From an uncultured delta proteobacterium (GTDB taxonomy: Bacteria > Myxococcota > UBA727 > VGSZ01), in contig CAVZJB010000008.1 in NCBI GenBank assembly GCA_963775425.1, positions 355,424 to 419,423 of the forward strand: a stretch of 64,000 nt of DNA, read 5' to 3'. Both the position numbers and the translations under genes were made by a program. The notes under the pieces were generated by a model that did not search any database, had not been told where the DNA came from, and worked only from the letters and a program-made list of their open reading frames with translations. This document shows positions 1 through 64,000 of the stretch, in pieces. The number at the start of each line of letters is the position of its first letter. Positions within the stretch are counted from its first letter, which is position 1.

Positions 1-1
1 C

Positions 2-139
2 GAGGCGCGCCGGGCCCTGCGCCACCTGAGCGCCCCCGCGGTGCGTGAGAAGGCCGACTTCGACGACGAGGTCGTGGCGCCGGCCACCACCGCCGCCCCG
101 CGCGCCGCCGCCCCGCCCGCCGACGCCTCCAAGCGCTGA
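2..139 (+). CDS. 3' end of a gene running in from the left edge
   Basis: Open frame EARRALRHLSAPAVREKADFDDEVV...ASKR ending TGA at 137-139, GC-rich third positions. Confidence 0.6.
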   Translation, partial: EARRALRHLSAPAVREKADFDDEVVAPATTAAPRAAAPPADASKR

Positions 140-330
140 AAGGCTGACGAAGAACAAGGCTCGTAGCACTCGGCGAGACCAGGGCGCGCTTGGGCGCTCG
201 GAATCAGCGAAGGCTAGACAACGTCGCCACCGCCGGAGCTCCTTTCCGCTCCGCCGTGTGGCCGGAGCACCGTCCCCTTCCGGGTGGCTCGGATCAACGG
301 TCCATCGGGCCAGCCCTTACGCGTCAGCCT
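136..330. repeat. MITE-like dispersed intergenic element, copy 1
   Basis: 9-bp terminal inverted repeats AGGCTGACG (141-149)/CGTCAGCCT (322-330); 136-177 and 217-271 match 17601-17641 and 17778-17832. Confidence 0.65.
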
Positions 331-458
331 CTTGAGCCAAGCGACGAGGGGGGCGGGTGTCGACGTGCTAGCGTCGGGCCCGTGATCGCAGCGAGCACGA
401 CGTGCAGCGCCCGGCGCGGAGCGGACACCGCCCAGCGGCGGGCGCGGGGGGAGCACGC

Positions 459-2357
459 GTGACCAAGGGCAGGCGGGCGGCGGACCGGCGCCGGGAGCGC
501 GGGGGCAATGATCTCCTCGACGACGGCTCCGGCACGCGGCCGGGGGAGATCGTCGATCCACTGCCGTCCGACGAGGATGACGACGACGACCTGCCCCTGG
601 TGAGCCAGGTGCGCGAGGTGGAGTCGTCGCAGCCGGTTGAAGGCACCCGCCCGGCCCAGCGCTCGACGCGCGACACCGGCCCCGAGAACGATCCCGAGGC
701 GTCCTTCGTGAAGGCGGTGCGGCGGTCGTCGCGGGAGACGCACCCGGGCGCGGGGGAGTCGACGGCGGCGCGGGCGGCCCCCGATCGTCCGCCGCGCCGC
801 GGCGCGCGCGTGATCGTCCTCGAGGGCGCCGACCAGGGCGGCGAGGCGGACATCGAGCTGACGCCGACGCTCGTCGGGCGCACGGAGTCCGCCGAGATCG
901 GCCTGACGGATCCATGCGTCTCGCTGCGCCACCTCGAGATCCGCTGGTCCGACGACGACGGCTTCACCCTCGAGGACGTCGGCTCGCGCTCGGGCACGCT
1001 GTTGAACGGCCGCGTCGTCGTCGACGAGGTAGCGCTGCGCCACGGCGACGTCATCGCGCTCGGAAAGACCGAGCTGCGCTTCGTGCGCGGCGACAAGATC
1101 CCGCAGCCGCGCCCCGCGCCCGAGCCCGAGCAGCCGCAGATCGAGCCCACCGAGCGCCTGCCCACCCGCGAGGCCACGCGCACCCGCCGCGGGACGGTGC
1201 TCGCGCCGCTGGCGCCCACCCAGCGCGTGGTGGAGATGCGCGAGAAGATCCGGCGCACCACGGTGCGCGTGATCGCCGGCAGCGCGCTGCTCCTCGTCGT
1301 CGCCGTGGCGGCCAAGCTCGTCCACGACCGCTTCTTCACCGACGAGGCGCCGGCGCAGATCCGCGCGCAGGTGGCCGAGCTCCTCGCCGACGGGCGCAAC
1401 CGGCTGCGCGCGCAGGACGTCGACGGCGCCCGCGCCGCCGCCAACACCGTGCTCGCGCTCGACGACAACAACGACGAGGCGCAGAGCCTCTTGAAGATGG
1501 CCATCACGGAGACGGAGGCGCGCGACGCCATCTCGCTCGCGCTGCGCCTCGGCGACGAGGAGCGCGACGTCGAGGCCGAGCAGATCTTGAAGCGCGTCCC
1601 CGACGCCAGCGTGTTCGCGCCCACGCGCGATCGCCTGCGGCAGACGCTCGACGAGCGCGGCCAGGTGCGGTCGCGCCGGCACATCGAGACGCTCCTCGAT
1701 CAAGGCCGCGTGAAAGAGGCCCTCGAGGCGGCCGAGAAGCACATGGCGACGTGGCCCGAGGACGAGGAGGCGCGCGCCATCTTCGAGCGCGTGAAGGCCG
1801 CCCAGGCGGCGATGCCCAAGCACCCGGGCCTCGCCTCGGCGCGCGCCGCGTTCGCCGCCGGCGACCTCGCGCGCGCCAAGCAGATAGCGCTCGACAACGG
1901 CCTCACCGGCTACGCCCACGACGTCGACGACTTCCAGGCGTCGGTGCACAACGGCAAGGCCGCCCTCGCGCGCTTCGACGACGCCGCCGCCGACACGCTC
2001 GACCGCGCCTTCCGCCTCCTGCACGCGCTCGGCGGCGACGCGTCGTCGCCGGTGTTCGCCGGCGTGCGCAAGCCCTACGCCAAGGCGCTGCTCGTCGCCG
2101 GCACCGCCAAGCTCGACAAGAACCCCTGCGCGGGCGCGCGGCAGCTCTACCGCGCCGCCCGCGTCACGCCCGACGATCCGGCGATCGAGGCCAAGCTCAG
2201 GGACCTCGACGCCCGCGCCGTCGCCGCCCTCGACCGCGCCCGCGCCGCCAAACAGGACGACGCCGAGCGCGCCGCCGCCATCGCCCGCGAAGGCGTCTGC
2301 CTCGCCCGCGTCGGCTCCAGGACCTACGAGGCGCTCCGCTCCCTCTCCCGCCTCTGA
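459..2357 (+). CDS. FHA-domain membrane protein with TPR-like helical C-terminus
   Basis: FHA motifs VGR...DPCVSLRH...DVGSRSGTLLNG; one TM segment; helical repeats; start uncertain (GTG 459 chosen). Confidence 0.8.
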   Translation: MTKGRRAADRRRERGGNDLLDDGSGTRPGEIVDPLPSDEDDDDDLPLVSQVREVESSQPVEGTRPAQRSTRDTGPENDPEASFVKAVRRSSRETHPGAGESTAARAAPDRPPRRGARVIVLEGADQGGEADIELTPTLVGRTESAEIGLTDPCVSLRHLEIRWSDDDGFTLEDVGSRSGTLLNGRVVVDEVALRHGDVIALGKTELRFVRGDKIPQPRPAPEPEQPQIEPTERLPTREATRTRRGTVLAPLAPTQRVVEMREKIRRTTVRVIAGSALLLVVAVAAKLVHDRFFTDEAPAQIRAQVAELLADGRNRLRAQDVDGARAAANTVLALDDNNDEAQSLLKMAITETEARDAISLALRLGDEERDVEAEQILKRVPDASVFAPTRDRLRQTLDERGQVRSRRHIETLLDQGRVKEALEAAEKHMATWPEDEEARAIFERVKAAQAAMPKHPGLASARAAFAAGDLARAKQIALDNGLTGYAHDVDDFQASVHNGKAALARFDDAAADTLDRAFRLLHALGGDASSPVFAGVRKPYAKALLVAGTAKLDKNPCAGARQLYRAARVTPDDPAIEAKLRDLDARAVAALDRARAAKQDDAERAAAIAREGVCLARVGSRTYEALRSLSRL

Positions 2358-2378
2358 CGCGCCGCCGCGCGCGCCCAG

Positions 2379-3146
2379 CTACGGCGCGCGCAGGGGGGCG
2401 ACGCCCACGCGGCGGGCGCTCGCTTCGTAGAAGGGCGCGCACAGGCGCTCGTCGATGGACGCGCGCGCGCGCCGCTCGGCGACCCAGTACGCGCCGCTGT
2501 CGTCGACGTCGCCGGCGGCGAGGAGCACCGAGGTGCGCGCGCCCTCGTCGAGGCTGTCGGGGCCGTTCATGTCGAAGCCGGCCTTCAGAAGCTTGGTGGA
2601 GACCACGCCCGGGTGGCAGGCGTTCACCTTCACGCCGGGGGCGCGCCGCGCGAGCTCCACGGTGAACAGCACGTTGGCCAGCTTGGACGCGGCGTACGCG
2701 CCGTAGGCCGAGAACCCGCGCGCCATGTCGATGTCGTCGACGTCGATGCGGCCGCGGGTGTGGGCGACGGAGCTCACGTTCACCACGCGCGGATCCTTCG
2801 ACGCGCGCAGCCGCGCCAGGAGCAGGTGCGTCAGCAGGAAGGGAGCGTCGTGGTTGACCGCCATGCTCATCTCGCGACCGTCGGCGGTGAGCGCGCGGCG
2901 CTTCATGTAGACGCCGGCGTTGTTCACGAGGACGTCGAGCGCTTCGATCTGCCCGGCGAGCGCGCGCACGGCGTCGAGCGAGGACAGCTCCGCCGCCACC
3001 GCCCGCTTGGCGTCGACCTCGGCGCGGGCGCGCTCGGCTTTCTCCTGCGTGCGCCCGTGGACGACGACGTCGAAGCCGCGCGCGGCGAGCTTGCGGGCCG
3101 TCTCCTTGCCGATGCCGTCGGTGGCCCCCGTGACGAGCGCGATCAT
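2379..3146 (-). CDS. Short-chain dehydrogenase/reductase
   Basis: TGATDGIG, NNAG, VNVSS, YAASK motifs. Confidence 0.9.
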   Translation of the reverse strand: MIALVTGATDGIGKETARKLAARGFDVVVHGRTQEKAERARAEVDAKRAVAAELSSLDAVRALAGQIEALDVLVNNAGVYMKRRALTADGREMSMAVNHDAPFLLTHLLLARLRASKDPRVVNVSSVAHTRGRIDVDDIDMARGFSAYGAYAASKLANVLFTVELARRAPGVKVNACHPGVVSTKLLKAGFDMNGPDSLDEGARTSVLLAAGDVDDSGAYWVAERRARASIDERLCAPFYEASARRVGVAPLRAP

Positions 3147-3242
3147 GATGCCTCCCGCCGCCAGCATCCCACGGGGCGTGACACAGGACACGCCGCCGCG
3201 CGCGGGCGCGGCCGGACGCGGTCTCTCCGCCCGCGGAGCGGC

Positions 3243-3271
3243 TTGCATTTGATATGCACGCTTATCATAAT
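3243..3271 (+). promoter_or_regulatory. sigma70-like promoter overlapping a palindrome (candidate MarR operator)
   Basis: TTGCAT-17 bp-CATAAT; inverted repeat TGCAT-N5-ATGCA at 3244-3258; AT-rich patch upstream of RBS AGGAGG. Confidence 0.55.
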
Positions 3272-3296
3272 AGATCTTACCAACCAGGAGGCGGTC

Positions 3297-3929
3297 ATGA
3301 AGGTGCTCATCATCGGCGCGACGGGAGCCACGGGGGCGATGGCGGTGCAGCAGGCGCTCGACGCCGGGCACGAGGTGGTGGCGCTCGCGCGCGCGCCCGA
3401 GAAGCTCGCCGTCACCCACGCGCGGCTGACGGTGGTGCAGGGTGACGCCACCCGCGCCGGCGACCTCGCGCGCGCGCTGCCCGGGGTCGCGGCCGTCGTC
3501 GCCATCCTGAGCCCGCGCAGGAAGGACGACGCGGTGCGTTCGCAGGCGGCGCGCGCGCTCGTCGAGGAGATGAAGCGCGCGGGCGTGGCGCGCCTCGTCT
3601 GGGTGAGCGCGTCGGGCGTCGGCGACAGCCTCGCGCAGGCGGCCAGGTCGTCGTTCGTGTTCGGGCGCGTCATCGTCCCGCTGTTCATGAAGGCGCAGTT
3701 CGCCGACGCCGCCGTCGCCGAGGAGGCCGTGCGCGAGAGCGACCTCGACTGGACCGTGGTTCGCCCGGTGCAGCTCGTGAACGCCCCCGCGCGCAACGAC
3801 GTCGGCGCGTCGCTCGACGGCGAGAAGCTCACGCGCCTTCAGATCCCACGCGCCGACGTCGCCGCGTTCCTCGTCGCGCAGGTGACGTCCGACGCGTACG
3901 CGCGGCGCATGCCGGTGATCCATGGCTGA
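3297..3929 (+). CDS. NAD(P)H-binding (flavin reductase/NmrA-like) oxidoreductase
   Basis: IIGATGATG, DWTVVRP, IPRADVA; RBS AGGAGG. Confidence 0.88.
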   Translation: MKVLIIGATGATGAMAVQQALDAGHEVVALARAPEKLAVTHARLTVVQGDATRAGDLARALPGVAAVVAILSPRRKDDAVRSQAARALVEEMKRAGVARLVWVSASGVGDSLAQAARSSFVFGRVIVPLFMKAQFADAAVAEEAVRESDLDWTVVRPVQLVNAPARNDVGASLDGEKLTRLQIPRADVAAFLVAQVTSDAYARRMPVIHG

Positions 3930-4380
3930 GCCGCGGCCTACGGAGACGGGCGGCCCCCTGGCCAGCCCGGGGTGGCACCTTTGGCAGGCGGCGCTGCGCT
4001 GGAAGAACGCCGTGCGCACCGCACTCGCGCCGCACGGGCTCACGCCCACGCAGTTCTTCGTGCTCGGCGCCGCCGGCTGGATGGAGAGGACCGCGGGCGC
4101 GCCCCGCCAGAAGGACGTCGCCGCGCTCGCCGGGCTCGACCTGATGACGACGTCGCAGGTGGTGCGCGCCCTCGACAAGGCCGGGCTCCTCGCGCGCCAC
4201 GACGACCCAGACGACGCGCGCTCCTGGCGGCTGTCGCCCACGCCGGCTGGCCGCGCCGTCCTCAAGAAGGCCGCCGCCGCCGTGCGCGCCGCCGACGCCG
4301 CGTTCTTCGCGAAGATCCCCGCGCGCTTCGTCGACGCCGTCGACGGGCTCGGCGAAGAGCCGTCGATGGCTCGCTCTTAG
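3922..4380 (+). CDS. MarR family transcriptional regulator
   Basis: GLTPTQFFVL, DPDDARSWRLSPT winged-helix pattern. Confidence 0.9.
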   Translation: MAEPRPTETGGPLASPGWHLWQAALRWKNAVRTALAPHGLTPTQFFVLGAAGWMERTAGAPRQKDVAALAGLDLMTTSQVVRALDKAGLLARHDDPDDARSWRLSPTPAGRAVLKKAAAAVRAADAAFFAKIPARFVDAVDGLGEEPSMARS

Positions 4381-5498
4381 AACGCGCCGCCGAAGCGGAT
4401 GAGCGTCCCCGGCGGCGCCTTGTCGACGTCGTGCATGTCCGGGATCTCGCGGGTCTGCCCGTAGCGGGCGAGGACGTCATCGCGCCAGTTCTTCACGGCG
4501 TCGCGGTTGTGGCGGTAGGCGCCGGCTACGGCGCCGAAGACGCCGCCGGCGTACCAGCCGAGCTCGAACACGGTGAGCACCGCGGCCACGGCGAAGTCGC
4601 CCGTGAGCCACGCCGACGCCGCCGCGAAGATGAACAGGGAGTTCCACACGAGCGAGGTCACGCCGGTGCCCCACTGCCCCAGGTAGAAGTGGCCGAGGCC
4701 GGGCACGATGGACAACACGCCCGCGAGCAGCGGGTCCTTGAGCTCGACGTCGTCCTTGGCGTCGATGGCCTTCACGATCCCGAGCGCGTCCTTGGCGTGC
4801 ATGCCCTTTTGGTCCGCGAGCTCCTGGAAGTAGACGCGCGCCTGATCGAGCTCGCCGGCGTCGAAGTGGCCCCACGCGAGCAGCCACCTGGACTGCACCT
4901 TCAGCGTCTTCGGCGTGCCGCCGTCCTCGACGAGCAAACGGAAGCGCGGCTTGGCGAGCTCCGGGCGGTTGTCGAGCAGGTACGCGCGGCCCGCGCCGAA
5001 CAGCGCCGCCTGGCGAAGGTCGATGGTGCCCGCGCGCTGCGCGACGCCGTCGAGCTGACGGCCCGCGGCGTCCCACTGCTCGCCGCGCGCGAGCGCCTCC
5101 CCGATGGCGAGCGCCGCGCGCTCGGCCTCGTTCCCGACGCCCTTCACCTGCCACAGATAGCGGCGGTACTCGGTGATGGCCCGATACCAATCGCCGTCGC
5201 GAAACAGGTGGTCCGCGAACGCCAGCGTCTGCAGTTGCTCCGCCGTCGGCTCGGGCGCGGGCGCGACCGCGCTCGTCGCCGGGGGCGGCGCCGCGTCGCT
5301 TGGCGCGGGGGCCGGCGCGTCGCTCGTCGCGGGGGCGGACGCGTCGGTGGCGGCGCCGTCGGCCGCGGGCACGGCGGCGGCCTTGTCCGCGGGCGCGGGC
5401 GCGGCGGGGGCCTTGCCGGCGGGCGCGGCGTCGTGCGCAGGCGTGTCGGCGGCGGCGGGGGCGGCGCTCAAAAACAGGGCGGTGGCGATGGCGATCAT
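4377..5498 (-). CDS. Exported TPR protein with C-terminal TM2-like membrane segment
   Basis: Signal peptide, Ala/Pro linker, TPR (DWYRAITEYRRY), PLLAGVLSIVPGLGHFYLGQW. Confidence 0.75.
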   Translation of the reverse strand: MIAIATALFLSAAPAAADTPAHDAAPAGKAPAAPAPADKAAAVPAADGAATDASAPATSDAPAPAPSDAAPPPATSAVAPAPEPTAEQLQTLAFADHLFRDGDWYRAITEYRRYLWQVKGVGNEAERAALAIGEALARGEQWDAAGRQLDGVAQRAGTIDLRQAALFGAGRAYLLDNRPELAKPRFRLLVEDGGTPKTLKVQSRWLLAWGHFDAGELDQARVYFQELADQKGMHAKDALGIVKAIDAKDDVELKDPLLAGVLSIVPGLGHFYLGQWGTGVTSLVWNSLFIFAAASAWLTGDFAVAAVLTVFELGWYAGGVFGAVAGAYRHNRDAVKNWRDDVLARYGQTREIPDMHDVDKAPPGTLIRFGGAF

Positions 5499-6229
5499 GG
5501 CGTCTCGTGCGGGTGATCGGAGGCGTCGCTCTTGGGGAGCGCAATCGCGGGGAGGGTCGCGCGGGCGAGCTTCTTTTGGGGCAGCGGCGGCAGCTCGAGC
5601 GGCTGCTCGTCGGCGTGCGGGGGCAAGCCGGTGAAGCGCTCGGCGTGCCAGAACTCGTAGTTGGTGATGGGGTCGTACACGCGCGTGCCGCCCCAGCCCT
5701 CCACCTCGGGGAAGCGGCGGATGGGCGTGGACTCGCTCGGCGCGATCACACGGTCGAGGGTCATCACGATGCCGAGCAGGCCGTGGCGCGCCACCGCCTG
5801 CGCGCCGAAGCGCGAGCAGGTCGGCAGGTGCGTGCAGCGCGGGCCGTCGATCTTGGTGATGAGGTTCGCGTATCCGAGCGACGCCAGGTACAGCGGGCTC
5901 GACGACAACCCCGGCCCCACGACGTTCGGCCCGCGCCCCGGCCCCTTGTCGAGCGCGAGCTCGGGGATGTCCGGGTCCATGCGCAAGGGCGGCGGCGGCG
6001 GCCCCTCGCCGGGCACCTTGGCCGCGTCGCCCACCGCGGGGTGCGCGTGGCGCGCCTTGCCCTTTTGCCCCTGGCGGACGACGTCGCGGACCGCGCCGGC
6101 GTCGAAGGGCCCAAACGGCTGTTTGTCCTCGGCGCGCGCGCCGGCGGCGAAGAGCGCGACGGCGCACCCGGCCAGCGCGCAACGCGACGCGCGTGTGGGC
6201 CACGACGGGAGGGAGCGGCCGCCGCTCAT
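5495..6229 (-). CDS. YidD-like (membrane protein insertion efficiency factor) domain protein with signal peptide
   Basis: RCTHLPTCSRFGAQAVARHG resembles the YidD CRFxPTCSxY motif. Confidence 0.7.
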   Translation of the reverse strand: MSGGRSLPSWPTRASRCALAGCAVALFAAGARAEDKQPFGPFDAGAVRDVVRQGQKGKARHAHPAVGDAAKVPGEGPPPPPLRMDPDIPELALDKGPGRGPNVVGPGLSSSPLYLASLGYANLITKIDGPRCTHLPTCSRFGAQAVARHGLLGIVMTLDRVIAPSESTPIRRFPEVEGWGGTRVYDPITNYEFWHAERFTGLPPHADEQPLELPPLPQKKLARATLPAIALPKSDASDHPHETP

Positions 6230-8034
6230 CGCTGGCCCGGCGCCGCGTTCGTCGGCGGCGACGCGTTCGTCGGCGGCGGCGCGGCGGGGCTCGGCTGCGG
6301 CGCGCCCTCGCCCTTGTCCCTGCGGCGCCGGCCGTCGGGATCTTTCTGGTCGGCGCGGGCGCGCGTCACCGCCTGCTTGATCGGCTCACGATCGTCCTTG
6401 ATGGCGTCGAGCGCCTTCCTGGCCTCCGGCAGCGGCGCCGCGCCGAGCGCGTCGATGACGCCGACGAGGTCGGCGACGCACAGCTTGGGCCCGGCGCCGT
6501 CGAGCGCCTTCACGGCGTTCTTCGCCTGCTCCTCACCCGACGACGCCATGGCGGTGACGGCGCGGCAGACGCGGCAGGTGGACGTCTTCGCGAGCGGCGC
6601 CAGCGCCTTGCCGACGAGCTTCGGCGACTTGCGCACCAGCGCCCGCCGCGCGGCGCGCACCCGGTTTGCCCCCTCGTCGCCGCCGGCGACCACCTTTTCG
6701 CCGGTCCTCTTGGCGAGCGCGGGATCGAACGGCGAGGCGCGGAACGCTTCGTCGAGCGCTTCGGTGGCGTCGACGTCCGCCTTGCCCACGAGGTGCGCCG
6801 CCGCGCGCGTGACGTTCAGCCGGCCGTAGTCACCGTCCATCGCCACCGCCCGCTGGGCCGCGCGGCCCATGCAGCCGGTGTCGCCGAGGCCTGCGCAGGC
6901 GTCGGCCAGGAGCCACGAGATGTCCTCGTCGACGGGCAGCCGCGGCGGCCCCTTGATGAACGGGTTCAACAGCTCGGCGGCCGCCTTGTAGTCGCCCTTC
7001 TTCTGCGCGAGCAGCGCCTTGAGCGCCGCCGTCTCCTTGGCGTAGCCCGCGCGCGGCGAGAGCGTGGAGAGGATGGTCTGCACCTCGGCTTCGTCGCCGT
7101 CCTTCCGGGTCAGCGAGCGGCCGAGCCAGTAGAGCACCTCGCCGCGCCGGCCCTCATCGAGGTTCTTTTCGGAGCCCTTCAACAGCGCGATGCCCTCGTC
7201 GATGGACCTGGGCGTCCCCTCGAGCACCAGCGCGCGCCCGCGCACGGCGTCGAGCCACGGGTGGCTCTTGACGGCGGCCGCCTCCTTGACCGCCTCGGGG
7301 TAGAGCCCGACGTCGAGATAGAGCTCCGCGAGCAGCGCGTGCGCGCGCGCCGAGTCCGGGCGCGCCGCGAGCACCTTCTCGAGGTCGCCGTGGACGTCGT
7401 CGAGCGTGCCGCCCGTCATCTTCTGCGCGAGCGCGAGGAAGAGGTGCGGGTCGGCGGTGGCGGTCGGCGTGCTCTCGACGAGCTGCACCAGCGTCTTGGC
7501 GTTGGCGAGCGAGCCGACGGCGGCGTCCACGAGCGCGCGCGCTCCCTGGCCCACCGGCGACGCCGCGTTGAGCGTGGCTGCATAGGTGGCCAGGCCGCGC
7601 GCGTCGGTGAGGCGATCCTTGTACCCGGTGACGGTGGGCTCGAGGACCAACGAGGCGGCGAGGAGCGCCACCGCCTCCGAGCGGTCGATGTCGGTGGCGG
7701 CGGACTTGTACCAGGAGACCGCGAGCTCGCCGGCCCGCTTCTCCGAGCCGGGCGTCAGCTCGTGGAACGCGTCGAGCACCGGGGTCGCCGACGTCACCTT
7801 GGCGGCGTCCGCCGGCAGCGCCTGCACGCGCTTCTCGAGCACGCGCTGCCCCCAGGCGGGCGTGGCCATGTTGGGGAAAGGAGGGCGCGTGTCGCCGTCG
7901 ACCGGCTTGGGCGCCTTGGGTGTCCCCGCGTCGACCACCTTCGACGGCGACGACGGGCAAGCGGAGAGCGCGAGCGCGCCGCCGGCGGCAACGGCGACGA
8001 CGACGCGGGCGAGGAGCGGTCGGAGGGGTCGCAT
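6226..8034 (-). CDS. TPR-containing lipoprotein
   Basis: Lipobox-like LALSAC; TPR-like repeats (PDSARAHALLAELYL). Confidence 0.7.
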   Translation of the reverse strand: MRPLRPLLARVVVAVAAGGALALSACPSSPSKVVDAGTPKAPKPVDGDTRPPFPNMATPAWGQRVLEKRVQALPADAAKVTSATPVLDAFHELTPGSEKRAGELAVSWYKSAATDIDRSEAVALLAASLVLEPTVTGYKDRLTDARGLATYAATLNAASPVGQGARALVDAAVGSLANAKTLVQLVESTPTATADPHLFLALAQKMTGGTLDDVHGDLEKVLAARPDSARAHALLAELYLDVGLYPEAVKEAAAVKSHPWLDAVRGRALVLEGTPRSIDEGIALLKGSEKNLDEGRRGEVLYWLGRSLTRKDGDEAEVQTILSTLSPRAGYAKETAALKALLAQKKGDYKAAAELLNPFIKGPPRLPVDEDISWLLADACAGLGDTGCMGRAAQRAVAMDGDYGRLNVTRAAAHLVGKADVDATEALDEAFRASPFDPALAKRTGEKVVAGGDEGANRVRAARRALVRKSPKLVGKALAPLAKTSTCRVCRAVTAMASSGEEQAKNAVKALDGAGPKLCVADLVGVIDALGAAPLPEARKALDAIKDDREPIKQAVTRARADQKDPDGRRRRDKGEGAPQPSPAAPPPTNASPPTNAAPGQR

Positions 8035-8123
8035 GCGCGGGTGTGCTTGCACGTCGAGCGCGCCAAGCCAAGCCGCGCCGCCGCCGAGGAGGGGCGGGGA
8101 CACGGCGCCCCGTGGCGGGCTCC

Positions 8124-9584
8124 TCACAGGGCCCTCTCGATCCGCTCGCACAGGAGGCCCAGCACCTCGAGGCGGGCGGCGCGCTTGTCCTCGGCGGCGA
8201 CGAGGTTCCAGGGGGCGATCTCCGTCGACGTTCTCGCCACCATGTCGTGCACCGCGAGGGTGTACGCGGGCCACTTCTCCCGGTTCCGATAGTCCTCGGC
8301 GGTGATCTTGTACCGCTTGAAGGCGGTCTTTTCGCGCTGCTCGAACCGGCGGAGCTGCTCGGCGGGGTCGATGTGCAGCCAGAGCTTGGTCATCACGACG
8401 CCGTTGTCGACGAGCTGCTCCTCGAAGTCGTTGATCTCCTGGTACGCGCGCTGCCACTCGTCGTCACGGGCGAAGCCCTCGACGCGCTCCACGAGGACGC
8501 GTCCGTACCAGGAGCGATCATAGATGGTCATCGCGCCGCGGCCGGGCAGCCGGCGCCAGAAGCGCCACAGGTAGTGCTGCGCGCGCTCCTCGTCGGTGGG
8601 GGCGGCGATGGGGATCACGCGGTAGTCGCGCGCATCGAGCGCCTCGGTCACCCGGCGAATGGCGCCGCCCTTGCCCGCGGCGTCCCACCCCTCGAACACC
8701 GCGATGGCCGAGCCTCCCTGCCGCCGCAGCCTGGCGAAGGCGTGGTTGAGCCGCCCCTGCAGGCCCTCGAGCTTCCTCTCGTAGCCGTGCAGGTCCGCGC
8801 GGCGCGACAGGTCCACGGTGTCGAGGATGGTCTTGCCGTCGACGGGCGCCGGCATCGCCCGGTGGGCCCGCGGCGGCGGCTTGCGGTCGAGGCGCGCGCG
8901 CAGCGCCGCGGCGATGGTCTCGCCGACGGCGAGGTCCCGAAAGCGGTGGTCGGTGGCCTCGACCACTGTCCACGGGGCCGGCCCCGTCGACGTCTCCCGG
9001 AGCGCCCGCTCGCTGACGTTCCTGAAGCGGCGGTAGTGCGCGCGGTTGCGCAGGTCCTCGTCGGTGACGCGCCAACGCGTCCGCTTGTTGCCGATGAGCT
9101 CCGCGTACCTGCGGCCCTGCTCCTTCTTCGACAGATGGAACCACAGCTTGATGATGAGGGCGCCGTCGTCGACGAGGGCCCGCTCGAACCCCATGATGCG
9201 CTCGAGCGCGGCGATGAAGGCGCTCTTGCCGATCTCCTTGTGGACGCGATCGACGATGGGCCGCGTGTACCAGTTGCCGAAGTAGATGCCGATGGTGCCC
9301 TTGGGGGCGAGGTCCCTCCAGAAGCGCCAGTATTCGGGGCGCTCCCGCTCCTCCTCCGTCGGGTCCCGCATCGCGAACGTGCGCAGGTAGCGCGTATCCA
9401 TCCACTCGTGCAGGAGGTTGACGGCGTCGCCCTTGCCGGAGCCGTCGACGCCGTTGATGAGGATGAAGACCTGGAAGTCCGCGAGCCTCTCCTGCAGTCG
9501 CAGCAGTTGCGTCCGGAGCACGGGCACGCGCTTGTCGTAGTCGGCCTTCTGAACGGATCGATTGAGCTCGGCGGTCTCGAACAT
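8124..9584 (-). CDS. pap: Polyphosphate:AMP phosphotransferase (two-domain PPK2)
   Basis: Two PPK2 domains: GVDGSGKG and [28 protein letters not shown]. Confidence 0.93.
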
Positions 9585-9622
9585 CCCGCGAAGCTACCAA
9601 AGCCGGGCTAGTCTTCGGCGCC

Positions 9623-10654
9623 ATGCGACCCGACAAGCAGCGGCTGGTTCATATCACGGAGACCACGCTCGACGAGCCGCGCCTCTGGGTGACCGAATAC
9701 GGCGAGGCGGACCACCGGGTGCGCGAGGTGAAGCCCGAGGAGCTCGCCGGCCTCACCACCGGCGACGGCGTCGTGTGGGTCAACGTCGACGGGCGCCAGG
9801 ACGAAAAGACCGTCGCCGCCCTCGGCGAGCGCTTCGGGCTCCACCCGCTGCTGCTCGAGGACGTCACCAACATGGAGCAGCGGCCCAAGCTCGAGGAGTA
9901 CGTCGGCCTGGTGTTCGTGGTGATGAAGATGCTGCGTACGGACCCGGACGCCGAGCGCATCTACGTCGAGCACATGAGCCTCATCCTCAAGGACAAGCTC
10001 GTCATCACGTTCCAGGAGCGCGTCGGCGACGTGTTCGACGACGTCCGCAAGAGCCTCAAGAACGCCACCGGCAAGATCCGCAAGCTCGGCGCCGACTACC
10101 TCGCCTACCGCCTCGTCGACGCCATCGTCGACAACTACTTCGTCGCTGTCGACGCCATGGCCGAGCTCGTCGAGACCATGGAGACGCAGATGACCGAGGA
10201 CCCCAAGGGCATCGAGGCCAACGAGCTGCACATGCTCAAGCGCGAGAGCCTCTTCCTGCGCAAGGTGGTGGTCCCCGCGCGCGAGATCATCGCCACCTTC
10301 TCCAAGCTCGAGGACACCGCGCTCATCCAGCCGGTCACGCACGTCTACCTGCGCGACGTCTACGACCACACCGCGCAGGTGGCCGAGAACCTCGACGTTC
10401 AGCGCGGCATCCTCGCGTCGATGACCGACGTGTACCACGCGTCTTTGTCCAACCGGCTCAACGAGGTGATGAAGGTGATGACCATGGTGTCCACGATCTT
10501 CATCCCCTTGAGCTTCATCGCGGGCGTCTACGGCATGAACTTCCGCTACATGCCCGAGCTGCACGAGCGCTGGGGCTACCCCGTGGTGCTGGCGGTGATG
10601 ATCGTCGCCGCCATCGGCATGCTCGCGTTGTTCAAGCGCAAGCGGTGGTTCTAG
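9623..10654 (+). CDS. corA: Magnesium/cobalt transporter CorA
   Basis: GVYGMNF signature, [12 protein letters not shown]. Confidence 0.95.
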
Positions 10655-10671
10655 AACGGTTGTCGGGGAGC

Positions 10672-10763
10672 GGGGAGCGGTCACGTGTACGGCAAGCGCG
10701 TGCGGCGCACGTGCGCGGTCACGGTGAGGGGGACCGCGAGCGCTCCCGTGACCGCGAGTCGCA
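10672..10763. repeat. Dispersed palindrome-rich intergenic repeat, copy 1
   Basis: CGGTCACGTGTACGGC...CACGTGCGCGGTCACGG...CTCCCGTGACCGCGAGTCGCA also present at ~48873-48964. Confidence 0.75.
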
Positions 10764-10915
10764 GGAGCTGCCCGTCCGTCGCCGCGCACGCGCGTGGCCG
10801 TGGACGGCGGCTGCAGCCGCCCGCTCCCGCAGCGCGCCTGGCGTCGTCCATCTCGTGAAGCCCCGGATCGACAGGCCACGTTGGCACGCCCGGCGCCGAC
10901 CGCTACAGGGGGGCG

Positions 10916-12034
10916 ATGGCGGACACGCTCGTGGTGGCGATCATGGCGGGGGGCGCGGGCACGCGCTTCTGGCCGGCGTCCACCGAGCGGCGGCCCAAGC
11001 AGTTCCTCGCGCTCGCCGGCGAGCGCACCCTCCTGCAGCAGAGCTACGACCGCGCCCGGGCGCTCACCGACAAGATCTTCGTCGTCACCAACGCCGCGTT
11101 CATCGGGCTCGTCGGGGAGCAACTGCCGCAGCTCGGGCCCGGCGACGTCGTCGGCGAGCCCGAGCGCAAGGACACCGCCGCCGCCGCGGTGCTCGCCACG
11201 CTCCTCGCCGAGCGGCGCTTCCCCGGCTGCACGCTCGTGATCCTCACGAGCGACCACGTCATCGGCCCCGTCGACGAATTCGCGCGGACGGTGCGCGCCG
11301 CCGCCGCCGACCTCGCCGCCGGGGCCGGCGACGCCCTGTACACCCTCGGGATCCCGCCGGCCTTCCCCGCCACCGGCTACGGCTACCTCGAGCTCGGCGC
11401 CCCCGTCGACGACGTCGAGTCGGCGCCGTCCGGGCCGGCCGGCGTCGTGCGCCGCTCGGCGGTGCAGCGCTTCGTGGAAAAGCCCGACGCGGCGACCGCG
11501 AAGCGCTACGTCGACGGCGGCCGGCACCTGTGGAACAGCGGCATGTTCGTGTGGCGGGCCGCCGCCGCGCTCGCGCAGATGCGCGAGCACCTGCCGCAAC
11601 ACGTGGCCGCGCTCGAGCCCGCGGCCGCCGCCCTCGCCGATCCCGCGGCGTCGGACGCGGCGCGCGCGGCGGCGATGGCGCAGGCGTTCGCGGCGGTGCC
11701 CAAGGTGTCCGTCGACTACGGCCTCATGGAGAAGGCCCGCAACGTCCGCTGCGCCGCCGCCACCTTTTCGTGGAGCGACGTCGGCTCGTTCGCCGCCCTC
11801 GCCGAGCACATGCCCGAGGACGCGCAGCAAAACGCGCACCGCGGCCGCGTGGCCTCGCTCGACGCGCGCGGCAACGTGGTGTGGTGCGAGGACGACGGCG
11901 AGCTGGTCGCGCTCCTCGGCGTCGACGACCTCGTCGTCGTCCGCGCCGGCAAGCGCACGCTCGTGACGCGCAAGTCCCGGGCCGAGGACATCAAGAAGCT
12001 CGTCGACACGCTCGACAAAGGGGACCGCTCATGA
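10916..12034 (+). CDS. manC: Mannose-1-phosphate guanylyltransferase
   Basis: [36 protein letters not shown]. Confidence 0.93.
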
Positions 12035-13395
12035 CGCTCAAGTGCTTCAAGGCCTACGACATCCGCGGCAAGGTCCCATCGGAGCTCGACGAAGACCTCG
12101 CGCGCAACATCGGCCGCGCCTACGCGCAGCTCGAAAAGCCGCGCCGCGTGGTCATCGGGCGCGACATGCGCCTGTCCTCCGAGGCCATCGCCGGGGCCCT
12201 CGCCGACGGCTTGCGCGAGGCCGGGGTCGACGTCGTCGACATCGGCCTCGGCGGCACCGAGCTCGTCTACTTCGCCGCGTTCCACCTCGAAAAGGACGGC
12301 GTCGACGGCGGCATCGCCGTCACCGCCAGCCACAACCCCGCCGACTACAACGGCATGAAGCTCGTGCGCAGAGGCGCCGTCCCCATCAGCGGGGACACGG
12401 GCCTCAAGGACATCGAGCGCCTGGCCGAGCAGGGCTTCGCGCGCGCGGCGCCCACGGGCAAGCGCGAGACGGTCGACGTGTGGCCGGCGTACATCGAGCA
12501 CCTCTTGTCGTACGTGGACGTCAAGGCGCTCGCTCCGCTCAAGATCGTCGCCAACGCCGGCAACGGCTGCGCCGGCCTCGTCGTCGACAAGCTCGAGGCG
12601 CGGCTGCCGTTTTCCTTCATCAAGGTGCACAACGAGCCCGACGGCACCTTCCCGAACGGCGTCCCGAACCCCATCCTGGTCGACAACCACCCCGCCACCG
12701 CCGACGTCGTCCGCGCCCACAAGGCCGACCTCGGCCTCGCCTGGGACGGCGACCACGACCGCTGCTTCTTCTTCGACGCCGGCGGCGCGTTCATCGAGGG
12801 CTACTACATGGTCGGCCTGTTCGCCTCCGAGCTGCTCGCCAAGCAGCCCGAGGGCACGGCGGTGGTGCACGACCCGCGGCTCGTGTGGAACACCATCGAC
12901 CTCGTCGAGCGGGGCGGCGGCCGCCCGGTGATGTCCAAGACCGGCCACGCCTTCATCAAGGAGCGCATGCGCAAGGAGAACGCCGTCTACGGCGGCGAGA
13001 TGAGCGCGCATCACTACTTCAGGGAGTTCGCCTACTGCGACTCCGGCATGATCCCCTGGCTGCTCCTGACGTCGACGATGTCGCGCACCAAGAGCTCCCT
13101 CGCGGAGCTCGTGGCGGACATGCAGCAGCGTTTCCCGGCGTCGGGCGAGGTGAACCTCACCATCGCCAATCCCAAGGCGGCCCTCGACAAGGTGCGCGCG
13201 ACGTTCGGCCCGGGCGCCGTGCGCATCGACGAGACCGACGGCATCTCCGTGGAGCACGAGACCTGGCGGGTCAACGTGCGCTCGTCCAACACCGAGCCCG
13301 TGGTGCGCGTGAACGTCGAGTCCCGCGGCGACGCCGCGCTCATGCGCGCAAAGACCGACGAGGTGCTGGGCCTCCTCCGCGGGCTCGCGGGGTGA
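12031..13395 (+). CDS. manB: Phosphomannomutase
   Basis: [26 protein letters not shown]; ATGA overlap with manC. Confidence 0.95.
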
Positions 13396-13871
13396 ACCCG
13401 CTCAAGCGCGCCGGCGACGCGTACCAGCGCGACGCGATCATCCCGCACTGCGCGAGCTGCGCGCGGCCCTGCTGCAAGCTCGACGACGTCGTGCTCGACC
13501 TCGACTGGAAGCGCGCGCAGGCGCTCTACCAGATCAAGTCCTCGCGGCGCGCCTTCAATCGCTCGCTCCACGACGGCAGCGGGCCCACCACCATCCAGGA
13601 GCACCACGGGCGCTACTACGCCCACGGCGCGCCCTGTCCGGCCTACGACGGCGGCGGCCGCTGCCGCGTCTACGGCACCGACGTCAAGCCGCCCTCGTGC
13701 AGCGACTTCCCCGTCTACCTCGACGGCGACGGCCTCACCGCCGACACCCGCTGCGAGGCCGTCGACGTCGACGCCCTCGAGGCCCACCTGCGCGCCGCGT
13801 TCCCCGCCAAGCGCGTGCGCCGCGCGGTGGACCCGAGCTTCCCGATGTTCGTCACCTTCGACGTCGAGTGA
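13392..13871 (+). CDS. YkgJ-like cysteine-cluster (Zn/Fe-chelating) protein
   Basis: CASCARPCC...CP...CRVY..KP.SCSDFP. Confidence 0.8.
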
Positions 13872-13962
13872 GGGCGCGGCCTCGCGGGAGGTCCCACGCG
13901 GTGTGCCGCCGGTCACGGCCGGCGGGGTTGAATATATCACTCGTTCTATTACCCGGGGTCAC

Positions 13963-15411
13963 ATGATGATGCGCCCCCTCGCCCTCGCGTTCCTGTTCGC
14001 GCTCCCCCTCGCCGCCGCCTGCGATCCCGGCGGCGCGGGCGAGGGCGAGGGCGACGCCGCCGAAGGAGAGGGCGAAGGCGACGCCGGCGAGGGCGAGGGC
14101 GAAGGCGAGGGCGAAGGAGAAGGGGAAGGAGAGGGCGAAGGCGAAGGAGAGGGCGAAGGAGAGGGCGAAGGAGAGGGCGAAGGAGAGGGCGAAGGCGGCC
14201 TCTGCGAGAACACCTGCGCGCTCGACTTCAGCTTCGGCGGCTGCGACGACGGCTACTCCGATCCGGACTTCCAAAGCTGCTCCTACGGCACCGACTGCGC
14301 CGGCTGCGGCACGCGCCCGTTCCCCACCGCCGACGCGCCGTCGACCTGGACCGCGACGTTCTTCGGCGGCATCGACGTCGGGCCGGTGGGCACCGGCAAC
14401 ACCCCGCTGCGCGCCGCGTTCGCGCGCGGCTACGTCGACGGCGGCGGCCGCCTCGTCACCACCGCCGAGGTGCAGTCGTCGTCGGGCACCACGGAGCGCG
14501 AGGTGCTCGTGTTCGACGCCACCACCGGCGCCCCCATGTGGCGCGGGCCCACCGCCGACATCGCGCTCGCGCACCCGTCGGGGGACATCGTCACCGTGAG
14601 CGGCTTCGACGTCCGCCGCGTCACGGCGCGCCACGACAACATCTGGCGCGCGCCGCTCGCCGACGTCATCGCCGCCGCCGGCGGCTCCGGTGGGCAGTCC
14701 CTGGAGGACGCCTTCGTCGACGCCCAGGGCCACGTGTGGGTCCTCGCGTTCGCCTTCAGCGGCAGCACCTTCGTCCTCGAGCTCGACGGCGAGACCGGCG
14801 ACGGCGTCGACGCCTGGGAGCTCCCCGGGCGCGCTGGCGGCGCCTTCGCCCAGGAGACCTCCTCGGGCCGCGTCCTCGTCTTCGACGCCGAGACCGACGG
14901 CGCCGCCGCCACCATCAGCGCCGTCACCCCCGGCAACGCCAACGTCGACGAAGACGTCGCCACGCTCGCCGTCGCCGGCTTCCCGCGGGTCGCGGTGGCC
15001 GCCGGCGCGCGCGTCGTCGTGGCGGTCGACGACGCCGGCGCGTTCTCGCTGGCCTCGCTCGACGCGAGCCTCGCCGAGCTCGACGCCCCGGTGGACCTCT
15101 CGGGCGCGCCGGCCACCGTGGAGTCCGCGGACCCGCCGCGCCTCATCGCCGAGGGCGACGGCGTCCGCTGGGTGCAGCCCTTGAGCTACCTGCAAGGCGA
15201 CGGCGGCGGCGTGGTCGTCGACGTCAGCTACGGCGGCATGCTCCAGAGCTGGGCCGCGGACCTCACGCCGGGCACGCCCTCGTTCATCGGCGCGGACCGG
15301 AACCTCTCGCTCGACGACGTCGTCGACGCCGACGGCGGCGTCGTCACGCTCACCACGGACGGCGGCAACTTCCTCATCCTGCACCGCGGACCCGCGCCCG
15401 TCCTCGAGTAG
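13963..15411 (+). CDS. Lipoprotein with (GE)n linker and beta-rich domain
   Basis: Lipobox LAAAC, long EG repeat, Cys-rich motif CENTC...CDDG. Confidence 0.75.
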   Translation: MMMRPLALAFLFALPLAAACDPGGAGEGEGDAAEGEGEGDAGEGEGEGEGEGEGEGEGEGEGEGEGEGEGEGEGEGEGGLCENTCALDFSFGGCDDGYSDPDFQSCSYGTDCAGCGTRPFPTADAPSTWTATFFGGIDVGPVGTGNTPLRAAFARGYVDGGGRLVTTAEVQSSSGTTEREVLVFDATTGAPMWRGPTADIALAHPSGDIVTVSGFDVRRVTARHDNIWRAPLADVIAAAGGSGGQSLEDAFVDAQGHVWVLAFAFSGSTFVLELDGETGDGVDAWELPGRAGGAFAQETSSGRVLVFDAETDGAAATISAVTPGNANVDEDVATLAVAGFPRVAVAAGARVVVAVDDAGAFSLASLDASLAELDAPVDLSGAPATVESADPPRLIAEGDGVRWVQPLSYLQGDGGGVVVDVSYGGMLQSWAADLTPGTPSFIGADRNLSLDDVVDADGGVVTLTTDGGNFLILHRGPAPVLE

Positions 15412-15427
15412 CGCTTGATCGACGCGC

Positions 15428-15458
15428 AAAAAGAGAGGGCGCCCGACGGCGCCCTCTC
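15428..15458 (-). terminator. Rho-independent terminator
   Basis: 11-bp stem GAGAGGGCGCC/GGCGCCCTCTC, 4-nt loop, T-tract on the minus strand, between convergent genes. Confidence 0.8.
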
Positions 15459-15484
15459 CCACACACACGGACGATCGGAAATGG

Positions 15485-15808
15485 TCAGACCACGCTCACC
15501 GGGCGGTTGTTGGAGGGCGCGCTGGGGGCCGAGGCCACGGGAGCGACGTCGGGCTCCGTAGGCTTCAGCTTCTTGATGTTGTCCACGATGGCGGAGACCA
15601 TGTTCTTCACGCGCTCGCTGATGGCCTGCTGCGGCGGGGGCTGCTTGGCGACCTTCTTGCGGGCGTCGGCGCGGAGGCCCTCCATCACGTCATCCTGGTT
15701 GAAGCCGGGGCGATCGCGGCGCTGGGCCTGGGCGATCGGCATGCTGATGTCCTGCGAGGGGGCCTGAACCTTGTGGCAGCCGCCGGAGTTGCAAACCTTG
15801 TGGCACAT
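15485..15808 (-). CDS. Small hypothetical protein (107 aa) with CHKV-repeat N-terminus
   Basis: GGAGG RBS before ATG 15808; MCHKVCNSGGCHKV...; own terminator. Confidence 0.7.
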   Translation of the reverse strand: MCHKVCNSGGCHKVQAPSQDISMPIAQAQRRDRPGFNQDDVMEGLRADARKKVAKQPPPQQAISERVKNMVSAIVDNIKKLKPTEPDVAPVASAPSAPSNNRPVSVV

Positions 15809-15962
15809 GAGGGACCTCCAAATCGGCGTTGTGGGTTGTTTGCCGAAGACAAGTTGGTTCTCGGTCTCGCTGCCTCGGTGCATCTTTCGGGCGATCCCCC
15901 GATAGGACCGGGTCCTACGTGTAGGCTTTGCGGGCGGCCCCGCCCGCGGGTCGAGGAGTGAC

Positions 15963-16607
15963 GTGATGGCGCAGAGCGCACCCCTCCTGGCCGCAGAGGC
16001 CGTCCCCCCGCGGCCGAAGGACCCGTTGCGGGCCCTGTTCGAGCAGGCCCGCGGGGGCGACGCCGGGGCCCTCGAACGCCTGTGCGCCGAGATGCGCCCC
16101 CGGCTGTACCGGGTGGCCTGGGCCATCGTGAAGGACGCCGACGAGGCCGACGACGTGGCCCAGGAGGCCCTCATCCGGGCCCTGAAGCGGCGCTTCCTGT
16201 TTCTCGGCAAGGGCAGCGTGGCGGGGTGGATGACCCGCATCGCCCAGAACCTCGCCAAAAACCGGCTGCGCGACGGCAAGCGCCGCCGGGAGATCCTGGA
16301 GGCCGCGCTCCCGGACGAACGCAGCGTCCGGGGGGCGGAGGCGCAGGCGCTCCACGCGCCCGACGCCGTCGCCGCACACAAGCAGGCGCGCGCCCGGCTG
16401 ATCGCCGCGGTGGACGCCCTCCCCGAGCGCCAGCGGGACGTCGTGCGCTTGCACGCCGTCGCGCAGCTCGAGTTCGCCGAGGTCGCCGAGGCGCTCGGCA
16501 TGACCGAGGCCAACGCGCGGGTCACGTTCTCCAACGCCAAAAAGAAGCTCGTCGCCGTGCTCGGAGAGGCCGCCGCCCCCTCCGCCACGAAGGAGAAGTC
16601 GCCATGA
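15963..16607 (+). CDS. ECF RNA polymerase sigma factor
   Basis: DADEADDVAQEALI, WMTRIAQN, LPERQRDVVRL, EVAEALG. Confidence 0.92.
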   Translation: MMAQSAPLLAAEAVPPRPKDPLRALFEQARGGDAGALERLCAEMRPRLYRVAWAIVKDADEADDVAQEALIRALKRRFLFLGKGSVAGWMTRIAQNLAKNRLRDGKRRREILEAALPDERSVRGAEAQALHAPDAVAAHKQARARLIAAVDALPERQRDVVRLHAVAQLEFAEVAEALGMTEANARVTFSNAKKKLVAVLGEAAAPSATKEKSP

Positions 16608-17002
16608 CCGACCGCGATCCCATCGAGACCGAGCTCGCCGCGCTCGCCCCGCCGCCGCGCCGCACCGACGCCGCGTTCGCGCGCGCCGTCGCCGCCGGCG
16701 TCGCCCGGGGCAAGAGCGCGGGCCGCGGCTCCCTCTTCGCCCTGCCGGCGTTGGCGGCGGCGGCGGCGGCGTTCGCCCTCGTCGTCACCGTCGGCAACCC
16801 GGAGCGTTCCGTCGTCGACGCCGGCGTGCGCGTGGCCGTCGCCCACCCCGTCGCCCATCCCGTCGCCGCGCCCGCCGAGCAGATCGACGCGTCCTGGGAC
16901 GACGAAGACGACTTTGCGCTTCCGTCGCTCGACGGGTCTTCGGATGAAGAGCTCGCGCGCCTCGATCGAGCCCTCGACGAGGCGCTCAAGAACAAGCCCT
17001 GA
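16604..17002 (+). CDS. Putative single-TM anti-sigma factor
   Basis: ATGA-coupled to the ECF gene; one TM helix. Confidence 0.65.
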   Translation: MTDRDPIETELAALAPPPRRTDAAFARAVAAGVARGKSAGRGSLFALPALAAAAAAFALVVTVGNPERSVVDAGVRVAVAHPVAHPVAAPAEQIDASWDDEDDFALPSLDGSSDEELARLDRALDEALKNKP

Positions 17003-17013
17003 GGAGAGAAACC

Positions 17014-17604
17014 ATGCGCCGCACCCTGCTCGTCACCGCCCTCGCCACCGCCCTCGCCGGCGCCGTCGCCATGCCCGCCTTCGCCGACGCCCCACCGCCC
17101 CCCGGACCGGGCATGCGCGCCGGCGCGCACGGCGGCCCCGGCGGACCCGGCGGCGCCCGCCGCGAAGAGATGCGCGCGCGCGTGCAGCAGAAGGTGCAGG
17201 CGTTCCTCACCACCGAGCTGCAGTCGCGCGTCGGGCTCGACGCGACCAAGAGCGCCAAGCTCTCCGACGCCATCCAGGCGCACATGGAGCGCAAGCACGC
17301 GCGCGCCAAGCAGTTGCGCGAGGAGATGAAGAAGCTGCGTGGCCTCGTCGACGGCAAGGCCAGCGACGCGCAGATCAAGGCGCAGCTCGACCGCGTGCTC
17401 GGCGCCTCCAGCCGCGACGACGACGCGCAGGCCTTCATCGGCGACACCTCGAAGTTCCTCTCGGTGCAGGAGCAGGCCAAGCTCGCGCTGGCGTTGCCCG
17501 ACGTCCTCAAGGAGGTCCACCACATGATGCGCTCGTCCCACCGCGAGATGCGCGGCGGCCGCGGCGGCTTCGGCGGCAGGGGACCGGCGGACGACGAGGA
17601 CTGA
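17014..17604 (+). CDS. Spy/CpxP-like periplasmic helical protein
   Basis: Signal peptide, Gly-rich ends, LSVQEQAKL (LTxxQ-like); third gene of the ECF locus. Confidence 0.7.
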   Translation: MRRTLLVTALATALAGAVAMPAFADAPPPPGPGMRAGAHGGPGGPGGARREEMRARVQQKVQAFLTTELQSRVGLDATKSAKLSDAIQAHMERKHARAKQLREEMKKLRGLVDGKASDAQIKAQLDRVLGASSRDDDAQAFIGDTSKFLSVQEQAKLALALPDVLKEVHHMMRSSHREMRGGRGGFGGRGPADDED

Positions 17605-17832
17605 AAGGCTGAAAAACAAGGCTCGTAGCCGCACTCGGCGAAGCCGCCCACAAGGTGGCTCGCCGCGCGGAGTACGCGGCGAGGCACGTCGGCGCGCAAG
17701 AACCGCTGCAGGTTGTGAGGAAACGGCGGGTCCGAGCGGTGTTGTGATCCCGCTATCAGCGCACGTGGCGGGTTCGTGACAACGTCGCCACCGCCGGAGC
17801 TCCTTTCCGCTCCGCCGTGTGGCCGTAGCACC
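17601..17832. repeat. MITE-like dispersed intergenic element, copy 2
   Basis: Shares both arms with 136-271; different, longer middle. Confidence 0.65.
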
Positions 17833-17867
17833 CGCTCTCGCGGCGCCGCAGATGGCGCCGGCTCCGC

Positions 17868-19706
<1,839 letters not shown>

Positions 19707-19719
19707 GGTGCTGCTCCGG

Positions 19720-22272
19720 TTACTCGGCGGCGCGATGTTCGCCCACTGCGCCTCCAGGGGGCAACTCGGGCTCGGCGGGGAGGCCGACGGCGAAGGTGGT
19801 GCCTTGCCCCTCGACGGAGCTGACCTTGACGTCGCCGCCGTGCGCGTCGACGACCGCCTTCACGATGGCGAGCCCGAGCCCGGAGCCCTGGCCCGCGTGC
19901 GCGTTGGTGGGCACCTGGAAGAACGGCTCGAACAGGCGCGGCAGCGCCTCCTCGGGAACGCCGCACCCGTCGTCCTTGATCTCGACGAGCAGGCGGTGCG
20001 GCTCCTCGCCGCGCTTGAGCGTCACCGACACGCGGCCGCCGCGCCCGGTGAACTTGAGCGCGTTGTCCACGAGGTTTTGCACCACCTGCCCGAGGCGGTC
20101 GGGGTCGCCGCGCACCAGCGCCGGCGTCCCCTCCTCGACGTCGAGCACCAGCTCGACGCCCGCCTCGCGCGCGCGGCCCTCGAGGTCGGCGACGAGGCGC
20201 CGCGCGATGTCGGCGACGTCGACCTTCTCCTGCGGACCCGCGCGGTGCTTGAGCTTCTGCAGATCGAGGAGGTTGGTGCACAGCGCCGTGAGCCGGTCCT
20301 CCTGCCGCGAGACGCCCTCGAGGAAGGCGCGCACGTCGTCCCTGTGCATGCGCGGGAGGTCGCGCAGGATGGTCTGCACGTTCTGGCGGATGACCGCGAG
20401 CGGCGAGCGGAAGTCGTGCGAGATGGTGGCGACGAGCTCGTCCTTGCGCTCGTTCAACAGGTTCAGCTCGTGATTCTTCTGCTCGAGCTCGGCGGTGCGC
20501 GCGACCACGCGCTTTTCGAGCTCGCGGTTGAGCCGCTCCACGGCCTCGAAGGCGAGCGTGTTGACGAGGGCGGCGGCGAGCGGACCGGCGAGCGCGCCGA
20601 CGAAGCTGACGTCGCCGTCTTCGTACGGGGTGCCCTCCGGGCGCACGCTGACGACGAGCAGGCCCACAGGCTCGTTGGCCACGGCGAGGCGCACGGCGAG
20701 CGCCGGGTTTTGAAAGCCGGCCTCGACGGCGCCGGGCGCGGGCATCTCGTCGTCGATGACGATGGGGTCGGCGCGCTCGAGCCACGCTTGGACGCCGTAG
20801 TCGACGTCGATGATGCGCGCGCGCACCTGCGGGATGAGCCGCTTCTCCCCGCGGTCGAGGCGGTACAGCTCGAAGGACGCCGGCGCGATGGAGCTTTGGA
20901 ACGTGGACTTGAGCGTTTCGATGACGGCGGCGAGGTGCGTGGACGTCGACGCGCGCGCGGTGAAGTCGGCGACCAGGCGGCTGGCGTCGTAGCGCCGCGA
21001 ACGCAGCAGGTCCTCGACGTGCGTCTGCACGCGGTGGGTGAGCGGCGCGGCCACCGCGAACAGGAGCGCGGCGAGCGCGACCATGGCGGGCGCGTCGTCG
21101 AGCTTGAGGAACTGCACCGCCGCCCACAGCACGAGCCCCAGCGCCATGCCGACGACGGCGGCGACGGTGAGCCCGCCGACGAGGCGCCGCGCCGTGTGGT
21201 TCAGGCGAAAGAGGTCGTGGCGGACGATGGCGTCGGCGGTGGAGATGGGCACGAGCAGCAGGAAGCCGTTCCAGATGAGCGAGAGCGGCGACAGGTGCAG
21301 CACGTTTCCGAGGAAGAGGTTGACGATGGGGATGCCGGCGCCGACGGGCCAGGCCCACAGGATCTGGCGGATGCGCGCGCGGCGCCGCGGAGAGCGGCCG
21401 CGCACGTACGCGACGGCGAGCAGCCCGAGGTTCACGGTCATGCAGACGGCCAGCCAGGTGTAGAAGGCGGAGTCTGCGACGACGTAGCGATGCACGTCGC
21501 CCATGCTCGTGAGGAGGAGCGCGGAGATGACGCCGGACACGAGGAGGCTGCCGACGGTGAGGGCCCACATGCGCCGCTGGGGCGCCCGCCGCGTGTCGAG
21601 GGAGAACCCCGTCTCGCCGACCTCGGGCGCGCCCTCGAGCGCGCGCGCGCCGTCGAATTTGGTGTAGCCGCGGGTGATGACGCCGACGAGGATCATGCCG
21701 AGCGTGCCGAGGAACGGACCGACCATCGGGAAAAACGGTGGCAGCCGCCACAGCATCGTGAGGTCCACCACCGACGACATCGCCACGCCGAGCGGCGCGA
21801 AGAACGCGAAGAAGCTCCACGCCTCGGGCGTGCCCGGCCGCAGGAAGTAGAGCAGCACGGCGACGACGACGAACACGAGCCCGAGCAGCGCCTGGCTCGT
21901 GTGGCTCTTGATGAGGTCGCTGGCCGTGAACGTGCGCGTGGGGAGCTCGACGAAGCGCGCGTCGCCGTCCATGCCCTCGACCTGGTAGGTGATCTCGCTG
22001 CCGACGGGCCGCGCGAACGCGTGCTCGAGGATGCCGTCCTTGGAGAACACCACCTCGCCGTCGACGGCGATGATGCGGTCCCACATCTTGAAGCCGGCGT
22101 CCTGCGCCCCCCAGGACTGCAGCCCCACGGGGTTCACGAGGCCCTCCTCGACCAGGGAGAAGCCGATGAACGGCCTGCCCACGAGCGCGAACACGCCGAC
22201 GACGATGCTGCCGCACACGAACAGCGCCGCGGCGGCGAGGACGGCGAACACCGAGTGCCCGAGGACACGCAC
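19720..22272 (-). CDS. Multi-TM sensor histidine kinase (PDZ-like, GAF-like, HisKA, HATPase)
   Basis: SHDFRSPL, NLVDNALKF, DDGCG, GSGLGL. Confidence 0.92.
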   Translation of the reverse strand: MRVLGHSVFAVLAAAALFVCGSIVVGVFALVGRPFIGFSLVEEGLVNPVGLQSWGAQDAGFKMWDRIIAVDGEVVFSKDGILEHAFARPVGSEITYQVEGMDGDARFVELPTRTFTASDLIKSHTSQALLGLVFVVVAVLLYFLRPGTPEAWSFFAFFAPLGVAMSSVVDLTMLWRLPPFFPMVGPFLGTLGMILVGVITRGYTKFDGARALEGAPEVGETGFSLDTRRAPQRRMWALTVGSLLVSGVISALLLTSMGDVHRYVVADSAFYTWLAVCMTVNLGLLAVAYVRGRSPRRRARIRQILWAWPVGAGIPIVNLFLGNVLHLSPLSLIWNGFLLLVPISTADAIVRHDLFRLNHTARRLVGGLTVAAVVGMALGLVLWAAVQFLKLDDAPAMVALAALLFAVAAPLTHRVQTHVEDLLRSRRYDASRLVADFTARASTSTHLAAVIETLKSTFQSSIAPASFELYRLDRGEKRLIPQVRARIIDVDYGVQAWLERADPIVIDDEMPAPGAVEAGFQNPALAVRLAVANEPVGLLVVSVRPEGTPYEDGDVSFVGALAGPLAAALVNTLAFEAVERLNRELEKRVVARTAELEQKNHELNLLNERKDELVATISHDFRSPLAVIRQNVQTILRDLPRMHRDDVRAFLEGVSRQEDRLTALCTNLLDLQKLKHRAGPQEKVDVADIARRLVADLEGRAREAGVELVLDVEEGTPALVRGDPDRLGQVVQNLVDNALKFTGRGGRVSVTLKRGEEPHRLLVEIKDDGCGVPEEALPRLFEPFFQVPTNAHAGQGSGLGLAIVKAVVDAHGGDVKVSSVEGQGTTFAVGLPAEPELPPGGAVGEHRAAE

Positions 22273-22367
22273 GCCTCGAGTATAGGGCGGCGCTCCGGGC
22301 GTGGGGCGCCCCCGCGGCGCGCCCGGTTTGCCGGTTCGGCACGCGTGACCTTCTGCCCGGGGCGCTG

Positions 22368-23309
22368 GTGGGCTACGTCTCGTGCGTGACGTCGTCGAGC
22401 GCCCCGGGGCGAAGGCGGCCGCTGTTCGGCGGCGCCGTGATCCTCGTGGCCGCGCTCATCTGGGGCTACGCCTTCGTCCCCCAGAAGATGACGGTCATCG
22501 CGCTGCCGCCGCTGTCGGCGACGGCGCTGCGCTTCTGCATGGCCGCGCCGCTCGCGTGCCTGCTCGCGAACCGCCGGCTGCTCCACCCGGGCGTGCGCAT
22601 GCGCCACGCCGTCGGCCTGGGCGTGGTGCTCACCGTCGTGTACCTCACGCAGACGGCGGCGCTCGTGTGGGCGCCGGTGGCGCGCGTCTCGCTGATCACC
22701 GGCATGTACGCGGTGTTCGTCCCGCTGTTCGCTCCGTTGCTGCGGCAGCCCCGGCCGACGGCGGGGCACTGGGCGGGCGTGGTCCTCGCCGTCGCTGGCC
22801 TGCTCGCGCTCACGGGCGTGCTCGACCGTGGCGGCTCGGCGGCGGCGGGCGTGCCCCTCAACATCGGCGACCTCCTCGTCCTCGTCCACGCCGTGGTCAG
22901 CGCGTTCCAGGTGCTGTTCGTCGGCAGGCTCGCGCGCCACGCGGACCCCTTCGCCCTCAACGCCGTGCAGCTCGTCGTCGTCGCAGTGATCTCGGTGCCG
23001 GCCGCGCTCGTCGTCGACGGCGTCCCCCACCTCGGCGCGCTCGGCGGGGACGCGTGGGCGGCCTTCGGCTACCTCGCGGTGTTTTCGACGGTGGTGGCGT
23101 TCACCTGTCAGATCGTCGGCCAGCGGCACGCGTCGGCGCCGACGGCGGCGCTCATCATGCTCCTCGAGGCGCCGCTCGGCGTGGCCGCCGCGGTGGTGTT
23201 CTTCGACGAGGCCATGCGGCCCGTGCAGTGGCTCGGGGCCGCCATCCTCCTCGGCGGCGTCGGCGTCTCGCTCGCGGCCGAGGTGCGCCGCGCGCGCGGC
23301 GGGCGGTGA
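22368..23309 (+). CDS. DMT/EamA family transporter
   Basis: About 10 TM segments; LIWGYAF, GDLLVL, LEAPLG. Confidence 0.9.
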   Translation: MGYVSCVTSSSAPGRRRPLFGGAVILVAALIWGYAFVPQKMTVIALPPLSATALRFCMAAPLACLLANRRLLHPGVRMRHAVGLGVVLTVVYLTQTAALVWAPVARVSLITGMYAVFVPLFAPLLRQPRPTAGHWAGVVLAVAGLLALTGVLDRGGSAAAGVPLNIGDLLVLVHAVVSAFQVLFVGRLARHADPFALNAVQLVVVAVISVPAALVVDGVPHLGALGGDAWAAFGYLAVFSTVVAFTCQIVGQRHASAPTAALIMLLEAPLGVAAAVVFFDEAMRPVQWLGAAILLGGVGVSLAAEVRRARGGR

Positions 23310-23312
23310 GCT

Positions 23313-24173
23313 TCAGCGCAGGACGGGCACCGCCGCGGGCGTGACGACGACGATCTTCACCGCGCCAACCGACGCGAACGACGGCACCTTCTTCAGGCGG
23401 TGCACGAGCTCCTGGCTGCGGAGCTGCACCTCGTGCGCGAGGAGCGTCGAGCGCACCTCGACGAGCACGCGGGTCTCGGCGCGGTCGGCGAAGCCCACCG
23501 GACGGCACAGGCTCCACAGCTCCTCGCCGACGGCGGGCCGCACCACCTCCTCGGAGAAGCGCGCGGCGCGCCGCAGCACCTCGCCGAAGGGGGTGTTCCG
23601 CGCCGCGCCCGCGATGCGCATGCGCACGTCGTTTCTGGGCAGCGCCACCTTGCCGCGCGCGGGGACGTCGAGGAGCGCGCGCAGGGGATCGCCGTCGTCG
23701 AGGGGAAGCTTGGCCACGCCGCGCGACTTCTTGCGCTCGCGCACGGCGCGCGCGACGGCGCGGCGCACGTGGTCCTCGCTGTCCTTGGCGCGCGTCGCCT
23801 CGGCGTAGAGCGCGGCGCGCGCGAGGGTGCGCAGGCTGCCGTCGACCGCCTCGTCCATGCGTGCGCCGGGGTGGCGCGGCGTGGTGGCGAGCGTCCAGGC
23901 GGCGTCGCTGCAGTTGCGCGCGAACTGCAGGAGCTCGCGCGGCTGGGTGAGGTCGTGGATGGCGCGCGCGAAGCGCGTGACGACGTCGCGAAGCCCCGCG
24001 CGCTGCGTGACGCCGAGCTTCTTGGCGGGGCCGCCCGGTCGCATGAGCTGCACCATCGCGATCTCGGCGGCGTCCTCGACGGAGAAGCGCCCGCGCTCGA
24101 GCGCGTGGCGCAACGCGCGCACCACGAGGCGCGTGCTCTCCTCGGCCCGATCGCCGGCCCGCCGCCCCGTCAC
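23313..24173 (-). CDS. DUF721/DciA-like protein with N-terminal extension
   Basis: C-terminal VGEELWSLCRP...VLVEVRSTLLAHEVQL; GTGA overlap with upstream gene. Confidence 0.6.
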   Translation of the reverse strand: MTGRRAGDRAEESTRLVVRALRHALERGRFSVEDAAEIAMVQLMRPGGPAKKLGVTQRAGLRDVVTRFARAIHDLTQPRELLQFARNCSDAAWTLATTPRHPGARMDEAVDGSLRTLARAALYAEATRAKDSEDHVRRAVARAVRERKKSRGVAKLPLDDGDPLRALLDVPARGKVALPRNDVRMRIAGAARNTPFGEVLRRAARFSEEVVRPAVGEELWSLCRPVGFADRAETRVLVEVRSTLLAHEVQLRSQELVHRLKKVPSFASVGAVKIVVVTPAAVPVLR

Positions 24174-24895
24174 TGAAAGCTCCACGTGCCGCCGACGTCG
24201 ACGCCGGCGTAGATCGCGGAGAATGGGCCCGCGTCGCCGGCCCGTTGAAACGGGCTCGATGAGGCGCCGGCGCGGCCGCCGACGACGCCGCGGGCCTCGC
24301 CGGTGAAAGGCCCGATGGAGTAGCGGAAGGCGAGCGCGGTGCCCATCTCGCCGCCGAGCGCGACGGTGCGCTCCTGCACGCTCGGCAGGTCGGCGAAGAC
24401 ATAGAGCGACGGGCCCGAGTACAGATCCCACAACAGCGAGAAGCGGTTCTCGCGCACGAGGTCGTAGCGGATGCCCGTGATGAGCGACGCCACCGACGAC
24501 GCCGTGGTCCCCGCGGCCGGGACGCCGTCGAGCCCGACGTACGTGCGCCCGCCGAACACCACGGCGAGGCGGTCGACCGGGTAGTAGCGGCCGACCCCGT
24601 TGAGCACGATGCCGCCGATGGTGGGCAGCTTCAGCGCCGGCTGCACCGCCCCGAACGCCGCCTCGCCGCCGACGAGCACGCTGATTTCGAAGCGCTGCCC
24701 CCGCCGCGGGGCCCAGTACGGCTCCTTCGGATCGAGCCAGCGACCGGCGAAGAGGTCGTCGAGGAAGGTGTCGAGCTTGCTCGGCTTGTCCTTGACGACG
24801 CCCGCGGCGCCCGTCTCTTCGTCGTCGCCGCCGGGCGGCGCGGCGAGCGCCGGCGCAGCGACGGCGAGGAGCAGGGCGCAAAGGACGGGACGCAC
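24170..24895 (-). CDS. Exported hypothetical protein (possible beta-barrel)
   Basis: Signal peptide, alternating beta strands, aromatic C-terminus (TWSFQ). Confidence 0.6.
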   Translation of the reverse strand: MRPVLCALLLAVAAPALAAPPGGDDEETGAAGVVKDKPSKLDTFLDDLFAGRWLDPKEPYWAPRRGQRFEISVLVGGEAAFGAVQPALKLPTIGGIVLNGVGRYYPVDRLAVVFGGRTYVGLDGVPAAGTTASSVASLITGIRYDLVRENRFSLLWDLYSGPSLYVFADLPSVQERTVALGGEMGTALAFRYSIGPFTGEARGVVGGRAGASSSPFQRAGDAGPFSAIYAGVDVGGTWSFQ

Positions 24896-24904
24896 GAAAA
24901 AACC

Positions 24905-26920
24905 TTAGCGTGTGTGCCGGCTGCGGCGCAGGGCCTTCGTCGCCCGCCGGACGGCCCCCTTGTCCGGCGGCGCCCCCCCGAAGCGCTCGGCCTCGTACAG
25001 GGCGAGCGCGTCCGAAAGCGCCGCCCCGAGCGCGTCGGGCAGCGCGCCCGCGCCGTCCACCGCCTCTCGCAGCGTCGCCGCGTCCCTCACCGGCGCGTGG
25101 GTGACCCGGCCCAGCTCGTCGACGATGGCGCGCGCGAGCGGGTGGACGTCCGGCTGCGCGGCGCGGCGCCGGCGCCGGCGCCAGGCGATCGCGACGCCCG
25201 CGGCGGCGGCGGCGAGCACGAGGGGAGCGGCCAGCGCCCAGGGCGGCACGGGGCTCTTGCGCTCCACCTGGCGCAGCGCGTGGCGCGCGCGGTCGAGCGC
25301 GTCGGTCTGGTCGGTGAGCGAGTAGTCGAGCACCGTGTCGTCCCAGAAGCGGCGGGCGCGCTCGAGGACGGACGCCATGCCGTGCAGCTCCTCGCGCGGC
25401 GCGGTGGCGAGCGGCGTGGCGTCGTCGACGATCCAACCGGCGTCGTCGTCCCACCACTCCACCCACGCGTGGGCGTTCTTCTCGGCGAACACGACGACGC
25501 CGTCGTCCCACGCGCCCCCCTGAAAACCGCCGATCACGCGCGCGGGCACCCCGGCGGCGCGCAAGAGCAGCGCGTACGCCGCGGCGAAGTACTCGCAGTG
25601 CCCCTGGCGCTCCTCGAGGAGGAACGTCCGCAGCGGGGACGCCGCGAAGCGCGGCGGCTCCTGGCTGTAGCGGAACTCGTGCAAGAAGAACCCGCGCAGC
25701 GCGTTCGCCTTCTGCGCCGGCGTCCGCGCGCCCGTCACGACTCGCTCGACGAGCGCCCGCAGCGGGGCGTCGAAGCCCTGCGGCACCTGAAGGAAGCGCG
25801 CGCGCAGGTCGTCGTCGAGCGGGCGCGGCGTCCTCGCCGGGGCCTTCGGGATGTAGCCGGGCGCGGCGACGCCGCCGGCGACGGCGTAGCGCATGGCGGA
25901 GACGAGGGGCGCGGTGGCCTTGGTCTCGTCGAGGATGGTGCGCCGGTCGAAGTGCAGGGGCGTGTTGGGGTTCGCGTTGCCGCCCCCGAGCACGCGCAGG
26001 CCCTTGAAGTCGCCGAGCGTGAGCATGGTGTCGCCGACGACCGGCATCACGGTGAGCTCGTAGTGCGCGTCCTCGGGGGCCGGCGCGAGCCGGACCGCGC
26101 CGCGCGTGCGGAGCTTGCCTGCGTCGGAGCGCGAAAAGCCGTCGAGCGTGATGGTGTCGTAGACGGCGCCGCGCAGATAGAGCCCACGGTCGAACGCCTC
26201 GCGCGACACGAAGCGCGCGCGCGCGACGACGGTGGTGCCGCCGGACAGCCGCGGGTCGCCACGCAAGCCGACGGCGCCGGGCAAGCGCGACTCCTTCTTC
26301 AGGAACGCGCCGATGTCGCCGAAGCCGACGCGCGGAAACGCCGCGAACACCAGCGCGGCGCTGGCGAGGACCACCAGCGCGATGGCCGCGGTGGCGACGA
26401 AGAACGCGGGCGTGACGACGTCGGTGCGGGCGCGGATCGCGGTGCGCTCGACGTCGACGGCGCCGGCGAGGAGCTGCCGCGTGGACAGCGCCCAGACGGC
26501 GGAGACGGCGTAGACGACGAAGACGACGATGTAGCTGAGGCTGACGTTCAAGACGGACCCGGCGAGCACGAGCAGCAGCGACAGGGAGAGGGCCTGCATG
26601 TCGTGTGCGGGCGTCCTGCGCACGAGGAGCCGCGCGGCGAGCAGGCCCATCAACACCTCGGCGCCGGCGAGGACGGCGGTGTCGATGCCGCCTTGCGCGA
26701 TGGTGACGCCGCCGAGCGCGATGCTGGCGAGGCCGACGAGCGTGGCCGACAGCGCCGGCGGCGTGATCCCCTTCGCCGCGAGGAGGAAGGACACCGCCGG
26801 CGCGAGGCACACGAGCCACGCGAAGTCGGGCAGCGCGCCGCCGAGGAGCACCACGGCGATGGAGGTGGTGGTGGCGCCGGCGAAGCCGATCTCGTGCGCG
26901 AGGCCGAGCGGCAACCTCAC
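24905..26920 (-). CDS. DUF3488/transglutaminase (TgpA-like) membrane protein
   Basis: GHCEYFA, HAWVEW, DAT catalytic triad; N-terminal TMs. Confidence 0.9.
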   Translation of the reverse strand: MRLPLGLAHEIGFAGATTTSIAVVLLGGALPDFAWLVCLAPAVSFLLAAKGITPPALSATLVGLASIALGGVTIAQGGIDTAVLAGAEVLMGLLAARLLVRRTPAHDMQALSLSLLLVLAGSVLNVSLSYIVVFVVYAVSAVWALSTRQLLAGAVDVERTAIRARTDVVTPAFFVATAAIALVVLASAALVFAAFPRVGFGDIGAFLKKESRLPGAVGLRGDPRLSGGTTVVARARFVSREAFDRGLYLRGAVYDTITLDGFSRSDAGKLRTRGAVRLAPAPEDAHYELTVMPVVGDTMLTLGDFKGLRVLGGGNANPNTPLHFDRRTILDETKATAPLVSAMRYAVAGGVAAPGYIPKAPARTPRPLDDDLRARFLQVPQGFDAPLRALVERVVTGARTPAQKANALRGFFLHEFRYSQEPPRFAASPLRTFLLEERQGHCEYFAAAYALLLRAAGVPARVIGGFQGGAWDDGVVVFAEKNAHAWVEWWDDDAGWIVDDATPLATAPREELHGMASVLERARRFWDDTVLDYSLTDQTDALDRARHALRQVERKSPVPPWALAAPLVLAAAAAGVAIAWRRRRRRAAQPDVHPLARAIVDELGRVTHAPVRDAATLREAVDGAGALPDALGAALSDALALYEAERFGGAPPDKGAVRRATKALRRSRHTR

Positions 26921-28080
26921 GACGCGCCCCCACGTCGCGGCGCCGAAACGTCGGGGCGGGGCTCGTCGACGGCACCGGCCACCCGCGCCGCGTCGACGAC
27001 GGCGGCGGTGTAAGGGGGCGCGGTCGCGCCGCGCGCGACGACGGCGACGACGACGGCGCGCCGCGCCGGCAGCGGCGGCTTCTCCGCCGTGGCGTCGAGG
27101 AGCGCGAGCCGATGCAGGAGCGCGCCGCGCTGGCGCGGACCCGGGGCAGGGGCGAGGGCGACGCCGGGCGCGCAGACGCCCACGGCGTGGCCGGCGTCGA
27201 GGAGGTCCTCGGCGAGGCTGGCGGCGACGTCGATGGCGTGATCGACGTCTTCCGCGCGCGCGCCCGCGGCGCTGACGAGGTCGATGACGATGTCGTTGCT
27301 GCGCGCGGCCTCGGTCTCGCGCACCACCAGGCGCCCGGTGCGGGCGGCGCGGCGCCACGCGATGTGCCGCGGATCGTCGCCGGCGCGGAAGGGCCGCAGG
27401 GAGAACAGCTCGTCGCCGGGCCCGGTGCGGCGCGCGGGCGCCTCGCCGATGCGCGCGAGCAGATCCCGCGCGGCGCCGCCGACGTCGACGCGCGCGGGGA
27501 GCACGACGACGTCGAGCGGGGGATCGAGCGTGACGAGCTTGTCCTTCTCGAAGAAGCCGAAGGGGAACGCCGTGGACGCGACCGCGGTGCGCACGGTGAG
27601 CCGCCCGCGTCGAAGCGGCGAAAACGTGAGCGCCACGACGCGCTCGCTGTGGGGCGCCACGCGCAGGTCGAAGCAGCGCGCGGGCGCGGGGACGGCGCGC
27701 GCGCCGCGCTCGAACGGCGCGCGCAGCTCGACGGCGAACGCGGGCAGCCGCCGCGCGTTTCGCACGAGGAACGACAGCGCGCCTCCGCCGCGCGCGCGCG
27801 CCTCGCCGGCGCCGCGCGGCTCGAGCCCGACCGAGCGCAGCGTCTGCTCGCTCAAGATCCCCGACACGACGATCGACGACAACAGCAGGCCCCACCCGAA
27901 GAACAGCAAGTTGTTGCCGGTGTTGAACGCGGCGAAGCCGACGGCGAACGTGAGCGCGACGAGCGCGCGCCCCGACCCCGTCGCCCGCAGCCGCCGCCGC
28001 GGCCCGAGGCGGCGCCACCATGGCAGGCGCGCCCCTCCCTGACGCGGGCGGGCGCTGAGCGGCGCGACGTGCGTCGTCAT
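26917..28080 (-). CDS. DUF58 domain protein
   Basis: NTGNNLLF, FPFGFF, LRPFRAGDDPRHIAWR. Confidence 0.9.
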   Translation of the reverse strand: MTTHVAPLSARPRQGGARLPWWRRLGPRRRLRATGSGRALVALTFAVGFAAFNTGNNLLFFGWGLLLSSIVVSGILSEQTLRSVGLEPRGAGEARARGGGALSFLVRNARRLPAFAVELRAPFERGARAVPAPARCFDLRVAPHSERVVALTFSPLRRGRLTVRTAVASTAFPFGFFEKDKLVTLDPPLDVVVLPARVDVGGAARDLLARIGEAPARRTGPGDELFSLRPFRAGDDPRHIAWRRAARTGRLVVRETEAARSNDIVIDLVSAAGARAEDVDHAIDVAASLAEDLLDAGHAVGVCAPGVALAPAPGPRQRGALLHRLALLDATAEKPPLPARRAVVVAVVARGATAPPYTAAVVDAARVAGAVDEPRPDVSAPRRGGAS

Positions 28081-29057
28081 CGCGGCGCCGGCGTCCGCGC
28101 GACGATCTCGTCGACGACGCCCCGCGCGCGCTGCCGCGCCTCGGCGCCCTCGGGGACGCCGCGCACGGCGAGGCGGTGCACGAGGACGGCGTGGGCGGTG
28201 GCCTTGACGTCGTCGGGGAGGACGAACGCGCGCCCCGCGAGGACGGCCCGGGCGCGGCACAGCGCTGCCCAGCTCAAGGCGCCGCGCGGCGAGCACCCGA
28301 GCTCCACCGCCGGATGCGTGCGCGTGGCGTCGACGATGCGCAGGAGGTACGCGGCCACCGCGTCCGAGAGCGGGAGCGCCTTCACCTCCGCCTGCAGCGC
28401 GCGCACGCGATCCGGATCGAGGTGGGGCGCGAGCGCGCGGAGCGCGTCGTCGGCGGTGCGGTTCCCGACGAGGAGACGGCGCTCGTCCTCCGGCGGCGGA
28501 TAGCCGAGCGTGAGGCACACCATGAAGCGGTCGAGCTGGCTCTCGGGGAGCGGGTAGGCCCCGTGGTGCTCCACGGGGTTTTGCGTGGCGAGCACCACGA
28601 AGGGCGGCGGCAACGCGTGGGTCTCGTCGTCGACGGAGACCTGGAAGTCGGCCATGGCCTCGAGCAGCGCCGACTGCGTCTTCGGCGACGCGCGGTTGAT
28701 CTCGTCGGCGAGGACGACGTGGGCGAACAGCGGGCCGCGCTTGAAGCGCAGGGTGGTGGTGGCGGTGTCGAGGATCTGGACGCCGATGACGTCGGACGGG
28801 AGCAGATCCGCCGTGAACTGGATGCGCGAGAAGCTGCACCCGAGCGCCTTGGCGATGGCGCGGGCGAGCGTGGTCTTTCCGACCCCGGGGACGTCCTCGA
28901 GCAGCACGTGGCCGCCGGCGAGGACGGCGGCGAGGGCGAGCCGGACCGTCTCGGGGTTTCCGCGCACGACCTCGAGCACCGCGTGCTCGACGGCCGCGAG
29001 CTGCGCCGATCCCCGCGGTGCGTCAGGGGTGGGCAACGGGGGTACGCTGTCTGCCAT
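28077..29057 (-). CDS. moxR: MoxR family AAA+ ATPase
   Basis: LEDVPGVGKT, RIQFTADLLPSD, DEINRA, ATQNP. Confidence 0.95.
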   Translation of the reverse strand: MADSVPPLPTPDAPRGSAQLAAVEHAVLEVVRGNPETVRLALAAVLAGGHVLLEDVPGVGKTTLARAIAKALGCSFSRIQFTADLLPSDVIGVQILDTATTTLRFKRGPLFAHVVLADEINRASPKTQSALLEAMADFQVSVDDETHALPPPFVVLATQNPVEHHGAYPLPESQLDRFMVCLTLGYPPPEDERRLLVGNRTADDALRALAPHLDPDRVRALQAEVKALPLSDAVAAYLLRIVDATRTHPAVELGCSPRGALSWAALCRARAVLAGRAFVLPDDVKATAHAVLVHRLAVRGVPEGAEARQRARGVVDEIVARTPAPR

Positions 29058-29102
29058 GGCCAGCGAGCCTACCAGACGCGCCGGCTGCGCTACGTTCGGG
29101 GC

Positions 29103-31523
<2,421 letters not shown>

Positions 31524-31576
31524 GGCCCCCTCTCGCCAGGTTGCGCGCGCCTCCCCGCTCATCGACAATCGGGCTC

Positions 31577-32422
31577 GTGCACGCGCATCGCCGATCGAAC
31601 GCTCCCTCCGGTCGCCGATCCCACGCGGCCGCTCCCTCCGGTCGCCGATCCCACGCGGCCGCTCCCTCCGGTCGCCGATCCCACGCGGCCGCTCCCTCCG
31701 GTCGCCGATCCCACGCGGCCGCTCCCTCCGGTCGCCGATCCCACGCGGCCGCTCCCTCCGGTCGCCGATTGGCCGTCGCGCTGCTCGGCGCGCTCGCGCT
31801 CGCCGTCCTCGTCGCCTTCCCCGCGCACGCCGCCGGCAGCAAGGCAAAGGCGCGCACGCTCTTCCATCAGGGACAGAGCGCCTACGAGGCCGGCGACTTC
31901 CAGGGCGCGCTCGACCTCTTCCAGGAGGCATACGCCACCGTCCCCGCGCCCGCGCTCTACTTCAACATCGCGCAGTGCTACCGGAAGCTCGGCGATCACG
32001 CGCACGCCGTCGAAGCCCTCGAGAAGTACCGCAAGCTCCAAAAGAGGATCCCCGCGTCCATCCGCAAGGAGCTCGAAGCGCAGCTCGCCGAAGAAAAGGC
32101 GCTCCTCGCCTCGCCCCCACCCGAGGCGGCGCCGCCCCCACCTGCCGCGCCGGATCCGCCGCCACCGCCACCGGCGCCGCCGCCGGCAGCGCCACCCGCC
32201 GCGTCCGTGCCGCCGCCGCCCGCTCCCGACGAGGCGCGCCCCGCCGCGGCCGTCGACGACGACGCGGCGCCCCTCTGGCAGAACCCGTTCGTCATCGGGG
32301 CCGCCGTCGGTGTCACGGCGGCCGCCATCGCCGGCGGCGCCGCCGCGGTGCTCTACTACACGGCACCGGGACCGCCGGTCCCGTCGACGACGCTCGGCGC
32401 GATCGACCTGAGGGATAAATGA
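31577..32422 (+). CDS. TPR protein with Pro-rich linker and C-terminal TM
   Basis: ARTLFHQGQSAYEAGDF, LYFNIAQCYR; start uncertain. Confidence 0.8.
   Translation: MHAHRRSNAPSGRRSHAAAPSGRRSHAAAPSGRRSHAAAPSGRRSHAAAPSGRRSHAAAPSGRRLAVALLGALALAVLVAFPAHAAGSKAKARTLFHQGQSAYEAGDFQGALDLFQEAYATVPAPALYFNIAQCYRKLGDHAHAVEALEKYRKLQKRIPASIRKELEAQLAEEKALLASPPPEAAPPPPAAPDPPPPPPAPPPAAPPAASVPPPPAPDEARPAAAVDDDAAPLWQNPFVIGAAVGVTAAAIAGGAAAVLYYTAPGPPVPSTTLGAIDLRDK
31601..31769 (+). repeat. Perfect 30-bp tandem repeat, about 5.6 copies
   Basis: GCTCCCTCCGGTCGCCGATCCCACGCGGCC repeated with no spacers. Confidence 0.95.
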
Positions 32423-34962
32423 GCGCCTCCCGCAGCAGGACGTGCGCGCTCCTCGCGGTCGCCGCGCTCGCGTGCGGTTGCCGCGACCCGCAGGCCGTCA
32501 TCATCGTCGGCGCCACCCTCGACCCGTCGCTCGGCATCGACCAGCTCGCGTTCACGCTCTCGAGCGGAGACACCAGCATCGAGGCCACGGCACCCGATGC
32601 GCCCGGCGAGGCGTTCGCAGACCGCGAGCAGACCGCGGCGTTCCTCCTCCCGCCGGCGCTCGTCGACGTCGACGTCGCCGTCGCCGTCGAAGGCAGCGCG
32701 GACGGCGGCGCCGGACGCGAGGTGCGCGCCCGCGGTGAAAACAGCATCCGCACCATCCCCGACACCACCGTGAAGGTCTTCGTCAAGCTCGCCTCCGTCC
32801 CCTTCTGCGGCGACGGTGTCCTCGACGACGGCGAGGCCTGCGACGACGGTGGCATCGCCGATGACGACGGCTGCTCCTCCGTCTGCGAGATCGAGCGCGG
32901 CTTCGTGTGCAGCGGCGCCCCCTCCCTGTGCGTGTCCGCGTGCGGCGACGGCGAGGTCGCCACCGGCGCCGAGGAGTGCGACGACGGCGGCGGCGACAGC
33001 GGCGACGGCTGCTCCGCGGCGTGCACCGTCGAGATCGGCTACGCCTGCGACGGCTCGCCCTCCGTGTGCGCGCCGGTGTGCGGCGACGGCCTCCTCGTCG
33101 GCGGCGAGGCGTGTGACGACGCGGACGTCGGCGACGGCGACGGCTGCTCGTCGACCTGCGCGGTCGAAGCCGGTTTCACGTGCAGCGGCGCGCCGTCGGC
33201 GTGCACCGCCGTCTGCGGCGACGGGCTCGTGCGCGGCGCCGAGGACTGCGACGACGTCGTTGGCGCGCCCGTCGACGGCGACGGTTGCTCTTCGACGTGC
33301 ACCCTCGAGACCGGTTACGCGTGCACCGGAGAGCCGTCCACCTGCGCGCCGGTGTGCGGCGACGGCGTCGTCGTCGCCGGCGTCGAGGGCTGCGACGATA
33401 GCGGCACCGCCGACGGTGACGGCTGCTCTTCGACGTGCACCCTCGAGCTCGGCTTCACGTGCGCGGGCGAGCCCACGGTGTGCGCGCCCGTGTGCGGCGA
33501 CGGCCTCGTGCGCGGCGGGGAGCAGTGCGACGACGTGGTGGGCACGCCGACGGACGGCGACGGTTGTTCGTCGACGTGCACCTTCGAAGAAGGCTTTTCG
33601 TGCGCGGGCGAGCCCACGGTGTGCGCGCCCGTGTGCGGCGACGGCCTCGTGCGCGGCGGGGAGCAGTGCGACGACGTCGTGGGCACGCCGACAGACGGCG
33701 ACGGCTGCTCGGCGGTGTGCGCCCGCGAGAGCGGCTTCGACTGCACGGGCGAGCCCAGCGTCTGCAGCACGGTGTGCGGCGACGGCCTCGTGCGCGGCGC
33801 GGAGGAGTGCGACGACGGCGCGGGCAACGGCAACGGCGCGGACCAGTGCCGCTCGGGCACGTGCACGCTGCCGTTCTGCGGCGACGCCATCACCGACACC
33901 GGCGAGCAGTGCGACGACGGCAACGCGGCCAACGACGACGCTTGCCGCACCGACTGCCGCACGCCGACGTGCGGCGACGGCTTCCTCGACCAGGGGGAGG
34001 CGTGCGACGACGGCAACATCGCGCCGGGGGACGGCTGCTCCGACACGTGCACCGTCGAGGCGACGTTCTCGTGTCTCGGGTCGCCGAGCGTGTGTGTGGC
34101 CACGGCCAACGTGCACGTCATCGGCGCGGGCGGGGAGTTCACCGTGATCGGAGACGCGGTGGCGTCGTCGTCGGTGGTGAGCGGCGACACGCTGTTCATC
34201 CTGAGCGAGTCGTTCAACGAAAACGTCGCCATCTCCACCAAGGACCTCACGTTGGTGGCCGACGCCGGCGCGGTCTTGTTCTCCGACGCCGACGGCAACG
34301 ACCTCGAGGCGTTGAACGTGAGCGGCGGCCGGACGGTGTCCGTGCAGGGCCTTTCCATTCGTCAGACCTCGCCCTCGAGCTCGAGCTCGGCAGTGACGGT
34401 GTCCGGCGCCGGCACGAGCCTGACGGTGCGGGGCTGCACGCTGGGGCCCTCGGGGCGCATCGGCGTCGACGCGGCGTCGGGGACGACGGTGACGCTCGAG
34501 CGGACCCTGGTGCAGGGCAACAGCGGAGGCGGCCTGGTGCTCGCGGGCGACTACACCGTCGACAACACGGTGGTCACCGGGAACGGGACCTCCGCGTCCG
34601 CGGTGGGCGGCGCGTCGCTCGCGGCGAGCGGCGTGTTCCGCTTCGACACGGTGGCGGGCAACACGTCGGCGTCGACGTCGCCGGCGGGCGTGGTCTGCGC
34701 GTCGGCGACGGCGCTGGTGTCATCGGTGGTGTTCGGCAACGCCGGCGCCGCCACCGAGGTCTCGGCCGCGTGCGACGGCTCGACGAGCAGCGTCGGCGTC
34801 GATCCCCTCTTCGACACCGACGGCTTCCACCTCTTGCCCGCGTCCCCCGTCGTCGACCAGGCGCCCGTCGCCGGCTGCCCCGCCCTCGACTTCGACGGCG
34901 AAGCCCGCCCCATCGGCACGCTCTGCGATCTCGGCGCCGACGAGCGCCCCCGCGGCCCCTGA
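32419..34962 (+). CDS. Myxococcal Cys-rich repeat (DUF4215-like) lipoprotein with C-terminal beta-helix
   Basis: Many CGDG...E.CDDG....DGCS..C repeats; pectin-lyase-like tail ending CDLGADE. Confidence 0.9.
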   Translation: MSASRSRTCALLAVAALACGCRDPQAVIIVGATLDPSLGIDQLAFTLSSGDTSIEATAPDAPGEAFADREQTAAFLLPPALVDVDVAVAVEGSADGGAGREVRARGENSIRTIPDTTVKVFVKLASVPFCGDGVLDDGEACDDGGIADDDGCSSVCEIERGFVCSGAPSLCVSACGDGEVATGAEECDDGGGDSGDGCSAACTVEIGYACDGSPSVCAPVCGDGLLVGGEACDDADVGDGDGCSSTCAVEAGFTCSGAPSACTAVCGDGLVRGAEDCDDVVGAPVDGDGCSSTCTLETGYACTGEPSTCAPVCGDGVVVAGVEGCDDSGTADGDGCSSTCTLELGFTCAGEPTVCAPVCGDGLVRGGEQCDDVVGTPTDGDGCSSTCTFEEGFSCAGEPTVCAPVCGDGLVRGGEQCDDVVGTPTDGDGCSAVCARESGFDCTGEPSVCSTVCGDGLVRGAEECDDGAGNGNGADQCRSGTCTLPFCGDAITDTGEQCDDGNAANDDACRTDCRTPTCGDGFLDQGEACDDGNIAPGDGCSDTCTVEATFSCLGSPSVCVATANVHVIGAGGEFTVIGDAVASSSVVSGDTLFILSESFNENVAISTKDLTLVADAGAVLFSDADGNDLEALNVSGGRTVSVQGLSIRQTSPSSSSSAVTVSGAGTSLTVRGCTLGPSGRIGVDAASGTTVTLERTLVQGNSGGGLVLAGDYTVDNTVVTGNGTSASAVGGASLAASGVFRFDTVAGNTSASTSPAGVVCASATALVSSVVFGNAGAATEVSAACDGSTSSVGVDPLFDTDGFHLLPASPVVDQAPVAGCPALDFDGEARPIGTLCDLGADERPRGP

Positions 34963-34996
34963 CCCCCTCGCGGCTCTCGTGGCGCGCGCGATCGGG

Positions 34997-35419
34997 TCAA
35001 CGCGCGAGCGACCACAAGCGGCGCAGCGCCCGCCGCCACCGCGGTGGGGTCGGCGTCGGCCCGCGCACGGGCCCGCCGTCGACGGAGACGACGAGGCCGA
35101 CGACCTCCTGCGGGGCGAACCAGCCGTCGGGGCTCGGGCACGCGTCACCCTTGGTGAGCACGCGCCCGGCGGCGTCGATGCCCACCACCCGGTGCACCAT
35201 GAGGGAGACACGCGCATTGGTGACCGCAACGACCTCGCCAAGCCGAGGCGGTCTCGCGAGCGGCGCCAAGGTCAGGGTGGCGCCGTTGCGGATGGCGGCC
35301 TGCATGGACCCGCCGCGCGCGATGATCGTCTGCCCGTTTCCCCGCCGCAGGACCTCGATGACGAGGTCGAGACGGGCCATCTCCAGGTTGACGGCGCGCG
35401 CGCGTGACGCGGGCCTCAT
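34997..35419 (-). CDS. S24/S26 family peptidase (SipW-like Ser-His dyad), putative RiPP leader peptidase
   Basis: GGSM, VHRVV, TKGD motifs; no N-terminal TM; ATGA-coupled to the methyltransferase. Confidence 0.82.
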   Translation of the reverse strand: MRPASRARAVNLEMARLDLVIEVLRRGNGQTIIARGGSMQAAIRNGATLTLAPLARPPRLGEVVAVTNARVSLMVHRVVGIDAAGRVLTKGDACPSPDGWFAPQEVVGLVVSVDGGPVRGPTPTPPRWRRALRRLWSLAR

Positions 35420-36546
35420 GAGGCACGCTCCGCCGAAGCGATCATGCGGAGGACATCTTGTTCAGCGTCGCCGTCGTCGAGATAGCGGTCGGGATACGCG
35501 CTGCGAAGCCGACGCGCCATCGTCGGCACGTCCCCGGCGTCTCCACCGAGCGCCGCCGCCCATCGCGCCAAAGCCGCCGGCGCGGAGCCCTTTCCCGGAA
35601 CGACGATGTCGAGCTGTCGCAGCCAATCGTCGCGATCACCGACGAGCGACTTCATCGCGTTGCCTTCGCTCCGTTCGGCCCCGCTGCGAGCCGACCACTT
35701 CCAGGTCCCGCGATCCGTGAGCAGGCGCGTGCGTACCTCGACGTGGACGTCGTCACCGGGCGAGACGGACAACGGTTGCGCGAGGGGAAAGACGAGGTGC
35801 GCCCAGTGCGTGGAGGCGGCCGCCGGCGAGGACGACAGGCGGACTCCCTCGACGAGATCGGATTCGAACCAGCCGACCAGCGCGTTGACGCGAGCCGCTC
35901 TGGTGGCGCGCGAGACGCCGCTTACCATCGCCGGCGGCGGTCCATCGACGTCGAATCGCGCGGAGCAGGACGAGCCTGCGATGGCATCACCTGGGACCCG
36001 AGCGAGAGAGACGCGTGAGAGCAGGCGATCGGCGAGCCCGTTCATGGTGACGCCGAGCTGGCCGCGGATCATCCCGACTTCCCGATCGAGCGCGGGCAGC
36101 TCGGCGACAGCGACATGGGTCTCGACGGAGCCCGGGATGACGCGACAGCTCTGCGCACAATGCTTGCGCACGGTGCCGAGGAGGCCGCGGTAGTCCTCGT
36201 CGATGCCGAAGCTGCCGATCATCTCGCTCACGAGGACGTTCGGGGCCAGCGGGAGCTTGATGTCCCTGGCGTCGCCGCGGATGACCTCGATGACGCTGTC
36301 GAGGCCGTTGTCCCGCGCGGCCTCCCTCACGATCTCGACCATGGGGCCGCGCTCCAGCGCGTAGACGCGCCGCGCGCCGGCCTTGGCGCAGAGCAGGGCG
36401 AGGATGCCGCTCCCGGAGCCGACATCGACCACGACGTCGCCCGGTTTCACGCCTTGCTCGATCGCCGCGGCGAACGCCGACATTCGCACGCGGTCGACGA
36501 GCATCATCGCGTGGTTGGCGACGTCGTCGTATCCAAAGACACCCAC
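35416..36546 (-). CDS. PRMT-like SAM-dependent methyltransferase
   Basis: HAMMLVDRVR, VVDVGSGSGIL, double-E loop SEMIGSFGIDE, THW loop. Confidence 0.85.
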   Translation of the reverse strand: MGVFGYDDVANHAMMLVDRVRMSAFAAAIEQGVKPGDVVVDVGSGSGILALLCAKAGARRVYALERGPMVEIVREAARDNGLDSVIEVIRGDARDIKLPLAPNVLVSEMIGSFGIDEDYRGLLGTVRKHCAQSCRVIPGSVETHVAVAELPALDREVGMIRGQLGVTMNGLADRLLSRVSLARVPGDAIAGSSCSARFDVDGPPPAMVSGVSRATRAARVNALVGWFESDLVEGVRLSSSPAAASTHWAHLVFPLAQPLSVSPGDDVHVEVRTRLLTDRGTWKWSARSGAERSEGNAMKSLVGDRDDWLRQLDIVVPGKGSAPAALARWAAALGGDAGDVPTMARRLRSAYPDRYLDDGDAEQDVLRMIASAERAS

Positions 36547-36570
36547 GATCTACCTCGGTCTGCGCCCGGA

Positions 36571-37779
36571 CTAGTCGAACATCGCGAGGACGTTGCCCGC
36601 GGTGCCTTCCGCCTCGGGCAGGGTCGTGTCGCCGACGATGCTCAGCGGACGGCCGCCGCGACCGATCTTGGCGTTCGTACGTTCGGCGCGCTCGGCGAGG
36701 CGGACCAGCGCTTCAGCGCTCGTCTGCGACGCCGTGTTGCACGCCCGGAAGTCGCCGTGCTCGACCTGCCCGTACGCCATGCATGGGTGGCAAGCGGACC
36801 TGACGCTGCACGACGGGCACGACGTCATCTTCTCGAAGGTCATGCCGCGCATCTCGTGAAGGACGGCGTTGCGCTCCCAGATGTCCCGCAGCGCGTTGTT
36901 GCGGACGTTGCCCACGGCGGTAGGGAAGAACCCGCACGGGAGCACGTCGCCGGACGCCGCGACCGCGAGCGTGGAGCTCCCCGCGCCGCACATCGCCGAC
37001 GAGCCGTGCAGGAAGTCCGCGCCGTGGCAGATGGTGTCCGGTGTGACCTCGCGAAACCCCGGGTAGAGGTCGCGCCGCGCGAACACCTTGTCGGCGAGCG
37101 TCTTGGCATCGAGCGCGTACTTCAGCGTCGAGCGATCGTTGGACATCCGCGGGCGCACGTTCGGGTCGAGCTGGAACGCGACGCCGAGCTCATGGGCGAG
37201 CCGCACGATGTCGTCGATGCGGTCGACGCTGAACGTCGTCAGCACGCACTTGAGGGCGGCCTTCACCCCGTGCTCGGCGAGCATGCGCAGCGCGTCGGTG
37301 CTGCGCTTCCACGAGCCGGGGATCCGCGTGAACGCGTCGTGGTCGGCCGCGACATCCGAGTAGACCGAGATGTCGACCTGCGCCACGCCGAGCTCCTTCA
37401 AACGAAGGATCTTCTCGCGATTGAGCAGCGTGCCGCTGGTGAACAGGGTGGTGTGGAACCGGAGTCTCTTGGCGACGGCGAGGATCTCGAAGATGTCGCG
37501 CCGCAGGAAGATCTCGCCGCCCGTGAGGGTGAGCTGGAGGCATCCGAGCGCGGCGAGGTCGGTGAGAACACCCTCGACCTCCGAGAGCGACATCATCTCG
37601 TCGGTGGCGTGCGTGCTCTCGTCCTCGTAGCAGTGCTCGCACTTCAGGTTGCACGCGTTCACCAGATAGACCTGCGCGTGGAACGGGATTGCCCGTTCCC
37701 TGGCGCGCTCGCGCAGCTCGAGGAAGCGCGCCGGCGTCCGATCGAACATCTGCCCGAGGATCGGCAGCGCCTTGCTCAC
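36571..37779 (-). CDS. Radical SAM/SPASM peptide maturase
   Basis: CNLKCEHC, TGGE, SPASM CGAG...GDVLPC...CPSC...CHPC...C. Confidence 0.93.
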   Translation of the reverse strand: MSKALPILGQMFDRTPARFLELRERARERAIPFHAQVYLVNACNLKCEHCYEDESTHATDEMMSLSEVEGVLTDLAALGCLQLTLTGGEIFLRRDIFEILAVAKRLRFHTTLFTSGTLLNREKILRLKELGVAQVDISVYSDVAADHDAFTRIPGSWKRSTDALRMLAEHGVKAALKCVLTTFSVDRIDDIVRLAHELGVAFQLDPNVRPRMSNDRSTLKYALDAKTLADKVFARRDLYPGFREVTPDTICHGADFLHGSSAMCGAGSSTLAVAASGDVLPCGFFPTAVGNVRNNALRDIWERNAVLHEMRGMTFEKMTSCPSCSVRSACHPCMAYGQVEHGDFRACNTASQTSAEALVRLAERAERTNAKIGRGGRPLSIVGDTTLPEAEGTAGNVLAMFD

Positions 37780-38609
37780 GCCGCCTTCCGGGACGCTGCG
37801 AGGTGACCCTCGATCTCGTCGATGATCGTTGCGAGAGGGGTGTCGACGTGGCGCGCGAGGGAGAAGACCGGCGTGGTCTGGACCGCGCGCTGCGCCCAGG
37901 CGAGCGCCGCCCGGCCCTCCGCCGGCGTGCGCTCGAAACAGCACAGGTGGCGCAGCAGCTCCCCGGCCGCCCGCGCACGATCTTCGCGCACGCTGAGGGC
38001 GGTGCGCGGCGGTCGGTCCGCGGACAGCAGGACGAGGGCCCGAACGGCGTGGTGGGTGGGACGCGCCCGCCGCGTGGCGAGCCCTGAAAACGGCGAGCCC
38101 CACACCGCGAGGCCGCCCTGTGTCGGCGTCACGATGCTCTGATCGTCCGACAAGTACACGTCGTCCGGTGTGCCCTCGACGAGCGTGGTCTTCCCGGCGC
38201 CCGAGAGGCCGCAGAAGACGTAGCCGCCGGCGCCGAACGCCGCTGACGCCGCGTGCAGGAGGGCGCCCCCCGCGCGCAGGAGGATGCTGGCGCAGGCGGC
38301 CCGCAGGAAGGACTCGAACAGGGGGAAGCCACCGTCGCCCTGGTCGAGGCTGCCGGTGTACTCGGCCCTGCGCGTTCGGAGGTCGAGCGTGGCCGTGAAC
38401 GCCCCGGCGCGCGTCAGGTGGAGCGTGTCCCCGTCGACGCGGGTGTGGATCTCGGCGAGCGCTCCAACGTCCGCCGGCGGCGTCCGGCGGCCGACGACGG
38501 CGACCTCGAGGTCAGGCGGGCGGCGCGCGTCCTCGCGCTCGCAGCACCAGTCGACGGGAGCGTCGACCGACGTTGCGATGCGCAGAGGGCCGACGCGCCA
38601 GAGCGTCAA
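37776..38609 (-). CDS. HprK-related P-loop kinase (ScmC/lasso-kinase-like)
   Basis: LLHAAS, GLSGAGKTT, LSDD, GSPF; TTG start overlaps precursor TGA. Confidence 0.82.
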   Translation of the reverse strand: MTLWRVGPLRIATSVDAPVDWCCEREDARRPPDLEVAVVGRRTPPADVGALAEIHTRVDGDTLHLTRAGAFTATLDLRTRRAEYTGSLDQGDGGFPLFESFLRAACASILLRAGGALLHAASAAFGAGGYVFCGLSGAGKTTLVEGTPDDVYLSDDQSIVTPTQGGLAVWGSPFSGLATRRARPTHHAVRALVLLSADRPPRTALSVREDRARAAGELLRHLCCFERTPAEGRAALAWAQRAVQTTPVFSLARHVDTPLATIIDEIEGHLAASRKAA

Positions 38610-38782
38610 GACGCACCCAGCGTCGTGCAGCTCGCCGCTCCGTTCTTCGGCTGCGGCGTGCGGCCACCCTGCGTTCCGTTGCACCCGAGCGCCAGGCGCT
38701 CGTAGGTCTCGGAGCTCACGATCGCGGGCGGCTTGTAGGGGCTCTTCTTCTTCTGCTGCTGCGGCATCCGCACCTCGCTCAT
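38606..38782 (-). CDS. Putative RiPP precursor peptide (58 aa)
   Basis: MSEVRMPQQQKKKSPYKPPAIVSSETYERLALGCNGTQGGRTPQPKNGAASCTTLGAS; YxxPxI RRE-binding motif; starts 3 nt after upstream stop, stop overlaps kinase start. Confidence 0.85.
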   Translation of the reverse strand: MSEVRMPQQQKKKSPYKPPAIVSSETYERLALGCNGTQGGRTPQPKNGAASCTTLGAS

Positions 38783-38785
38783 GGT

Positions 38786-41700
38786 TCAGAAGCGTACGAT
38801 GATCGAGCCCGGCCGGGTGGTCGGCTCCAGGATCAAATCGGGCTCGGGCGAGCTGCCGATCAGGTTGGCGGCGCTCACGAAGACGGCGTCCGAGCCGGTC
38901 ACCGTGATGGCGTAGGTCGTGTCCGCGGTCTTGGCGGCGATGGGGTTGGCGCCGAAGGCGATGGACGTGGCGGTCTTGCCGCCCTGGACGAGGTCGGCGC
39001 GGGCGTCCCCGTTCAGGCTCGGCAGCACGAGGGACGTGCCGACGAGGAGCACGTTGCCGCCGCCGAAGGTGGTCTCGCCGCTCCACGTCGCGCCCGTGTT
39101 CTCCACCACGGTGAGGCCGTCCTGCGAGAAGTAGACCGCGTCGATGTCGCCGTCGCCGTCGACGTCACCGCTCGACAGATCGAAGCCCGGCGTGCGGGAC
39201 ACCGACTTGGTGATGGCGACGAAGTCGTTGCCCGTCGTGCCGTTGAGGTCGAGGGTGGCCGGCCACGTGTCCTGGCCGCGGACGACGAACAGCGACGGCA
39301 CGCTGCCCGTGCACGAGATCATGATGTCGTCGCGTGTGTCGCCGTTGGACCCGACGCCGGCGATGCCGGCGCCGAAGCCCGCGGAGCCTGTCGCGTCGCT
39401 GTTGGAGATGACGGTGCTGGCCACGTCGTCGATGAGGCCGCTCGTGGGCACGGCCCCTGTGTTGAGGAACACGTAGGCCTTGGCGAGCAGCGGGGCGGTG
39501 AAGCCCCAATCCGGGGCGCCGTCGCCGTCGACGTCTCCGAGCGTCTGCGCGTTGTAGCCGGCGAGGCCGAAGGTCGGCGCCTCGAGCACCGCGGCGGGCG
39601 TGGCGTCGGAGGCGATGCCGGTGCTGCTGCCCGGGTAGATGAAGAGGAACTCCTGATTGAAGTTGCTGTCGTACCCGACGACGATGACGTCGTCGAACGC
39701 GTCGCCGTCGATGGACTTGACGACGTTGACCGCCCAGCCCATCTCGAGCGGCGTGCACGTGCCCGCGGCGCACGGGAACGACGCCGGCGGGGTGACGACG
39801 GTCCGCTGCAGGTCGTTCTCCGTGGCGCCGCCGAGGATGACCTCGAAGGCCCCCGCCTGGCCGGCGAACTGGTTCGGCGCGCCGACCACGATGTCGTCGA
39901 GGTTGTCGCCGTTGATGTCGCCGCGCGAGCGCGACAGCGCCTGCGCCCAACCGTTCACGCCGGCCGGCGGCGCGAGCGTGACGCTGTTGGTGGCGACGAC
40001 GACCTGCGTGGTGGCCAGGGCCGAGCGGTTGCCGACGTCGTCGGTGGCGCGCAGCGCGATGAACCACGTGTTGTCGAACGCGAGCGGCGTCGTCGACGTA
40101 TCGACGAGCTCACCGGTGCCGCCATTGGCGGTCTGCGCGACGTTCGCCGCCGCGATCTGGCCGGCGCCGCCGAAGTTGGCGTCGGTGATGGCCGTCTTGG
40201 AGAAGAAGATCTGGACCGCGGTGGGGCCGGCGGCGTTGTCGAAATTGTCATCGCCGGGCTGTGTGTAGGTGACGCCGACGTTGCCGGCGCGCGCATCGAG
40301 CACCGCGACGTTGAGCGTGGGCGAGCCCGGCGACGTGATGTCCACGGTGGCGATGAACGAGTCCGGCGTCGTGGGTGTGTTGCCCTCGGAGTCGGTGCAC
40401 GTGGCCGTCCAGGTCTCCGCGTCGCCTTGCGCGGCGTCGCTCACGGCGACCGCAAGGCTCCCGCTGCCCGAGGCGTCGACGTTCGTCGAGCCGATCACCG
40501 TGGCGCCGTCGAGGACCTGCAACACGCCGTTTTCGCACTGCGTGACGTCGACGTTGACCTGCACCTGCAGGCCGGCGACGCCCTGCTGGAGGTCGCTGGC
40601 CTTGTTGAACGTCGCCGTCGCGCCCGCGGGGTTGGTGAAAGCGGTGGTCGGGCGCCCGAGGTCGACGCGGAAGCTCTCCTCCCCGCTCGTGCCCGTCTTG
40701 GGACCGTCCTGCACCGTGACCTCGAACGTGCCGGTGGCGCCGTCGTCGAGCGTGAACGCGGCGCACGACAGGCCGCCGGCGCCGTCCACGGTGCACGTGG
40801 TGGCGGTGGCGCCGTTGATGAGCACTTGCGCCGTGGCGGTCACCGGAGCGTCGGTGGTGCCGGTGACGACGATCTGCGCACCCGTGGCGCCGGCGTCGGT
40901 GTCTTCGGCCACGCCGACGGAGCGGAAGCCGGCGCGCAGCGGCGGGTTGGTGATGGCCACGAAGAAGATGCCGGTGGCGACGGTGACGGTGACGGTGTTG
41001 GACACGCCTACGTTGCCGGCGGCGTCGGTGGCGGCGGCGGTGACGTGATGGTCGCCTTCGGCCAGGTAGGTGACGCGGCACTGGACGGCGACGCCGTCGC
41101 CGGCCGAGACGCAGGGGAAGCCCGCGGTGTTGATGGCGCCGCCCTGAAGGTCGCTCGTGATGGTGATGGGCAACCCGGCGGCGAGTCCGGTTGGCGTGAC
41201 GGTGACGTTCACCTGGACGCCGTTGGTGGCGTTGCCGTCGAGGTCATCCGCGCTGCCGGCGTCGTTCGCCACGAGCACGAGAACCGGCGGCGCGGTGTCG
41301 ACGGAGACGGCGACCGGGTCGCTCGTCGCCGGGTTTCCTGCCGGATCGGAGACCGTGGCGGTGATGGCGCGGTTGCCGTCGGGGACGGTGACGCGCACCG
41401 TGACGGAGCCGTTGTTGAGCGTGCCCGGAGCACCGCTGGGCGTGCCGTCGATCGCGATCTGCACGCTCTGGCCGTCGCCGGCGTCGCTCGTCACGATGAC
41501 GTCCGTCTGCAGCCCGTTCGAAGCGTCGCCGTCCGCGTCGTCGGCCAGGTTCAACGTGCCGGCTGGTGGCGCCTCGACGACGACGACGGGCGGGACGGTG
41601 TCGACGGTGACGGTGAGGTGCGTGGTGTTCGGGTCGAGCGCATTTCCGCCGGGATCCGAGCCCGTGACGACGAGCTCGTCGTCTCCCTGGGTGAGGGGGA

Positions 41701-43696
41701 ACGTGGTGAAGGTCGCGGCCCCTCCGCTCACGACGGCGGTCTTGGTGCCGCCCGGACCCGTCAGGCGAACCGTGCGGCCGTCCATGTCGCTGCTGAACGT
41801 CACCGTGACGTCGCTCGCGACGTTCCCGGTTGCGGCGCCGCCGTTGTCGGCGGCGTTGAGGACGTTGTCGCTCCCCGCGTTGTCCACGACGATGGATTCG
41901 ACGGTGGGAATGCTCGAGTCGGTGTTGAACGTGATGGGACCACTGGTGTGCACGTTCCCCGCCGCGTCCGCCGCGGTCGCGGACAGCGTGTGGGTTCCGT
42001 CGTCGAGGGTGACGGTGGCGGTGCACGACGTTCCGGCGACGGCACCGGTCTGCTCCACGCCGTCCACCGTGACCGTGCAGGACGTCGTCCCCGCCGAGAC
42101 CACGAGGACGATGCGGGCCTGGAATCCGGCCGTGCTCGGATCCGCGTCGTTGCTCGCGTTGAGGCTCAACCCCGCGTTGGGGGAGAAGAACACGACGTCG
42201 GGGTCGACCGTGTCGATGACGATGTCACGCGTGATGTGCGGGCCGTCGACGTCGGTGGCGCTGACCGCGAAGACCTCGAGGTGCCAGGTGGCGCGGTCGG
42301 AGAAGTCGATGTTGAGGCTCTCGAGGAAGGGCGCGGACAGGTCGACCGCGGTCTCCTCGAGTGCGAGGTTGCCCGCCGGATCAGTGAGTCTGACGGTGCC
42401 GGTCAAGCCGGTGACGTCGCCCGAAGGCGTGAACGTCGCCGCGATCTCGAGCACATCGGCGGTGGAGAGGTCGGGGTCGTCCGCCGCGAGGTATGCGCCG
42501 TCGTTGCCGCTGCCGGTGGGGTCGAGCGTGATGCTGAACGTCGGCGCGCTCGACTGGACCGTGAAAAGAACCACGGTGTCCTCGCCGTCGACGGTGAGCG
42601 TGAGGGTGCAATCGGGCTGAACGAGTCCGTCGATTTGCGCGGTGATGTGCACTCTTCCGTTGGTCGGTGTGAGGGTGATTTCCGGATTCGCGCCCCCGGA
42701 GGTCCCCGTGATTTCCTGGTTGCCGGCCGTGGGATTGGCGTCGTCCTGGCAGAGCGCGTCGAACGAGACCGCGCTTGCCTCGTCGGCGGTGGCGTCGAGC
42801 GCGATGCTGATGCCGTCGAACGGATTGCTGTTGAGGTCGTCGGCGTCGGTGTAGGGCGGCGCGGTGCGCGGGCTGACGACATCCACCTGGTTGGGGAGGT
42901 TCACGTGGATAAGGATCGTGGGGTCGATGGTGACGATGTCAGGAGCGAGGCCGAGCGCATTGGTGGGGTCGAGGAGCTGGCCGCCGAGCGTGGCATCCTC
43001 GCCCTTGGTGAGCGGCACCGTGGCGGTGCCCACGGCGTTGGCGAGCTGCGCCGTACCGCTGGTGGTGACGTTCGTGGTGTCGGACGTGGCGTCGACGCGC
43101 ACCTGCGCGGTGTTGAGGAACGCGATGATGGTGGGGTCCGTGCTCGTGGTGGAGCAGGCCACGCCGACGTCGAAGGGCGTCTCCGTGGCGGTGTCGCCGT
43201 CACCCGGGGACGTGATGTGGCACTCGACGCTGAATTCCTGGCCCTCGACGCAGTCGTCGCGGATGGTCGCGGTGTCGGTGAGGTCCTGGGTCGAGTCGCC
43301 GTTGCTCGCGACCGCCGTCAGCGTGTTCTCGGCGCCGGGCGCCTCGCCGCCGACGAGGGTGATGCGGACCGTGGCCTCGCCGTCCGTGAAGGTGCCGCTG
43401 CCGGTGTTGCCATCGGTGCCGCGGGCGTCGCTGACGTCCACGGAGCCGTAGCCGCTGCCGTCGTCGTTGATGAGGTCCACCTGGAGGTCGATCTGCACGC
43501 CGGGCGTATTGGGGTCGACGTCGTCGGCGCAGTGCACGACGTCGGGGAGGCCCGCGAACGCGATGGAGGGCTGCTCCGGCTCGCCTTCCGCGGGCTTGCA
43601 GGAGTCGTCGCAGCAGCAGGAGTCACCGCACGCGGCGGCGACCGACAGACCCAGAATCAACCCGCCCAGGCGCACAATGGAATTCGTGAAAAACAT
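38786..43696 (-). CDS. Large surface lipoprotein with tandem Ig-like domains and C-terminal FG-GAP/integrin-like beta-propeller
   Basis: Lipobox VAAAC, repeated ATDAAGN/DTVPP Ig motifs, [23 protein letters not shown]. Confidence 0.85.
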   Translation of the reverse strand: MFFTNSIVRLGGLILGLSVAAACGDSCCCDDSCKPAEGEPEQPSIAFAGLPDVVHCADDVDPNTPGVQIDLQVDLINDDGSGYGSVDVSDARGTDGNTGSGTFTDGEATVRITLVGGEAPGAENTLTAVASNGDSTQDLTDTATIRDDCVEGQEFSVECHITSPGDGDTATETPFDVGVACSTTSTDPTIIAFLNTAQVRVDATSDTTNVTTSGTAQLANAVGTATVPLTKGEDATLGGQLLDPTNALGLAPDIVTIDPTILIHVNLPNQVDVVSPRTAPPYTDADDLNSNPFDGISIALDATADEASAVSFDALCQDDANPTAGNQEITGTSGGANPEITLTPTNGRVHITAQIDGLVQPDCTLTLTVDGEDTVVLFTVQSSAPTFSITLDPTGSGNDGAYLAADDPDLSTADVLEIAATFTPSGDVTGLTGTVRLTDPAGNLALEETAVDLSAPFLESLNIDFSDRATWHLEVFAVSATDVDGPHITRDIVIDTVDPDVVFFSPNAGLSLNASNDADPSTAGFQARIVLVVSAGTTSCTVTVDGVEQTGAVAGTSCTATVTLDDGTHTLSATAADAAGNVHTSGPITFNTDSSIPTVESIVVDNAGSDNVLNAADNGGAATGNVASDVTVTFSSDMDGRTVRLTGPGGTKTAVVSGGAATFTTFPLTQGDDELVVTGSDPGGNALDPNTTHLTVTVDTVPPVVVVEAPPAGTLNLADDADGDASNGLQTDVIVTSDAGDGQSVQIAIDGTPSGAPGTLNNGSVTVRVTVPDGNRAITATVSDPAGNPATSDPVAVSVDTAPPVLVLVANDAGSADDLDGNATNGVQVNVTVTPTGLAAGLPITITSDLQGGAINTAGFPCVSAGDGVAVQCRVTYLAEGDHHVTAAATDAAGNVGVSNTVTVTVATGIFFVAITNPPLRAGFRSVGVAEDTDAGATGAQIVVTGTTDAPVTATAQVLINGATATTCTVDGAGGLSCAAFTLDDGATGTFEVTVQDGPKTGTSGEESFRVDLGRPTTAFTNPAGATATFNKASDLQQGVAGLQVQVNVDVTQCENGVLQVLDGATVIGSTNVDASGSGSLAVAVSDAAQGDAETWTATCTDSEGNTPTTPDSFIATVDITSPGSPTLNVAVLDARAGNVGVTYTQPGDDNFDNAAGPTAVQIFFSKTAITDANFGGAGQIAAANVAQTANGGTGELVDTSTTPLAFDNTWFIALRATDDVGNRSALATTQVVVATNSVTLAPPAGVNGWAQALSRSRGDINGDNLDDIVVGAPNQFAGQAGAFEVILGGATENDLQRTVVTPPASFPCAAGTCTPLEMGWAVNVVKSIDGDAFDDVIVVGYDSNFNQEFLFIYPGSSTGIASDATPAAVLEAPTFGLAGYNAQTLGDVDGDGAPDWGFTAPLLAKAYVFLNTGAVPTSGLIDDVASTVISNSDATGSAGFGAGIAGVGSNGDTRDDIMISCTGSVPSLFVVRGQDTWPATLDLNGTTGNDFVAITKSVSRTPGFDLSSGDVDGDGDIDAVYFSQDGLTVVENTGATWSGETTFGGGNVLLVGTSLVLPSLNGDARADLVQGGKTATSIAFGANPIAAKTADTTYAITVTGSDAVFVSAANLIGSSPEPDLILEPTTRPGSIIVRF

Positions 43697-43785
43697 GGAC
43701 CCCTCCCGAAAACGACCCACGGATGAGTTGACACATGATCGGGGGCTCCTCAACCCCGCCATGCCTCGCACGACAGGCCGCCGGC

Positions 43786-44094
43786 TCACGACGGGGACTC
43801 GGAGGTCAAAAGGAGGTTCCGTGCCAGGGCGTCGTCCACGAAAACAAGCGCGTCGGCACGCAAGGTCTCTTCGTCGACCTCGAACTCCTCGAGCATCTCG
43901 ACGACGATGGCGTCGAGCGTGCGGGTGCCGTCGGCGCGGTCCCAGATGAAGGTGGCTGTGTCGTTCAGCGTGTGCAGCGTCGAGTCTTCAGGCGTGATCA
44001 CGATTGCTTCCCCGTCGATGGTCCGCGCCGGGGTATCGGGATTCTGACGTAGATACAGGGTCCACATGCGGGCGCGGGGGTTGGTGTCGTTCAT
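43786..44094 (-). CDS. PqqD family RiPP recognition element (RRE)
   Basis: IDGEAIVI, LNDTATFIWDRADGTRT...EEFEVD. Confidence 0.92.
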   Translation of the reverse strand: MNDTNPRARMWTLYLRQNPDTPARTIDGEAIVITPEDSTLHTLNDTATFIWDRADGTRTLDAIVVEMLEEFEVDEETLRADALVFVDDALARNLLLTSESPS

Positions 44095-44106
44095 CGGCGG
44101 GCTCGT

Positions 44107-45273
44107 TCAATTCTGAAGGAGGGCGTCGACCTCCCCCTGGATGACCGCGGGGTCGGTGTAGCCGAGGTGCATGTGCCGCACCGTGCCGGCCTTGTCGACG
44201 ATGTAGGAGGTGGGCAGCGTGGTCAGCCCGAGCCGCTCGCCGAAGAAGCGGTCGTCCACGACGCAGTCGAAGCTCGGCCGGATCTGTGCCAAGGCCTTGC
44301 CCGCGGCCTTCGGGTCGTGGGGCTCGCGGTTGACCCCGAGGACGGCGAGGCCGCGGCCGCGGTAGCGCTCCGCCAGCGCCGACAGCTCCGGCATCGAGCG
44401 GCGGCAGGGGCCGCACCAGGACGCCCAGAAGTCGAGGATCAGAACCTGGCCACGGAAGCTCGCCAGCTTCACCGCCTCCTTCTGGATGCCGTACTCGTCG
44501 AGCTTGTGCAGCCGCGTGTCGGGGAGCGGGTCGCCGACGAGGACGGGGCGGATGCGGTCGGCGTACTTGATCGACGACGTCACCGCCCCGGCCGACAGGG
44601 CCGCCAGGCTCGCGAGGAGCACGGCCCCGCCCGCGCGCAGCCGGGCCCGCGGCGGGGCGGGCGGGGCGCCGCCGGGGCGCCGCAGCCAGGGCACGAGGGT
44701 CAGCCCGAGGGCCAGGGGGACGCCGTAGGAGACCACGCACTTCACCACGAAGCGCAGCGCGCTCACCTGCCGCCCGACGACGACGGCCATGGAGTCGACG
44801 GCCTCGTTGGGCATCCACCAGCGCCCCGCGCCGAACCCCGCGAACGCGCCGCCGACGGCGATGAGCGCGACGAGCGGCACCGTCAGGTACGCCGCCGCCA
44901 CCGCCGCGCGCCACGGGGATACGCGCCCCTTCGTGAGCAGGCGCGCGAGCGCCGCGACGACGGCGCAGGTGGCGAGCAAGAGCGCGGCGTGCGTCTTCAG
45001 GTCGTCGAAGAGCGTGTCGCGGATGCGCCGGAGGATGACCTCACCGCCCGCGCCCACGAGGAAGGACAGCCGCGCGAGCACCTTGACGTCGACGACGACC
45101 ACGGCCGCGACGAGCAGCGCCACCGGCGGCCACCACGGCGCGCCCCGCGCGGCGACGGCCCGCAGCGTGCGCACCGGCGCGGCGATCATGCCGCCGAGGG
45201 CGTCGAGCGCGCCCACGGGCCCCGCGGCCGGGGCGTCGACCTCGCCGGTCGACCGCGCGCCGGCGCCGCTCAC
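44107..45273 (-). CDS. Membrane-anchored TlpA-like thiol-disulfide redoxin with Yip1-like TM N-terminus
   Basis: LDFWASWCGPC, LPTSYIVD; several TM helices. Confidence 0.82.
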   Translation of the reverse strand: MSGAGARSTGEVDAPAAGPVGALDALGGMIAAPVRTLRAVAARGAPWWPPVALLVAAVVVVDVKVLARLSFLVGAGGEVILRRIRDTLFDDLKTHAALLLATCAVVAALARLLTKGRVSPWRAAVAAAYLTVPLVALIAVGGAFAGFGAGRWWMPNEAVDSMAVVVGRQVSALRFVVKCVVSYGVPLALGLTLVPWLRRPGGAPPAPPRARLRAGGAVLLASLAALSAGAVTSSIKYADRIRPVLVGDPLPDTRLHKLDEYGIQKEAVKLASFRGQVLILDFWASWCGPCRRSMPELSALAERYRGRGLAVLGVNREPHDPKAAGKALAQIRPSFDCVVDDRFFGERLGLTTLPTSYIVDKAGTVRHMHLGYTDPAVIQGEVDALLQN

Positions 45274-45788
45274 GAGCGCGCTCCCGTCCGCGCCCGCAGC
45301 GACGCGAAGAAGTCCTTGAGCGCCGCGCCGCACTCGTCGGCGAGGACGCCGGCGGTGACGTCGAGGCGGTGGTTGAGCCGCGGGTCGTCGCAGACCCGCG
45401 CGAGCGACGCGACGGCGCCGGCCTTCTCGTCGGTGGCGCCGTAGACGAGGCGGTCGATGCGCGCGTTCACCAGGGCGCCCGCGCACATGAAGCACGGCTC
45501 CAGCGTGACGACGAGCGTAGCCCCGGACAGCCGCCAGCGCCCGAGCGCGCGGGAGGCGGCGGCGATGGCGCGGATCTCGGCGTGGCCGAGCGGGTCGAGG
45601 TCCACCTCGCGCCGGTTCATGCCCTCGCCGACGATCTCGCCGTCGACGACGACCACGGCGCCCACCGGCACCTCGCCGAGCGCCCGCGCCTCCGCCGCGA
45701 GCGCGAGCGCCCGGCGCATGAAGCGCTCGTCCCCGGCTGCGTCGGCGCCGCGCGCGGGCTCGTCCGCCGGGAAGGCAGGCCGGTTCAC
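45270..45788 (-). CDS. tadA: tRNA adenosine(34) deaminase
   Basis: GEVPVGAVVV, HAEI, TLEPCFMC, KAGA, NHR. Confidence 0.92.
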   Translation of the reverse strand: MNRPAFPADEPARGADAAGDERFMRRALALAAEARALGEVPVGAVVVVDGEIVGEGMNRREVDLDPLGHAEIRAIAAASRALGRWRLSGATLVVTLEPCFMCAGALVNARIDRLVYGATDEKAGAVASLARVCDDPRLNHRLDVTAGVLADECGAALKDFFASLRARTGARS

Positions 45789-46576
45789 GACGGGTACCAC
45801 GGGTGCATGTGGTGCACCGGGCCGCGCCCGCGGCCGATGCCGGGCGCCGTGCGAATGGCCTCCTGCACGTACGCGTGCGCGCGCACCACGGCTTCGACGA
45901 GGGGGAGGCCGAGCGCGAGGCAGGCGCAGACGGCGGCCGAGAGCGCACAGCCCGTGCCGTGGGTGTGCATGGTGTCGATGCGCGGCGACACGAGCTCCTT
46001 GACGGCGTCGCCGTCGAAGAGGACGTCGACGGGATCGCCCTGAGCGTGGCCGCCCTTCACGAGCGCCGCCTTGGCGCCGAGCTGCACCAGCGCGCGCGCG
46101 GCCTGCTCCTGCTCGTCGACGTTGCGGACGAGGAAGCCGCAGAGCTTCTCCGCCTCGGCGAGGTTGGGCGTCACCAGCGTGGCGTGCGGGATGAGGCGCT
46201 CGCGCAGCACGCGCACGCCGTCGTCGTCGAGGAGGGTGGCGCCGGAGGAGCTCTGCATCACCGGATCCACCACGACCGGCACCGCGCACTTGATGAGCTC
46301 GACGGCGACGGCGTCGGCGACGGCGCCGCTCCCGAGCATGCCGGTCTTGATGGCGCGCACCGGGATGTCGTCGAGGACGGCGTCGATCTGGTCGGCGACC
46401 AGCGCCGGATCGAGGGCCGCCACCCGCCGGACGCCGAGGGTGTTCTGGGACGTGACCGCCGTGACGGCGGCGGTGCCATAGACCTGCAGCGCGGCGAAGG
46501 TCCGCAGGTCCGCCTGGATGCCGGCGCCGCCCGACGGATCGGAGCCTGCGACGGTGAGCGCGCATGGGAGCGTCAT
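45785..46576 (-). CDS. thiD: Hydroxymethylpyrimidine/phosphomethylpyrimidine kinase
   Basis: AGSDPSGGAGIQAD, KTGML, TPNLAEA, HGTGC. Confidence 0.95.
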   Translation of the reverse strand: MTLPCALTVAGSDPSGGAGIQADLRTFAALQVYGTAAVTAVTSQNTLGVRRVAALDPALVADQIDAVLDDIPVRAIKTGMLGSGAVADAVAVELIKCAVPVVVDPVMQSSSGATLLDDDGVRVLRERLIPHATLVTPNLAEAEKLCGFLVRNVDEQEQAARALVQLGAKAALVKGGHAQGDPVDVLFDGDAVKELVSPRIDTMHTHGTGCALSAAVCACLALGLPLVEAVVRAHAYVQEAIRTAPGIGRGRGPVHHMHPWYPS

Positions 46577-46643
46577 GACCCTCGTTGAGGTATCACGTTC
46601 AGCGATGCGCACCAGAGCGTCCCCGAGGGGAGCAGCGCACTCC

Positions 46644-48161
46644 GTGCGCGCCATCCCGGCGGGCGGGAAGCCATGGCTTCGCCGATGGCGTCCGCGCATC
46701 GCGGCGCGGCTGTTCCTCGCGGTGGGCCTTCCCACGGCGGTCGTCGTCGTCGCGCTCGGGGTGCTCGCGTGGCGCACCACGCGGCAGGCGGTGGAGGCGT
46801 CGTTGCAGCGGGAGCTGCAGGCGTCGGTGGCGGTGGCCGCGTCGACCATCCCCACGCTCGCCCTGCGCGTGCTGCTCCCCGAGGACGAGGCGACGTCGTC
46901 GTCGTACCGGCGCATGGTCGGGCGCCTCAGGGCCATCCAGCAGTCCACGGGCTCCGTGCGCGTGCTCGTCGTCGACGGCGACGAGAAGGTGCGCGCCTCG
47001 GCCGATCCCGCCCTGCACATCGGCGATCAAGCTCCGCGCGTGGCGCTCGACCGCGTGGAGCTCTCGCGCGCCGTCGGCGGCGACCCCGCCGTCAGCGTCC
47101 CCTTCACCGCCAAGGATGGCAAGCGCTACATGGCCGCCTACGCGCGCATCCCCGAGGACCGCGGCGGCCGCGACGACGTCGCCGAGGGGCCGCCGCTGGT
47201 CCTCGCCATGGAGGCGCCCGCCGCCGCGCTCGACGCCACCGACGCCGTCGCCCGCCAGATCGCCGGCCTCGTCGGGCTCGCGGTGCTGAGCGTCATCTCG
47301 CTCGCCCTCGTCGTGGCGCGCACCATCACCCGTCCGCTGCGCGGGCTCGCCGACGAGGCCGAGCGACTCGGGCGCGGCGATCTCTCGAGCGCGCTCGACC
47401 TCCCGCGCGGCGACGACGAGGTCGCCGGCCTCGGCCGCACGCTCGAGGCCATGCGCAAGGCGCTCGTCGACCGCGACGCCGAGCGCCAGATGATGCTCGC
47501 CGGCATCGCCCACGAGGTGCGCAACCCGCTCGGCGGCATGGAGCTGTTCTCGGGGCTCCTCGAGGAGGGCATCGCCGAGCTCCCCGCCGACGCCGCCCCC
47601 GCGCCCGAGGCGCGCGCCGAGCTGCTCGAGCAGGCGGGGCGCGTGCGCAAGGAGCTGCGCTACCTGACCGACGTCGTCAGCTCGTTCCTCGCGTTCGCGC
47701 GCGACACCCCGCTCACCAAGGAGCCCGTCGACGTCCCCGCGCTCCTCGACGACGTGGCCTCGCTGTGTCGCCGCGAGGGCGCCGCGGCGATCGTCGTCGA
47801 GGCGGCGGGCGCCGGCGCGGCCGAGCTCGATCGCGCGCGCATCAAGCAGGCGCTCTTGAACCTCGTCGACAACGCGCTCGCCGCCACCGGCGCCGGCGGC
47901 ACCGTCACCGTGCGCGCCCACCGTGTGCCCGGCGGCGGCGGCGGCGGGGGCGCCCTGGTGCTCGAGGTCGTCGACACAGGCAAGGGCATGGAGGCCGCCA
48001 CGCTCGAGCGCGTGTGGACGCCCTTCTTCACGACGAAGGAGAAGGGCTCCGGCCTCGGCCTGCCGCTCGTGCGGAAGCTCGCGCGCGACCACGGCGGCGA
48101 CGCGGCGGTGACGTCGTCACCGGGGGCCGGAACCACGGTGCGCATCACGCTGCCTGCTTGA
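46644..48161 (+). CDS. HAMP-domain sensor histidine kinase
   Basis: Two TMs, HAMP, AHEVRNPL, NLVDNA, DTGKG, GSGLGL; start approximate. Confidence 0.9.
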   Translation: MRAIPAGGKPWLRRWRPRIAARLFLAVGLPTAVVVVALGVLAWRTTRQAVEASLQRELQASVAVAASTIPTLALRVLLPEDEATSSSYRRMVGRLRAIQQSTGSVRVLVVDGDEKVRASADPALHIGDQAPRVALDRVELSRAVGGDPAVSVPFTAKDGKRYMAAYARIPEDRGGRDDVAEGPPLVLAMEAPAAALDATDAVARQIAGLVGLAVLSVISLALVVARTITRPLRGLADEAERLGRGDLSSALDLPRGDDEVAGLGRTLEAMRKALVDRDAERQMMLAGIAHEVRNPLGGMELFSGLLEEGIAELPADAAPAPEARAELLEQAGRVRKELRYLTDVVSSFLAFARDTPLTKEPVDVPALLDDVASLCRREGAAAIVVEAAGAGAAELDRARIKQALLNLVDNALAATGAGGTVTVRAHRVPGGGGGGGALVLEVVDTGKGMEAATLERVWTPFFTTKEKGSGLGLPLVRKLARDHGGDAAVTSSPGAGTTVRITLPA

Positions 48162-48220
48162 GAGCGCCGCGGACGGGAGGGCGCGGATCGTGCACGGCGA
48201 CGTCCCGGAGGGACTGAGCC

Positions 48221-48682
48221 ATGAGAGCGATCGATGTCATGACGCACGAGGTGTTCACGTGCACGCCCGACGAGACCCTCGCCGACGCTGCGCGCATCAT
48301 GTTCGAGGAGGACGTGGGCAGTGTGCCCGTCGTCGACCCGCAGGGCGCCGTGGTGGGCGTGCTGACCGACCGCGACGTCTGCCGCTGCGCGTACGAGGAG
48401 GACAAGCGCTTGTCCGACGTCAGCGTCAAGGGAGCGATGAGCCGGAACGTCATCAGCGTACGTCCCGACGACGACCTCGAGCGCGTCGAGGAGCTGATGG
48501 AGGTCAACCGGATCCGCCGCGTGCCCGTCATCGACGACGACGGCCTCCTCAGCGGCATCATCGCCGTCGCCGACCTGGCGCGCAGCAGCGGCGACGGCGT
48601 CGAAGAGGTGAGCGAGCACGAGCTCGCCGAGGTGGTGGGCGCCGTGAGCCTCCCGCACGCAGTGCATGCGCGCTCGTCCTGA
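48221..48682 (+). CDS. CBS domain protein
   Basis: Tandem CBS motifs (VGSVPVVD, GVLTDRD, IRRVPVID). Confidence 0.92.
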   Translation: MRAIDVMTHEVFTCTPDETLADAARIMFEEDVGSVPVVDPQGAVVGVLTDRDVCRCAYEEDKRLSDVSVKGAMSRNVISVRPDDDLERVEELMEVNRIRRVPVIDDDGLLSGIIAVADLARSSGDGVEEVSEHELAEVVGAVSLPHAVHARSS

Positions 48683-48872
48683 GAGCGCTGCGCGCGCGTG
48701 GCGAAGGCGGCCATCTGGCACAGGCCGCGCGCGTTCTGACGCATGACTGCCGCCAGCGTGGAGTAGCGTCAAAACGCGTGGTGTTCGGCCGAGGCCCAGT
48801 AGCCTCGCAGGGCGCTAAAGAGCCGATCAGGTTGCCGCGAGCGTTCGGACGCGGCTCAGCGTGATGGGCGAG

Positions 48873-48964
48873 CGGGGAACGGTCACGTGTACGGCGAGCG
48901 CGCGCGGCTCACGTGCGCGGTCACGGCCAGGGGACCGCGACCGCTCCCGTGACCGCGAGTCGCA
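48873..48964. repeat. Dispersed palindrome-rich intergenic repeat, copy 2
   Basis: Similar to 10672-10763. Confidence 0.75.
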
Positions 48965-49072
48965 TCACCGCCACCGAGGCAGACCCGCTCCTCGCGCTCC
49001 TGTGGCGGCTGTGCGCCATGCTGACCAAGCTCGCCGGGTACCATCGCTGACGTCCCGGAGCGCGCCCCGGCT

Positions 49073-49976
49073 CGCCGGTGCGTGGAGCGGCACTGCGAAG
49101 GGCGCGACGACCACTTCGCCGCCGACGTGCTCGCCGCGCTCGCGGCCGCGTCGGTCGCCGGCAAGAGCTCCGCGGACGACGCTGTCGAGCGGCGGCAGGG
49201 TCGCTTCGAGGCCTTCCTCGACGGATTCTCGTTGCACTGCGGCGTCCACCTGCACGCCGGCGACCGCGCCGGCATCGAGCGCCTCTGCCGCTACGGCGCC
49301 CGCTCACCCTGGGGCGCCTCAGCCGCGACGATGACGGCCGCTTCCGCTACCGCATGAAGCGCACCGTGCGCGGAAAGGTAGAGCTCGTCCTCACGGGCGT
49401 CGAGCTCGTCGCCAAGCTGGCGATCCTCATCCCGCCGCCCCGCGTCCACCTCACGCGCTTCCACGGCGTCTTTGCGCCCAACGCCAAGCTCCGTTCGCTC
49501 GTCGTGAAGAAGCCGCCAACGCCGCGGCCCCCAGCTCCTTCACCCGTCGTCGATGCCGTGGCCGCGATCCCACTGCCGCCGCGACAGCTGAGGCCGTTTC
49601 GCATCGACTGGGCCTCGCTCCTCAGGCGCGTGTTCGCCGTCGACGTTCTCGCATGTCCCCGCTGCGACGGGCGCATGCGCGTCCTCGCCGTGGTCGACCA
49701 GCCTGACGCGGTGACGAAGATCCTCGATCACCTCGGCCTGCCGTCGGTGCCTCTCGACACCGCGCCCGCCCGCGGGCCTCCTCAAAAAGACCTCGCCTTC
49801 GACGTCGCCTGATCCCTCGCCGCCGCGTGGGCCCGCTGCGGCGCCCCCGGAGCGCTGATAGGCGAAACAAAGGCCTTTTCGCGCGCGGACCGGCGTGACT
49901 TTGGGCGGCGGCCATGCTTGCAGATGGTAGCGCGCCGCGTCGGATCGGCGCACGGCTCGGGGCGTTCCGCGGTGGG
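49073..49976 (+). pseudogene. 5'-truncated, frameshifted IS91/ISCR-like transposase copy with inverted end segment
   Basis: Near-identical to ~56962-57874; 7-bp deletion near 49301; 49855-49976 is the reverse complement of 57751-57874. Confidence 0.88.
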
Positions 49977-50173
49977 TCGTTCAGCAAGGCTGTCGCGACC
50001 ACGCTCATCGCGGCGGTCGATGATGCGGTCGAGCGCGGTCGTCGGTTGCGATCGAGCGCGACCGCTCCCTCCGGTCGCCGATCGACGAGCCGGAAGAAGG
50101 CGCGGCGCAGTAGAAGGAAAGCTCCTTTACCAAGGCGACGACCGACTACGGAAGCGACGACCTCGTCGCCGGC

Positions 50174-50350
50174 ATGCTTGGCGACGTGAAGGTCCTCCTG
50201 AAACGCAGGCGACACTTGCGCGTCGTGCTCCTCACAGACGGCGCGGCGGAGATCGTCGACGCACTCGATGCGCAGTTCACCGCGGAGGCCCTCGGAACAA
50301 CGCCAGTCCGCATGATCGACTTCTGGCACGTCGCCGAGAAGCTCGGTGCC
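50174..50350 (+). pseudogene. ISKra4-like transposase internal fragment
   Basis: VVLLTDGAAEI...IDFWHVAEKL (DGA and D.xH motifs). Confidence 0.6.
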
Positions 50351-50529
50351 ACGCTCCTCAATCCTCTCCGATTTCTCCTCGGTCCCTCGACGCATCTCCC
50401 ATCAATTTCCCTCGCCCCTCGCCCCTCTCCCCTCGTTCCCGCGCGCGCGCCGCATTCGGCATTCGCACACGAATCGTCGCCGACGTTGCTTTGCGGCTCG
50501 ACTCGGAGATACGGTCCGCGCACCTTTGG

Positions 50530-50877
50530 GGGAAGGCTCACGGTGTCGACGGTGTCGGCGTTCCGCACGCCGCACTTGCGGAACAGGCTTCGCGTCACCG
50601 CGACCGGGCCTTCCCGCGTGTAGTACGTCGCTTCGTACCGGCCGATTTTGACGTAAGGCTCTCCCTCGACGAGGACTCTTTCGGCGTCGATGTCGAGGCC
50701 TTGAAGCGACCTCCGCTTCAAGGAGAGCGCGATGCCCTTCGTGACCACGTCGATGTCGTCCTCCGGGATGGCGTCCTCGGTGCCGATCTTGTCGGCCTCA
50801 AGCCGCTTCAGCCGCGCCTCCAGCGCCTTCAGCTCTTCCGCCACGTCGTCTGGGACATCCAGGGTGATTTTCGCCAT
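50530..50877 (-). pseudogene. ISKra4-like transposase N-terminal fragment
   Basis: GRYEATYYTREGPVAVTRSLFR; frame degenerates after ~50530. Confidence 0.55.
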
Positions 50878-51083
50878 GCCAACATGTCGCCCGCTTCGTC
50901 GACGACCGCCATCGATCGCTCAACCGATGCTCAGCATGGGATCCACACCCGTCGGCACTGGCCTTGGTCGAACGGCGTTCGGTCGATCCACGCCGGGCGG
51001 TGGCGTTTCGATCGCCTGGTGCCCAACGTGCGGCGTGTCCGGGCAAGTCGTGAGCCTGCAATTCGGAAATCGCGAGGATGGAA

Positions 51084-51299
51084 ATGACTTCTGCTTCTGA
51101 TCTCCTGTCATTCTCGCTGCTTGCGTTGCTGCTTGGTGTCGCCGCCTGCCCGTCTAACTCACGTGCATGCAAGAACGACGACGACTGCAACACCGGGCAG
51201 CACTTCTTCTGCGATATCCCTGACGGTGGGCTCGGCACTTGCGTCGAAGGAGAAGGAGAAGGAGAAGGAGAAGGAGAAGGAGAAGGGGTCGCGGGATAG
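51084..51299 (+). CDS. Small or truncated Cys-rich lipoprotein ending in a (GE)n repeat
   Basis: LGVAAC lipobox, CKNDDDC...C...C, EGEGEG. Confidence 0.55.
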   Translation: MTSASDLLSFSLLALLLGVAACPSNSRACKNDDDCNTGQHFFCDIPDGGLGTCVEGEGEGEGEGEGEGVAG

Positions 51300-51347
51300 A
51301 ATCGCGCTCGCTATCCGTCATCGAGTGACCCATCAGCGACGCCGGGA

Positions 51348-51640
51348 GTGCGACCAGGCAAGGCTGGTCCGCAGGGAAGGAAGGTGACGGTCACCTTGTA
51401 GAAATGCGGAACATCGTCCAGCGGGTGCGAATCCCGCCCGGCCAAAGTCGAGCACGGCGGGCCGGTAGCGAGCCTTGCGCCGTCAGGAGCGACACTCCTG
51501 ACGGCGATGCGTAGGCGCGCGACCACGTGGGCCGCGTGAGGTCAGCTCCGAAATTCGCAAGTTTCTGGTTGCCGAGCCCTTTTCCGCCTCCGAAGGCAGC
51601 AGCGCCGGCGACGCTTTGGCTACACGTCGGTGCAACCAGC
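51348..51640 (+). mobile_element. Probable group II intron 5' remnant (no RT ORF)
   Basis: Starts GTGCG(ACCAGGC), has GGGTGCGAATCCC and several hairpins typical of domain I; cut off by the IS91-like end. Confidence 0.5.
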
Positions 51641-51644
51641 GGAG

Positions 51645-51831
51645 TTCGCCTTCGACGTCGCCTGATCCCTCGCCGCCGCGTGGGCCCGCTGCGGCGCCCC
51701 CGGAGCGCCCACCGCGGAACGCCCCGAGCCGTGCGCCGATCCGACGCGGCGCGCGACCATCTGCAAGCATGGCCGCCGCCCAAAGTCACGCCGGTCCGCG
51801 CGCGAAAAGCGGCCTTTGTTTCGCCTATCAG
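51645..51831 (+). mobile_element. Solo IS91/ISCR-like 3' end (oriIS-like)
   Basis: Matches ~57688-57874, ending CTTTGTTTCGCCTATCAG. Confidence 0.8.
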
Positions 51832-51834
51832 TCG

Positions 51835-52130
51835 TTCTCTGCCGACGGTCGCCTGACCGCGAACGCGGTCGAGTCCGCGGAGCTCGGGCTGATCCTCGAG
51901 GGCATCGACCTCGCCGGCGCGCGCCGACGCCCGCGCTGGGAGCCCGCGAAGAAATCGCAGGAGATCCGGAATTCGGAGGGGGCGCCCCTCGTTTGAAGAA
52001 GCGATGAACGCGCCGGAGCGGATCACCTCGCCGTACGCGCCCGACGTGGGCGAGGTGGCCGCGTTCCTCGAGCGCATGATCCGCGCGGCGCAGTACGTCG
52101 TGCTTGTCCGCGCGGTGCTCGCGCTCATGT
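51835..52130 (+). pseudogene. IS66 remnant (TnpB C-terminus, possible TnpC start)
   Basis: ESAELGLILEGIDLAGARRRPRW resembles the IS66 TnpB C-terminus; followed by MNAPER... fragment. Confidence 0.65.
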
Positions 52131-52486
52131 TCTTATGCCAGGGGCCCATTCCCCGGAGCACGCGCCCGCGGTGGGCACAAAACCACCGTACAAGGTGGCT
52201 CGCCGCTTCATCCCGCTTCGCTGCGCGGGGTTGCTCTCCGTCGACACGGAGCGCCACAATGAAGGTCATCGGCGCGGCTGTCGGCCGTGCCCAACGTTGG
52301 CTACGCTGTTCGTTCCCTCGTCCTCGTCGACACAAGAACGACGTCGTGGCTGTCGTCCAGGTCGTTCACGATCCCCTTCGCCGAGATCGACGGGGCGTTC
52401 GCCCGCGACGCGAACCGCGCGAGGTGAGGGGGCCCCGACTCGCCATCAACCGCGTGCCTGCTCCGTGTCCTGGCTGATGAGGGCGC

Positions 52487-54874
52487 TCATTGCAGGATGC
52501 CGGTCTGCACGACGTCGTCGTCGTTTCCAGAGCCCTGCGCGTTGCGCTCGCTCGTGTGCTGCTCCTGGTTGAAGTCGATGCTGCCATCCGGCTGGATGGT
52601 CCCTTGGAAGCCGGCGCCGGACGTCACCGTGTCTGTGGTGCTCTCACACGGCGTTGTGTGGGTGAAGGTCATGGGTGCTTGCATCGTCACGAGCAAGCCG
52701 CCCCCGAAGACGGTCACGAACACGGGAAGACCGAGGTCGCCCGTGACCGTGTCGTCCACCGACACCGCACACGGGTCGGTCTGTCCAGAGTCGGTTTTTC
52801 GAAAGGTGCTCGAGTAGGTCCCCGCGACGGAGACAGCCTCATACGTTCCGTCTCCGATCTCTCTTAGGGCCACATCGACGACGACTTCGTCGTGTGTGGT
52901 CTCGTGGAGCTCCTGGGGGCCGCCGAAGTCGTAGTAGTTGTCCTGCAAGTGGTCGTGCGTGAGGGCGATGGTGCCGCTGACGACGCGATGGTCCACGCTG
53001 ACCTGTGCCGACTTGATGATGTCGACCCCGTTTACGGGGAGCCTTCCGGTGACGGTGAGGGTGCCAGCGCTCGAGGGTGCGGTGAGGGTCGCGCAGGCGG
53101 CGCCGCTGTCGTCCGTGGTCATGCTGGCGGCGAGCGTGCCGCCCGTCGTCGTCAAGGCGATAAGCTGGCCAGCGATGGGCGTGCCGCGCGAGAACACGGT
53201 CGCGCACACGGACGTGCTCTCGTTGACCTGGACGCTGTTCGGGTCCACGGAGAGGTCGAACTGCGCATCGCCGTCGAGCGTCACCGCGATCGTCCCCTGC
53301 GAGGTGCTGGCACCGTCCGGCAGCGTGGCGCGCGCGATGATGCCGACGTCCTTGTCACCGAGCACGAAGGGGTTCGGCGCCGTGTAGTGGATGCACGACG
53401 CTCCCGTGGTGGTGCCCGACGACAGAAAGTCGATGGCGCCCACGGGCTCCTGGCGATCCCACTCCACGCTGAAGTCATCGATGACGTTGCCGACCGCATC
53501 CTTGACCTGCGCGCACACGGTGACCTCAGCGCCGGGCGTGTCGACGATCGGCGGGGTTGCCGTCAGCTCCAGGGTGACGGGCTCCTGCACGAAGAAGGTC
53601 CCCGGCGCGATGTCGATCGCGGCGAACGCAGCGTCGGCGGACTGCGCGGTCACGACGACGCGGACGGCGCGCGGCCGATCGACGTCGGGTCGCGTGAACA
53701 CCTTGCCCGAGACGCGCCCGTCGCTGTCGGTGGCCTGCGACGACGTCTCGGGCGTGGCTCCGGTGGCGTCGAAGCTCAAGACCCCCTGGGCACCGATAAC
53801 CACGTTGTTGGGCCCCCTCAGCTCGAAGCGGCTCGAGAGCGTGACCGCCGCGTCCGAGGGCGCCAGCTGAGACGGTCCGTCGAGCGCCAACACGAAGCGC
53901 ACGCAGAAGTCGAGGACGGGAACGTCGACACCCGCCTGAATGAAGTCGGCCTGGAGCTCGACCGGAACGTTGAGCCACGCGGTCAGATCGGTGGGCTCGA
54001 TGACGTCGCGACCGGGGATGCAGCGCGGCGCCATCCTGTCGCGATAGAGCTCGATGCCGGCGTCCGACACGGCGGTCTGCCCCTCGAGCTGCAGAGTCCC
54101 CAGAGTCGTCTCGCTGCCTGGCGCGTCGGCGAAATCCTGGAGGGTCAGCCGGTCGACCGCGACACTGAAGCGTGCGAACGCGCGCGTCGCCGCGTGGAAC
54201 GCATCGACGCTGCGCGGGACCTCGGCAATGCGCGGCTCCACGATCTGGTGGTACTGGGTCCCGAGCGCAAACGCCTGCGCCTCCAGTGCCGCGGTGACTG
54301 CCGCCAGCGCCTCCTCCTCTGCCGACAACGCCGCAGAGGCCTCGGACGCGCTTGCGATGGCGGCGTTCGAGAAATGCAGGACCGGCATGGAGAAGCCATC
54401 CTCCGTGGGCGCGGCGAACACCATCTCGACGCCGGCCACGCCCTCCTGGAAGGCGAGCCCGACCATTACGCCCGACGCGGGAATGGTCGCGGTGAGAAAC
54501 GCCGGGACCGAGAAGGCGAGGCCGTCCGGCTCGAAGCGCACCACCGCCGCGTTCGGGAGCTGCGCGCTGGTCGCCTCCCGCAGCGTGACCTCAACGTCCT
54601 CCGCCACGGCGCCGGGCGGAATCTCGAGCGCATAGGTGAAGCGGGTTCCCACCAGGGTGAGCAGAGCCCCTGCGTCCGGTGTGGCGATCTCGGTGACCGC
54701 CGAACCAGTCGTGGCCGTCGTCAGCGGTAGCTCTCCCTCTCCCTCTCCCTCTCCCTCTCCCTCTCCCGAACCTTCGCCTGCATCGGTCGGTTCGGCGGTT
54801 GGCGGCGAGATGCACGCGAGGGAGCCACACAACGCGGCGACGGCCGAGAACGGGAGGCGCATCTTGGAGCTCAT
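52487..54874 (-). CDS. Lipoprotein with (GE)n linker, ZU5-like and Ig-like domains, copy 1
   Basis: GSLAC lipobox, LEIPPGAV...FEPDGLAF, Ig-like TTDDSG motifs. Confidence 0.75.
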   Translation of the reverse strand: MSSKMRLPFSAVAALCGSLACISPPTAEPTDAGEGSGEGEGEGEGEGELPLTTATTGSAVTEIATPDAGALLTLVGTRFTYALEIPPGAVAEDVEVTLREATSAQLPNAAVVRFEPDGLAFSVPAFLTATIPASGVMVGLAFQEGVAGVEMVFAAPTEDGFSMPVLHFSNAAIASASEASAALSAEEEALAAVTAALEAQAFALGTQYHQIVEPRIAEVPRSVDAFHAATRAFARFSVAVDRLTLQDFADAPGSETTLGTLQLEGQTAVSDAGIELYRDRMAPRCIPGRDVIEPTDLTAWLNVPVELQADFIQAGVDVPVLDFCVRFVLALDGPSQLAPSDAAVTLSSRFELRGPNNVVIGAQGVLSFDATGATPETSSQATDSDGRVSGKVFTRPDVDRPRAVRVVVTAQSADAAFAAIDIAPGTFFVQEPVTLELTATPPIVDTPGAEVTVCAQVKDAVGNVIDDFSVEWDRQEPVGAIDFLSSGTTTGASCIHYTAPNPFVLGDKDVGIIARATLPDGASTSQGTIAVTLDGDAQFDLSVDPNSVQVNESTSVCATVFSRGTPIAGQLIALTTTGGTLAASMTTDDSGAACATLTAPSSAGTLTVTGRLPVNGVDIIKSAQVSVDHRVVSGTIALTHDHLQDNYYDFGGPQELHETTHDEVVVDVALREIGDGTYEAVSVAGTYSSTFRKTDSGQTDPCAVSVDDTVTGDLGLPVFVTVFGGGLLVTMQAPMTFTHTTPCESTTDTVTSGAGFQGTIQPDGSIDFNQEQHTSERNAQGSGNDDDVVQTGILQ

Positions 54875-55429
54875 CCCGGCATGGTACCACTGCCGAGCGG
54901 CGTCACCGCTTCGAGCTGGGGCTCGCGCCTCGCTGACCGCTGGCCCGGAAGCTGTTGGACGCGCGGTCGACCAAGCTGAGCTTGTGCCCTTCTCCATCGG
55001 CGACCGAGTCGACATCACCTGGCGGGGCCGGGCACCGGCAGATGTCGACGGGGGCCTCCCGCTCGATCGCAGGAGGCGCGTCTTCTCGATCGGACCCTTT
55101 CGCGTGCTGCGCGAGGGGTACGACGAGAGCAAGGGCTGCCACGCCCGCGGCTTCCACAACGACGCGCTTCTCCGCTCGAGCGTGACGCGCCACGCGTTGA
55201 GCGCCCCATGCCGGCGCCCCATGCCGGTGTAGAGTCCCTCATGGCGCATCGTTTCTTTCCCGTCGTCGCGGCTCTCGCGCTCGTCTCACCGTTGGTCGTC
55301 GCGGGCAGCGCATCGTGCTCGAACCCAATCTCCTGCCCCGCGATCGAGCATCACGGGCGACATCGACTGCACCCCACCTGAGCGTTGCGTCTTTGAAGGA
55401 TGTCCCGACATTGCCGGCAATCGCGAAGG

Positions 55430-55710
55430 CGCCTGCATTGCTGACGCCGTCGCCGGTGAAGTCGCCGAAGCGCAGCTTGTTCATCGCGAACGATGAGCTC
55501 TGCGCGTGCTGCCAATTCGGCGCCGACAGCGGCGTCACCAACCACTCGCCGTTCGGCGCGCGGCGAAACGCGTGCGTGGTCCGCTTGGTGCCGGTGCGGT
55601 AGTCGCGGATGCTCGGATCGAAGCGGCCGAAGGTGACCTCGGACAGCGGCGCCCCGAACGAGCCGATGCTCTGCCACGGCCCCGTGCCGTCGCTCTCGGT
55701 CAGCACGTTT
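55430..55710 (-). pseudogene. Fragment of a VCBS/FG-GAP-like repeat protein
   Basis: LRFGDFTGDGVS, VTFGRFD in a frame with no clear start or end. Confidence 0.4.
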
Positions 55711-56218
55711 CGTTTTGGTCGCCGCGTGGGTGCGGCGCCTGGGTGCCATCGCGCTCTCACGCGATGAGGTCTGCGCTGCGCGCAGACGGCGGCCGGGTGC
55801 GCTCTCTGTCGGGCTGCGGGAGCGAGCGCGTCGACGCCGCGCTCGGGGTGATCAGCACGTGAGCTGCACCCGCTCAGCGTTCTCCGTGGGCGGCGACGAG
55901 GTTCACGGCGATGGCGTGAAAGAGCCGCGCGAGGTCGCGCGCGAAGTCGCGGCGAAAGCCGCAGAGCTCCGGGGCGGAGGCGATGGCGCGGTCGACGGCC
56001 GGCGCGGGGTGGGCGTAGGGCCACAGGCCGGTGACGACCACCGCGCCATCGTTCAGGAGCTGGACGGCGTCCGCTGGTTTCTTCCCTGCGCGGCCCGCTC
56101 CGACCTTGTCGGCCATCGTGAAGAAGATTGACGCCAACGGGAAGGGTCCCGAGCAACCATCGGGCACGCTCGACGAAGCCAGGCTGGCAGGTCGCAGAGA
56201 TCGTGCGAGCGTGGCGCG

Positions 56219-57874
56219 AATCCGAAGAGGCGCATTCGGATTGACATCGTCGGTTGCGTCATGCGCGAGCTGCGGCGATGGCAACAGGGTCGCTGCCCTC
56301 CGGCTACGCGCCGCGCCTCGGTGAGTGCTCCCCGCTGCATCGCGCCGTGCGTGACAGCGTCGAGACGTTCCTCGCCGACGCGCGTGAGCGCAGCGAGCAC
56401 GGGTTCGGCGTGCCGCGGTTCGTCGAGGAAGAGCTCCGCGGCTTCCTGCGCTGCGGGGTGCTGGCCTACGGCTTCGCGCGCGTTCGCTGCGGCGGGTGCG
56501 GGAACGAGCTGCTGGTCGGTTTCTCGTGCAAAGGCCGCGCGGTGTGTCCGTCGTGCACCGGGCGGCGCGCCAGCGACTGCGCCGCCCACCTCGTCGACGC
56601 GGTGCTGCCGCACGTCCCGGTGCGGCAGTGGGTGCTCACGTTCCCGCGCCGGCTGCGCTTCGCGCTCGCGCGGGACGCAGCGCTGTGCACCAAGGTCATC
56701 GCGGTCTGGCTGCGCGCGCTCGAGGGCTTCCACCGTCGCCGGGCGCGCGACCGCGGTTTCTCGTCGACGGCGGGCGGGGCGGTGACTTTCGCGCAAAGGT
56801 TCGGCTCAGCCTTGGATCTCAACGTCCATCTGCACACGGTGCGACCCGACGGGGTGTTCGCGTTGCCCGCACCCGACGAGGAGCGGCCGTCGTTCGTGCC
56901 CCTCGACCCGCCCGAGCACAGCGAGCTCGAGGCGCTGCTCGCCCGCATCGTCCAGCGCGTGCGCCGGTGCGTGGAGCGGCACTGCGAAGGGCGCGACGAC
57001 CACTTCGCCGCCGACGTCCTCGCCGCGCTCGCGGCCGCGTCGGTCGCCGGCAAGAGCTCCGCGGACGCCGCCGTCGAGCGGCGGCAGGGTCGCTTCGAGG
57101 CCTTCCTCGACGGATTCTCGTTGCACTGCGGCGTCCACCTGCACGCCGGCGACCGCGCCGGCATCGAGCGCCTCTGTCGCTACGGCGCCCGGGGGCCGCT
57201 CACCCTGGGGCGCCTCAGCCGCGACGATGACGGCCGCTTCCGCTACCGCATGAAGCGCACCGTGCGCGGAAAGGTAGAGCTCGTCCTCACGGGCGTCGAG
57301 CTCGTCGCCAAGCTGGCGATCCTCATCCCGCCGCCCCGCGTCCACCTCACGCGCTTCCACGGCGTCTTTGCGCCCAACGCCAAGCTCCGTTCGCTCGTCG
57401 TGAAGAAGCCGCCAACGCCGCGGCCCCCAGCTCCTTCACCCGTCGTCGATGCCGCGGCCGCAATCCCACTGCCGCCGCGACAGCTGAGGCCGTTTCGCAT
57501 CGACTGGGCCTCGCTCCTCAGGCGCGTGTTCGCCGTCGACGTTCTCGCATGTCCCCGCTGCGACGGGCGCATGCGCGTCCTCGCCGTGGTCGACCAGCCT
57601 GACGCGGTGACGAAGATCCTCGATCACCTCGGCCTGCCGTCGGTGCCTCTCGACACCGCGCCCGCCCGCGGGCCTCCTCAAAAAGACCTCGCCTTCGACG
57701 TCGCCTGATCCCCCGCCGCCGCGTGGGCCCGCTGCGGCGCCCCCGGAGCGCCCACCGCGGAACGCCCCGAGCCGTGCGCCGATCCGACGCGGCGCGCTAC
57801 CATCTGCAAGCATGGCCGCCGCCCAAAGTCACGCCGGTCCGCGCGCGAAAAGGGGCCTTTGTTTCGCCTATCAG
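56219..57874 (+). mobile_element. IS91/ISCR-like element
   Basis: Upstream hairpin AATCCGAA-N8-TTCGGATT next to TTGACA; downstream end shared by three copies, ending ...CCTATCAG; left boundary uncertain. Confidence 0.7.
56278..57708 (+). CDS. IS91/ISCR family rolling-circle (HUH) transposase
   Basis: Zn finger RCG...RCGGC...[21 protein letters not shown] motif NVHLH, LCRYGAR, C-terminal CPRC. Confidence 0.92.
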
Positions 57875-59056
57875 TACGCTCCGCCGATTTTCCCGTTCAC
57901 GCTGGGCCGTCGCACGCATCGACGACGCGGGAGTGCTCGCAGAGCGACAACAGCACGGGCGACCGCTTGGACGACCCAGTCCGTTGGAGAGATAGTGCAG
58001 TCGCGATCGAGTCCCACCATGCGGCTCCGGCCACGCCGAACCAGAGCGCGTACAAAAGCCTGAAGGCAGCGAGCTCCACGTCGTCGTCGCCCGCGCAGCG
58101 CGCGGGAAGATGAAGCCCGTCAGCGCCGACGATCGGAACGTCGGCTCGGACGGGTCAGGGCTAAGGCGTCGCCAGGCGCTGTCGCGGGCGCCGGGCCGGG
58201 CTGCACCCGCCATGTGCCGTTGGCCGCTCCTCCGCAGCGACACCAAGCAGCCGTCAACGCCCGTCGGCCGGCGCCACGACTGTTGAACGCGGCCCAAGAA
58301 GGGACCACTTGCCGCACCGCCAGTCCCCCACCTCAGCTCGCCGTCCGGCGTTTCAATGGCGGTTTCGTCCCCCACCTCCACTCGTCGGATCTCAAGATCG
58401 CGAAGAACCTCGTCGTGTCGGAGCTGACGTCGAATGGGGAAGAGCAACGCACCCACGCCTCTGCCATGAGTTCCGCAGATGGCGAGCACACAGCGAAGTG
58501 CGCCGCCAGCGAGGCCGGCGGTCGGTGCATCTTCGTCGTCGACACCCCCGCGCAGATGGCCTCTTGCCAGCTGCGTGAGTTGCCGCGCGGCAACTGGTTG
58601 CCCTGCGGCAACCGGCGACGGTCTTTCGCCTACTGGCCTAACCAGCTCTTGTCGGGATCTATTTCGCAGCTCGGCGCTTTGGCCAGCCGAGCGCGGATCA
58701 AGCGCCCCGGCCTGGGTGACGATCCCGCGCCTCGGGTGTCGCTCCTCGCTCGCTGCCTGGGGGCCTTCGCCGCCGTCGGGTGGGGGACACCAACGCCGCG
58801 GTCAACACGCCACGACGCGGCCGCGGCATGTTGTTGCCGGTTCGGAGAGAAGGTTCTGCCGGGCAGTTGCGCCGCTCCACAAAAGCGGTCGCGCGTACGT
58901 CTAGTTCGTGGGGCTCAGCCCGTCGATCCCACAGCGAACGACGACGTGCACGTCGCGCCCGCTGATCGAGCTCCGGGCCGTAGCCGAACGTCGTCGTTTC
59001 GCTCATTCCTCCGGTCCACGTGATGCTGCGCAGCAGACCCTGCGACGTCGCGCCCT

Positions 59057-59560
59057 CTAACGGCCGACGAATGACATCCTGTGAACTTTCTTGAACATCT
59101 TTCCGTCGATGCGGATCTTCGCGAAAAAAGTCTCGCCGACAGGGCCAGACCTCGTGTTCAGCAGCTCTGGGCCATGCCGAAAAAAGACCCATTTTTGATC
59201 ATGTGAAACCCCGAATATTTGCACAGGATGGTAATCGCCGAAATCACCAATTCTCGTCATTTTGTTTTCTAACAGGTCCATGGCACACAGAACGCATTCG
59301 CACCCGACACCGTCAAGTTGTAGTCGAGCCTCTATAACAAACAGCATGTGACCGGATAGGAGTATTTGTTCCCACGATGTTGTTTTCGCATCGAGTGGGC
59401 CGAGATGAACGTACGTCGCGTTCCGGCGGAGGTAGACGGACCTCCTCTCCTTTTCAGCAACATGGATTATCTGGTTCCGCGAACCACCCAAACGGCTCAG
59501 GATTTTCCCTTTCGGTAGCCGCTTCTTCCTTAGCACACGATCGGTTCGACTCGTGTTCAT
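59057..59560 (-). CDS. Putative immunity protein of the Rhs toxin
   Basis: ATGA overlap with toxin stop; much lower GC than flanks. Confidence 0.6.
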   Translation of the reverse strand: MNTSRTDRVLRKKRLPKGKILSRLGGSRNQIIHVAEKERRSVYLRRNATYVHLGPLDAKTTSWEQILLSGHMLFVIEARLQLDGVGCECVLCAMDLLENKMTRIGDFGDYHPVQIFGVSHDQKWVFFRHGPELLNTRSGPVGETFFAKIRIDGKMFKKVHRMSFVGR

Positions 59561-61790
59561 GGTCCGAACGGCCCCCCGGCGGAGAAGACTCTCTTACACT
59601 TGTACGGGCTGTTGTTGACATTGAACTGCCCTCCGATGGAGTACGGACAGGCTACCTGAAAACGACACGGACCCGAGCACGTGGTGACGTCACACTCATA
59701 TACCTCTCTGAACATGTCGTTCGTCACGTACGTGCAGATTGGTGGAGCGCCATGGGCGTAAATTACATATTTCGTACCCCAACCCATCCGATAGCGGTTC
59801 TTCGCTAGGGTCCCAGCACCACCACCACCACTAGAGCTAGAGCCACCACCGCCACCACTGCCTCCACCATCGGTCAAGCCGCAGAACCAGCCGAAGTTCG
59901 CGCACGTCCACGCCACGAACGTCTGCGGCTCCCCCCTCGTGCTGTGAGAGTCTTGGTCATCGTCGTCGGTCGTCTGCTGCTGGCATTCGGGATCCGTCGG
60001 ATGTTTCTCGCAGTAGTCGTCGCTCAGGCCACCTCCGCCGCCACCACTGTGTCGGCCTGGTACCGGCTCGACATGGATGAGCGCATTTGGATCGATTGCC
60101 CGCCCATCAGGATCTGTGAATGCGAACGGTTCGCCAGCCGCGTAGCCGTACGCCTGCGCGCCGAAATGTTCGTAGGACGTGCCCATGGCGAGCGGGTCTG
60201 GTCCGGTGAACTGTCCGAGGTCGGGGATGTAGTCGCGCCAGCCCTCGTTGTAGACGCCGCCGGCGTCGACGTACTGACCAGGGTACCGCCAGTTCCAGAT
60301 CGGGTTTGGGCTGGCCGCAGAGTCGATCACCTCGTCACCGCCGGAGTAGCTGGACGCGCCCCAGGCGTCTGAAATGTAGCGCTTGAGGCGCGCTCCGCTC
60401 GTCGTCGAGATCTTCCGCACGAGGCCCATGCGATCCGTGTGGAGGTGGAACGCGGTTGGCCCGTAGTTCGGGTTGACGAGGGTCCCCACCTGCGCCACCG
60501 GCGATCCTCCGAAGAGGACGTTGTCACCCGTCCACGCAAGCGAACCAGCGGCGAGCGTCTCTTCGAGAGGGAGGCGCCCTTCGGCATAACGGAAGCGGCC
60601 CACCGCCGAGCCCGCAGGATAGGCGAGGGCCACGCGGCGCTTCTCCGCGTCGTAGCTCGAGGTGTACGTGCCTGCCGAGGTCGTCACCGTCGTCGTCTCA
60701 AGCTCGGGGCCGTAGCCGAACGTCGTCGTTCCGCTCATTCCTCCGGTCCACGTGATGCTCCGAAGGAGCCCAGCGACGTCGCCGGTGGACCCGTCCCAGG
60801 TGTAGTCGAGCGACGCCGACACGCTCCCGCCGGTGCGGCCCGCCACGCGCTCCCAGTCGGTCGAGTCGTAGCTGTAGGACCCATGTGAGTCGCTCGCCTT
60901 CGTCCCGTCTGCCGCGTAGCTGATTGTCTCTGTCGTCCCATCGTCGACCCAGGAGCTCAGCAGAATCCCTGACGTCCTTGTAGACGTAGCTGCGGGTCTT
61001 ATTGCCGGTCGTCGTGTGGCTGAGCCAGGTGTCCGATGACGACACGTCGCGCTCCTTGACCAAGTCGCCGTCGCCATCATAGCCGTCGCCGACGTAGGTC
61101 GTGTAGTACTTCACGTCGGACCATGTCGACCCGCTGTATTTGTCGAGGATCTCCGCGGTGCGCCCGAGGAGATCGCGCGTGATGGTCCGCGCGTTCGAGG
61201 AGCTCCCCTGCCAATACCAGCCCGAGACCGCGCCGGACGGCTCGTACGTGGCGTTCGTCAGACTGAAGCTCCCCTGCGACGTCGACACCCCTGTGGGTCG
61301 CTCCTTGTCGTTCCCGTAGCTGTAGGTCGCCACCATGCCCGAAGGATACGTGATCGAGACGAGCTCTTGCGTGCCCGAGTTGTCGTATGTGAAGTCGATC
61401 GGCACCAGGCTCGACGCGCTGAACGATGACAGCGGGCCATCGTGCTGCACGACGCTGATGACGCGGCCAAGGGCGTCGTACCGGTAAAACGTCGCGTTGC
61501 CGTACTGGCGGTCCTCCACGTACGCCAACCGGCCGCGGTTGAACGCGCTGTCGAGCGTGTACGACTTGCCTGGAGGCGACGCGCTCTCGTACGTCGAGTT
61601 GTCCTTCTCGTCCCACTTGTAGAGCCGCAGCGTTGTCGAGGTCAGCGCGTCCTCCACGATGACGGGTCGGCCCAGACCGTCGTAGCCCGTGACGATGTCC
61701 GCGCGGGCCGTGCCGTCCTTGTCGTTGACGATCCGCTCGGAGACGTGGCCGGTGTCGAGGTACGCGTACTCGACGCTCTGACCCGCCGAT
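59557..61790 (-). pseudogene. Orphan, frameshifted Rhs/YD-repeat toxin with Cys-rich C-terminal domain
   Basis: YDALGR/YDGLGR repeats, WRYPGQY...RDY.PDLGQF..PDP...YGYA..P..FTDPDG core; frame switch near 60965; N-terminus missing. Confidence 0.85.
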
Positions 61791-61806
61791 GAGCGGTCCT
61801 CCGCGA

Positions 61807-64000
61807 TCAGCCTCTGCCGGTCTGCACGACGTCGTCGTCGTTTCCAGAGCCCTGCGCGTTGCGCTCGCTCGTGTGCTGCTCCTGGTTGAAGTCGATGCTG
61901 CCATCCGGCTGGATGGTCCCTTGGAAGCCGGCGCCGGACGTCACCGTGTCTGTGGTGCTCTCACACGGCGTTGTGTGGGTGAAGGTCATGGGTGCTTGCA
62001 TCGTCACGAGCAAGCCGCCCCCGAAGACGGTCACGAACACGGGAAGACCGAGGTCGCCCGTGACCGTGTCGTCCACCGACACCGCACACGGGTCGGTCTG
62101 TCCAGAGTCGGTTTTTCGAAAGGTGCTCGAGTAGGTCCCCGCGACGGAGACAGCCTCATACGTTCCGTCTCCGATCTCTCTTAGGGCCACATCGACGACG
62201 ACTTCGTCGTGTGTGGTCTCGTGGAGCTCCTGGGGGCCGCCGAAGTCGTAGTAGTTGTCCTGCAAGTGGTCGTGCGTGAGGGCGATGGTGCCGCTGACGA
62301 CGCGATGGTCCACGCTGACCTGTGCCGACTTGATGATGTCGACCCCGTTTACGGGGAGCCTTCCGGTGACGGTGAGGGTGCCAGCGCTCGAGGGTGCGGT
62401 GAGGGTCGCGCAGGCGGCGCCGCTGTCGTCCGTGGTCATGCTGGCGGCGAGCGTGCCGCCCGTCGTCGTCAAGGCGATAAGCTGGCCAGCGATGGGCGTG
62501 CCGCGCGAGAACACGGTCGCGCACACGGACGTGCTCTCGTTGACCTGGACGCTGTTCGGGTCCACGGAGAGGTCGAACTGCGCATCGCCGTCGAGCGTCA
62601 CCGCGATCGTCCCCTGCGAGGTGCTGGCACCGTCCGGCAGCGTGGCGCGCGCGATGATGCCGACGTCCTTGTCACCGAGCACGAAGGGGTTCGGCGCCGT
62701 GTAGTGGATGCACGACGCTCCCGTGGTGGTGCCCGACGACAGAAAGTCGATGGCGCCCACGGGCTCCTGGCGATCCCACTCCACGCTGAAGTCATCGATG
62801 ACGTTGCCGACCGCATCCTTGACCTGCGCGCACACGGTGACCTCAGCGCCGGGCGTGTCGACGATCGGCGGGGTTGCCGTCAGCTCCAGGGTGACGGGCT
62901 CCTGCACGAAGAAGGTCCCCGGCGCGATGTCGATCGCGGCGAACGCAGCGTCGGCGGACTGCGCGGTCACGACGACGCGGACGGCGCGCGGCCAATCGAC
63001 GTCGGGTCGCGTGAACACCTTGCCCGAGACGCGCCCGTCGCTGTCGGTGGCCTGCGACGACGTCTCGGGCGTGGCTCCGGTGGCGTCGAAGCTCAAGACC
63101 CCCTGGGCACCGATAACCACGTTGTTGGGCCCCCTCAGCTCGAAGCGGCTCGAGAGCGTGACCGCCGCGTCCGAGGGCGCCAGCTGAGACGGTCCGTCGA
63201 GCGCCAACACGAAGCGCACGCAGAAGTCGAGGACGGGAACGTCGACACCCGCCTGAATGAAGTCGGCCTGGAGCTCGACCGGAACGTTGAGCCACGCGGT
63301 CAGATCGGTGGGCTCGATGACGTCGCGACCGGGGATGCAGCGCGGCGCCATCCTGTCGCGATAGAGCTCGATGCCGGCGTCCGACACGGCGGTCTGCCCC
63401 TCGAGCTGCAGAGTCCCCAGAGTCGTCTCGCTGCCTGGCGCGTCGGCGAAATCCTGGAGGGTCAGCCGGTCGACCGCGACACTGAAGCGTGCGAACGCGC
63501 GCGTCGCCGCGTGGAACGCATCGACGCTGCGCGGGACCTCGGCAATGCGCGGCTCCACGATCTGGTGGTACTGGGTCCCGAGCGCAAACGCCTGCGCCTC
63601 CAGTGCCGCGGTGACTGCCGCCAGCGCCTCCTCCTCTGCCGACAACGCCGCAGAGGCCTCGGACGCGCTTGCGATGGCGGCGTTCGAGAAATGCAGGACC
63701 GGCATGGAGAAGCCATCCTCCGTGGGCGCGGCGAACACCATCTCGACGCCGGCCACGCCCTCCTGGAAGGCGAGCCCGACCATTACGCCCGACGCGGGAA
63801 TGGTCGCGGTGAGAAACGCCGGGACCGAGAAGGCGAGGCCGTCCGGCTCGAAGCGCACCACCGCCGCGTTCGGGAGCTGCGCGCTGGTCGCCTCCCGCAG
63901 CGTGACCTCAACGTCCTCCGCCACGGCGCCGGGCGGAATCTCGAGCGCATAGGTGAAGCGGGTTCCCACCAGGGTGAGCAGAGCCCCTGCGTCCGGTGTG
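61807..64000 (-). CDS. Ig-like lipoprotein, copy 2 (runs off the right edge; C-terminus altered)
   Basis: Near-identical to 52500-54682; ends VVQTGRG instead of VVQTGILQ; R>W change near 62994. Confidence 0.8.
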   Translation of the reverse strand, partial: TPDAGALLTLVGTRFTYALEIPPGAVAEDVEVTLREATSAQLPNAAVVRFEPDGLAFSVPAFLTATIPASGVMVGLAFQEGVAGVEMVFAAPTEDGFSMPVLHFSNAAIASASEASAALSAEEEALAAVTAALEAQAFALGTQYHQIVEPRIAEVPRSVDAFHAATRAFARFSVAVDRLTLQDFADAPGSETTLGTLQLEGQTAVSDAGIELYRDRMAPRCIPGRDVIEPTDLTAWLNVPVELQADFIQAGVDVPVLDFCVRFVLALDGPSQLAPSDAAVTLSSRFELRGPNNVVIGAQGVLSFDATGATPETSSQATDSDGRVSGKVFTRPDVDWPRAVRVVVTAQSADAAFAAIDIAPGTFFVQEPVTLELTATPPIVDTPGAEVTVCAQVKDAVGNVIDDFSVEWDRQEPVGAIDFLSSGTTTGASCIHYTAPNPFVLGDKDVGIIARATLPDGASTSQGTIAVTLDGDAQFDLSVDPNSVQVNESTSVCATVFSRGTPIAGQLIALTTTGGTLAASMTTDDSGAACATLTAPSSAGTLTVTGRLPVNGVDIIKSAQVSVDHRVVSGTIALTHDHLQDNYYDFGGPQELHETTHDEVVVDVALREIGDGTYEAVSVAGTYSSTFRKTDSGQTDPCAVSVDDTVTGDLGLPVFVTVFGGGLLVTMQAPMTFTHTTPCESTTDTVTSGAGFQGTIQPDGSIDFNQEQHTSERNAQGSGNDDDVVQTGRG

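Follow-up and report, generated by a model that had tools for sequence, protein, structure and literature searches.

The leaders of lasso peptides carry the motif YxxPxL, which is recognised by B1. Two further systems, SynChlorMet and GeoRSP, are curated by NCBIfam and to our knowledge uncharacterised, and we know of no giant lipoprotein, S26 peptidase or PRMT in their descriptions. PRMTs themselves are a hallmark of eukaryotic signalling. According to a review (PMC8498205), lasso precursors can be phosphorylated on their C-terminal Ser, the enzymes being homologues of HPr kinase. In the qhp operon, as a second paper describes it (PMC7876137), the radical SAM enzyme (rSAM) QhpD makes Cys thioethers in the small leader-bearing peptide QhpC and the protease QhpE, dedicated to this task, removes the leader, after which QhpC joins far larger proteins from the same operon as one subunit of their complex.

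In the 64,000-nt stretch of DNA analysed here (the window), the open reading frames of seven co-oriented minus-strand genes were found at positions 34997-44094 (Table 1), in agreement with an earlier sequence-only reading of this DNA. We read the operon as one instance of a peptide-maturation cassette that is widespread and apparently unstudied, and that would mature a small peptide with two Cys and a terminal Ser beside a giant surface protein. The sequence supports a RiPP-type system with a conserved small precursor. The earlier reading had not recognised the enzyme combination as a characterised class. Our results agree, as a literature search found no description of the cassette and none of the seven proteins scored above the cut-off of an NCBIfam model.

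Operon layout and distribution of the cassette

The junctions between the genes are tight. The S26 peptidase and methyltransferase genes have a common ATGA (35416-35419), the kinase and rSAM genes a common GTGA (37776-37779), and the precursor and kinase genes a common TTGA (38606-38609), while the ATG of the precursor at 38782 follows 3 nt past the stop of the giant gene at 38786; these junctions had all been read correctly before. An overlap between the PqqD and giant genes (43786-43789) exists for the longest open reading frame only, which begins with GTG at 43789, and is lost when the giant gene begins with ATG at 43696. As the giant protein has a signal-peptide-like N-terminus at this ATG, we read the two genes as separated by about 89 nt. 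A scan for promoters and terminators gave fewer sites than in shuffled sequence.

Table 1. Features of the operon and of the gene next to it (positions in the window)
Feature	Position	Strand	Evidence
PqqD-family RiPP recognition element (RRE), 102 aa	43786..44094	-	Pfam PF05402
Giant putative lipoprotein, ATG start at 43696 giving about 1636 aa (longest ORF to 43789)	38786..43696	-	Big_13, FG-GAP, PKD
Precursor peptide, 58 aa	38606..38782	-	translation, alignments, profile search, GC3
Leader of the precursor, residues 1-33	38684..38782	-	
Predicted core of the precursor, Cys34-Ser58	38609..38683	-	
HprK/PEPCK-fold P-loop kinase, 277 aa, TTG start	37776..38609	-	predicted fold
Radical SAM/SPASM maturase, 402 aa, GTG start	36571..37779	-	Pfam
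PRMT-type arginine methyltransferase homologue, 376 aa	35416..36546	-	PDB matches, PRMT_C
S26 peptidase homologue of SEC11/archaeal type, small and soluble, 140 aa, putative leader peptidase	34997..35419	-	predicted fold
Membrane protein, possibly accessory, whose C-terminal domain is thioredoxin-like (WCGPC); start uncertain	44107..44979 (longest ORF to 45948)	-	AhpC-TSA, Redoxin

Coding is supported for the six long genes by GC3 values of 0.78-0.93 that exceed GC2 (0.43-0.58), and likewise for the precursor frame (GC3 0.90 vs GC2 0.58). The N-terminus of the rSAM protein is conserved with that encoded in genome G001, which supports the GTG start. The enzyme family names proposed earlier hold: PqqD/RRE, rSAM/SPASM and PRMT_C lie above the Pfam cut-offs, and the kinase and S26 labels, weak by sequence alone, are confirmed by predicted fold. 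The PqqD protein belongs to the RRE family (PF05402, 4.1e-18, 65.9 bits, cut-off 23.4); its best NCBIfam matches, to ScmD, PqqD, GeoRSP PqqD and lasso PqqD, do not reach the cut-offs.

Fourteen further genomes carry the same set of genes, making 15 cassette genomes with that of the window, and the arrangement is therefore not due to chance. Between the window PqqD and those of eight other cassettes, identity is 33-75%. Wherever PqqD was seen, the gene order begins with PqqD, giant gene and precursor. Downstream of the precursor the gene content varies, with one or two rSAMs, which in G013 come before the kinase. The cassettes of G042 and G162 gave no kinase match, while G332 (L133) and the distant loci L134-L138 yielded no precursor. 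The homologous loci do hold a conserved small open reading frame, as the earlier claim of a RiPP system demands, with 17 precursors in 13 genomes.

Precursor family, kinase and peptidase

The 17 precursors, read from DNA, were aligned, as was, separately, a smaller set of eight sequences. In the larger alignment Pro19 and Leu32 are invariant and Tyr16, Glu28 and Cys34 nearly invariant; in the smaller one both Cys34 and Cys52 are invariant. The leader is conserved and followed by variable cores of 10-34 aa among the 17 sequences, as expected of a RiPP precursor. In the window, Met6 (38767) is an alternative start. The precursor matched no NCBIfam or Pfam model and a word-indexed protein search returned only the precursor itself, while a HMMER profile (E<=0.001) collected a family of 623 representative clusters at the 50% identity level.

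The leader of the family is lasso-like, KRPYxxPxL...FERLAL, with an AxA-like site just before the near-invariant Cys, and the corresponding motif in the window is Y16-K-P-P19-A-I21. Among the best 150 of the 623 clusters, 149 are 38-119 aa long; these 149 carry the Y..P.hydrophobic motif in 148 cases, a C-terminal Ser or Thr in 138, and two or four Cys in 128. The strict leader-Cys pattern is found in 108 of the same 150. All 108 have A, V, S, I or T at position -3 and 90 have A, S or G at position -1, and Leu stands at position -2 in 17/17 precursors read from DNA, a pattern that fits the signal-peptidase rule. The string LALGC was also considered as a lipoprotein signal, and was rejected because the leader is hydrophilic. 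In the first step that we propose, PqqD would bind the 58-aa precursor through its lasso-type leader (KKKSPYKPPAI...YERLAL).

The predicted model of the S26 protein (AF2, pLDDT 86.4) has SEC11A (1.7e-4), SEC11C, SipA and SpsB as its top Foldseek matches, followed by LexA and UmuD, and a profile search of the PDB also found SEC11A (1.4e-4). Ser38, His76, Arg77 and Asp92 are invariant in eight cassette homologues, and the segments GGSM, HRV and KGD align with SEC11, so that both the fold and the catalytic residues are those of an S26 peptidase. The score against TIGR02228 is 32.1 bits (cut-off 51.85). No hydrophobic N-terminal segment that could serve as a membrane anchor is present in the 140 residues, and helix 12-25 of the model is amphipathic in our reading. 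Such a soluble SEC11-like peptidase would cut after Ala31-Leu32-Gly33, an AxA-type site, leaving Cys34 as the first residue of a 25-residue core.

The kinase model (AF2, pLDDT 90.3) was compared with known structures by VIA-align. PEPCK aligns with Z scores of 13.9 and 13.3, and residues 113-277 align with four HprK/P structures at Z 9.5-10.1, with the first rows after the HprK/P entries at Z 7.2 and 4.2, which places the protein in the HprK/PEPCK fold. His119, Gly134, Gly139, Lys140, Thr142 and Asp155 are invariant in 11 cassette kinases, and the Walker A sequence GLSGAGKTT and the LSDD motif are conserved. In sequence searches, TIGR04355 was the only NCBIfam match (3.4e-3, 16.5 bits, cut-off 200), PF07475 was not matched, and neither was the ScmC model at E<=0.01. 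A plain sequence search of the PDB gave nothing meaningful, and a profile search gave P-loop and PEPCK matches only. For comparison, the kinases of two lasso loci score 36.3 bits (L032) and 28.0 bits (L029) against PF07475, the latter below the cut-off of 33.3.

By analogy with the lasso kinases, the HprK-fold kinase would phosphorylate the C-terminal Ser58. The cassette of G162, with no kinase match, has a precursor ending in Tyr and is the sole cassette of this kind whose precursor does not end in Ser or Thr. Two cassettes count against a Ser target: G387 has a kinase, yet its precursor ends in QSV, and G042 has no kinase match, yet its precursor ends in Ser. Phosphorylation at the C-terminal Ser and cleavage before Cys34 are the only predicted changes that are supported by sequence across the family.

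Radical SAM enzyme, methyltransferase and giant lipoprotein

The rSAM protein matches the Pfam families Radical_SAM (6.1e-21) and SPASM (3e-10), both above cut-off, and its translation shows a CxxxCxxC motif as well as the Cys-rich motifs of SPASM. Its best relatives in the PDB are SkfB (4e-17) and PqqE (2e-13), and in a FastTree tree it groups with the downstream paralogue of the two-rSAM cassettes (support 0.98). With NCBIfam models it scores about 138 bits at best, where the cut-offs are 400-500, and no sactisynthase model reaches its cut-off. The enzyme is thus far from any characterised maturase, and the type of cross-link is a guess. We propose that it makes a cross-link in the core, most likely a thioether from Cys34 and/or Cys52.

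The Cys pairs might instead form one or more disulfides after export, with the rSAM enzyme carrying out epimerisation, C-C or C-O cross-linking or oxidation and making no Cys thioethers. The strong preference of the family for an even number of Cys (exactly two or four in 128 of 149 members) would fit disulfides, and the best family scores of the rSAM protein are those of NirJ2, AhbD and GeoRSP rather than of sactisynthases. In addition, the membrane protein with the thioredoxin-like domain (Pfam AhpC-TSA 3.2e-17, Redoxin 1.9e-16) is encoded 12 nt from PqqD, and a homologue (46% identity) lies just upstream of PqqD in G017 (L130). However, only these two loci were found to have such a gene, and none was detected before PqqD in the remaining cassette loci. 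Moreover, the best solved relative of the rSAM protein is the thioether-forming SkfB, Cys34 is the most conserved residue of the core, and no exporter gene was seen with Pfam in or beside the operon. We regard the disulfide as the rather less likely outcome, if one still worth considering, and retain the thioether as the working hypothesis.

The methyltransferase is, by sequence, a PRMT homologue. All 60 listed PDB matches, from a total of 73, are PRMT-family proteins, with PRMT6 at 9e-24, and PRMT_C (PF22528) is matched with 32.3 bits (cut-off 27). In the alignment with PRMT6 (4y30), the double-E loop pairs with SEMIGSFGIDEDY of the query and the THW loop with THW. SAM motif I, the double-E loop, the THW loop and the C-terminal beta-barrel, which we take to be the landmarks of the family, are all present. 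Gly43, Gly45, Gly47, Glu117 and Trp248 are invariant in 22 full-length homologues, and Glu108, Thr246 and His247 are at least 90% conserved. The C-terminal extension of about 90 aa is common to stand-alone forms; an atlas look-up with the C-terminal 92 aa gave no score above 0.84, and a single-protein locus search of the genome contigs found no close relative of the PRMT.

The sequence-only reading had singled out the PRMT as the least familiar part of the enzyme combination. It now appears as a lineage-specific accessory and not a defining enzyme of the system, since the long form occurs in only 4 of the 15 cassette genomes (G000, G001, G002 and G012) and most cassettes have none. The gene stands between the rSAM and S26 genes in the first three and after the rSAM gene in G012; cassettes without it run from rSAM or kinase directly to S26. 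No second PRMT-like gene was found in G000. In this lineage only, the inserted PRMT would methylate the guanidino group of Arg41, between the two Cys. An Arg between two Cys is present in all three readable precursors that accompany a long-form PRMT and in that of G137, which has a short PRMT-like gene nearby. Precursors linked to a PRMT have an Arg in 4/4 cases vs 5/13 without, in genomes that are related, and Arg is found in 51 of the 108 strict-pattern cores across the family. As Arg is common in cores without a PRMT, the link between the two is weak.

Alternatively, the PRMT might have no part in tailoring the peptide. It would then belong to a Myxococcota PRMT family that acts on something else, either cell proteins or the giant lipoprotein, and would have landed in the operon by chance; the Arg in cores without a PRMT speaks for this. 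The sequence tree points to an origin in a mostly stand-alone Myxococcota clade. In this quick tree (SH-aLRT supports), the window PRMT falls in a 17-row clade (96) that includes the stand-alone gene of G009, a genome with no kinase or precursor match, and the enclosing 33-row clade (99) consists mostly of stand-alone genes beside unrelated neighbours; the C-terminal extension is, as noted, shared with them. On the other hand, the gene is inserted between two core genes with a gap of 24 nt and an overlap of 4 nt, its position is kept in three genera, and in the fourth genome, from another family, it follows the rSAM gene. A separate PRMT clade has 11 of its 12 members in lasso clusters, which suggests that PRMTs are recruited to RiPP pathways. 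We consider a chance insertion with another substrate unlikely, and keep methylation of the peptide as the preferred reading.

The giant protein contains Ig-like Big_13 repeats (Pfam, 5e-14), a C-terminal FG-GAP match (1.1e-4) and PKD, and its N-terminus has a hydrophobic stretch followed by AAAC. The protein had been taken for an embedded passenger, a view that its distribution overturns: tblastn found homologues with 24-53% identity in 12 of the 14 other cassette loci, thus in 13 of the 15 genomes with that of the window, and it is a conserved core member. We propose that, in Myxococcota, the cassette has this Ig/FG-GAP lipoprotein as a fixed partner rather than a bystander, and that it most likely works with the finished peptide, for example as a receptor, carrier or complex partner. 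It is very improbable that the RRE and the enzymes act on the giant protein instead of the small frame. The giant gene always directly follows that of the RRE, and more distant PqqD-rSAM-kinase cassettes have other secreted proteins of very large size, members of the Peptidase_C25 family, as neighbours. However, it is the small frame whose lasso-type leader, conserved Cys and C-terminal Ser fit the RRE, rSAM and kinase, and which is conserved throughout the 623 clusters; a six-frame scan of 13 sources with the leader pattern returned eight small frames only and no giant protein.

Proposed role and relation to known systems

Taken together, the best explanation, which we hold to be fairly probable, is an uncharacterised RRE-dependent cassette, kin to the phosphorylated lasso-peptide pathways, with the steps and the giant partner proposed above. 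What the product does is a more speculative matter. It is conceivable, though doubtful, that the cassette builds no free antibiotic but a dedicated peptide, cross-linked and phosphorylated at its C-terminus, whose task would be to dock onto the giant integrin-like surface lipoprotein or to mature it, with the PRMT tuning the peptide in this lineage; this reading is modelled on the gamma subunit of QHNDH, which joins larger partners. In Myxococcota, the fixed coupling of the cassette to a giant surface protein speaks for a role at the cell surface over simple antibiosis.

If the proposed pathway is correct, a new RiPP class would result, bridging the leader, RRE and kinase logic of lasso peptides with rSAM chemistry. 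On the more speculative reading above, arginine methylation would be a recurrent tailoring step in RiPPs, because lasso pathways recruited a different PRMT clade; our literature search found no description of such a step. The PRMT clades of the cassette and the lasso clusters would offer testable substrates for bacterial arginine methylation, and possibly enzymes for methylating peptide arginines.

Similar to the eukaryotic type I PRMTs (PRMT6, PRMT1 and PRMT3), the window homologue aligns over residues 6-272 in motif I, double-E, THW and beta-barrel; it differs in being bacterial, in its C-terminal extra residues and in its place in a peptide-maturation operon. The sactipeptide and ranthipeptide systems (SkfB, AlbA) likewise have a rSAM/SPASM beside an RRE and a Cys-bearing core, whereas the RRE here is a separate protein, and the window rSAM scores 82.5 against the AlbA model (cut-off 850) and 70.4 against the SkfB model (cut-off 300) of NCBIfam. 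SynChlorMet (ScmC/D/E/F, TIGR04248-04251) and GeoRSP (TIGR04302/04303) share HprK-related, PqqD-like and one or two rSAM/SPASM proteins with the cassette, and their models are among the best NCBIfam matches of the window proteins, all below cut-off in bits: ScmD 35.8 vs 100, ScmE 83.7 and ScmF 80.2 vs 400, GeoRSP rSAM 136.3 vs 400 and GeoRSP PqqD 34.3 vs 100. With the qhp operon the cassette shares a logic only, and no sequence relationship was seen; the operon here has no ABC exporter, haem subunit or flavoprotein, and the partner is a 1600-aa surface lipoprotein instead of an enzyme subunit.

The phosphorylated lasso pathways (paeninodin type) have in common with the cassette a stand-alone PqqD-type RRE, an HprK-fold kinase, a precursor ending in Ser and the leader motif (K/R)(K/R)PYxxPx(L/I); candidate precursors in the PRMT-bearing lasso clusters have the same KRPYxxPxL leader. 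Membership of the lasso class itself was rejected, because tblastn (E<=1e-3), for which two cyclases and one B2 of lasso loci served as queries, returned neither an Asn-synthetase-like lasso cyclase nor a transglutaminase-like B2 protease in the window and 20 cassette loci (374 kb). In their place the operon has a rSAM/SPASM and an S26 peptidase, the predicted core starts with Cys, and a giant lipoprotein is encoded inside the operon. With these differences, the cassette looks like a relative of the phosphorylated lasso-peptide pathways.

Operon layout and the recurrent cassette

All seven co-oriented minus-strand ORFs claimed in the sequence-only reading were found at the locus (G000:C8:355424-419423, G+C about 72%, in G000, an 8.26-Mb assembly of 18 contigs). 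Homologues of its proteins bear names in public sources that point to Myxococcota. GC3 far exceeds GC2 in the frames of all seven, and reaches 0.90 versus 0.58 in the 58-aa precursor ORF. The PqqD/giant overlap (43786-43789) holds for the longest ORF only; the signal-peptide-like N-terminus of the giant protein starts at ATG 43696. Next to PqqD lies the gene of a multi-pass membrane protein whose C-terminal domain is thioredoxin-like (WCGPC). It has a 46%-identical counterpart at the same place in genome G017, and none was found there in other cassettes. The flanking Ser/Thr kinase, DUF4215 and HAMP histidine kinase genes are not kept beside other cassettes.

Junctions, neighbouring genes and related features (L numbers, loci of other genomes)
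Feature	Coordinates	Strand	Remark
S26/methyltransferase junction	35416-35419	minus	ATGA common to both genes
rSAM/methyltransferase junction		minus	gap of 24 nt
Kinase/rSAM junction	37776-37779	minus	GTGA common to both genes
Precursor/kinase junction	38606-38609	minus	TTGA common to both genes, read from sequence
Giant/precursor junction		minus	precursor ATG 3 nt past stop of giant gene
Giant protein, C-terminal ending	38786-38830		
Giant protein, Cys-rich stretch	43600-43696		
Thioredoxin-like membrane protein	44107-44979	minus	ORF open to 45948; 12 nt upstream of PqqD
Its counterpart in G017	L130:16741-17922		
Flanking Ser/Thr protein kinase	28176-31523		
Flanking DUF4215 (Myxococcus Cys-rich repeat) and beta-helix protein	32419-34962		convergent on S26 gene
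Flanking HAMP histidine kinase	46518-48161		
Tandem rSAM/SPASM pairs	L013:2658-4984, L130:7262-9684, L131:10899-13300		
Tandem four-Cys precursors, G013	L171:9472-9832		
Multi-pass membrane protein, G137	L169:12124-13041		by translation
Short PRMT-like gene, G137	L169:13050-13964		convergent to cassette
Lasso-linked PRMT-like genes, examples	L029:10001-10807, L032:10001-10867, L040:7285-8160, L042:10001-10909, L045:7627-8475, L185:4993-5928, others		
Peptidase_C25 proteins of distant cassettes	L135:4756-7881, L136:11979-15599		divergent to cassette

Up to 401 genomes of the phylum were searched with the methyltransferase, the kinase and a profile of the precursor, and comparison of the matching loci by tblastn revealed the cassette in 14 further genomes (G001, G002, G012, G013, G017, G056, G332, G137, G042, G014, G297, G077, G387 and G162), that of G012 on a 1.8-kb fragment. 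Its distribution is patchy: of 11 genomes in the family of the window, three were found to have it. At every locus with a visible PqqD gene, the first genes in order are PqqD, the giant Ig/FG-GAP protein and one or more precursors. Downstream content varies: there are one or two rSAM genes, which precede the kinase in G013, and S26 is visible in some loci only. A giant-protein homologue was detected by tblastn at 12 of the 14 other loci, missing at the G012 contig and at G387, where only 1.4 kb of contig remains upstream of the precursor. The giant lipoprotein, described earlier as embedded, is indeed present in the operon, and by sequence comparison it is a member of the cassette. In the window and at L013, L015, L130, L131 and L132, the giant proteins have a common type of ending, ...(V/I)(V/I)R(F/Y)-stop, and a short Cys-rich stretch directly after the putative lipobox Cys. 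More distant PqqD-rSAM-kinase cassettes in G103 and G071 adjoin secreted proteins of the Peptidase_C25 family, 1000-1200 aa long, in place of the Ig/FG-GAP protein; no precursor was found at these two loci.

Precursor family and putative maturation enzymes

A conserved small ORF, on which the sequence-only reading depended, was found in homologous loci: 17 precursors were read from DNA, and the precursor profile matched 623 clusters at E<=0.001 among 1.84 billion representatives. The 17 precursors share the consensus (K/R)(K/R)xYxxPx(L/I/V)..S.E.FERLAL followed by x-Cys, the key residues in the window being Tyr16, Pro19, Glu28, Leu32, Cys34, Arg41, Cys52 and Ser58. Among the best 150 of the 623 clusters, 149 precursors are 38-119 aa long (median 56), 148 of these 149 carry Y..P.hydrophobic and 138 have a C-terminal Ser (134) or Thr (4); two Cys occur in 103 and four in 25. 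The strict leader-Cys pattern is matched by 108 of these 150. Counting back from the Cys, all 108 have A, V, S, I or T at position -3 and 90 of them have A, S or G at position -1; at position -2, each of the 17 precursors read from DNA has Leu. Small residues at (-3, -1) are the rule for type I signal peptidases; the precursor residues appear to match it and would suit the SEC11-like peptidase, and cleavage at the predicted site would put Cys34 first in the core.

On the contig of its cassette, G013 has a second locus with two tandem precursors of this family, each containing four Cys. It is about 300 kb away from the cassette and about 5 kb from the contig end, and tblastn detected no cassette enzymes in the 14.8 kb covered there. 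In P0078, a profile match of 738 aa, 10 separate stretches are matched, each at leader positions 11-25 only, which would amount to a repeated KRPY..P motif.

PqqD, Radical_SAM and SPASM, families named in the sequence-only reading, all scored above Pfam cut-offs; for none of the seven proteins did an NCBIfam model reach its cut-off. The rSAM enzyme contains the CxxxCxxC and SPASM Cys motifs, with SkfB and PqqE as its best solved relatives. Three cassettes hold tandem rSAM/SPASM paralogue pairs. The downstream type was retained in G000 and G001 and the upstream type in G012, suggesting independent losses. The kinase is weakly recognisable by sequence alone, and its HprK-like assignment is borne out by the predicted fold (AF2 model, pLDDT 90.3). 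This model matched PEPCK (Z of 13.9 and 13.3) as well as HprK/P, with Z of 9.5-10.1 for four structures over residues 113-277; the next rows after HprK/P reach 7.2 and 4.2. Eleven cassette kinases share a conserved Walker A motif and conserved LSDD. The S26 assignment also held, the top Foldseek matches of the model (pLDDT 86.4) being SEC11A/C, SipA and SpsB, then LexA and UmuD; Ser38, His76, Arg77 and Asp92 are invariant in eight homologues, and the protein lacks a membrane anchor.

The PRMT-like methyltransferase

The methyltransferase is a true PRMT homologue; at least 60 of 73 PDB matches, all those listed, belong to the PRMT family. When it is aligned with PRMT6 (9e-24), its SEMIGSFGIDEDY corresponds to the double-E loop and its THW to the THW loop. 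Across 22 full-length homologues, E117 and W248 never vary, and conservation is at least 90% at E108, T246 and H247. The window protein falls within a long-form Myxococcota-specific clade; its members are about 380 aa long and extended at the C-terminus. In a quick tree, the cassette-linked enzymes of G000, G001 and G002 group in a 17-row clade (SH-aLRT 96), which also includes a stand-alone G009 gene. This clade lies inside one of 33 rows (99), where all other members of known context stand alone. The gene lies between rSAM and S26 in G000, G001 and G002 and after rSAM in G012, and cassettes without it pass directly to S26. The gene therefore seems to have been inserted into the operon in the window's lineage. 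The enzyme's place in the operon stands, but as part of the system it is restricted, most cassette loci being without it. No other PRMT-like gene was detected in G000.

In the three long-form-PRMT cassettes with a readable precursor, an Arg lies 6-8 residues past the first Cys. The G137 precursor has an Arg between its two Cys. An Arg also occurs in five of the 13 other precursors, and in 51 of the 108 strict-pattern cores family-wide, so the putative Arg-PRMT link is weak. Beyond the G137 cassette come a gene for a multi-pass membrane protein and then, in convergent orientation, a short PRMT-like gene; its product has the double-E and THW motifs and is 26% identical to the window enzyme.

Among 61 PRMT-like loci, each with at least 200 aa coverage, 13 were in lasso clusters, one was the cassette and one had a distant rSAM. 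The lasso-linked genes form a separate 12-row clade (98), with 11 of 12 members in lasso clusters (quick tree). Therefore, RiPP pathways have apparently recruited PRMTs more than once. The clade comprises short PRMT-like methyltransferases beside genes for PqqD, B2 protease, a cyclase resembling Asn synthetase and, in most cases, HPr kinase, in Acidobacteriota, Planctomycetota, Chloroflexota and Myxococcota. Candidate precursors in the PRMT-bearing lasso clusters mostly contain Arg.

Proposed pathway and related systems

Interpretation of the operon as an RRE-dependent RiPP pathway is partly supported: the pathway type and enzyme families stand as first named, and the reading is sharpened by the conserved giant partner and the recruited PRMT. 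The RRE would bind the precursor leader, the kinase would phosphorylate Ser58, the rSAM would cross-link the core, the PRMT would methylate Arg41 and the S26 peptidase would cut before Cys34. The finished peptide may act together with the giant lipoprotein. The analysis shows which genes are present, their folds and motifs, and sequence rules that hold across the precursor family; all the chemistry is inferred. Two points speak against this pathway. Disulfides between paired Cys would also fit, being compatible with the even Cys counts of the family and with the membrane thioredoxin-like gene abutting the operon in the window and G017, and no exporter gene was found in or beside the window operon. 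Within the RRE-dependent pathway, two features are unusual as judged from gene content: a giant surface partner that seems obligatory, and a bacterial PRMT recruited to the operon. In a searched full-text library of papers outside subscription journals, nothing was found on the cassette, nor on any PRMT acting in RiPP biosynthesis, and in that scope the operon matched no characterised pathway. The one paper there that mentions both lasso peptides and an arginine methyltransferase deals with an enzyme for free arginine in an unrelated pathway.

According to the review PMC8498205, HPr-kinase homologues phosphorylate the terminal Ser of lasso precursors, to which the terminal Ser of cassette precursors corresponds. 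No kinase was found by tblastn in the G162 or G042 cassettes; the G162 precursor ends in Tyr, which fits a kinase-Ser link, whereas that of G042 ends in Ser, which argues against it, as does G387, with a kinase and a precursor ending QSV. The QHNDH system described in PMC7876137 offers an analogy to the cassette in its logic. Lasso-cluster candidate precursors carry the same KRPYxxPxL leader as cassette precursors. Neither a lasso cyclase nor a B2 protease was found in the window or in 20 cassette loci.

Follow-up and report, generated by a model that had tools for sequence, protein, structure and literature searches.

A gene for a PRMT-like methyltransferase in a myxobacterial peptide-maturation operon

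What is a gene of the PRMT (protein arginine methyltransferase) type doing among the peptide-maturation genes of an uncultured myxobacterium? Guanidino methylation of arginine by PRMTs counts as a protein modification of eukaryotes, and the methyltransferases known from RiPP pathways are, to our knowledge, of different families and have other target atoms. In this work we have analysed a window of 64,000 nucleotides from an uncultured member of the Myxococcota (contig CAVZJB010000008.1; coordinates are those of the window), in which such a gene lies at 35416..36546 on the minus strand. The observation is real and a promising lead, in which the target residue is inferred. We propose, with a probability of about 0.55, that a myxobacterial RiPP-type pathway took on a type-I-like PRMT-fold methyltransferase as an accessory tailoring enzyme. 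If this is true, a PRMT that marks one Arg of a small leader-guided peptide would be a new modification in RiPP chemistry, an enzyme family known from eukaryotes would have been re-used in bacterial secondary metabolism, and mechanistic and engineering work would gain a compact PRMT of bacterial origin whose substrate is short and defined. The analysis also brings to notice a conserved myxobacterial peptide-maturation system, for which we found no curated family model covering the system. Full-text searches of the literature, subscription-only papers aside, found no paper linking a PRMT-type enzyme to RiPPs or to myxobacteria.

The gene occupies exactly the place given for it in the initial annotation, and it encodes a PRMT-fold SAM-dependent methyltransferase of 376 aa with a Rossmann domain, a beta-barrel and a helical C-terminal extension of ~80 aa. 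It starts at a GTG codon with an in-frame TAG directly upstream, and because of this stop there is no space for a longer PRMT N-terminus; the protein begins with (M)GVFGY, which keeps of the YFxxY motif only the Phe and the second Tyr (Y6). The hallmark motifs claimed at the outset (H..ML.D..R, motif I, double-E and THW) are all found in the translation: the N-terminal helix reads H12..M15-L16..D18..R21, motif I is VVDVGSGSG at residues 39-47, followed by the acidic post-I residue E65 in VYALE, the double-E loop is SEMIGSFGIDE, in which E117 follows E108 by nine residues, and the THW loop is T246-H247-W248. Residues E108, E117, H247, D18, R21 and M15 correspond to those that in PRMT1 bind the guanidino group or act in catalysis. 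In a family alignment of 22 sequences, motif I, E65, E117 and W248 never vary, and at least 90% of the sequences keep E108, T246 and H247. The resemblance to solved PRMTs far exceeds chance. Against PDB sequences, phmmer returned 76 matches (E<=0.01), and every one of the top 60 is a PRMT; the top match is PRMT6 (4y30; E 9.1e-24, query residues 6-272), in which SEWMG...E aligns with SEMIGSFGIDE and THW with THW. The score for the Pfam PRMT_C model, 32.3 bits, exceeds its cut-off of 27. Homology and motifs are directly observed, and judged from its sequence and its model the protein is a true PRMT homologue.

The predicted fold gives the same answer. The AlphaFold2 model (pLDDT 85.5, pTM 0.75), compared by Foldseek as the initial annotation had proposed, matched PRMT6, PRMT3 and CARM1 at E values of about 1e-26 to 2e-27, with target-normalised TM scores of 0.76-0.86. 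Since the alignments extend over 306-325 columns, the beta-barrel is covered; strands run over residues 194-296 of the model, and helices 151-163 and 169-176 sit where the PRMT dimerisation arm is expected. Sequence, motifs and predicted fold together strongly support the PRMT identity. Compared with the eukaryotic type I enzymes (PRMT6, PRMT1, PRMT3 and CARM1; PDB 4y30, 1or8, 2fyt and 2y1w), to which it is ~26% identical, the protein shares the Rossmann domain and beta-barrel, motif I, the post-I Glu, the double-E and THW loops and the H..M..D..R helix, but it is bacterial, begins inside the YFxxY helix (VFGY) and carries the C-terminal extension, a helical part at residues 298-375 without PRMT counterpart. 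Moreover, its gene stands inside a peptide-maturation operon, and its presumed substrate is one Arg of a small peptide, whereas the eukaryotic enzymes act on Gly/Arg-rich tracts of proteins.

The operon reads, in order, thioredoxin-like protein, PqqD, giant FG-GAP lipoprotein, precursor, HPr-kinase-like protein, radical SAM/SPASM enzyme, PRMT and S24-like peptidase. All genes are on the minus strand, and their ends overlap or nearly abut. The first (44107..46056, coordinates being open-frame limits) encodes a thioredoxin-fold protein of the TlpA/ResA type with a long N-terminal part (Pfam AhpC-TSA and Redoxin), and is kept upstream of PqqD in L147, L192, L193 and L195. It is followed by a PqqD-family peptide chaperone, or RiPP recognition element (43786..44094; Pfam PqqD 4.6e-18), which is 61-75% identical to its counterparts in L001, L147 and L148; among the 401 genomes sampled from the phylum, 37 have a PqqD of this type. 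The giant secreted FG-GAP/Big_13 protein (38786..43789, ~1667 aa) has a signal peptide with a lipobox-like Cys, and in all related clusters its gene is kept between PqqD and the precursor. The idea that this protein is a Gly/Arg-rich substrate of the PRMT found no support: it has no RGG or GGR motif, contains 2.3% Arg and carries an export signal.

Downstream of the precursor, a P-loop protein of 277 aa with GLSGAGKTT (37776..38609) resembles HPr kinases. Its match to NCBIfam HprK_rel_B is weak (E 0.0018), its homologue in L001 matches the same model at 2e-5, and the homologue in L188 is 45% identical over residues 1-277. The radical SAM/SPASM peptide maturase (36571..37779, 402 aa; Pfam Radical_SAM 1.3e-20, SPASM 4.6e-10) is 68% identical to its L188 homologue over residues 1-402. 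Its best NCBIfam neighbours include GeoRSP_rSAM, StsB, AlbA and PqqE, and it scores far under the cut-off of every NCBIfam equivalog (for GeoRSP, 137.6 against 400 bits). The last gene encodes an S24/S26-like peptidase of 140 aa (34997..35419), which matches NCBIfam signal peptidase I under the cut-off (E 1.2e-7); its homologues in L001 and L188 match Pfam Peptidase_S24, and a role as leader peptidase is likely. The chosen TTG start of the kinase-like gene overlaps the stop codon of the precursor, the GTG start of the radical SAM gene overlaps the kinase-like stop (GTGA), and the ATG of the peptidase overlaps the PRMT stop (ATGA); between the radical SAM and PRMT genes the gap is 24 nt. The PRMT gene is translationally coupled within this operon, whose structure is directly observed. 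A search for sequencing runs containing the locus returned none.

The precursor (38606..38782, 58 aa), which no Pfam or NCBIfam model matches, has a leader with Y16-x-x-P19 and ERLAL motifs. One stretch of it reads ...ERLALGCNGTQGGRTPQPKNGAASCTTLGAS, and its core, GCNGTQGGRTPQPKNGAASCTTLGAS, ends in a Ser and contains two Cys and a single Arg (R41). The single core Arg in QGGRT put forward earlier was confirmed: R41 is the only Arg after the conserved ERLAL motif. In 8 other clusters the corresponding place is taken by small homologous ORFs, and the C-terminal Ser is present in 8 of the 9 aligned precursors.

How is the PRMT gene distributed among these clusters? Two other Myxococcota genomes have it in a matching cluster, L001 (54% identity) and L188 (45%), and in both it sits between the radical SAM and S24 peptidase genes as in the window, so that three genera are represented. 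Four homologous clusters (L147, L192, L193 and L204) have no PRMT within the DNA around the cluster, and therefore the PRMT is an accessory gene; for three of these clusters, genome searches too found no PRMT-like gene (G001 at E<=1e-10, G037 and G116 at E<=1e-20). Conserved synteny and accessory distribution are both observed here, and together with the gene overlaps and with a relative fused to a radical SAM domain they support the RiPP-type setting that had been claimed for the gene. The cores from the PRMT-bearing clusters contain CNGTQGGRT, CNGVTGRSS and CSGTQSRAR. An Arg 6-8 residues past the first core Cys is present in 3/3 of these precursors and in 0/6 peptides from four PRMT-less clusters, a criterion picked after the data were seen and applied to a small sample of related genomes; if any core Arg is counted, 3/6 of the peptides from PRMT-less clusters have one too.

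The relative just mentioned, L191, is a single ORF of 730 aa in which a PRMT-like domain that keeps both Glu is fused with a radical SAM domain, and it lies within a homologous PqqD/giant-protein/precursor cluster. In clusters of this second type an Arg-rich tail, YGP.RE.PRR, occurs also where no PRMT domain was found (L220, and L202 and L207, which are cut). Extended to these clusters and to a lasso-linked clade described below, the rule that a core Arg accompanies the PRMT was rejected, as the pattern fails there, and the core-Arg claim is therefore restricted to the clade of the window.

Since the PRMT-like gene lies inside a peptide-maturation operon, an arginine of that peptide is probably methylated, and the sequences suggest N-methylation of Arg41 by the PRMT of the window. 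We infer that the precursor is the substrate and R41 the site, and our current hypothesis for the methylation state and the order of the steps is as follows. The PqqD protein would first bind the 58-aa precursor at its lasso-like leader with Y-x-x-P, and the radical SAM/SPASM enzyme would then cross-link the core at its two Cys. Next, the HPr-kinase-like protein may act on the C-terminal Ser. The PRMT, with SAM, would grip the guanidino group of R41 in QGGRT through E108 and E117 and methylate it, giving mono- or asymmetric dimethyl-arginine, and the S24-like peptidase would finally cut off the leader. A complex prediction of PRMT, precursor and SAM scored 0.02 and weighs neither way.

Parts of this scheme have counterparts in known systems. 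Lasso peptides have the leader motif Y-x-x-P-x-L, which we also see in small ORFs adjoining lasso cyclase genes. With the paeninodin-type lasso clusters the operon shares a PqqD-type leader binder, an HPr-kinase-like gene, a leader of the Y-x-x-P-x-L type and a C-terminal Ser, but it lacks the lasso cyclase and the B2 transglutaminase protease, and unlike them it has the radical SAM/SPASM enzyme, the S24-like peptidase, the thioredoxin-like protein and the giant FG-GAP protein. With sactipeptides, ranthipeptides, GeoRSP and SynChlorMet-type systems it has in common PqqD, a radical SAM/SPASM maturase and conserved core Cys; those systems are not known to include a giant FG-GAP partner, a kinase-like protein or a PRMT. 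In paeninodin, the HPr-kinase homologue phosphorylates the C-terminal Ser (PMC8498205).

Taken jointly, the data may be read as pointing to the first ribosomal natural product with peptidyl-arginine methylation of the PRMT type, within an undescribed myxobacterial RiPP class. Such a class would combine a lasso-type leader, PqqD, an HPr-kinase-like protein, cross-linking by a radical SAM/SPASM enzyme, an S24 peptidase and a giant FG-GAP partner, and the PRMT fold would have been drawn into peptide maturation at least three separate times (the gene of the window, the L191 radical SAM fusion and a remodelled form in lasso clusters). We advance this wider reading tentatively, and give it somewhat less than an even chance.

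Could the protein instead be a general myxobacterial protein arginine methyltransferase, acting on cellular proteins as its stand-alone relatives must do, its place in the operon being irrelevant to the peptide? PRMT-like genes are widespread in the phylum (83 of 401 genomes at E<=1e-20), and its own clade has stand-alone relatives: L189 (44% identity; in genome G140) and L083 (60% identity across the N-terminal 138 residues) each lie immediately downstream of a ferredoxin-like gene, outside a RiPP cluster. Searches of G140, which is 88% complete, found neither a cognate PqqD (E<=1e-15) nor a cognate radical SAM enzyme (E<=1e-40). Clade genes with a known context are in the cluster in 3/5 cases (window, L001 and L188) and outside it in 2/5 (L189 and L083), a count that leaves out 13 metagenomic clade proteins (P0003-P0015). 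The clade gene is present in 4/38 genomes of the host's order, and a rescan of genome contigs with a clade-specific C-terminal alignment returned only the three known loci and two weak unrelated matches. L188, in its cluster, and L189, standing alone, both have PSW where the protein of the window has THW. Eight more distant full-length relatives (L002, L003, L018, L081, L082, L084, L085 and L190; 35-42% identity) occur in varied non-RiPP contexts, with no cluster gene in the flank examined. The C-terminal extension is common to stand-alone and distant relatives, being present in all eight of the latter; because relatives without cluster genes in the flank have it too, it is not a cluster-specific peptide-binding module. 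Against a general role, however, three genera carry the gene in an identical place, between the radical SAM and S24 peptidase genes, where stop and start codons overlap; the operon gene is the sole PRMT homologue that a search of the genome found; the relative in L191 is fused to the radical SAM domain of its cluster; and the core Arg pattern follows the presence of the PRMT. We consider a general role unlikely.

Less probable still is tailoring of the precursor at a site other than arginine, such as a Lys, the new N-terminus after leader removal, Asn/Gln, Cys or the C-terminus. The precursors of the window and L001 also have K47 (in PK) and the CNG motif in common. Methyltransferases of PRMT fold also occur in lasso-peptide clusters (L010, L013, L086, L089, L112 and others), beside PqqD and HPr-kinase-like genes, and in L112 a single ORF fuses a PRMT-like domain to PqqD. 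They belong to the same fold family as the protein of the window (Pfam PRMT_C matches in L010 and L112), but form a separate clade (SH-aLRT 97), in which Asp replaces the first loop Glu and neither the second Glu nor the THW loop is retained, and several precursors of these clusters (L104, L122, L127 and L132) have no core Arg. The PRMT fold is therefore re-usable for other RiPP chemistry, and in that clade arginine methylation is probably not to be expected. The enzyme of the window, in contrast, retains all the type I PRMT guanidino-binding and catalytic motifs, which argues for arginine methylation.

Methylation of free L-arginine for a small-molecule pathway appears very improbable. There is a bacterial precedent in a biosynthetic cluster (PMC11705231, PMC12637814): SznE/StzE of the streptozotocin cluster methylates the guanidino nitrogen of free L-arginine with SAM (PMC11705231), and with it the window would share, as proposed here, a bacterial SAM-dependent methylation of the arginine guanidino group in a biosynthetic cluster. 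SznE, however, feeds an N-nitrosating enzyme, whereas all partners of the PRMT of the window are peptide-maturation proteins and its full PRMT beta-barrel is retained; the two are set apart here by gene context. When 14 neighbouring ORFs were scanned with Pfam and NCBIfam, only peptide-maturation, secreted or unrelated proteins came up, with no small-molecule tailoring enzyme in the operon.

Finally, PrmA, the methyltransferase of ribosomal protein L11, is the identity that public annotation suggests, since four homologues carry the NCBI name '50S ribosomal protein L11 methyltransferase', much as the initial annotation had foreseen in expecting a generic or PrmA-like label, and Pfam PrmA is matched at E 8.3e-8, but family cut-offs and fold rule it out: the match spans only profile positions 154-216 of 296, the SAM-binding core, NCBIfam prmA (TIGR00406) gives 28.5 bits against a cut-off of 183.15, and the best PDB and structural matches are all PRMTs.

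The gene at 35416..36546 (-) encodes a protein arginine methyltransferase (PRMT) homologue of 376 aa. It starts with GTG, with an in-frame TAG directly adjacent upstream and a GAGG a few bases before the start, and its third-position G+C (0.84, in a window of 71.5% G+C) is consistent with a genuine gene. The motifs that the initial annotation had claimed were all found in the translation: the N-terminal helix motif H12..M15-L16..D18..R21, motif I (VVDVGSGSG, 39-47), the double-E loop SEMIGSFGIDE, with E108 and E117 spaced nine residues apart, and the THW loop at 246-248; an acidic residue, E65, lies in VYALE. Against PDB sequences, phmmer returned 76 matches at E<=0.01, and the best 60 of the 76 are all protein arginine methyltransferases. 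The best match is PRMT6 (E 9.1e-24, query residues 6-272), on whose counterparts the double-E loop and the THW of the query fall, and the type I enzymes PRMT6, PRMT1, PRMT3, PRMT8, CARM1 and PRMT2 outscore PRMT7 (1e-11) and PRMT5 (3e-10). The Pfam PRMT_C score is 32.3, against a gathering score of 27. An AlphaFold2 model made with 22 relatives as input (pLDDT 85.5, pTM 0.75) consists of a Rossmann domain, a strand-rich domain (194-296) and a helical tail of lower confidence (298-375), and its Foldseek matches in the PDB include PRMT6, CARM1 and PRMT3, with E values between 2e-27 and 1e-25. The PRMT β-barrel, on which the initial annotation had made its reading depend, is present in the model, since the target-normalised TM scores are 0.72-0.86 over 306-325 columns. 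The identity of this product as a PRMT is firm. A PrmA identity was rejected: the Pfam PrmA match spans no more than the core that binds SAM (154-216 of 296 profile positions), and with the NCBIfam prmA model, whose cut-off is 183 bits, the score is 28.5. Mislabelling of this kind had been predicted, and four homologues are indeed named '50S ribosomal protein L11 methyltransferase' at NCBI.

The gene is firmly placed within a RiPP-type operon, in agreement with the setting first proposed for it. On one strand (-), the operon runs from a thioredoxin-fold protein (44107-46056) through a protein of the PqqD family (43786-44094), a giant FG-GAP/Big_13 protein (38786-43789; about 1667 aa) that is secreted and probably a lipoprotein, a precursor ORF of 58 aa (38606-38782), a P-loop protein with weak similarity to HPr-kinase-related kinases (37776-38609) and a radical SAM (rSAM)/SPASM enzyme (36571-37779) to the PRMT, and then to an S24/S26-like peptidase of 140 aa (34997-35419). 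Stop/start overlaps join the precursor and kinase-like genes, the kinase-like and rSAM genes, and the PRMT and peptidase genes; between the rSAM and PRMT genes the intergenic distance is 24 nt. The precursor (MSEVRMPQQQKKKSPYKPPAIVSSETYERLALGCNGTQGGRTPQPKNGAASCTTLGAS), in which R41 is the sole Arg downstream of ERLAL, matches no Pfam or NCBIfam model, and the rSAM enzyme scores far under every NCBIfam equivalog cut-off.

PqqD of the operon's type occurs in 37 of the 401 sampled genomes of the phylum (PqqD profile, E<=1e-15). When the DNA downstream of most of these matches was compared with the window's proteins, a recurring, partly reshuffled order was seen: thioredoxin-like protein, PqqD, giant protein, small ORF, kinase-like protein, rSAM enzyme and S24 peptidase. 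Together with loci L001, L147, L188 with L194, L192, L193, L196 and L204 of other records, the operon appears to represent a peptide-maturation system conserved in myxobacteria. In these clusters a secreted protein of 1300-2300 aa always lies between PqqD and the precursor. Nine small ORFs from SPASM-type clusters align with the common pattern K-R-P-Y-x-x-P...S-x-E-A-F-E-R-x-A-L-x-C-(N/T/S)-G, followed by a variable core with Pro and a second Cys. Their Y-x-x-P-x-(L/I/V) leader is a motif also seen in small ORFs adjoining lasso cyclase genes. Eight of the nine have a C-terminal Ser, and in lasso clusters with a kinase, an HPr-kinase homologue is described in PMC8498205 as phosphorylating the precursor's C-terminal Ser. 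Two further PqqD-type matches, one elsewhere in the window's genome (L221, G000:C11:351329-351568) within a 674-aa open frame and a comparable one in genome G029 within a 499-aa frame, may be PqqD fusion proteins.

The PRMT gene has an accessory distribution in this system. In L001, from a MAG (54% identity), it occupies the same cluster position, downstream of the rSAM gene and upstream of the S24 peptidase gene, and in L188 with L194 (genome G128, 45% identity) it comes after the rSAM gene(s) and before the S24 peptidase gene. The homologous clusters L147, L192, L193 and L204 have no PRMT within the 18-20 kb examined; the L196 cluster, whose sequence ends just past the rSAM gene, is placed in neither group. 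Among the genomes of these PRMT-less clusters, no PRMT-like gene was found in G001 (E<=1e-10) or in G037 and G116 (E<=1e-20), the genome of L204 (G008) has PRMT-like genes only on contigs other than the cluster's, and the window's genome holds no PRMT homologue besides 35416..36546. The S24-like peptidases of L001 (9092-10339, +) and L188 (5518-6351, +) carry an N-terminal extension; in L001 the extension contributes another class I methyltransferase domain (Methyltransf_25), so this cluster may carry out one more methylation.

What is the substrate of the enzyme? The cores of the PRMT-bearing clusters start with GCNGTQGGRT (window), ACNGVTGRSS (L001) and ACSGTQSRAR (L188), and those of the PRMT-less clusters with SCNGEAAPGP, FCNGVNSGDN and SCNGVNPGGE (three ORFs of L147), SCTGANGIMA (L192), ACNETASEDE (L193) and ACQGKIASCE (L204). 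An Arg 6-8 residues past the first Cys is thus present in 3/3 of the former versus 0/6 peptides of the four latter clusters, by a criterion picked after the sequences were seen and among related genomes; Arg occurs elsewhere in the core in three of these six peptides. In another family of the phylum, a single 730-aa ORF (L191, 11799-13991, +; genome G080) combines a radical SAM domain (117-259) with a PRMT-like domain (453-730) in which the two loop Glu are retained and THW is not. Its cluster, a related one, also holds PqqD, a giant protein, an M1 peptidase and a leader-bearing small ORF, and the precursor ends in ...GRYGPFRESPRREP. In the sister clusters L203, L208, L212 and L214 the rSAM part occurs without the PRMT-like domain, and the Arg-rich precursor tail is found in clusters of this type both with and without that domain. 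The accessory distribution of the gene, the L191 fusion and the Arg pattern of the cores speak for R41 of the precursor as substrate.

The 35416..36546 enzyme retains all the residues with which type I PRMTs bind and activate the guanidino group. Because all are kept, arginine is still most likely the acceptor, and the resemblance to type I enzymes points to mono- or asymmetric dimethyl-arginine as the product.

Relatives outside the system have to be weighed against a role in tailoring. In a quick IQ-TREE phylogeny of 58 sequences with SH-aLRT support only, whose 36 locus-derived rows are hand-picked long matches from about 190 loci, one 17-row clade (support 96) includes the window, L001, L188 and also L189 (10556-12273, -; genome G140; 44% identity). 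L189 follows a ferredoxin-like gene and precedes unrelated genes, and searches of G140 (88% complete) gave neither a PqqD (E<=1e-15) nor a cognate rSAM (E<=1e-40). A ferredoxin-like ORF likewise precedes L083 (561-1624, +), a partial metagenomic relative with 60% identity over 138 residues and another stand-alone member of the clade; that such a gene lies just upstream in both of these unrelated records hints at a second conserved context of the enzyme. For eight full-length relatives at a greater distance (L002, L003, L018, L081, L082, L084, L085 and L190), the flanks examined hold no cluster gene, the upstream flank being <600 nt for L002 and L081. Among the 38 sampled genomes of the order, a PRMT gene of the clade occurs in four, three times in the cluster and once outside it; 13 further clade members come from metagenomes. 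The interpretation of the initial annotation thus has partial support. Since stand-alone relatives share the clade of the window's PRMT, we give a probability of about 0.55 to our proposal, drawn from sequence comparison, that the enzyme tailors the precursor with R41 as its substrate. The organism itself belongs to Myxococcota: the close relatives all come from MAGs of this phylum, and a gene beside the operon encodes nine myxobacterial cysteine-rich repeats.

The PRMT fold is also found in lasso pathways. About 15 of the 145 loci from a PRMT-alignment search (L010, L013, L020, L021, L023, L026, L086, L087, L089, L104, L112, L122, L127, L128 and L132) have lasso-cyclase, PqqD or HPr-kinase-like genes beside the PRMT-like gene, and in L112 one 427-aa ORF comprises PRMT-like and PqqD domains. 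These loci show that the fold has been recruited into RiPP pathways. The lasso-linked sequences included in the tree, from clusters that have HPr-kinase-like genes as well, form a separate clade (support 97) in which the first loop Glu is replaced by Asp and the second Glu and THW are lost, whereas the window's clade keeps the full PRMT signature. Because both loops are degenerate, the chemistry of the lasso-linked clade is probably different. Several lasso-linked precursors have no core Arg, and these loci give no support for arginine methylation in lasso pathways. The available part of a 2021 review lists O-methyltransferase, kinase, nucleotidyltransferase, deiminase, acetyltransferase, hydroxylase and epimerase among lasso tailoring enzymes and does not mention a PRMT. 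A full-text literature search, with most subscription journals outside its scope, returned no paper on a PRMT-type enzyme of RiPP pathways or of myxobacteria. Among bacterial enzymes that methylate guanidino groups and are encoded in gene clusters, SznE/StzE is the nearest precedent; its substrate is free arginine according to PMC12637814 and PMC11705231.

Elsewhere in the window, 24905-31405 (-) is an ordinary MoxR/TgpA-type neighbourhood, in which a TgpA-like transglutaminase membrane protein, not a lasso B protease, is encoded along with a MoxR-type AAA ATPase and a 539-aa ORF that matches no family. Convergent with the operon end lies the gene for an 847-aa protein (32419-34962, +) in which nine myxobacterial cysteine-rich acidic repeats (TIGR02232) accompany DUF4215 and a beta-helix region.

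Follow-up and report, generated by a model that had tools for sequence, protein, structure and literature searches.

A probable precursor peptide in a conserved, uncharacterised myxobacterial cassette that joins lasso-type recognition and kinase parts to a radical SAM enzyme

The closest published system to the locus described here is that of the linear polyphosphorylated peptides (LPPs) of Bacillota, followed by the phosphorylated lasso peptides, and the cassette differs from both. As set out in the portions of the LPP paper on gene clusters and leader processing (Popov et al., Nat Commun 2026, PMC13381572), the leader has the form YxxPxVLxHQxIxFET and is acted on by an RRE together with an HprK-like kinase and a SipW-like peptidase, its cleavage behind FET requires the RRE, and the gene set (LppA/LppK/LppB/LppS/LppD/LppN) is described as restricted to Bacillota; the terms 'radical SAM', 'SPASM', 'Myxococc' and 'methyltransferase' do not occur in its main text. 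In lasso systems the B1-type RRE pairs with a [Y/W]xxPx[L/V/I] leader motif (PMC6784204; also PMC13381572, in its passages on the RRE), and HprK homologues encoded in lasso clusters act on the precursor in its linear form, phosphorylating its C-terminal Ser, according to the passages on these kinases in PMC8498205.

In the window, i.e. the whole stretch of 64,000 nt that was analysed, an operon on the minus strand carries, in this order, a TlpA-like redoxin, a PqqD protein, a giant Ig/FG-GAP protein, a small peptide, an HprK-like kinase, a radical SAM/SPASM enzyme, a PRMT-like methyltransferase and an S26 peptidase. The features of these genes, and of the peptide, are:

44107..45201 (provisional start within ORF 44107..45948), minus strand: TlpA/ResA-like thiol-disulfide oxidoreductase (C-terminal redoxin domain)
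43786..44094, minus strand: discrete PqqD-family RRE, 102 aa; TGA overlapping the giant ORF's GTG
38786..43789, minus strand: giant Ig-like/PKD/FG-GAP protein, ORF of 1667 aa; probable lipoprotein start further in
38606..38782, minus strand: precursor peptide gene, ATG 38782 to TGA, 58 aa
ATG 38767, minus strand: alternative start of the peptide gene, 53 aa; GAGG at 38776-38773, 5-nt spacer
Peptide leader: KKK-S-P-Y16-K-P-P19-A-I21 ... Y27-E28-R29-L-A-L-G33
Peptide core residues: Cys34, Arg41, Lys46, Cys52 and C-terminal Ser58; candidate core start at L30 or C34
37776..38609, minus strand: HprK/PEPCK-fold P-loop kinase, 277 aa; TTG start overlaps the peptide TGA
36571..37779, minus strand: radical SAM/SPASM enzyme; likely GTG start at 37779, GGAAGG before it, overlapping the kinase TGA
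35416..36546, minus strand: PRMT-like methyltransferase, 376 aa; C-terminal helical extension, ~residues 305-375
34997..35419, minus strand: soluble peptidase of the S26 family (archaeal/SipW-type, signal peptidase I-like), 140 aa; ATG overlapping the stop codon (TGA) of the methyltransferase; candidate leader peptidase

A first-pass annotation of this DNA had proposed the peptide gene as a 58-aa frame filling the gap between the Ig gene and the kinase gene, and we found it at the same position and with the same sequence, from ATG to TGA. The TGA of the 1667-aa gene lies at 38788-38786, the peptide ATG stands 3 nt further on, and the peptide TGA (38608-38606) overlaps a TTG (38609-38607) in the kinase reading frame, at the place where the closest kinase homologue has its start Met. 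Stop and start codons overlap elsewhere in the operon as well (TTGA for peptide/kinase, GTGA for kinase/radical SAM, ATGA for methyltransferase/S26 and GTGA for PqqD/giant ORF); by its sequence, the operon is translationally coupled, with the peptide gene sitting in it beside its enzymes. The first ATG (38782) is without a GAGG-type site, and the 53-aa form that begins at the second ATG is, by its sequence, at least as likely as the 58-aa form. It is the 53-aa form that the protein database carries (P0005), and therefore gene callers do detect this gene, which the first-pass annotation had called hidden.

An open frame of this length says little, because 17 kb of this DNA, at ~70% GC, holds 102 ORFs of at least 40 aa, an abundance that would fit a chance frame in GC-rich DNA, or the spacer of a gene pair. 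The peptide frame nevertheless has a codon-position GC of 0.56/0.58/0.90, a pattern that the flanking genes show too and that is absent from the overlapping plus-strand frames, and its product belongs to a large family. A profile built from 21 homologous peptides was searched against a library of 1.84 billion proteins (E<=1e-3) and matched 668 cluster representatives (50% identity). Among the best 149 of these 668, 147 carry YxxPx[ILVFM] and 132 end in Ser (overall Ser content 9.4%); among the 147 motif carriers, 126 have a distance of exactly 18 residues from the Tyr to the first Cys, two Cys, counted from the first-Cys position on, are found in 107, and an even number of Cys (2 or 4) in 132. 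The 126 equally spaced members have further fixed positions, with F in 113, E in 121, R in 89 (and T in 19) and L in 123. The resulting leader consensus is [KR][KR]-P-Y-x-x-P-x-[ILV]-x5-[FY]-E-[RT]-L-A-L-[ASG], after which comes a highly variable core that contains a Cys pair and ends in Ser. We count the gene as real because of this protein-level conservation with fixed motif spacing, which refutes a chance frame or spacer and leaves that explanation with practically no probability; the ORF is very probably a real precursor peptide of a radical SAM cassette. The YxxP leader motif, the Cys residues and the terminal Ser, all singled out in the first-pass annotation, reappear as family features, which supports its reading, and the spacing, the Cys pair and the terminal Ser make predictions that are directly testable by mass spectrometry.

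Within the phylum, the broad profile matched 30 of 401 genomes, G001 and G017 have syntenic homologues flanked by an FG-GAP gene on one side and a kinase gene on the other, and the last residue of the 21 aligned phylum peptides is Ser in 15 and Thr in one. A scan of contigs with a four-sequence alignment returned two already known loci and none further. Weak matches of the first profile in family f14 were treated as false, the broader profile giving 0/172 there, and five weakly matching peptides (L106, L109, L111, L112 and L114), whose likeness stops at the P-Y-x-x-P-x-I start and whose cores are different, were left out of the family. No Pfam or NCBIfam model exists for the peptide family, its profile matched none of the sequences of solved structures, and of ten family records looked up nine are nameless and one is a 'hypothetical protein'. 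The peptide defines a large unnamed family and would supply the substrate for an otherwise orphan enzyme set. In the ESM Atlas the matches, scoring 0.91-0.92, are all unnamed clusters whose members are 56-62 aa long and come from Acidobacteriota and Thermodesulfobacteriota; they are taken as leads only.

The enzymes travel with the peptide. A census of the cassette over 20 other loci, many of which end at contig ends, found the kinase in 16, the radical SAM enzyme in 14, the Ig/FG-GAP protein in 13, PqqD in 11, the S26 peptidase in eight, the methyltransferase in four and the TlpA-like protein in three; in all 14 loci with a radical SAM/SPASM gene it lies 3' of the kinase gene, often directly next to it. 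The radical SAM, PqqD and kinase genes, which the first-pass annotation also names, are present in this operon and recur beside homologous peptides. The eight-gene set is a conserved, uncharacterised myxobacterial peptide-modifying cassette in which a radical SAM enzyme and, here, a PRMT-like methyltransferase stand alongside recognition and kinase parts of the lasso type. We consider it likely that the ORF encodes the substrate peptide of this RRE-dependent maturation cassette, for which we propose a chemistry of five steps.

In the first step, the PqqD protein would, like lasso B1 and LppB proteins, bind the leader at its Y-x-x-P-x-I motif and present the peptide to the enzymes. The protein matches the Pfam PqqD family (E 4.1e-18), and its profile lies nearest to the lasso B1 protein TbiB1 (1.1e-12), then to two PqqD-family chains of 2026, 9x8z_B (2e-10) and 9x90_B (5e-10). 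The leader-PqqD complex that the first-pass annotation had suggested modelling folded with a score of 0.54, compared with 0.00 for the best of three controls, with at least 98% contact agreement between runs and a partner pLDDT of at least 54. As support this is weak: 116 of the 157 solved complexes reach the mark, and so do 2 of the 215 mismatched pairs, at or below 0.60 these numbers are just 18 of the 157 and both mismatches, and the pass may reflect memory because like complexes have already been solved. We think it probable that the PqqD protein recognises the leader.

The structure model of the kinase (pLDDT 89.4) aligned to PEPCK with Z 14.0 (rmsd 5.0, 240 aligned) and to four HprK/P structures with Z 9.4-9.9 (127-132 aligned), only 8 of 48,161 chains reaching Z>=5, and the P-loop G-K-x-T, one His and one Asp are invariant among its homologues. 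Its HMM matches to HprK-related families are weak, and a search of its sequence against solved structures gave nothing meaningful (best E 0.51). By analogy with the lasso-associated HprK homologues, the kinase would phosphorylate the hydroxyl of the C-terminal Ser58 (the third step), an assignment that we favour by a narrow margin. We had considered that the kinase might occur only beside peptides ending in Ser or Thr; the kinase HMM also finds kinases next to peptides whose last residue is V, Y, C or P (L071, L074, L078 and L079), and the kinase target may therefore be a different one.

A Y-x-x-P leader, a B1-type PqqD, an HprK homologue and a terminal Ser are together what the paeninodin-type clusters have (PMC8498205, in its description of those clusters), so that the peptide could be read as the precursor of a (phosphorylated) lasso peptide. 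Neither an asparagine-synthetase-like cyclase nor a transglutaminase-like B2 protease is found among the eight operon genes or in the conserved gene order of the related loci; where lasso clusters have a macrolactam cyclase and a B2 cysteine protease, the cassette has a radical SAM/SPASM enzyme and an S26 peptidase. We regard a lasso product as very improbable.

The radical SAM enzyme of the preferred, RRE-dependent maturation reading has a CxxxCxxC motif and a SPASM Cys motif, matches both domains (Radical_SAM 2.3e-21, SPASM 1.8e-10) and is without an N-terminal RRE domain. Sactipeptides and ranthipeptides are radical SAM/SPASM thioether peptides, in which Cys sulfur is bonded to carbon. With these the cassette shares a Cys-containing core, RRE-dependent recognition and a maturase resembling StsB, AlbA and SkfB (1.4e-31 to 5.1e-20, below cut-offs); in contrast to them it has a separate, lasso-like RRE 5 kb upstream, adds a kinase, a PRMT-like enzyme and an S26 peptidase, and has no C39 peptidase/ABC exporter, and its thioether is a prediction. 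In the second step, the enzyme would modify the core, most likely at Cys34 and Cys52, as thioether cross-links. The main alternative is a Cys34-Cys52 disulfide, with the radical step taking place elsewhere; even Cys numbers, together with a TlpA-like redoxin in the operon, fit disulfide pairs at least as well as thioethers. Three loci (L035, L072 and L085) have two radical SAM genes with two-Cys peptides, and enzyme number therefore does not follow Cys number. Whether the Cys are the target of the radical SAM enzyme we judge to be evenly poised.

The disulfide leads to a broader alternative, in which the cassette makes a linear, LPP-like (poly)phosphorylated peptide whose Cys pair is oxidised after export through the TlpA-like redoxin, and the radical SAM enzyme acts on another residue or on another substrate, e.g. 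the giant surface protein. LPP clusters and the cassette have in common a discrete lasso-like RRE, an HprK-like kinase, a soluble SipW-type peptidase and a leader with Y-x-x-P-x-[VI] followed by F-E-[TR]; the predominance of even Cys counts (132/147 among the best 149 of 668) and the TlpA-like gene, here and at 3 of the 20 other loci, suit this explanation, and one metagenomic locus (L084) consists of peptide and kinase only, without a radical SAM, PqqD or S26 gene within 10 kb downstream. Against it, the cassette family has a radical SAM/SPASM gene after the kinase in 14/20 loci (one or two copies in relatives) and a PRMT-like enzyme in a subset; no NTP-transferase (LppN) or MsbA-like exporter (LppD), nor any other exporter, is among the eight operon genes, and no signal sequence is present in the peptide. 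F-E-x follows the Tyr by 11-13 residues rather than the 13-15 of LPP, the H-Q-x-I part is absent from the family, and where LPP has its phosphoserine (third residue after F-E-T), 123/126 members have Leu, which is Leu32 in the window. The core, with its Cys pair and C-terminal Ser, and the host, a member of the Myxococcota, differ as well. We consider an LPP-like product unlikely. In this family a lasso-type recognition module (RRE, HprK-like kinase and YxxP leader) has been brought together with a maturase of the radical SAM/SPASM type and a leader peptidase resembling signal peptidases, and the nearest published relative, described only in 2026 and only in Bacillota, is without a radical SAM step.

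Protein arginine methyltransferases (PRMTs) are marked by a Rossmann domain with a beta-barrel, a double-E loop and a THW loop. The product of the gene at 35416-36546 has these hallmarks and is predicted to be a PRMT-like arginine methyltransferase: residues 6-272 match PRMT6/1/3 chains (E 9e-24), the Pfam models PRMT_C (32.3 bits, cut-off 27) and PRMT5 (27.1, cut-off 22.9) are both matched, and the E-x8-E loop (S-E-M-I-G-S-F-G-I-D-E) and T-H-W are kept in 22 close homologues. Public records call the enzyme 'L11 methyltransferase'. In the subset of cassettes that bear it, the enzyme would methylate the core Arg, here Arg41 (the fourth step). The first-pass annotation had marked this Arg, in its GGR context, as a candidate methyl site; an Arg does lie between the Cys in 5/5 methyltransferase cassettes (the window, L036, L072, L073 and L085), a small and phylogenetically dependent sample, but its position is not conserved, and in the family at large an Arg between two Cys is found in 64/147 (motif carriers among the best 149 of 668). 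Methylation of the core Arg is a tentative proposal, to which we give slightly less than even chances. A literature search found no report of PRMT-type arginine methylation of a RiPP, and the enzyme would be a rare bacterial arginine methyltransferase with a defined small substrate. The C-terminal tail of the methyltransferase was also considered as a PqqD-like RRE and rejected, as the alignment (hhalign, over the expected region, 333-375 against 49-90, probability 0.9, E 0.059) was not significant and the model of the tail has helices and no beta-sheet.

In the fifth step the SipW-type S26 peptidase would remove the leader. The peptidase matches TIGR02228 with E 9.1e-8 (32.1 bits against a cut-off of 51.85), its motifs G-x-S-M, H-R-[VI] and G-D...D-G (Ser, His, Asp) are kept in nine homologues, and no N-terminal hydrophobic segment was seen in its translation. 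Two sites come into question, one after Y-E-R29, proposed because LPP leaders are cut after F-E-T, and one after A-L-G33, proposed because of the small residues at -3/-1. Homology to the LPP leaders points to the first of these as the candidate site, four residues before the G33|C34 boundary that the first-pass annotation had guessed.

Among curated models, SynChlorMet (ScmC/D/E/F) and GeoRSP (NCBIfam TIGR04248-04251 and TIGR04302/04303) are made up of the same kinds of parts and are themselves uncharacterised. The PqqD protein matches ScmD (7e-9, 35.8 bits against a cut-off of 100) and the GeoRSP PqqD (2.5e-8, 34.3 against 100), and the radical SAM enzyme matches the GeoRSP model (5.7e-40, 137.9 bits against 400) and ScmE (85.1 against 400) and also resembles ScmF. 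The window kinase has no ScmC match at E<=1, and 8 of 10 kinases match ScmC weakly (best 1.7e-6). All SynChlorMet and GeoRSP scores are far below the curated cut-offs, as is every curated NCBIfam match of the kinase, radical SAM and S26 proteins, and the cassette is therefore a separate family. A literature search gave no relevant report joining HPr kinase, radical SAM, PqqD and a precursor peptide, and none on SynChlorMet.

The giant Ig/FG-GAP gene lies between the PqqD and peptide genes in the window and in most related loci, and this raises an alternative in which the peptide is matured into a cofactor- or ligand-like partner of the giant protein rather than a free product, following the logic of PQQ and mycofactocin (in which the C-terminal portion of a small peptide is worked on by a radical SAM/SPASM enzyme, a peptidase and a PqqD-type chaperone). 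The eight operon genes include neither an exporter nor an immunity gene, and the radical SAM enzyme resembles PqqE (6.7e-32) and the mycofactocin maturase (1.7e-28), both below cut-offs, which agrees with such a role. Yet the core is highly variable, unlike cofactor precursors, some loci of the peptide family (L071, L078, L079 and L084) lack the giant gene, and adjacency is the sole link between peptide and giant protein; we hold this alternative to be improbable. A bolder reading would make the product a new RiPP class, with a radical SAM cross-link, phosphorylation of the last Ser and, in this lineage, arginine N-methylation by a bacterial PRMT, that works with the giant Ig/FG-GAP surface lipoprotein as ligand, cofactor or covalent partner and not as a free antibiotic; taken as a whole it is speculative, and we think it unlikely. 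The recurrent link to a giant surface protein, present at 13 of the 20 other loci, hints at a cell-surface role for these peptides over an antibiotic one.

The 58-codon frame that runs from ATG to TGA on the minus strand (38782-38606) encodes exactly the peptide read by the first-pass annotation, and its TGA (38608-38606) overlaps the TTG (38609-38607) of the next gene's frame as had been claimed. Upstream, the stop codon of a 1667-aa gene (38788-38786) lies 3 bases ahead of the peptide ATG. Open frames this long are by themselves unremarkable here: a scan of 17 kb around the peptide yielded 102 ORFs of 40 aa or more. The GC content of the peptide frame by codon position (0.56/0.58/0.90), however, matches the pattern of the real neighbouring genes, which the overlapping plus-strand frames lack, and conservation of the peptide (below) confirms the ORF as a real gene. 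The second ATG (38767) follows a GAGG with a 5-nt spacer, inspection of the sequence found no GAGG-like site ahead of the first (38782), and a 53-aa form is already in the protein collection (record P0005), leaving the start uncertain by five residues. Given that record, the gene is not 'hidden', as had been supposed: gene callers do see it. The minus-strand genes form one operon tied by stop/start overlaps (GTGA for PqqD/giant gene, TTGA for peptide/kinase, GTGA for kinase/radical SAM and ATGA for methyltransferase/peptidase), in the following order.

Genes of the operon (all minus strand)
Gene 1: TlpA/ResA-like redoxin
Gene 2: PqqD protein, 102 aa (Pfam E 4.1e-18)
Gene 3, 38786-43789: giant Ig-like/PKD/FG-GAP protein, 1667-aa ORF
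Gene 4, 38606..38782: candidate precursor peptide, 58 or 53 aa
Gene 5: P-loop protein (kinase), 277 aa
Gene 6: radical SAM/SPASM enzyme (Radical SAM 2.3e-21, SPASM 1.8e-10)
Gene 7, 35416-36546: methyltransferase, 376 aa
Gene 8: soluble S26 peptidase of the archaeal/SipW type, 140 aa (TIGR02228 E 9.1e-8, below cut-off)

Small ORFs also precede the closest kinase homologue (61 aa; 47% kinase identity, genome G001) and a more distant one (73 aa; genome G017). Both come after an FG-GAP gene ending I-R-Y (V-R-F in the window), have in common P/S-Y-x-x-P-x-[IL]-x-x-S-E-x-F-E-R-L-A-L-x-C-[NS]-G, and carry a second Cys near the end. Across the phylum, 401 genomes were searched in six frames; a narrow peptide profile (E ≤ 0.01) had matches in 25 of them and a broad one (E ≤ 0.001) in 30, with none in the 172 genomes of the largest genome family; some genomes (G017, G013) hold three paralogues. 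On contig C18 of G013, two tandem paralogous precursors with four Cys each (L067:9972-10380) lie ∼305 kb from that genome's cassette (locus L068), with no maturation gene in the 15 kb covered there.

A 21-peptide profile matched 668 of 1.84 billion cluster representatives at E ≤ 1e-3 (18 at E ≤ 1e-10). Among the best 149 short matches of these 668, Y-x-x-P-x-[ILVFM] is present in 147, and nearly all have Arg or Lys at the two positions immediately ahead of P-Y. The first Cys falls 18 residues downstream of the Tyr in 126 of 147; in these 126, the Y-x-x-P motif is followed at fixed positions by F (113), E (121), R (89) or T (19), L (72), A (105) and L (123). Counted from the first conserved Cys on, 107 of 147 have two Cys and 25 have four, the number being even in 132. 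The last residue is Ser in 132 of 149 and Thr in 5, against an overall Ser frequency of 9.4%. The leader motif, Cys pair and terminal Ser on which the first-pass interpretation was built are therefore kept, and that interpretation is supported in all its testable sequence predictions. Members of the close subfamily almost always keep a Lys (Lys46 in the window) and end in C-[TS]-[TS]-x-G-A-S. Nine of ten representatives looked up were nameless and one was a 'hypothetical protein', and scans found no Pfam or NCBIfam model. Judged by sequence, the peptide belongs to a large, as yet unnamed family of putative precursors and looks like a substrate, with a conserved leader and a variable core. Elsewhere in the phylum, small ORFs at L106, L109, L111, L112 and L114 (L109, L111 and L114 from G187, G101 and G231) have in common with it just a [KR][KR]-P-Y-x-x-P-x-I start, with quite unlike cores (e.g. 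K-K-R-A-V-S-R-A-T-L-F); a PqqD-like ORF adjoins those at L106 and L112. These are probably other RiPP recognition element (RRE)-dependent peptide families.

Pfam/NCBIfam families match the P-loop protein only weakly, and a sequence search of the PDB returned no match for it. Its confident AlphaFold model (pLDDT 89.4) aligned with PEPCK (Z 14.0, rmsd 5.0, 240 aligned; Foldseek concurs) and with four HPr kinase/phosphatase structures (Z 9.4-9.9, 127-132 aligned), with just 8 of 48,161 chains reaching Z ≥ 5. Weak hits to HprK-related kinase A, HprK-related kinase B and ScmC were seen for eight of ten family members. On the strength of the model, we identify the P-loop protein as an HprK/PEPCK-fold kinase. 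The radical SAM/SPASM enzyme has no N-terminal recognition domain, and even the NCBIfam models that it matches best score far under their cut-offs. Residues 6-272 of the methyltransferase match PRMT6, PRMT1 and PRMT3 (E 9e-24), and the protein retains an E-x8-E loop and a T-H-W motif, the PRMT hallmarks; the public name 'L11 methyltransferase' for its relatives looks like a misannotation. All of its ∼22 full-length relatives come from Myxococcota assemblies, and a C-terminal helical extension (residues ∼305-375) is kept in these close homologues. A likeness of this tail to the helical half of PqqD, seen by eye, was not significant (hhalign probability 0.9, E 0.059); its model has four helices and no sheet.

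We probed 16 genomic and 4 distinct metagenomic loci (up to 20 kb each, many cut by contig ends) with the window proteins and HMMs. Of these 20, 16 carry the kinase, 14 a radical SAM/SPASM gene (four in two copies), 13 an Ig/FG-GAP gene and 11 PqqD; the S26 peptidase occurs in 8, the PRMT-like gene in 4 and the redoxin in 3. Loci L035, L068, L072 and L085 repeat the full order redoxin-PqqD-giant gene-peptide-kinase-radical SAM-(methyltransferase)-peptidase. On a lower-GC metagenome contig (L084, 45-57% GC), peptide and HprK-like kinase stand alone at 2581-3595 among unrelated genes: IF-3 and HU lie upstream of them, while a 1810-aa TPR Ser/Thr kinase gene is followed by GlmU-like and GlmS-like genes on the downstream side. 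The 12.7 kb covered contain no radical SAM, PqqD or S26 gene. It is therefore possible that peptide and kinase are the cassette's oldest core.

As described in the main text of Popov et al. (2026; PMC13381572), clusters for linear polyphosphorylated peptides (LPP) of Bacillota comprise a precursor with the leader YxxPxVLxHQxIxFETxxS, a discrete lasso-like RRE, an HprK-like kinase for polyphosphorylation of core residue Ser3, a SipW-like peptidase, an exporter and an NTP-transferase; the peptidase depends on presentation of the leader by the RRE for its cut after F-E-T. The present family resembles these in its RRE, kinase, peptidase type and Y-x-x-P ... F-E-[RT] leader. It differs, as far as that text goes, in that the Ser3 equivalent is Leu in 123 of 126 members, the window operon is without LppN or LppD, and the cassette includes a radical SAM/SPASM enzyme; the terms 'radical SAM', 'SPASM', 'Myxococc' and 'methyltransferase' do not occur in that main text. 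Paeninodin-type lasso systems, whose kinase phosphorylates the terminal Ser on the linear precursor (PMC8498205), likewise share the RRE, leader motif (given in PMC6784204), kinase and terminal Ser. No cyclase or B2 protease is among the eight operon genes or in the conserved gene order of related loci. In a profile search, the PqqD profile was nearest to lasso TbiB1 and two 2026 PqqD-family chains. Literature searches turned up no account of the radical SAM variant. The gene content places the peptide among putative RRE, kinase, radical SAM/SPASM, PRMT-like and leader-peptidase-like proteins. In what appears to be a new form of cassette, a radical SAM/SPASM maturase is combined with the recognition, kinase and peptidase parts of the lasso/LPP type; a PRMT-like enzyme and a predicted giant surface protein are further additions of the window lineage.

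The PqqD protein would bind the leader, as first proposed. A complex fold of the two scored 0.54, against 0.00 for the best of three controls, with at least 98% of contacts agreeing between runs and partner pLDDT at least 54. Of 157 solved complexes, 116 passed the same mark, as did 2 of 215 mismatches; passes at 0.60 or under, however, comprise just 18 of the 157 and both mismatches. Since similar complexes have already been solved, this pass may reflect memory; the model lends the proposal weak support. LPP homology predicts a cut after Y-E-R29. A signal-peptidase-like cut after G33, the boundary guessed earlier, would also fit, the -3/-1 positions ahead of the first Cys strongly favouring small residues (AxA 48, AxS 24, AxG 20 of 147).

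The best candidate for the kinase target is the terminal Ser, by analogy and from its 89% conservation; kinases also stand beside the few peptides ending V, Y, C or P. The Cys pair would be the obvious target of the radical SAM enzyme. Alternatively it may form a disulfide, with which the even Cys counts of the family and the redoxin gene in the operon are consistent. The PRMT-like enzyme may methylate the Arg between the Cys, present in 5 of 5 cassettes with a PRMT-like gene (a small and mutually related sample) vs 44% of the family at large; a core Arg as methyl site, as suggested earlier, agrees with this distribution, but the position of the Arg varies.

The giant Ig-like/PKD/FG-GAP gene sits between PqqD and the peptide in L035, L068, L072 and L085 too, and inside its ORF a Met, a hydrophobic stretch and A-A-A-C in succession resemble a lipoprotein signal. 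Nearby, as read from translations alone, an ORF at 28176-31523 (+) resembles a Ser/Thr protein kinase and includes a very long repeat region rich in Ser and Pro; a set at 24905-29792 (-) resembles a MoxR-type ATPase together with a DUF58-like protein and a transglutaminase-like membrane protein. Convergent with the operon, an 847-aa protein (32419-34962, +) contains ten DUF4215 Cys-rich repeats (Pfam 5.7e-55) and a beta-helix region.
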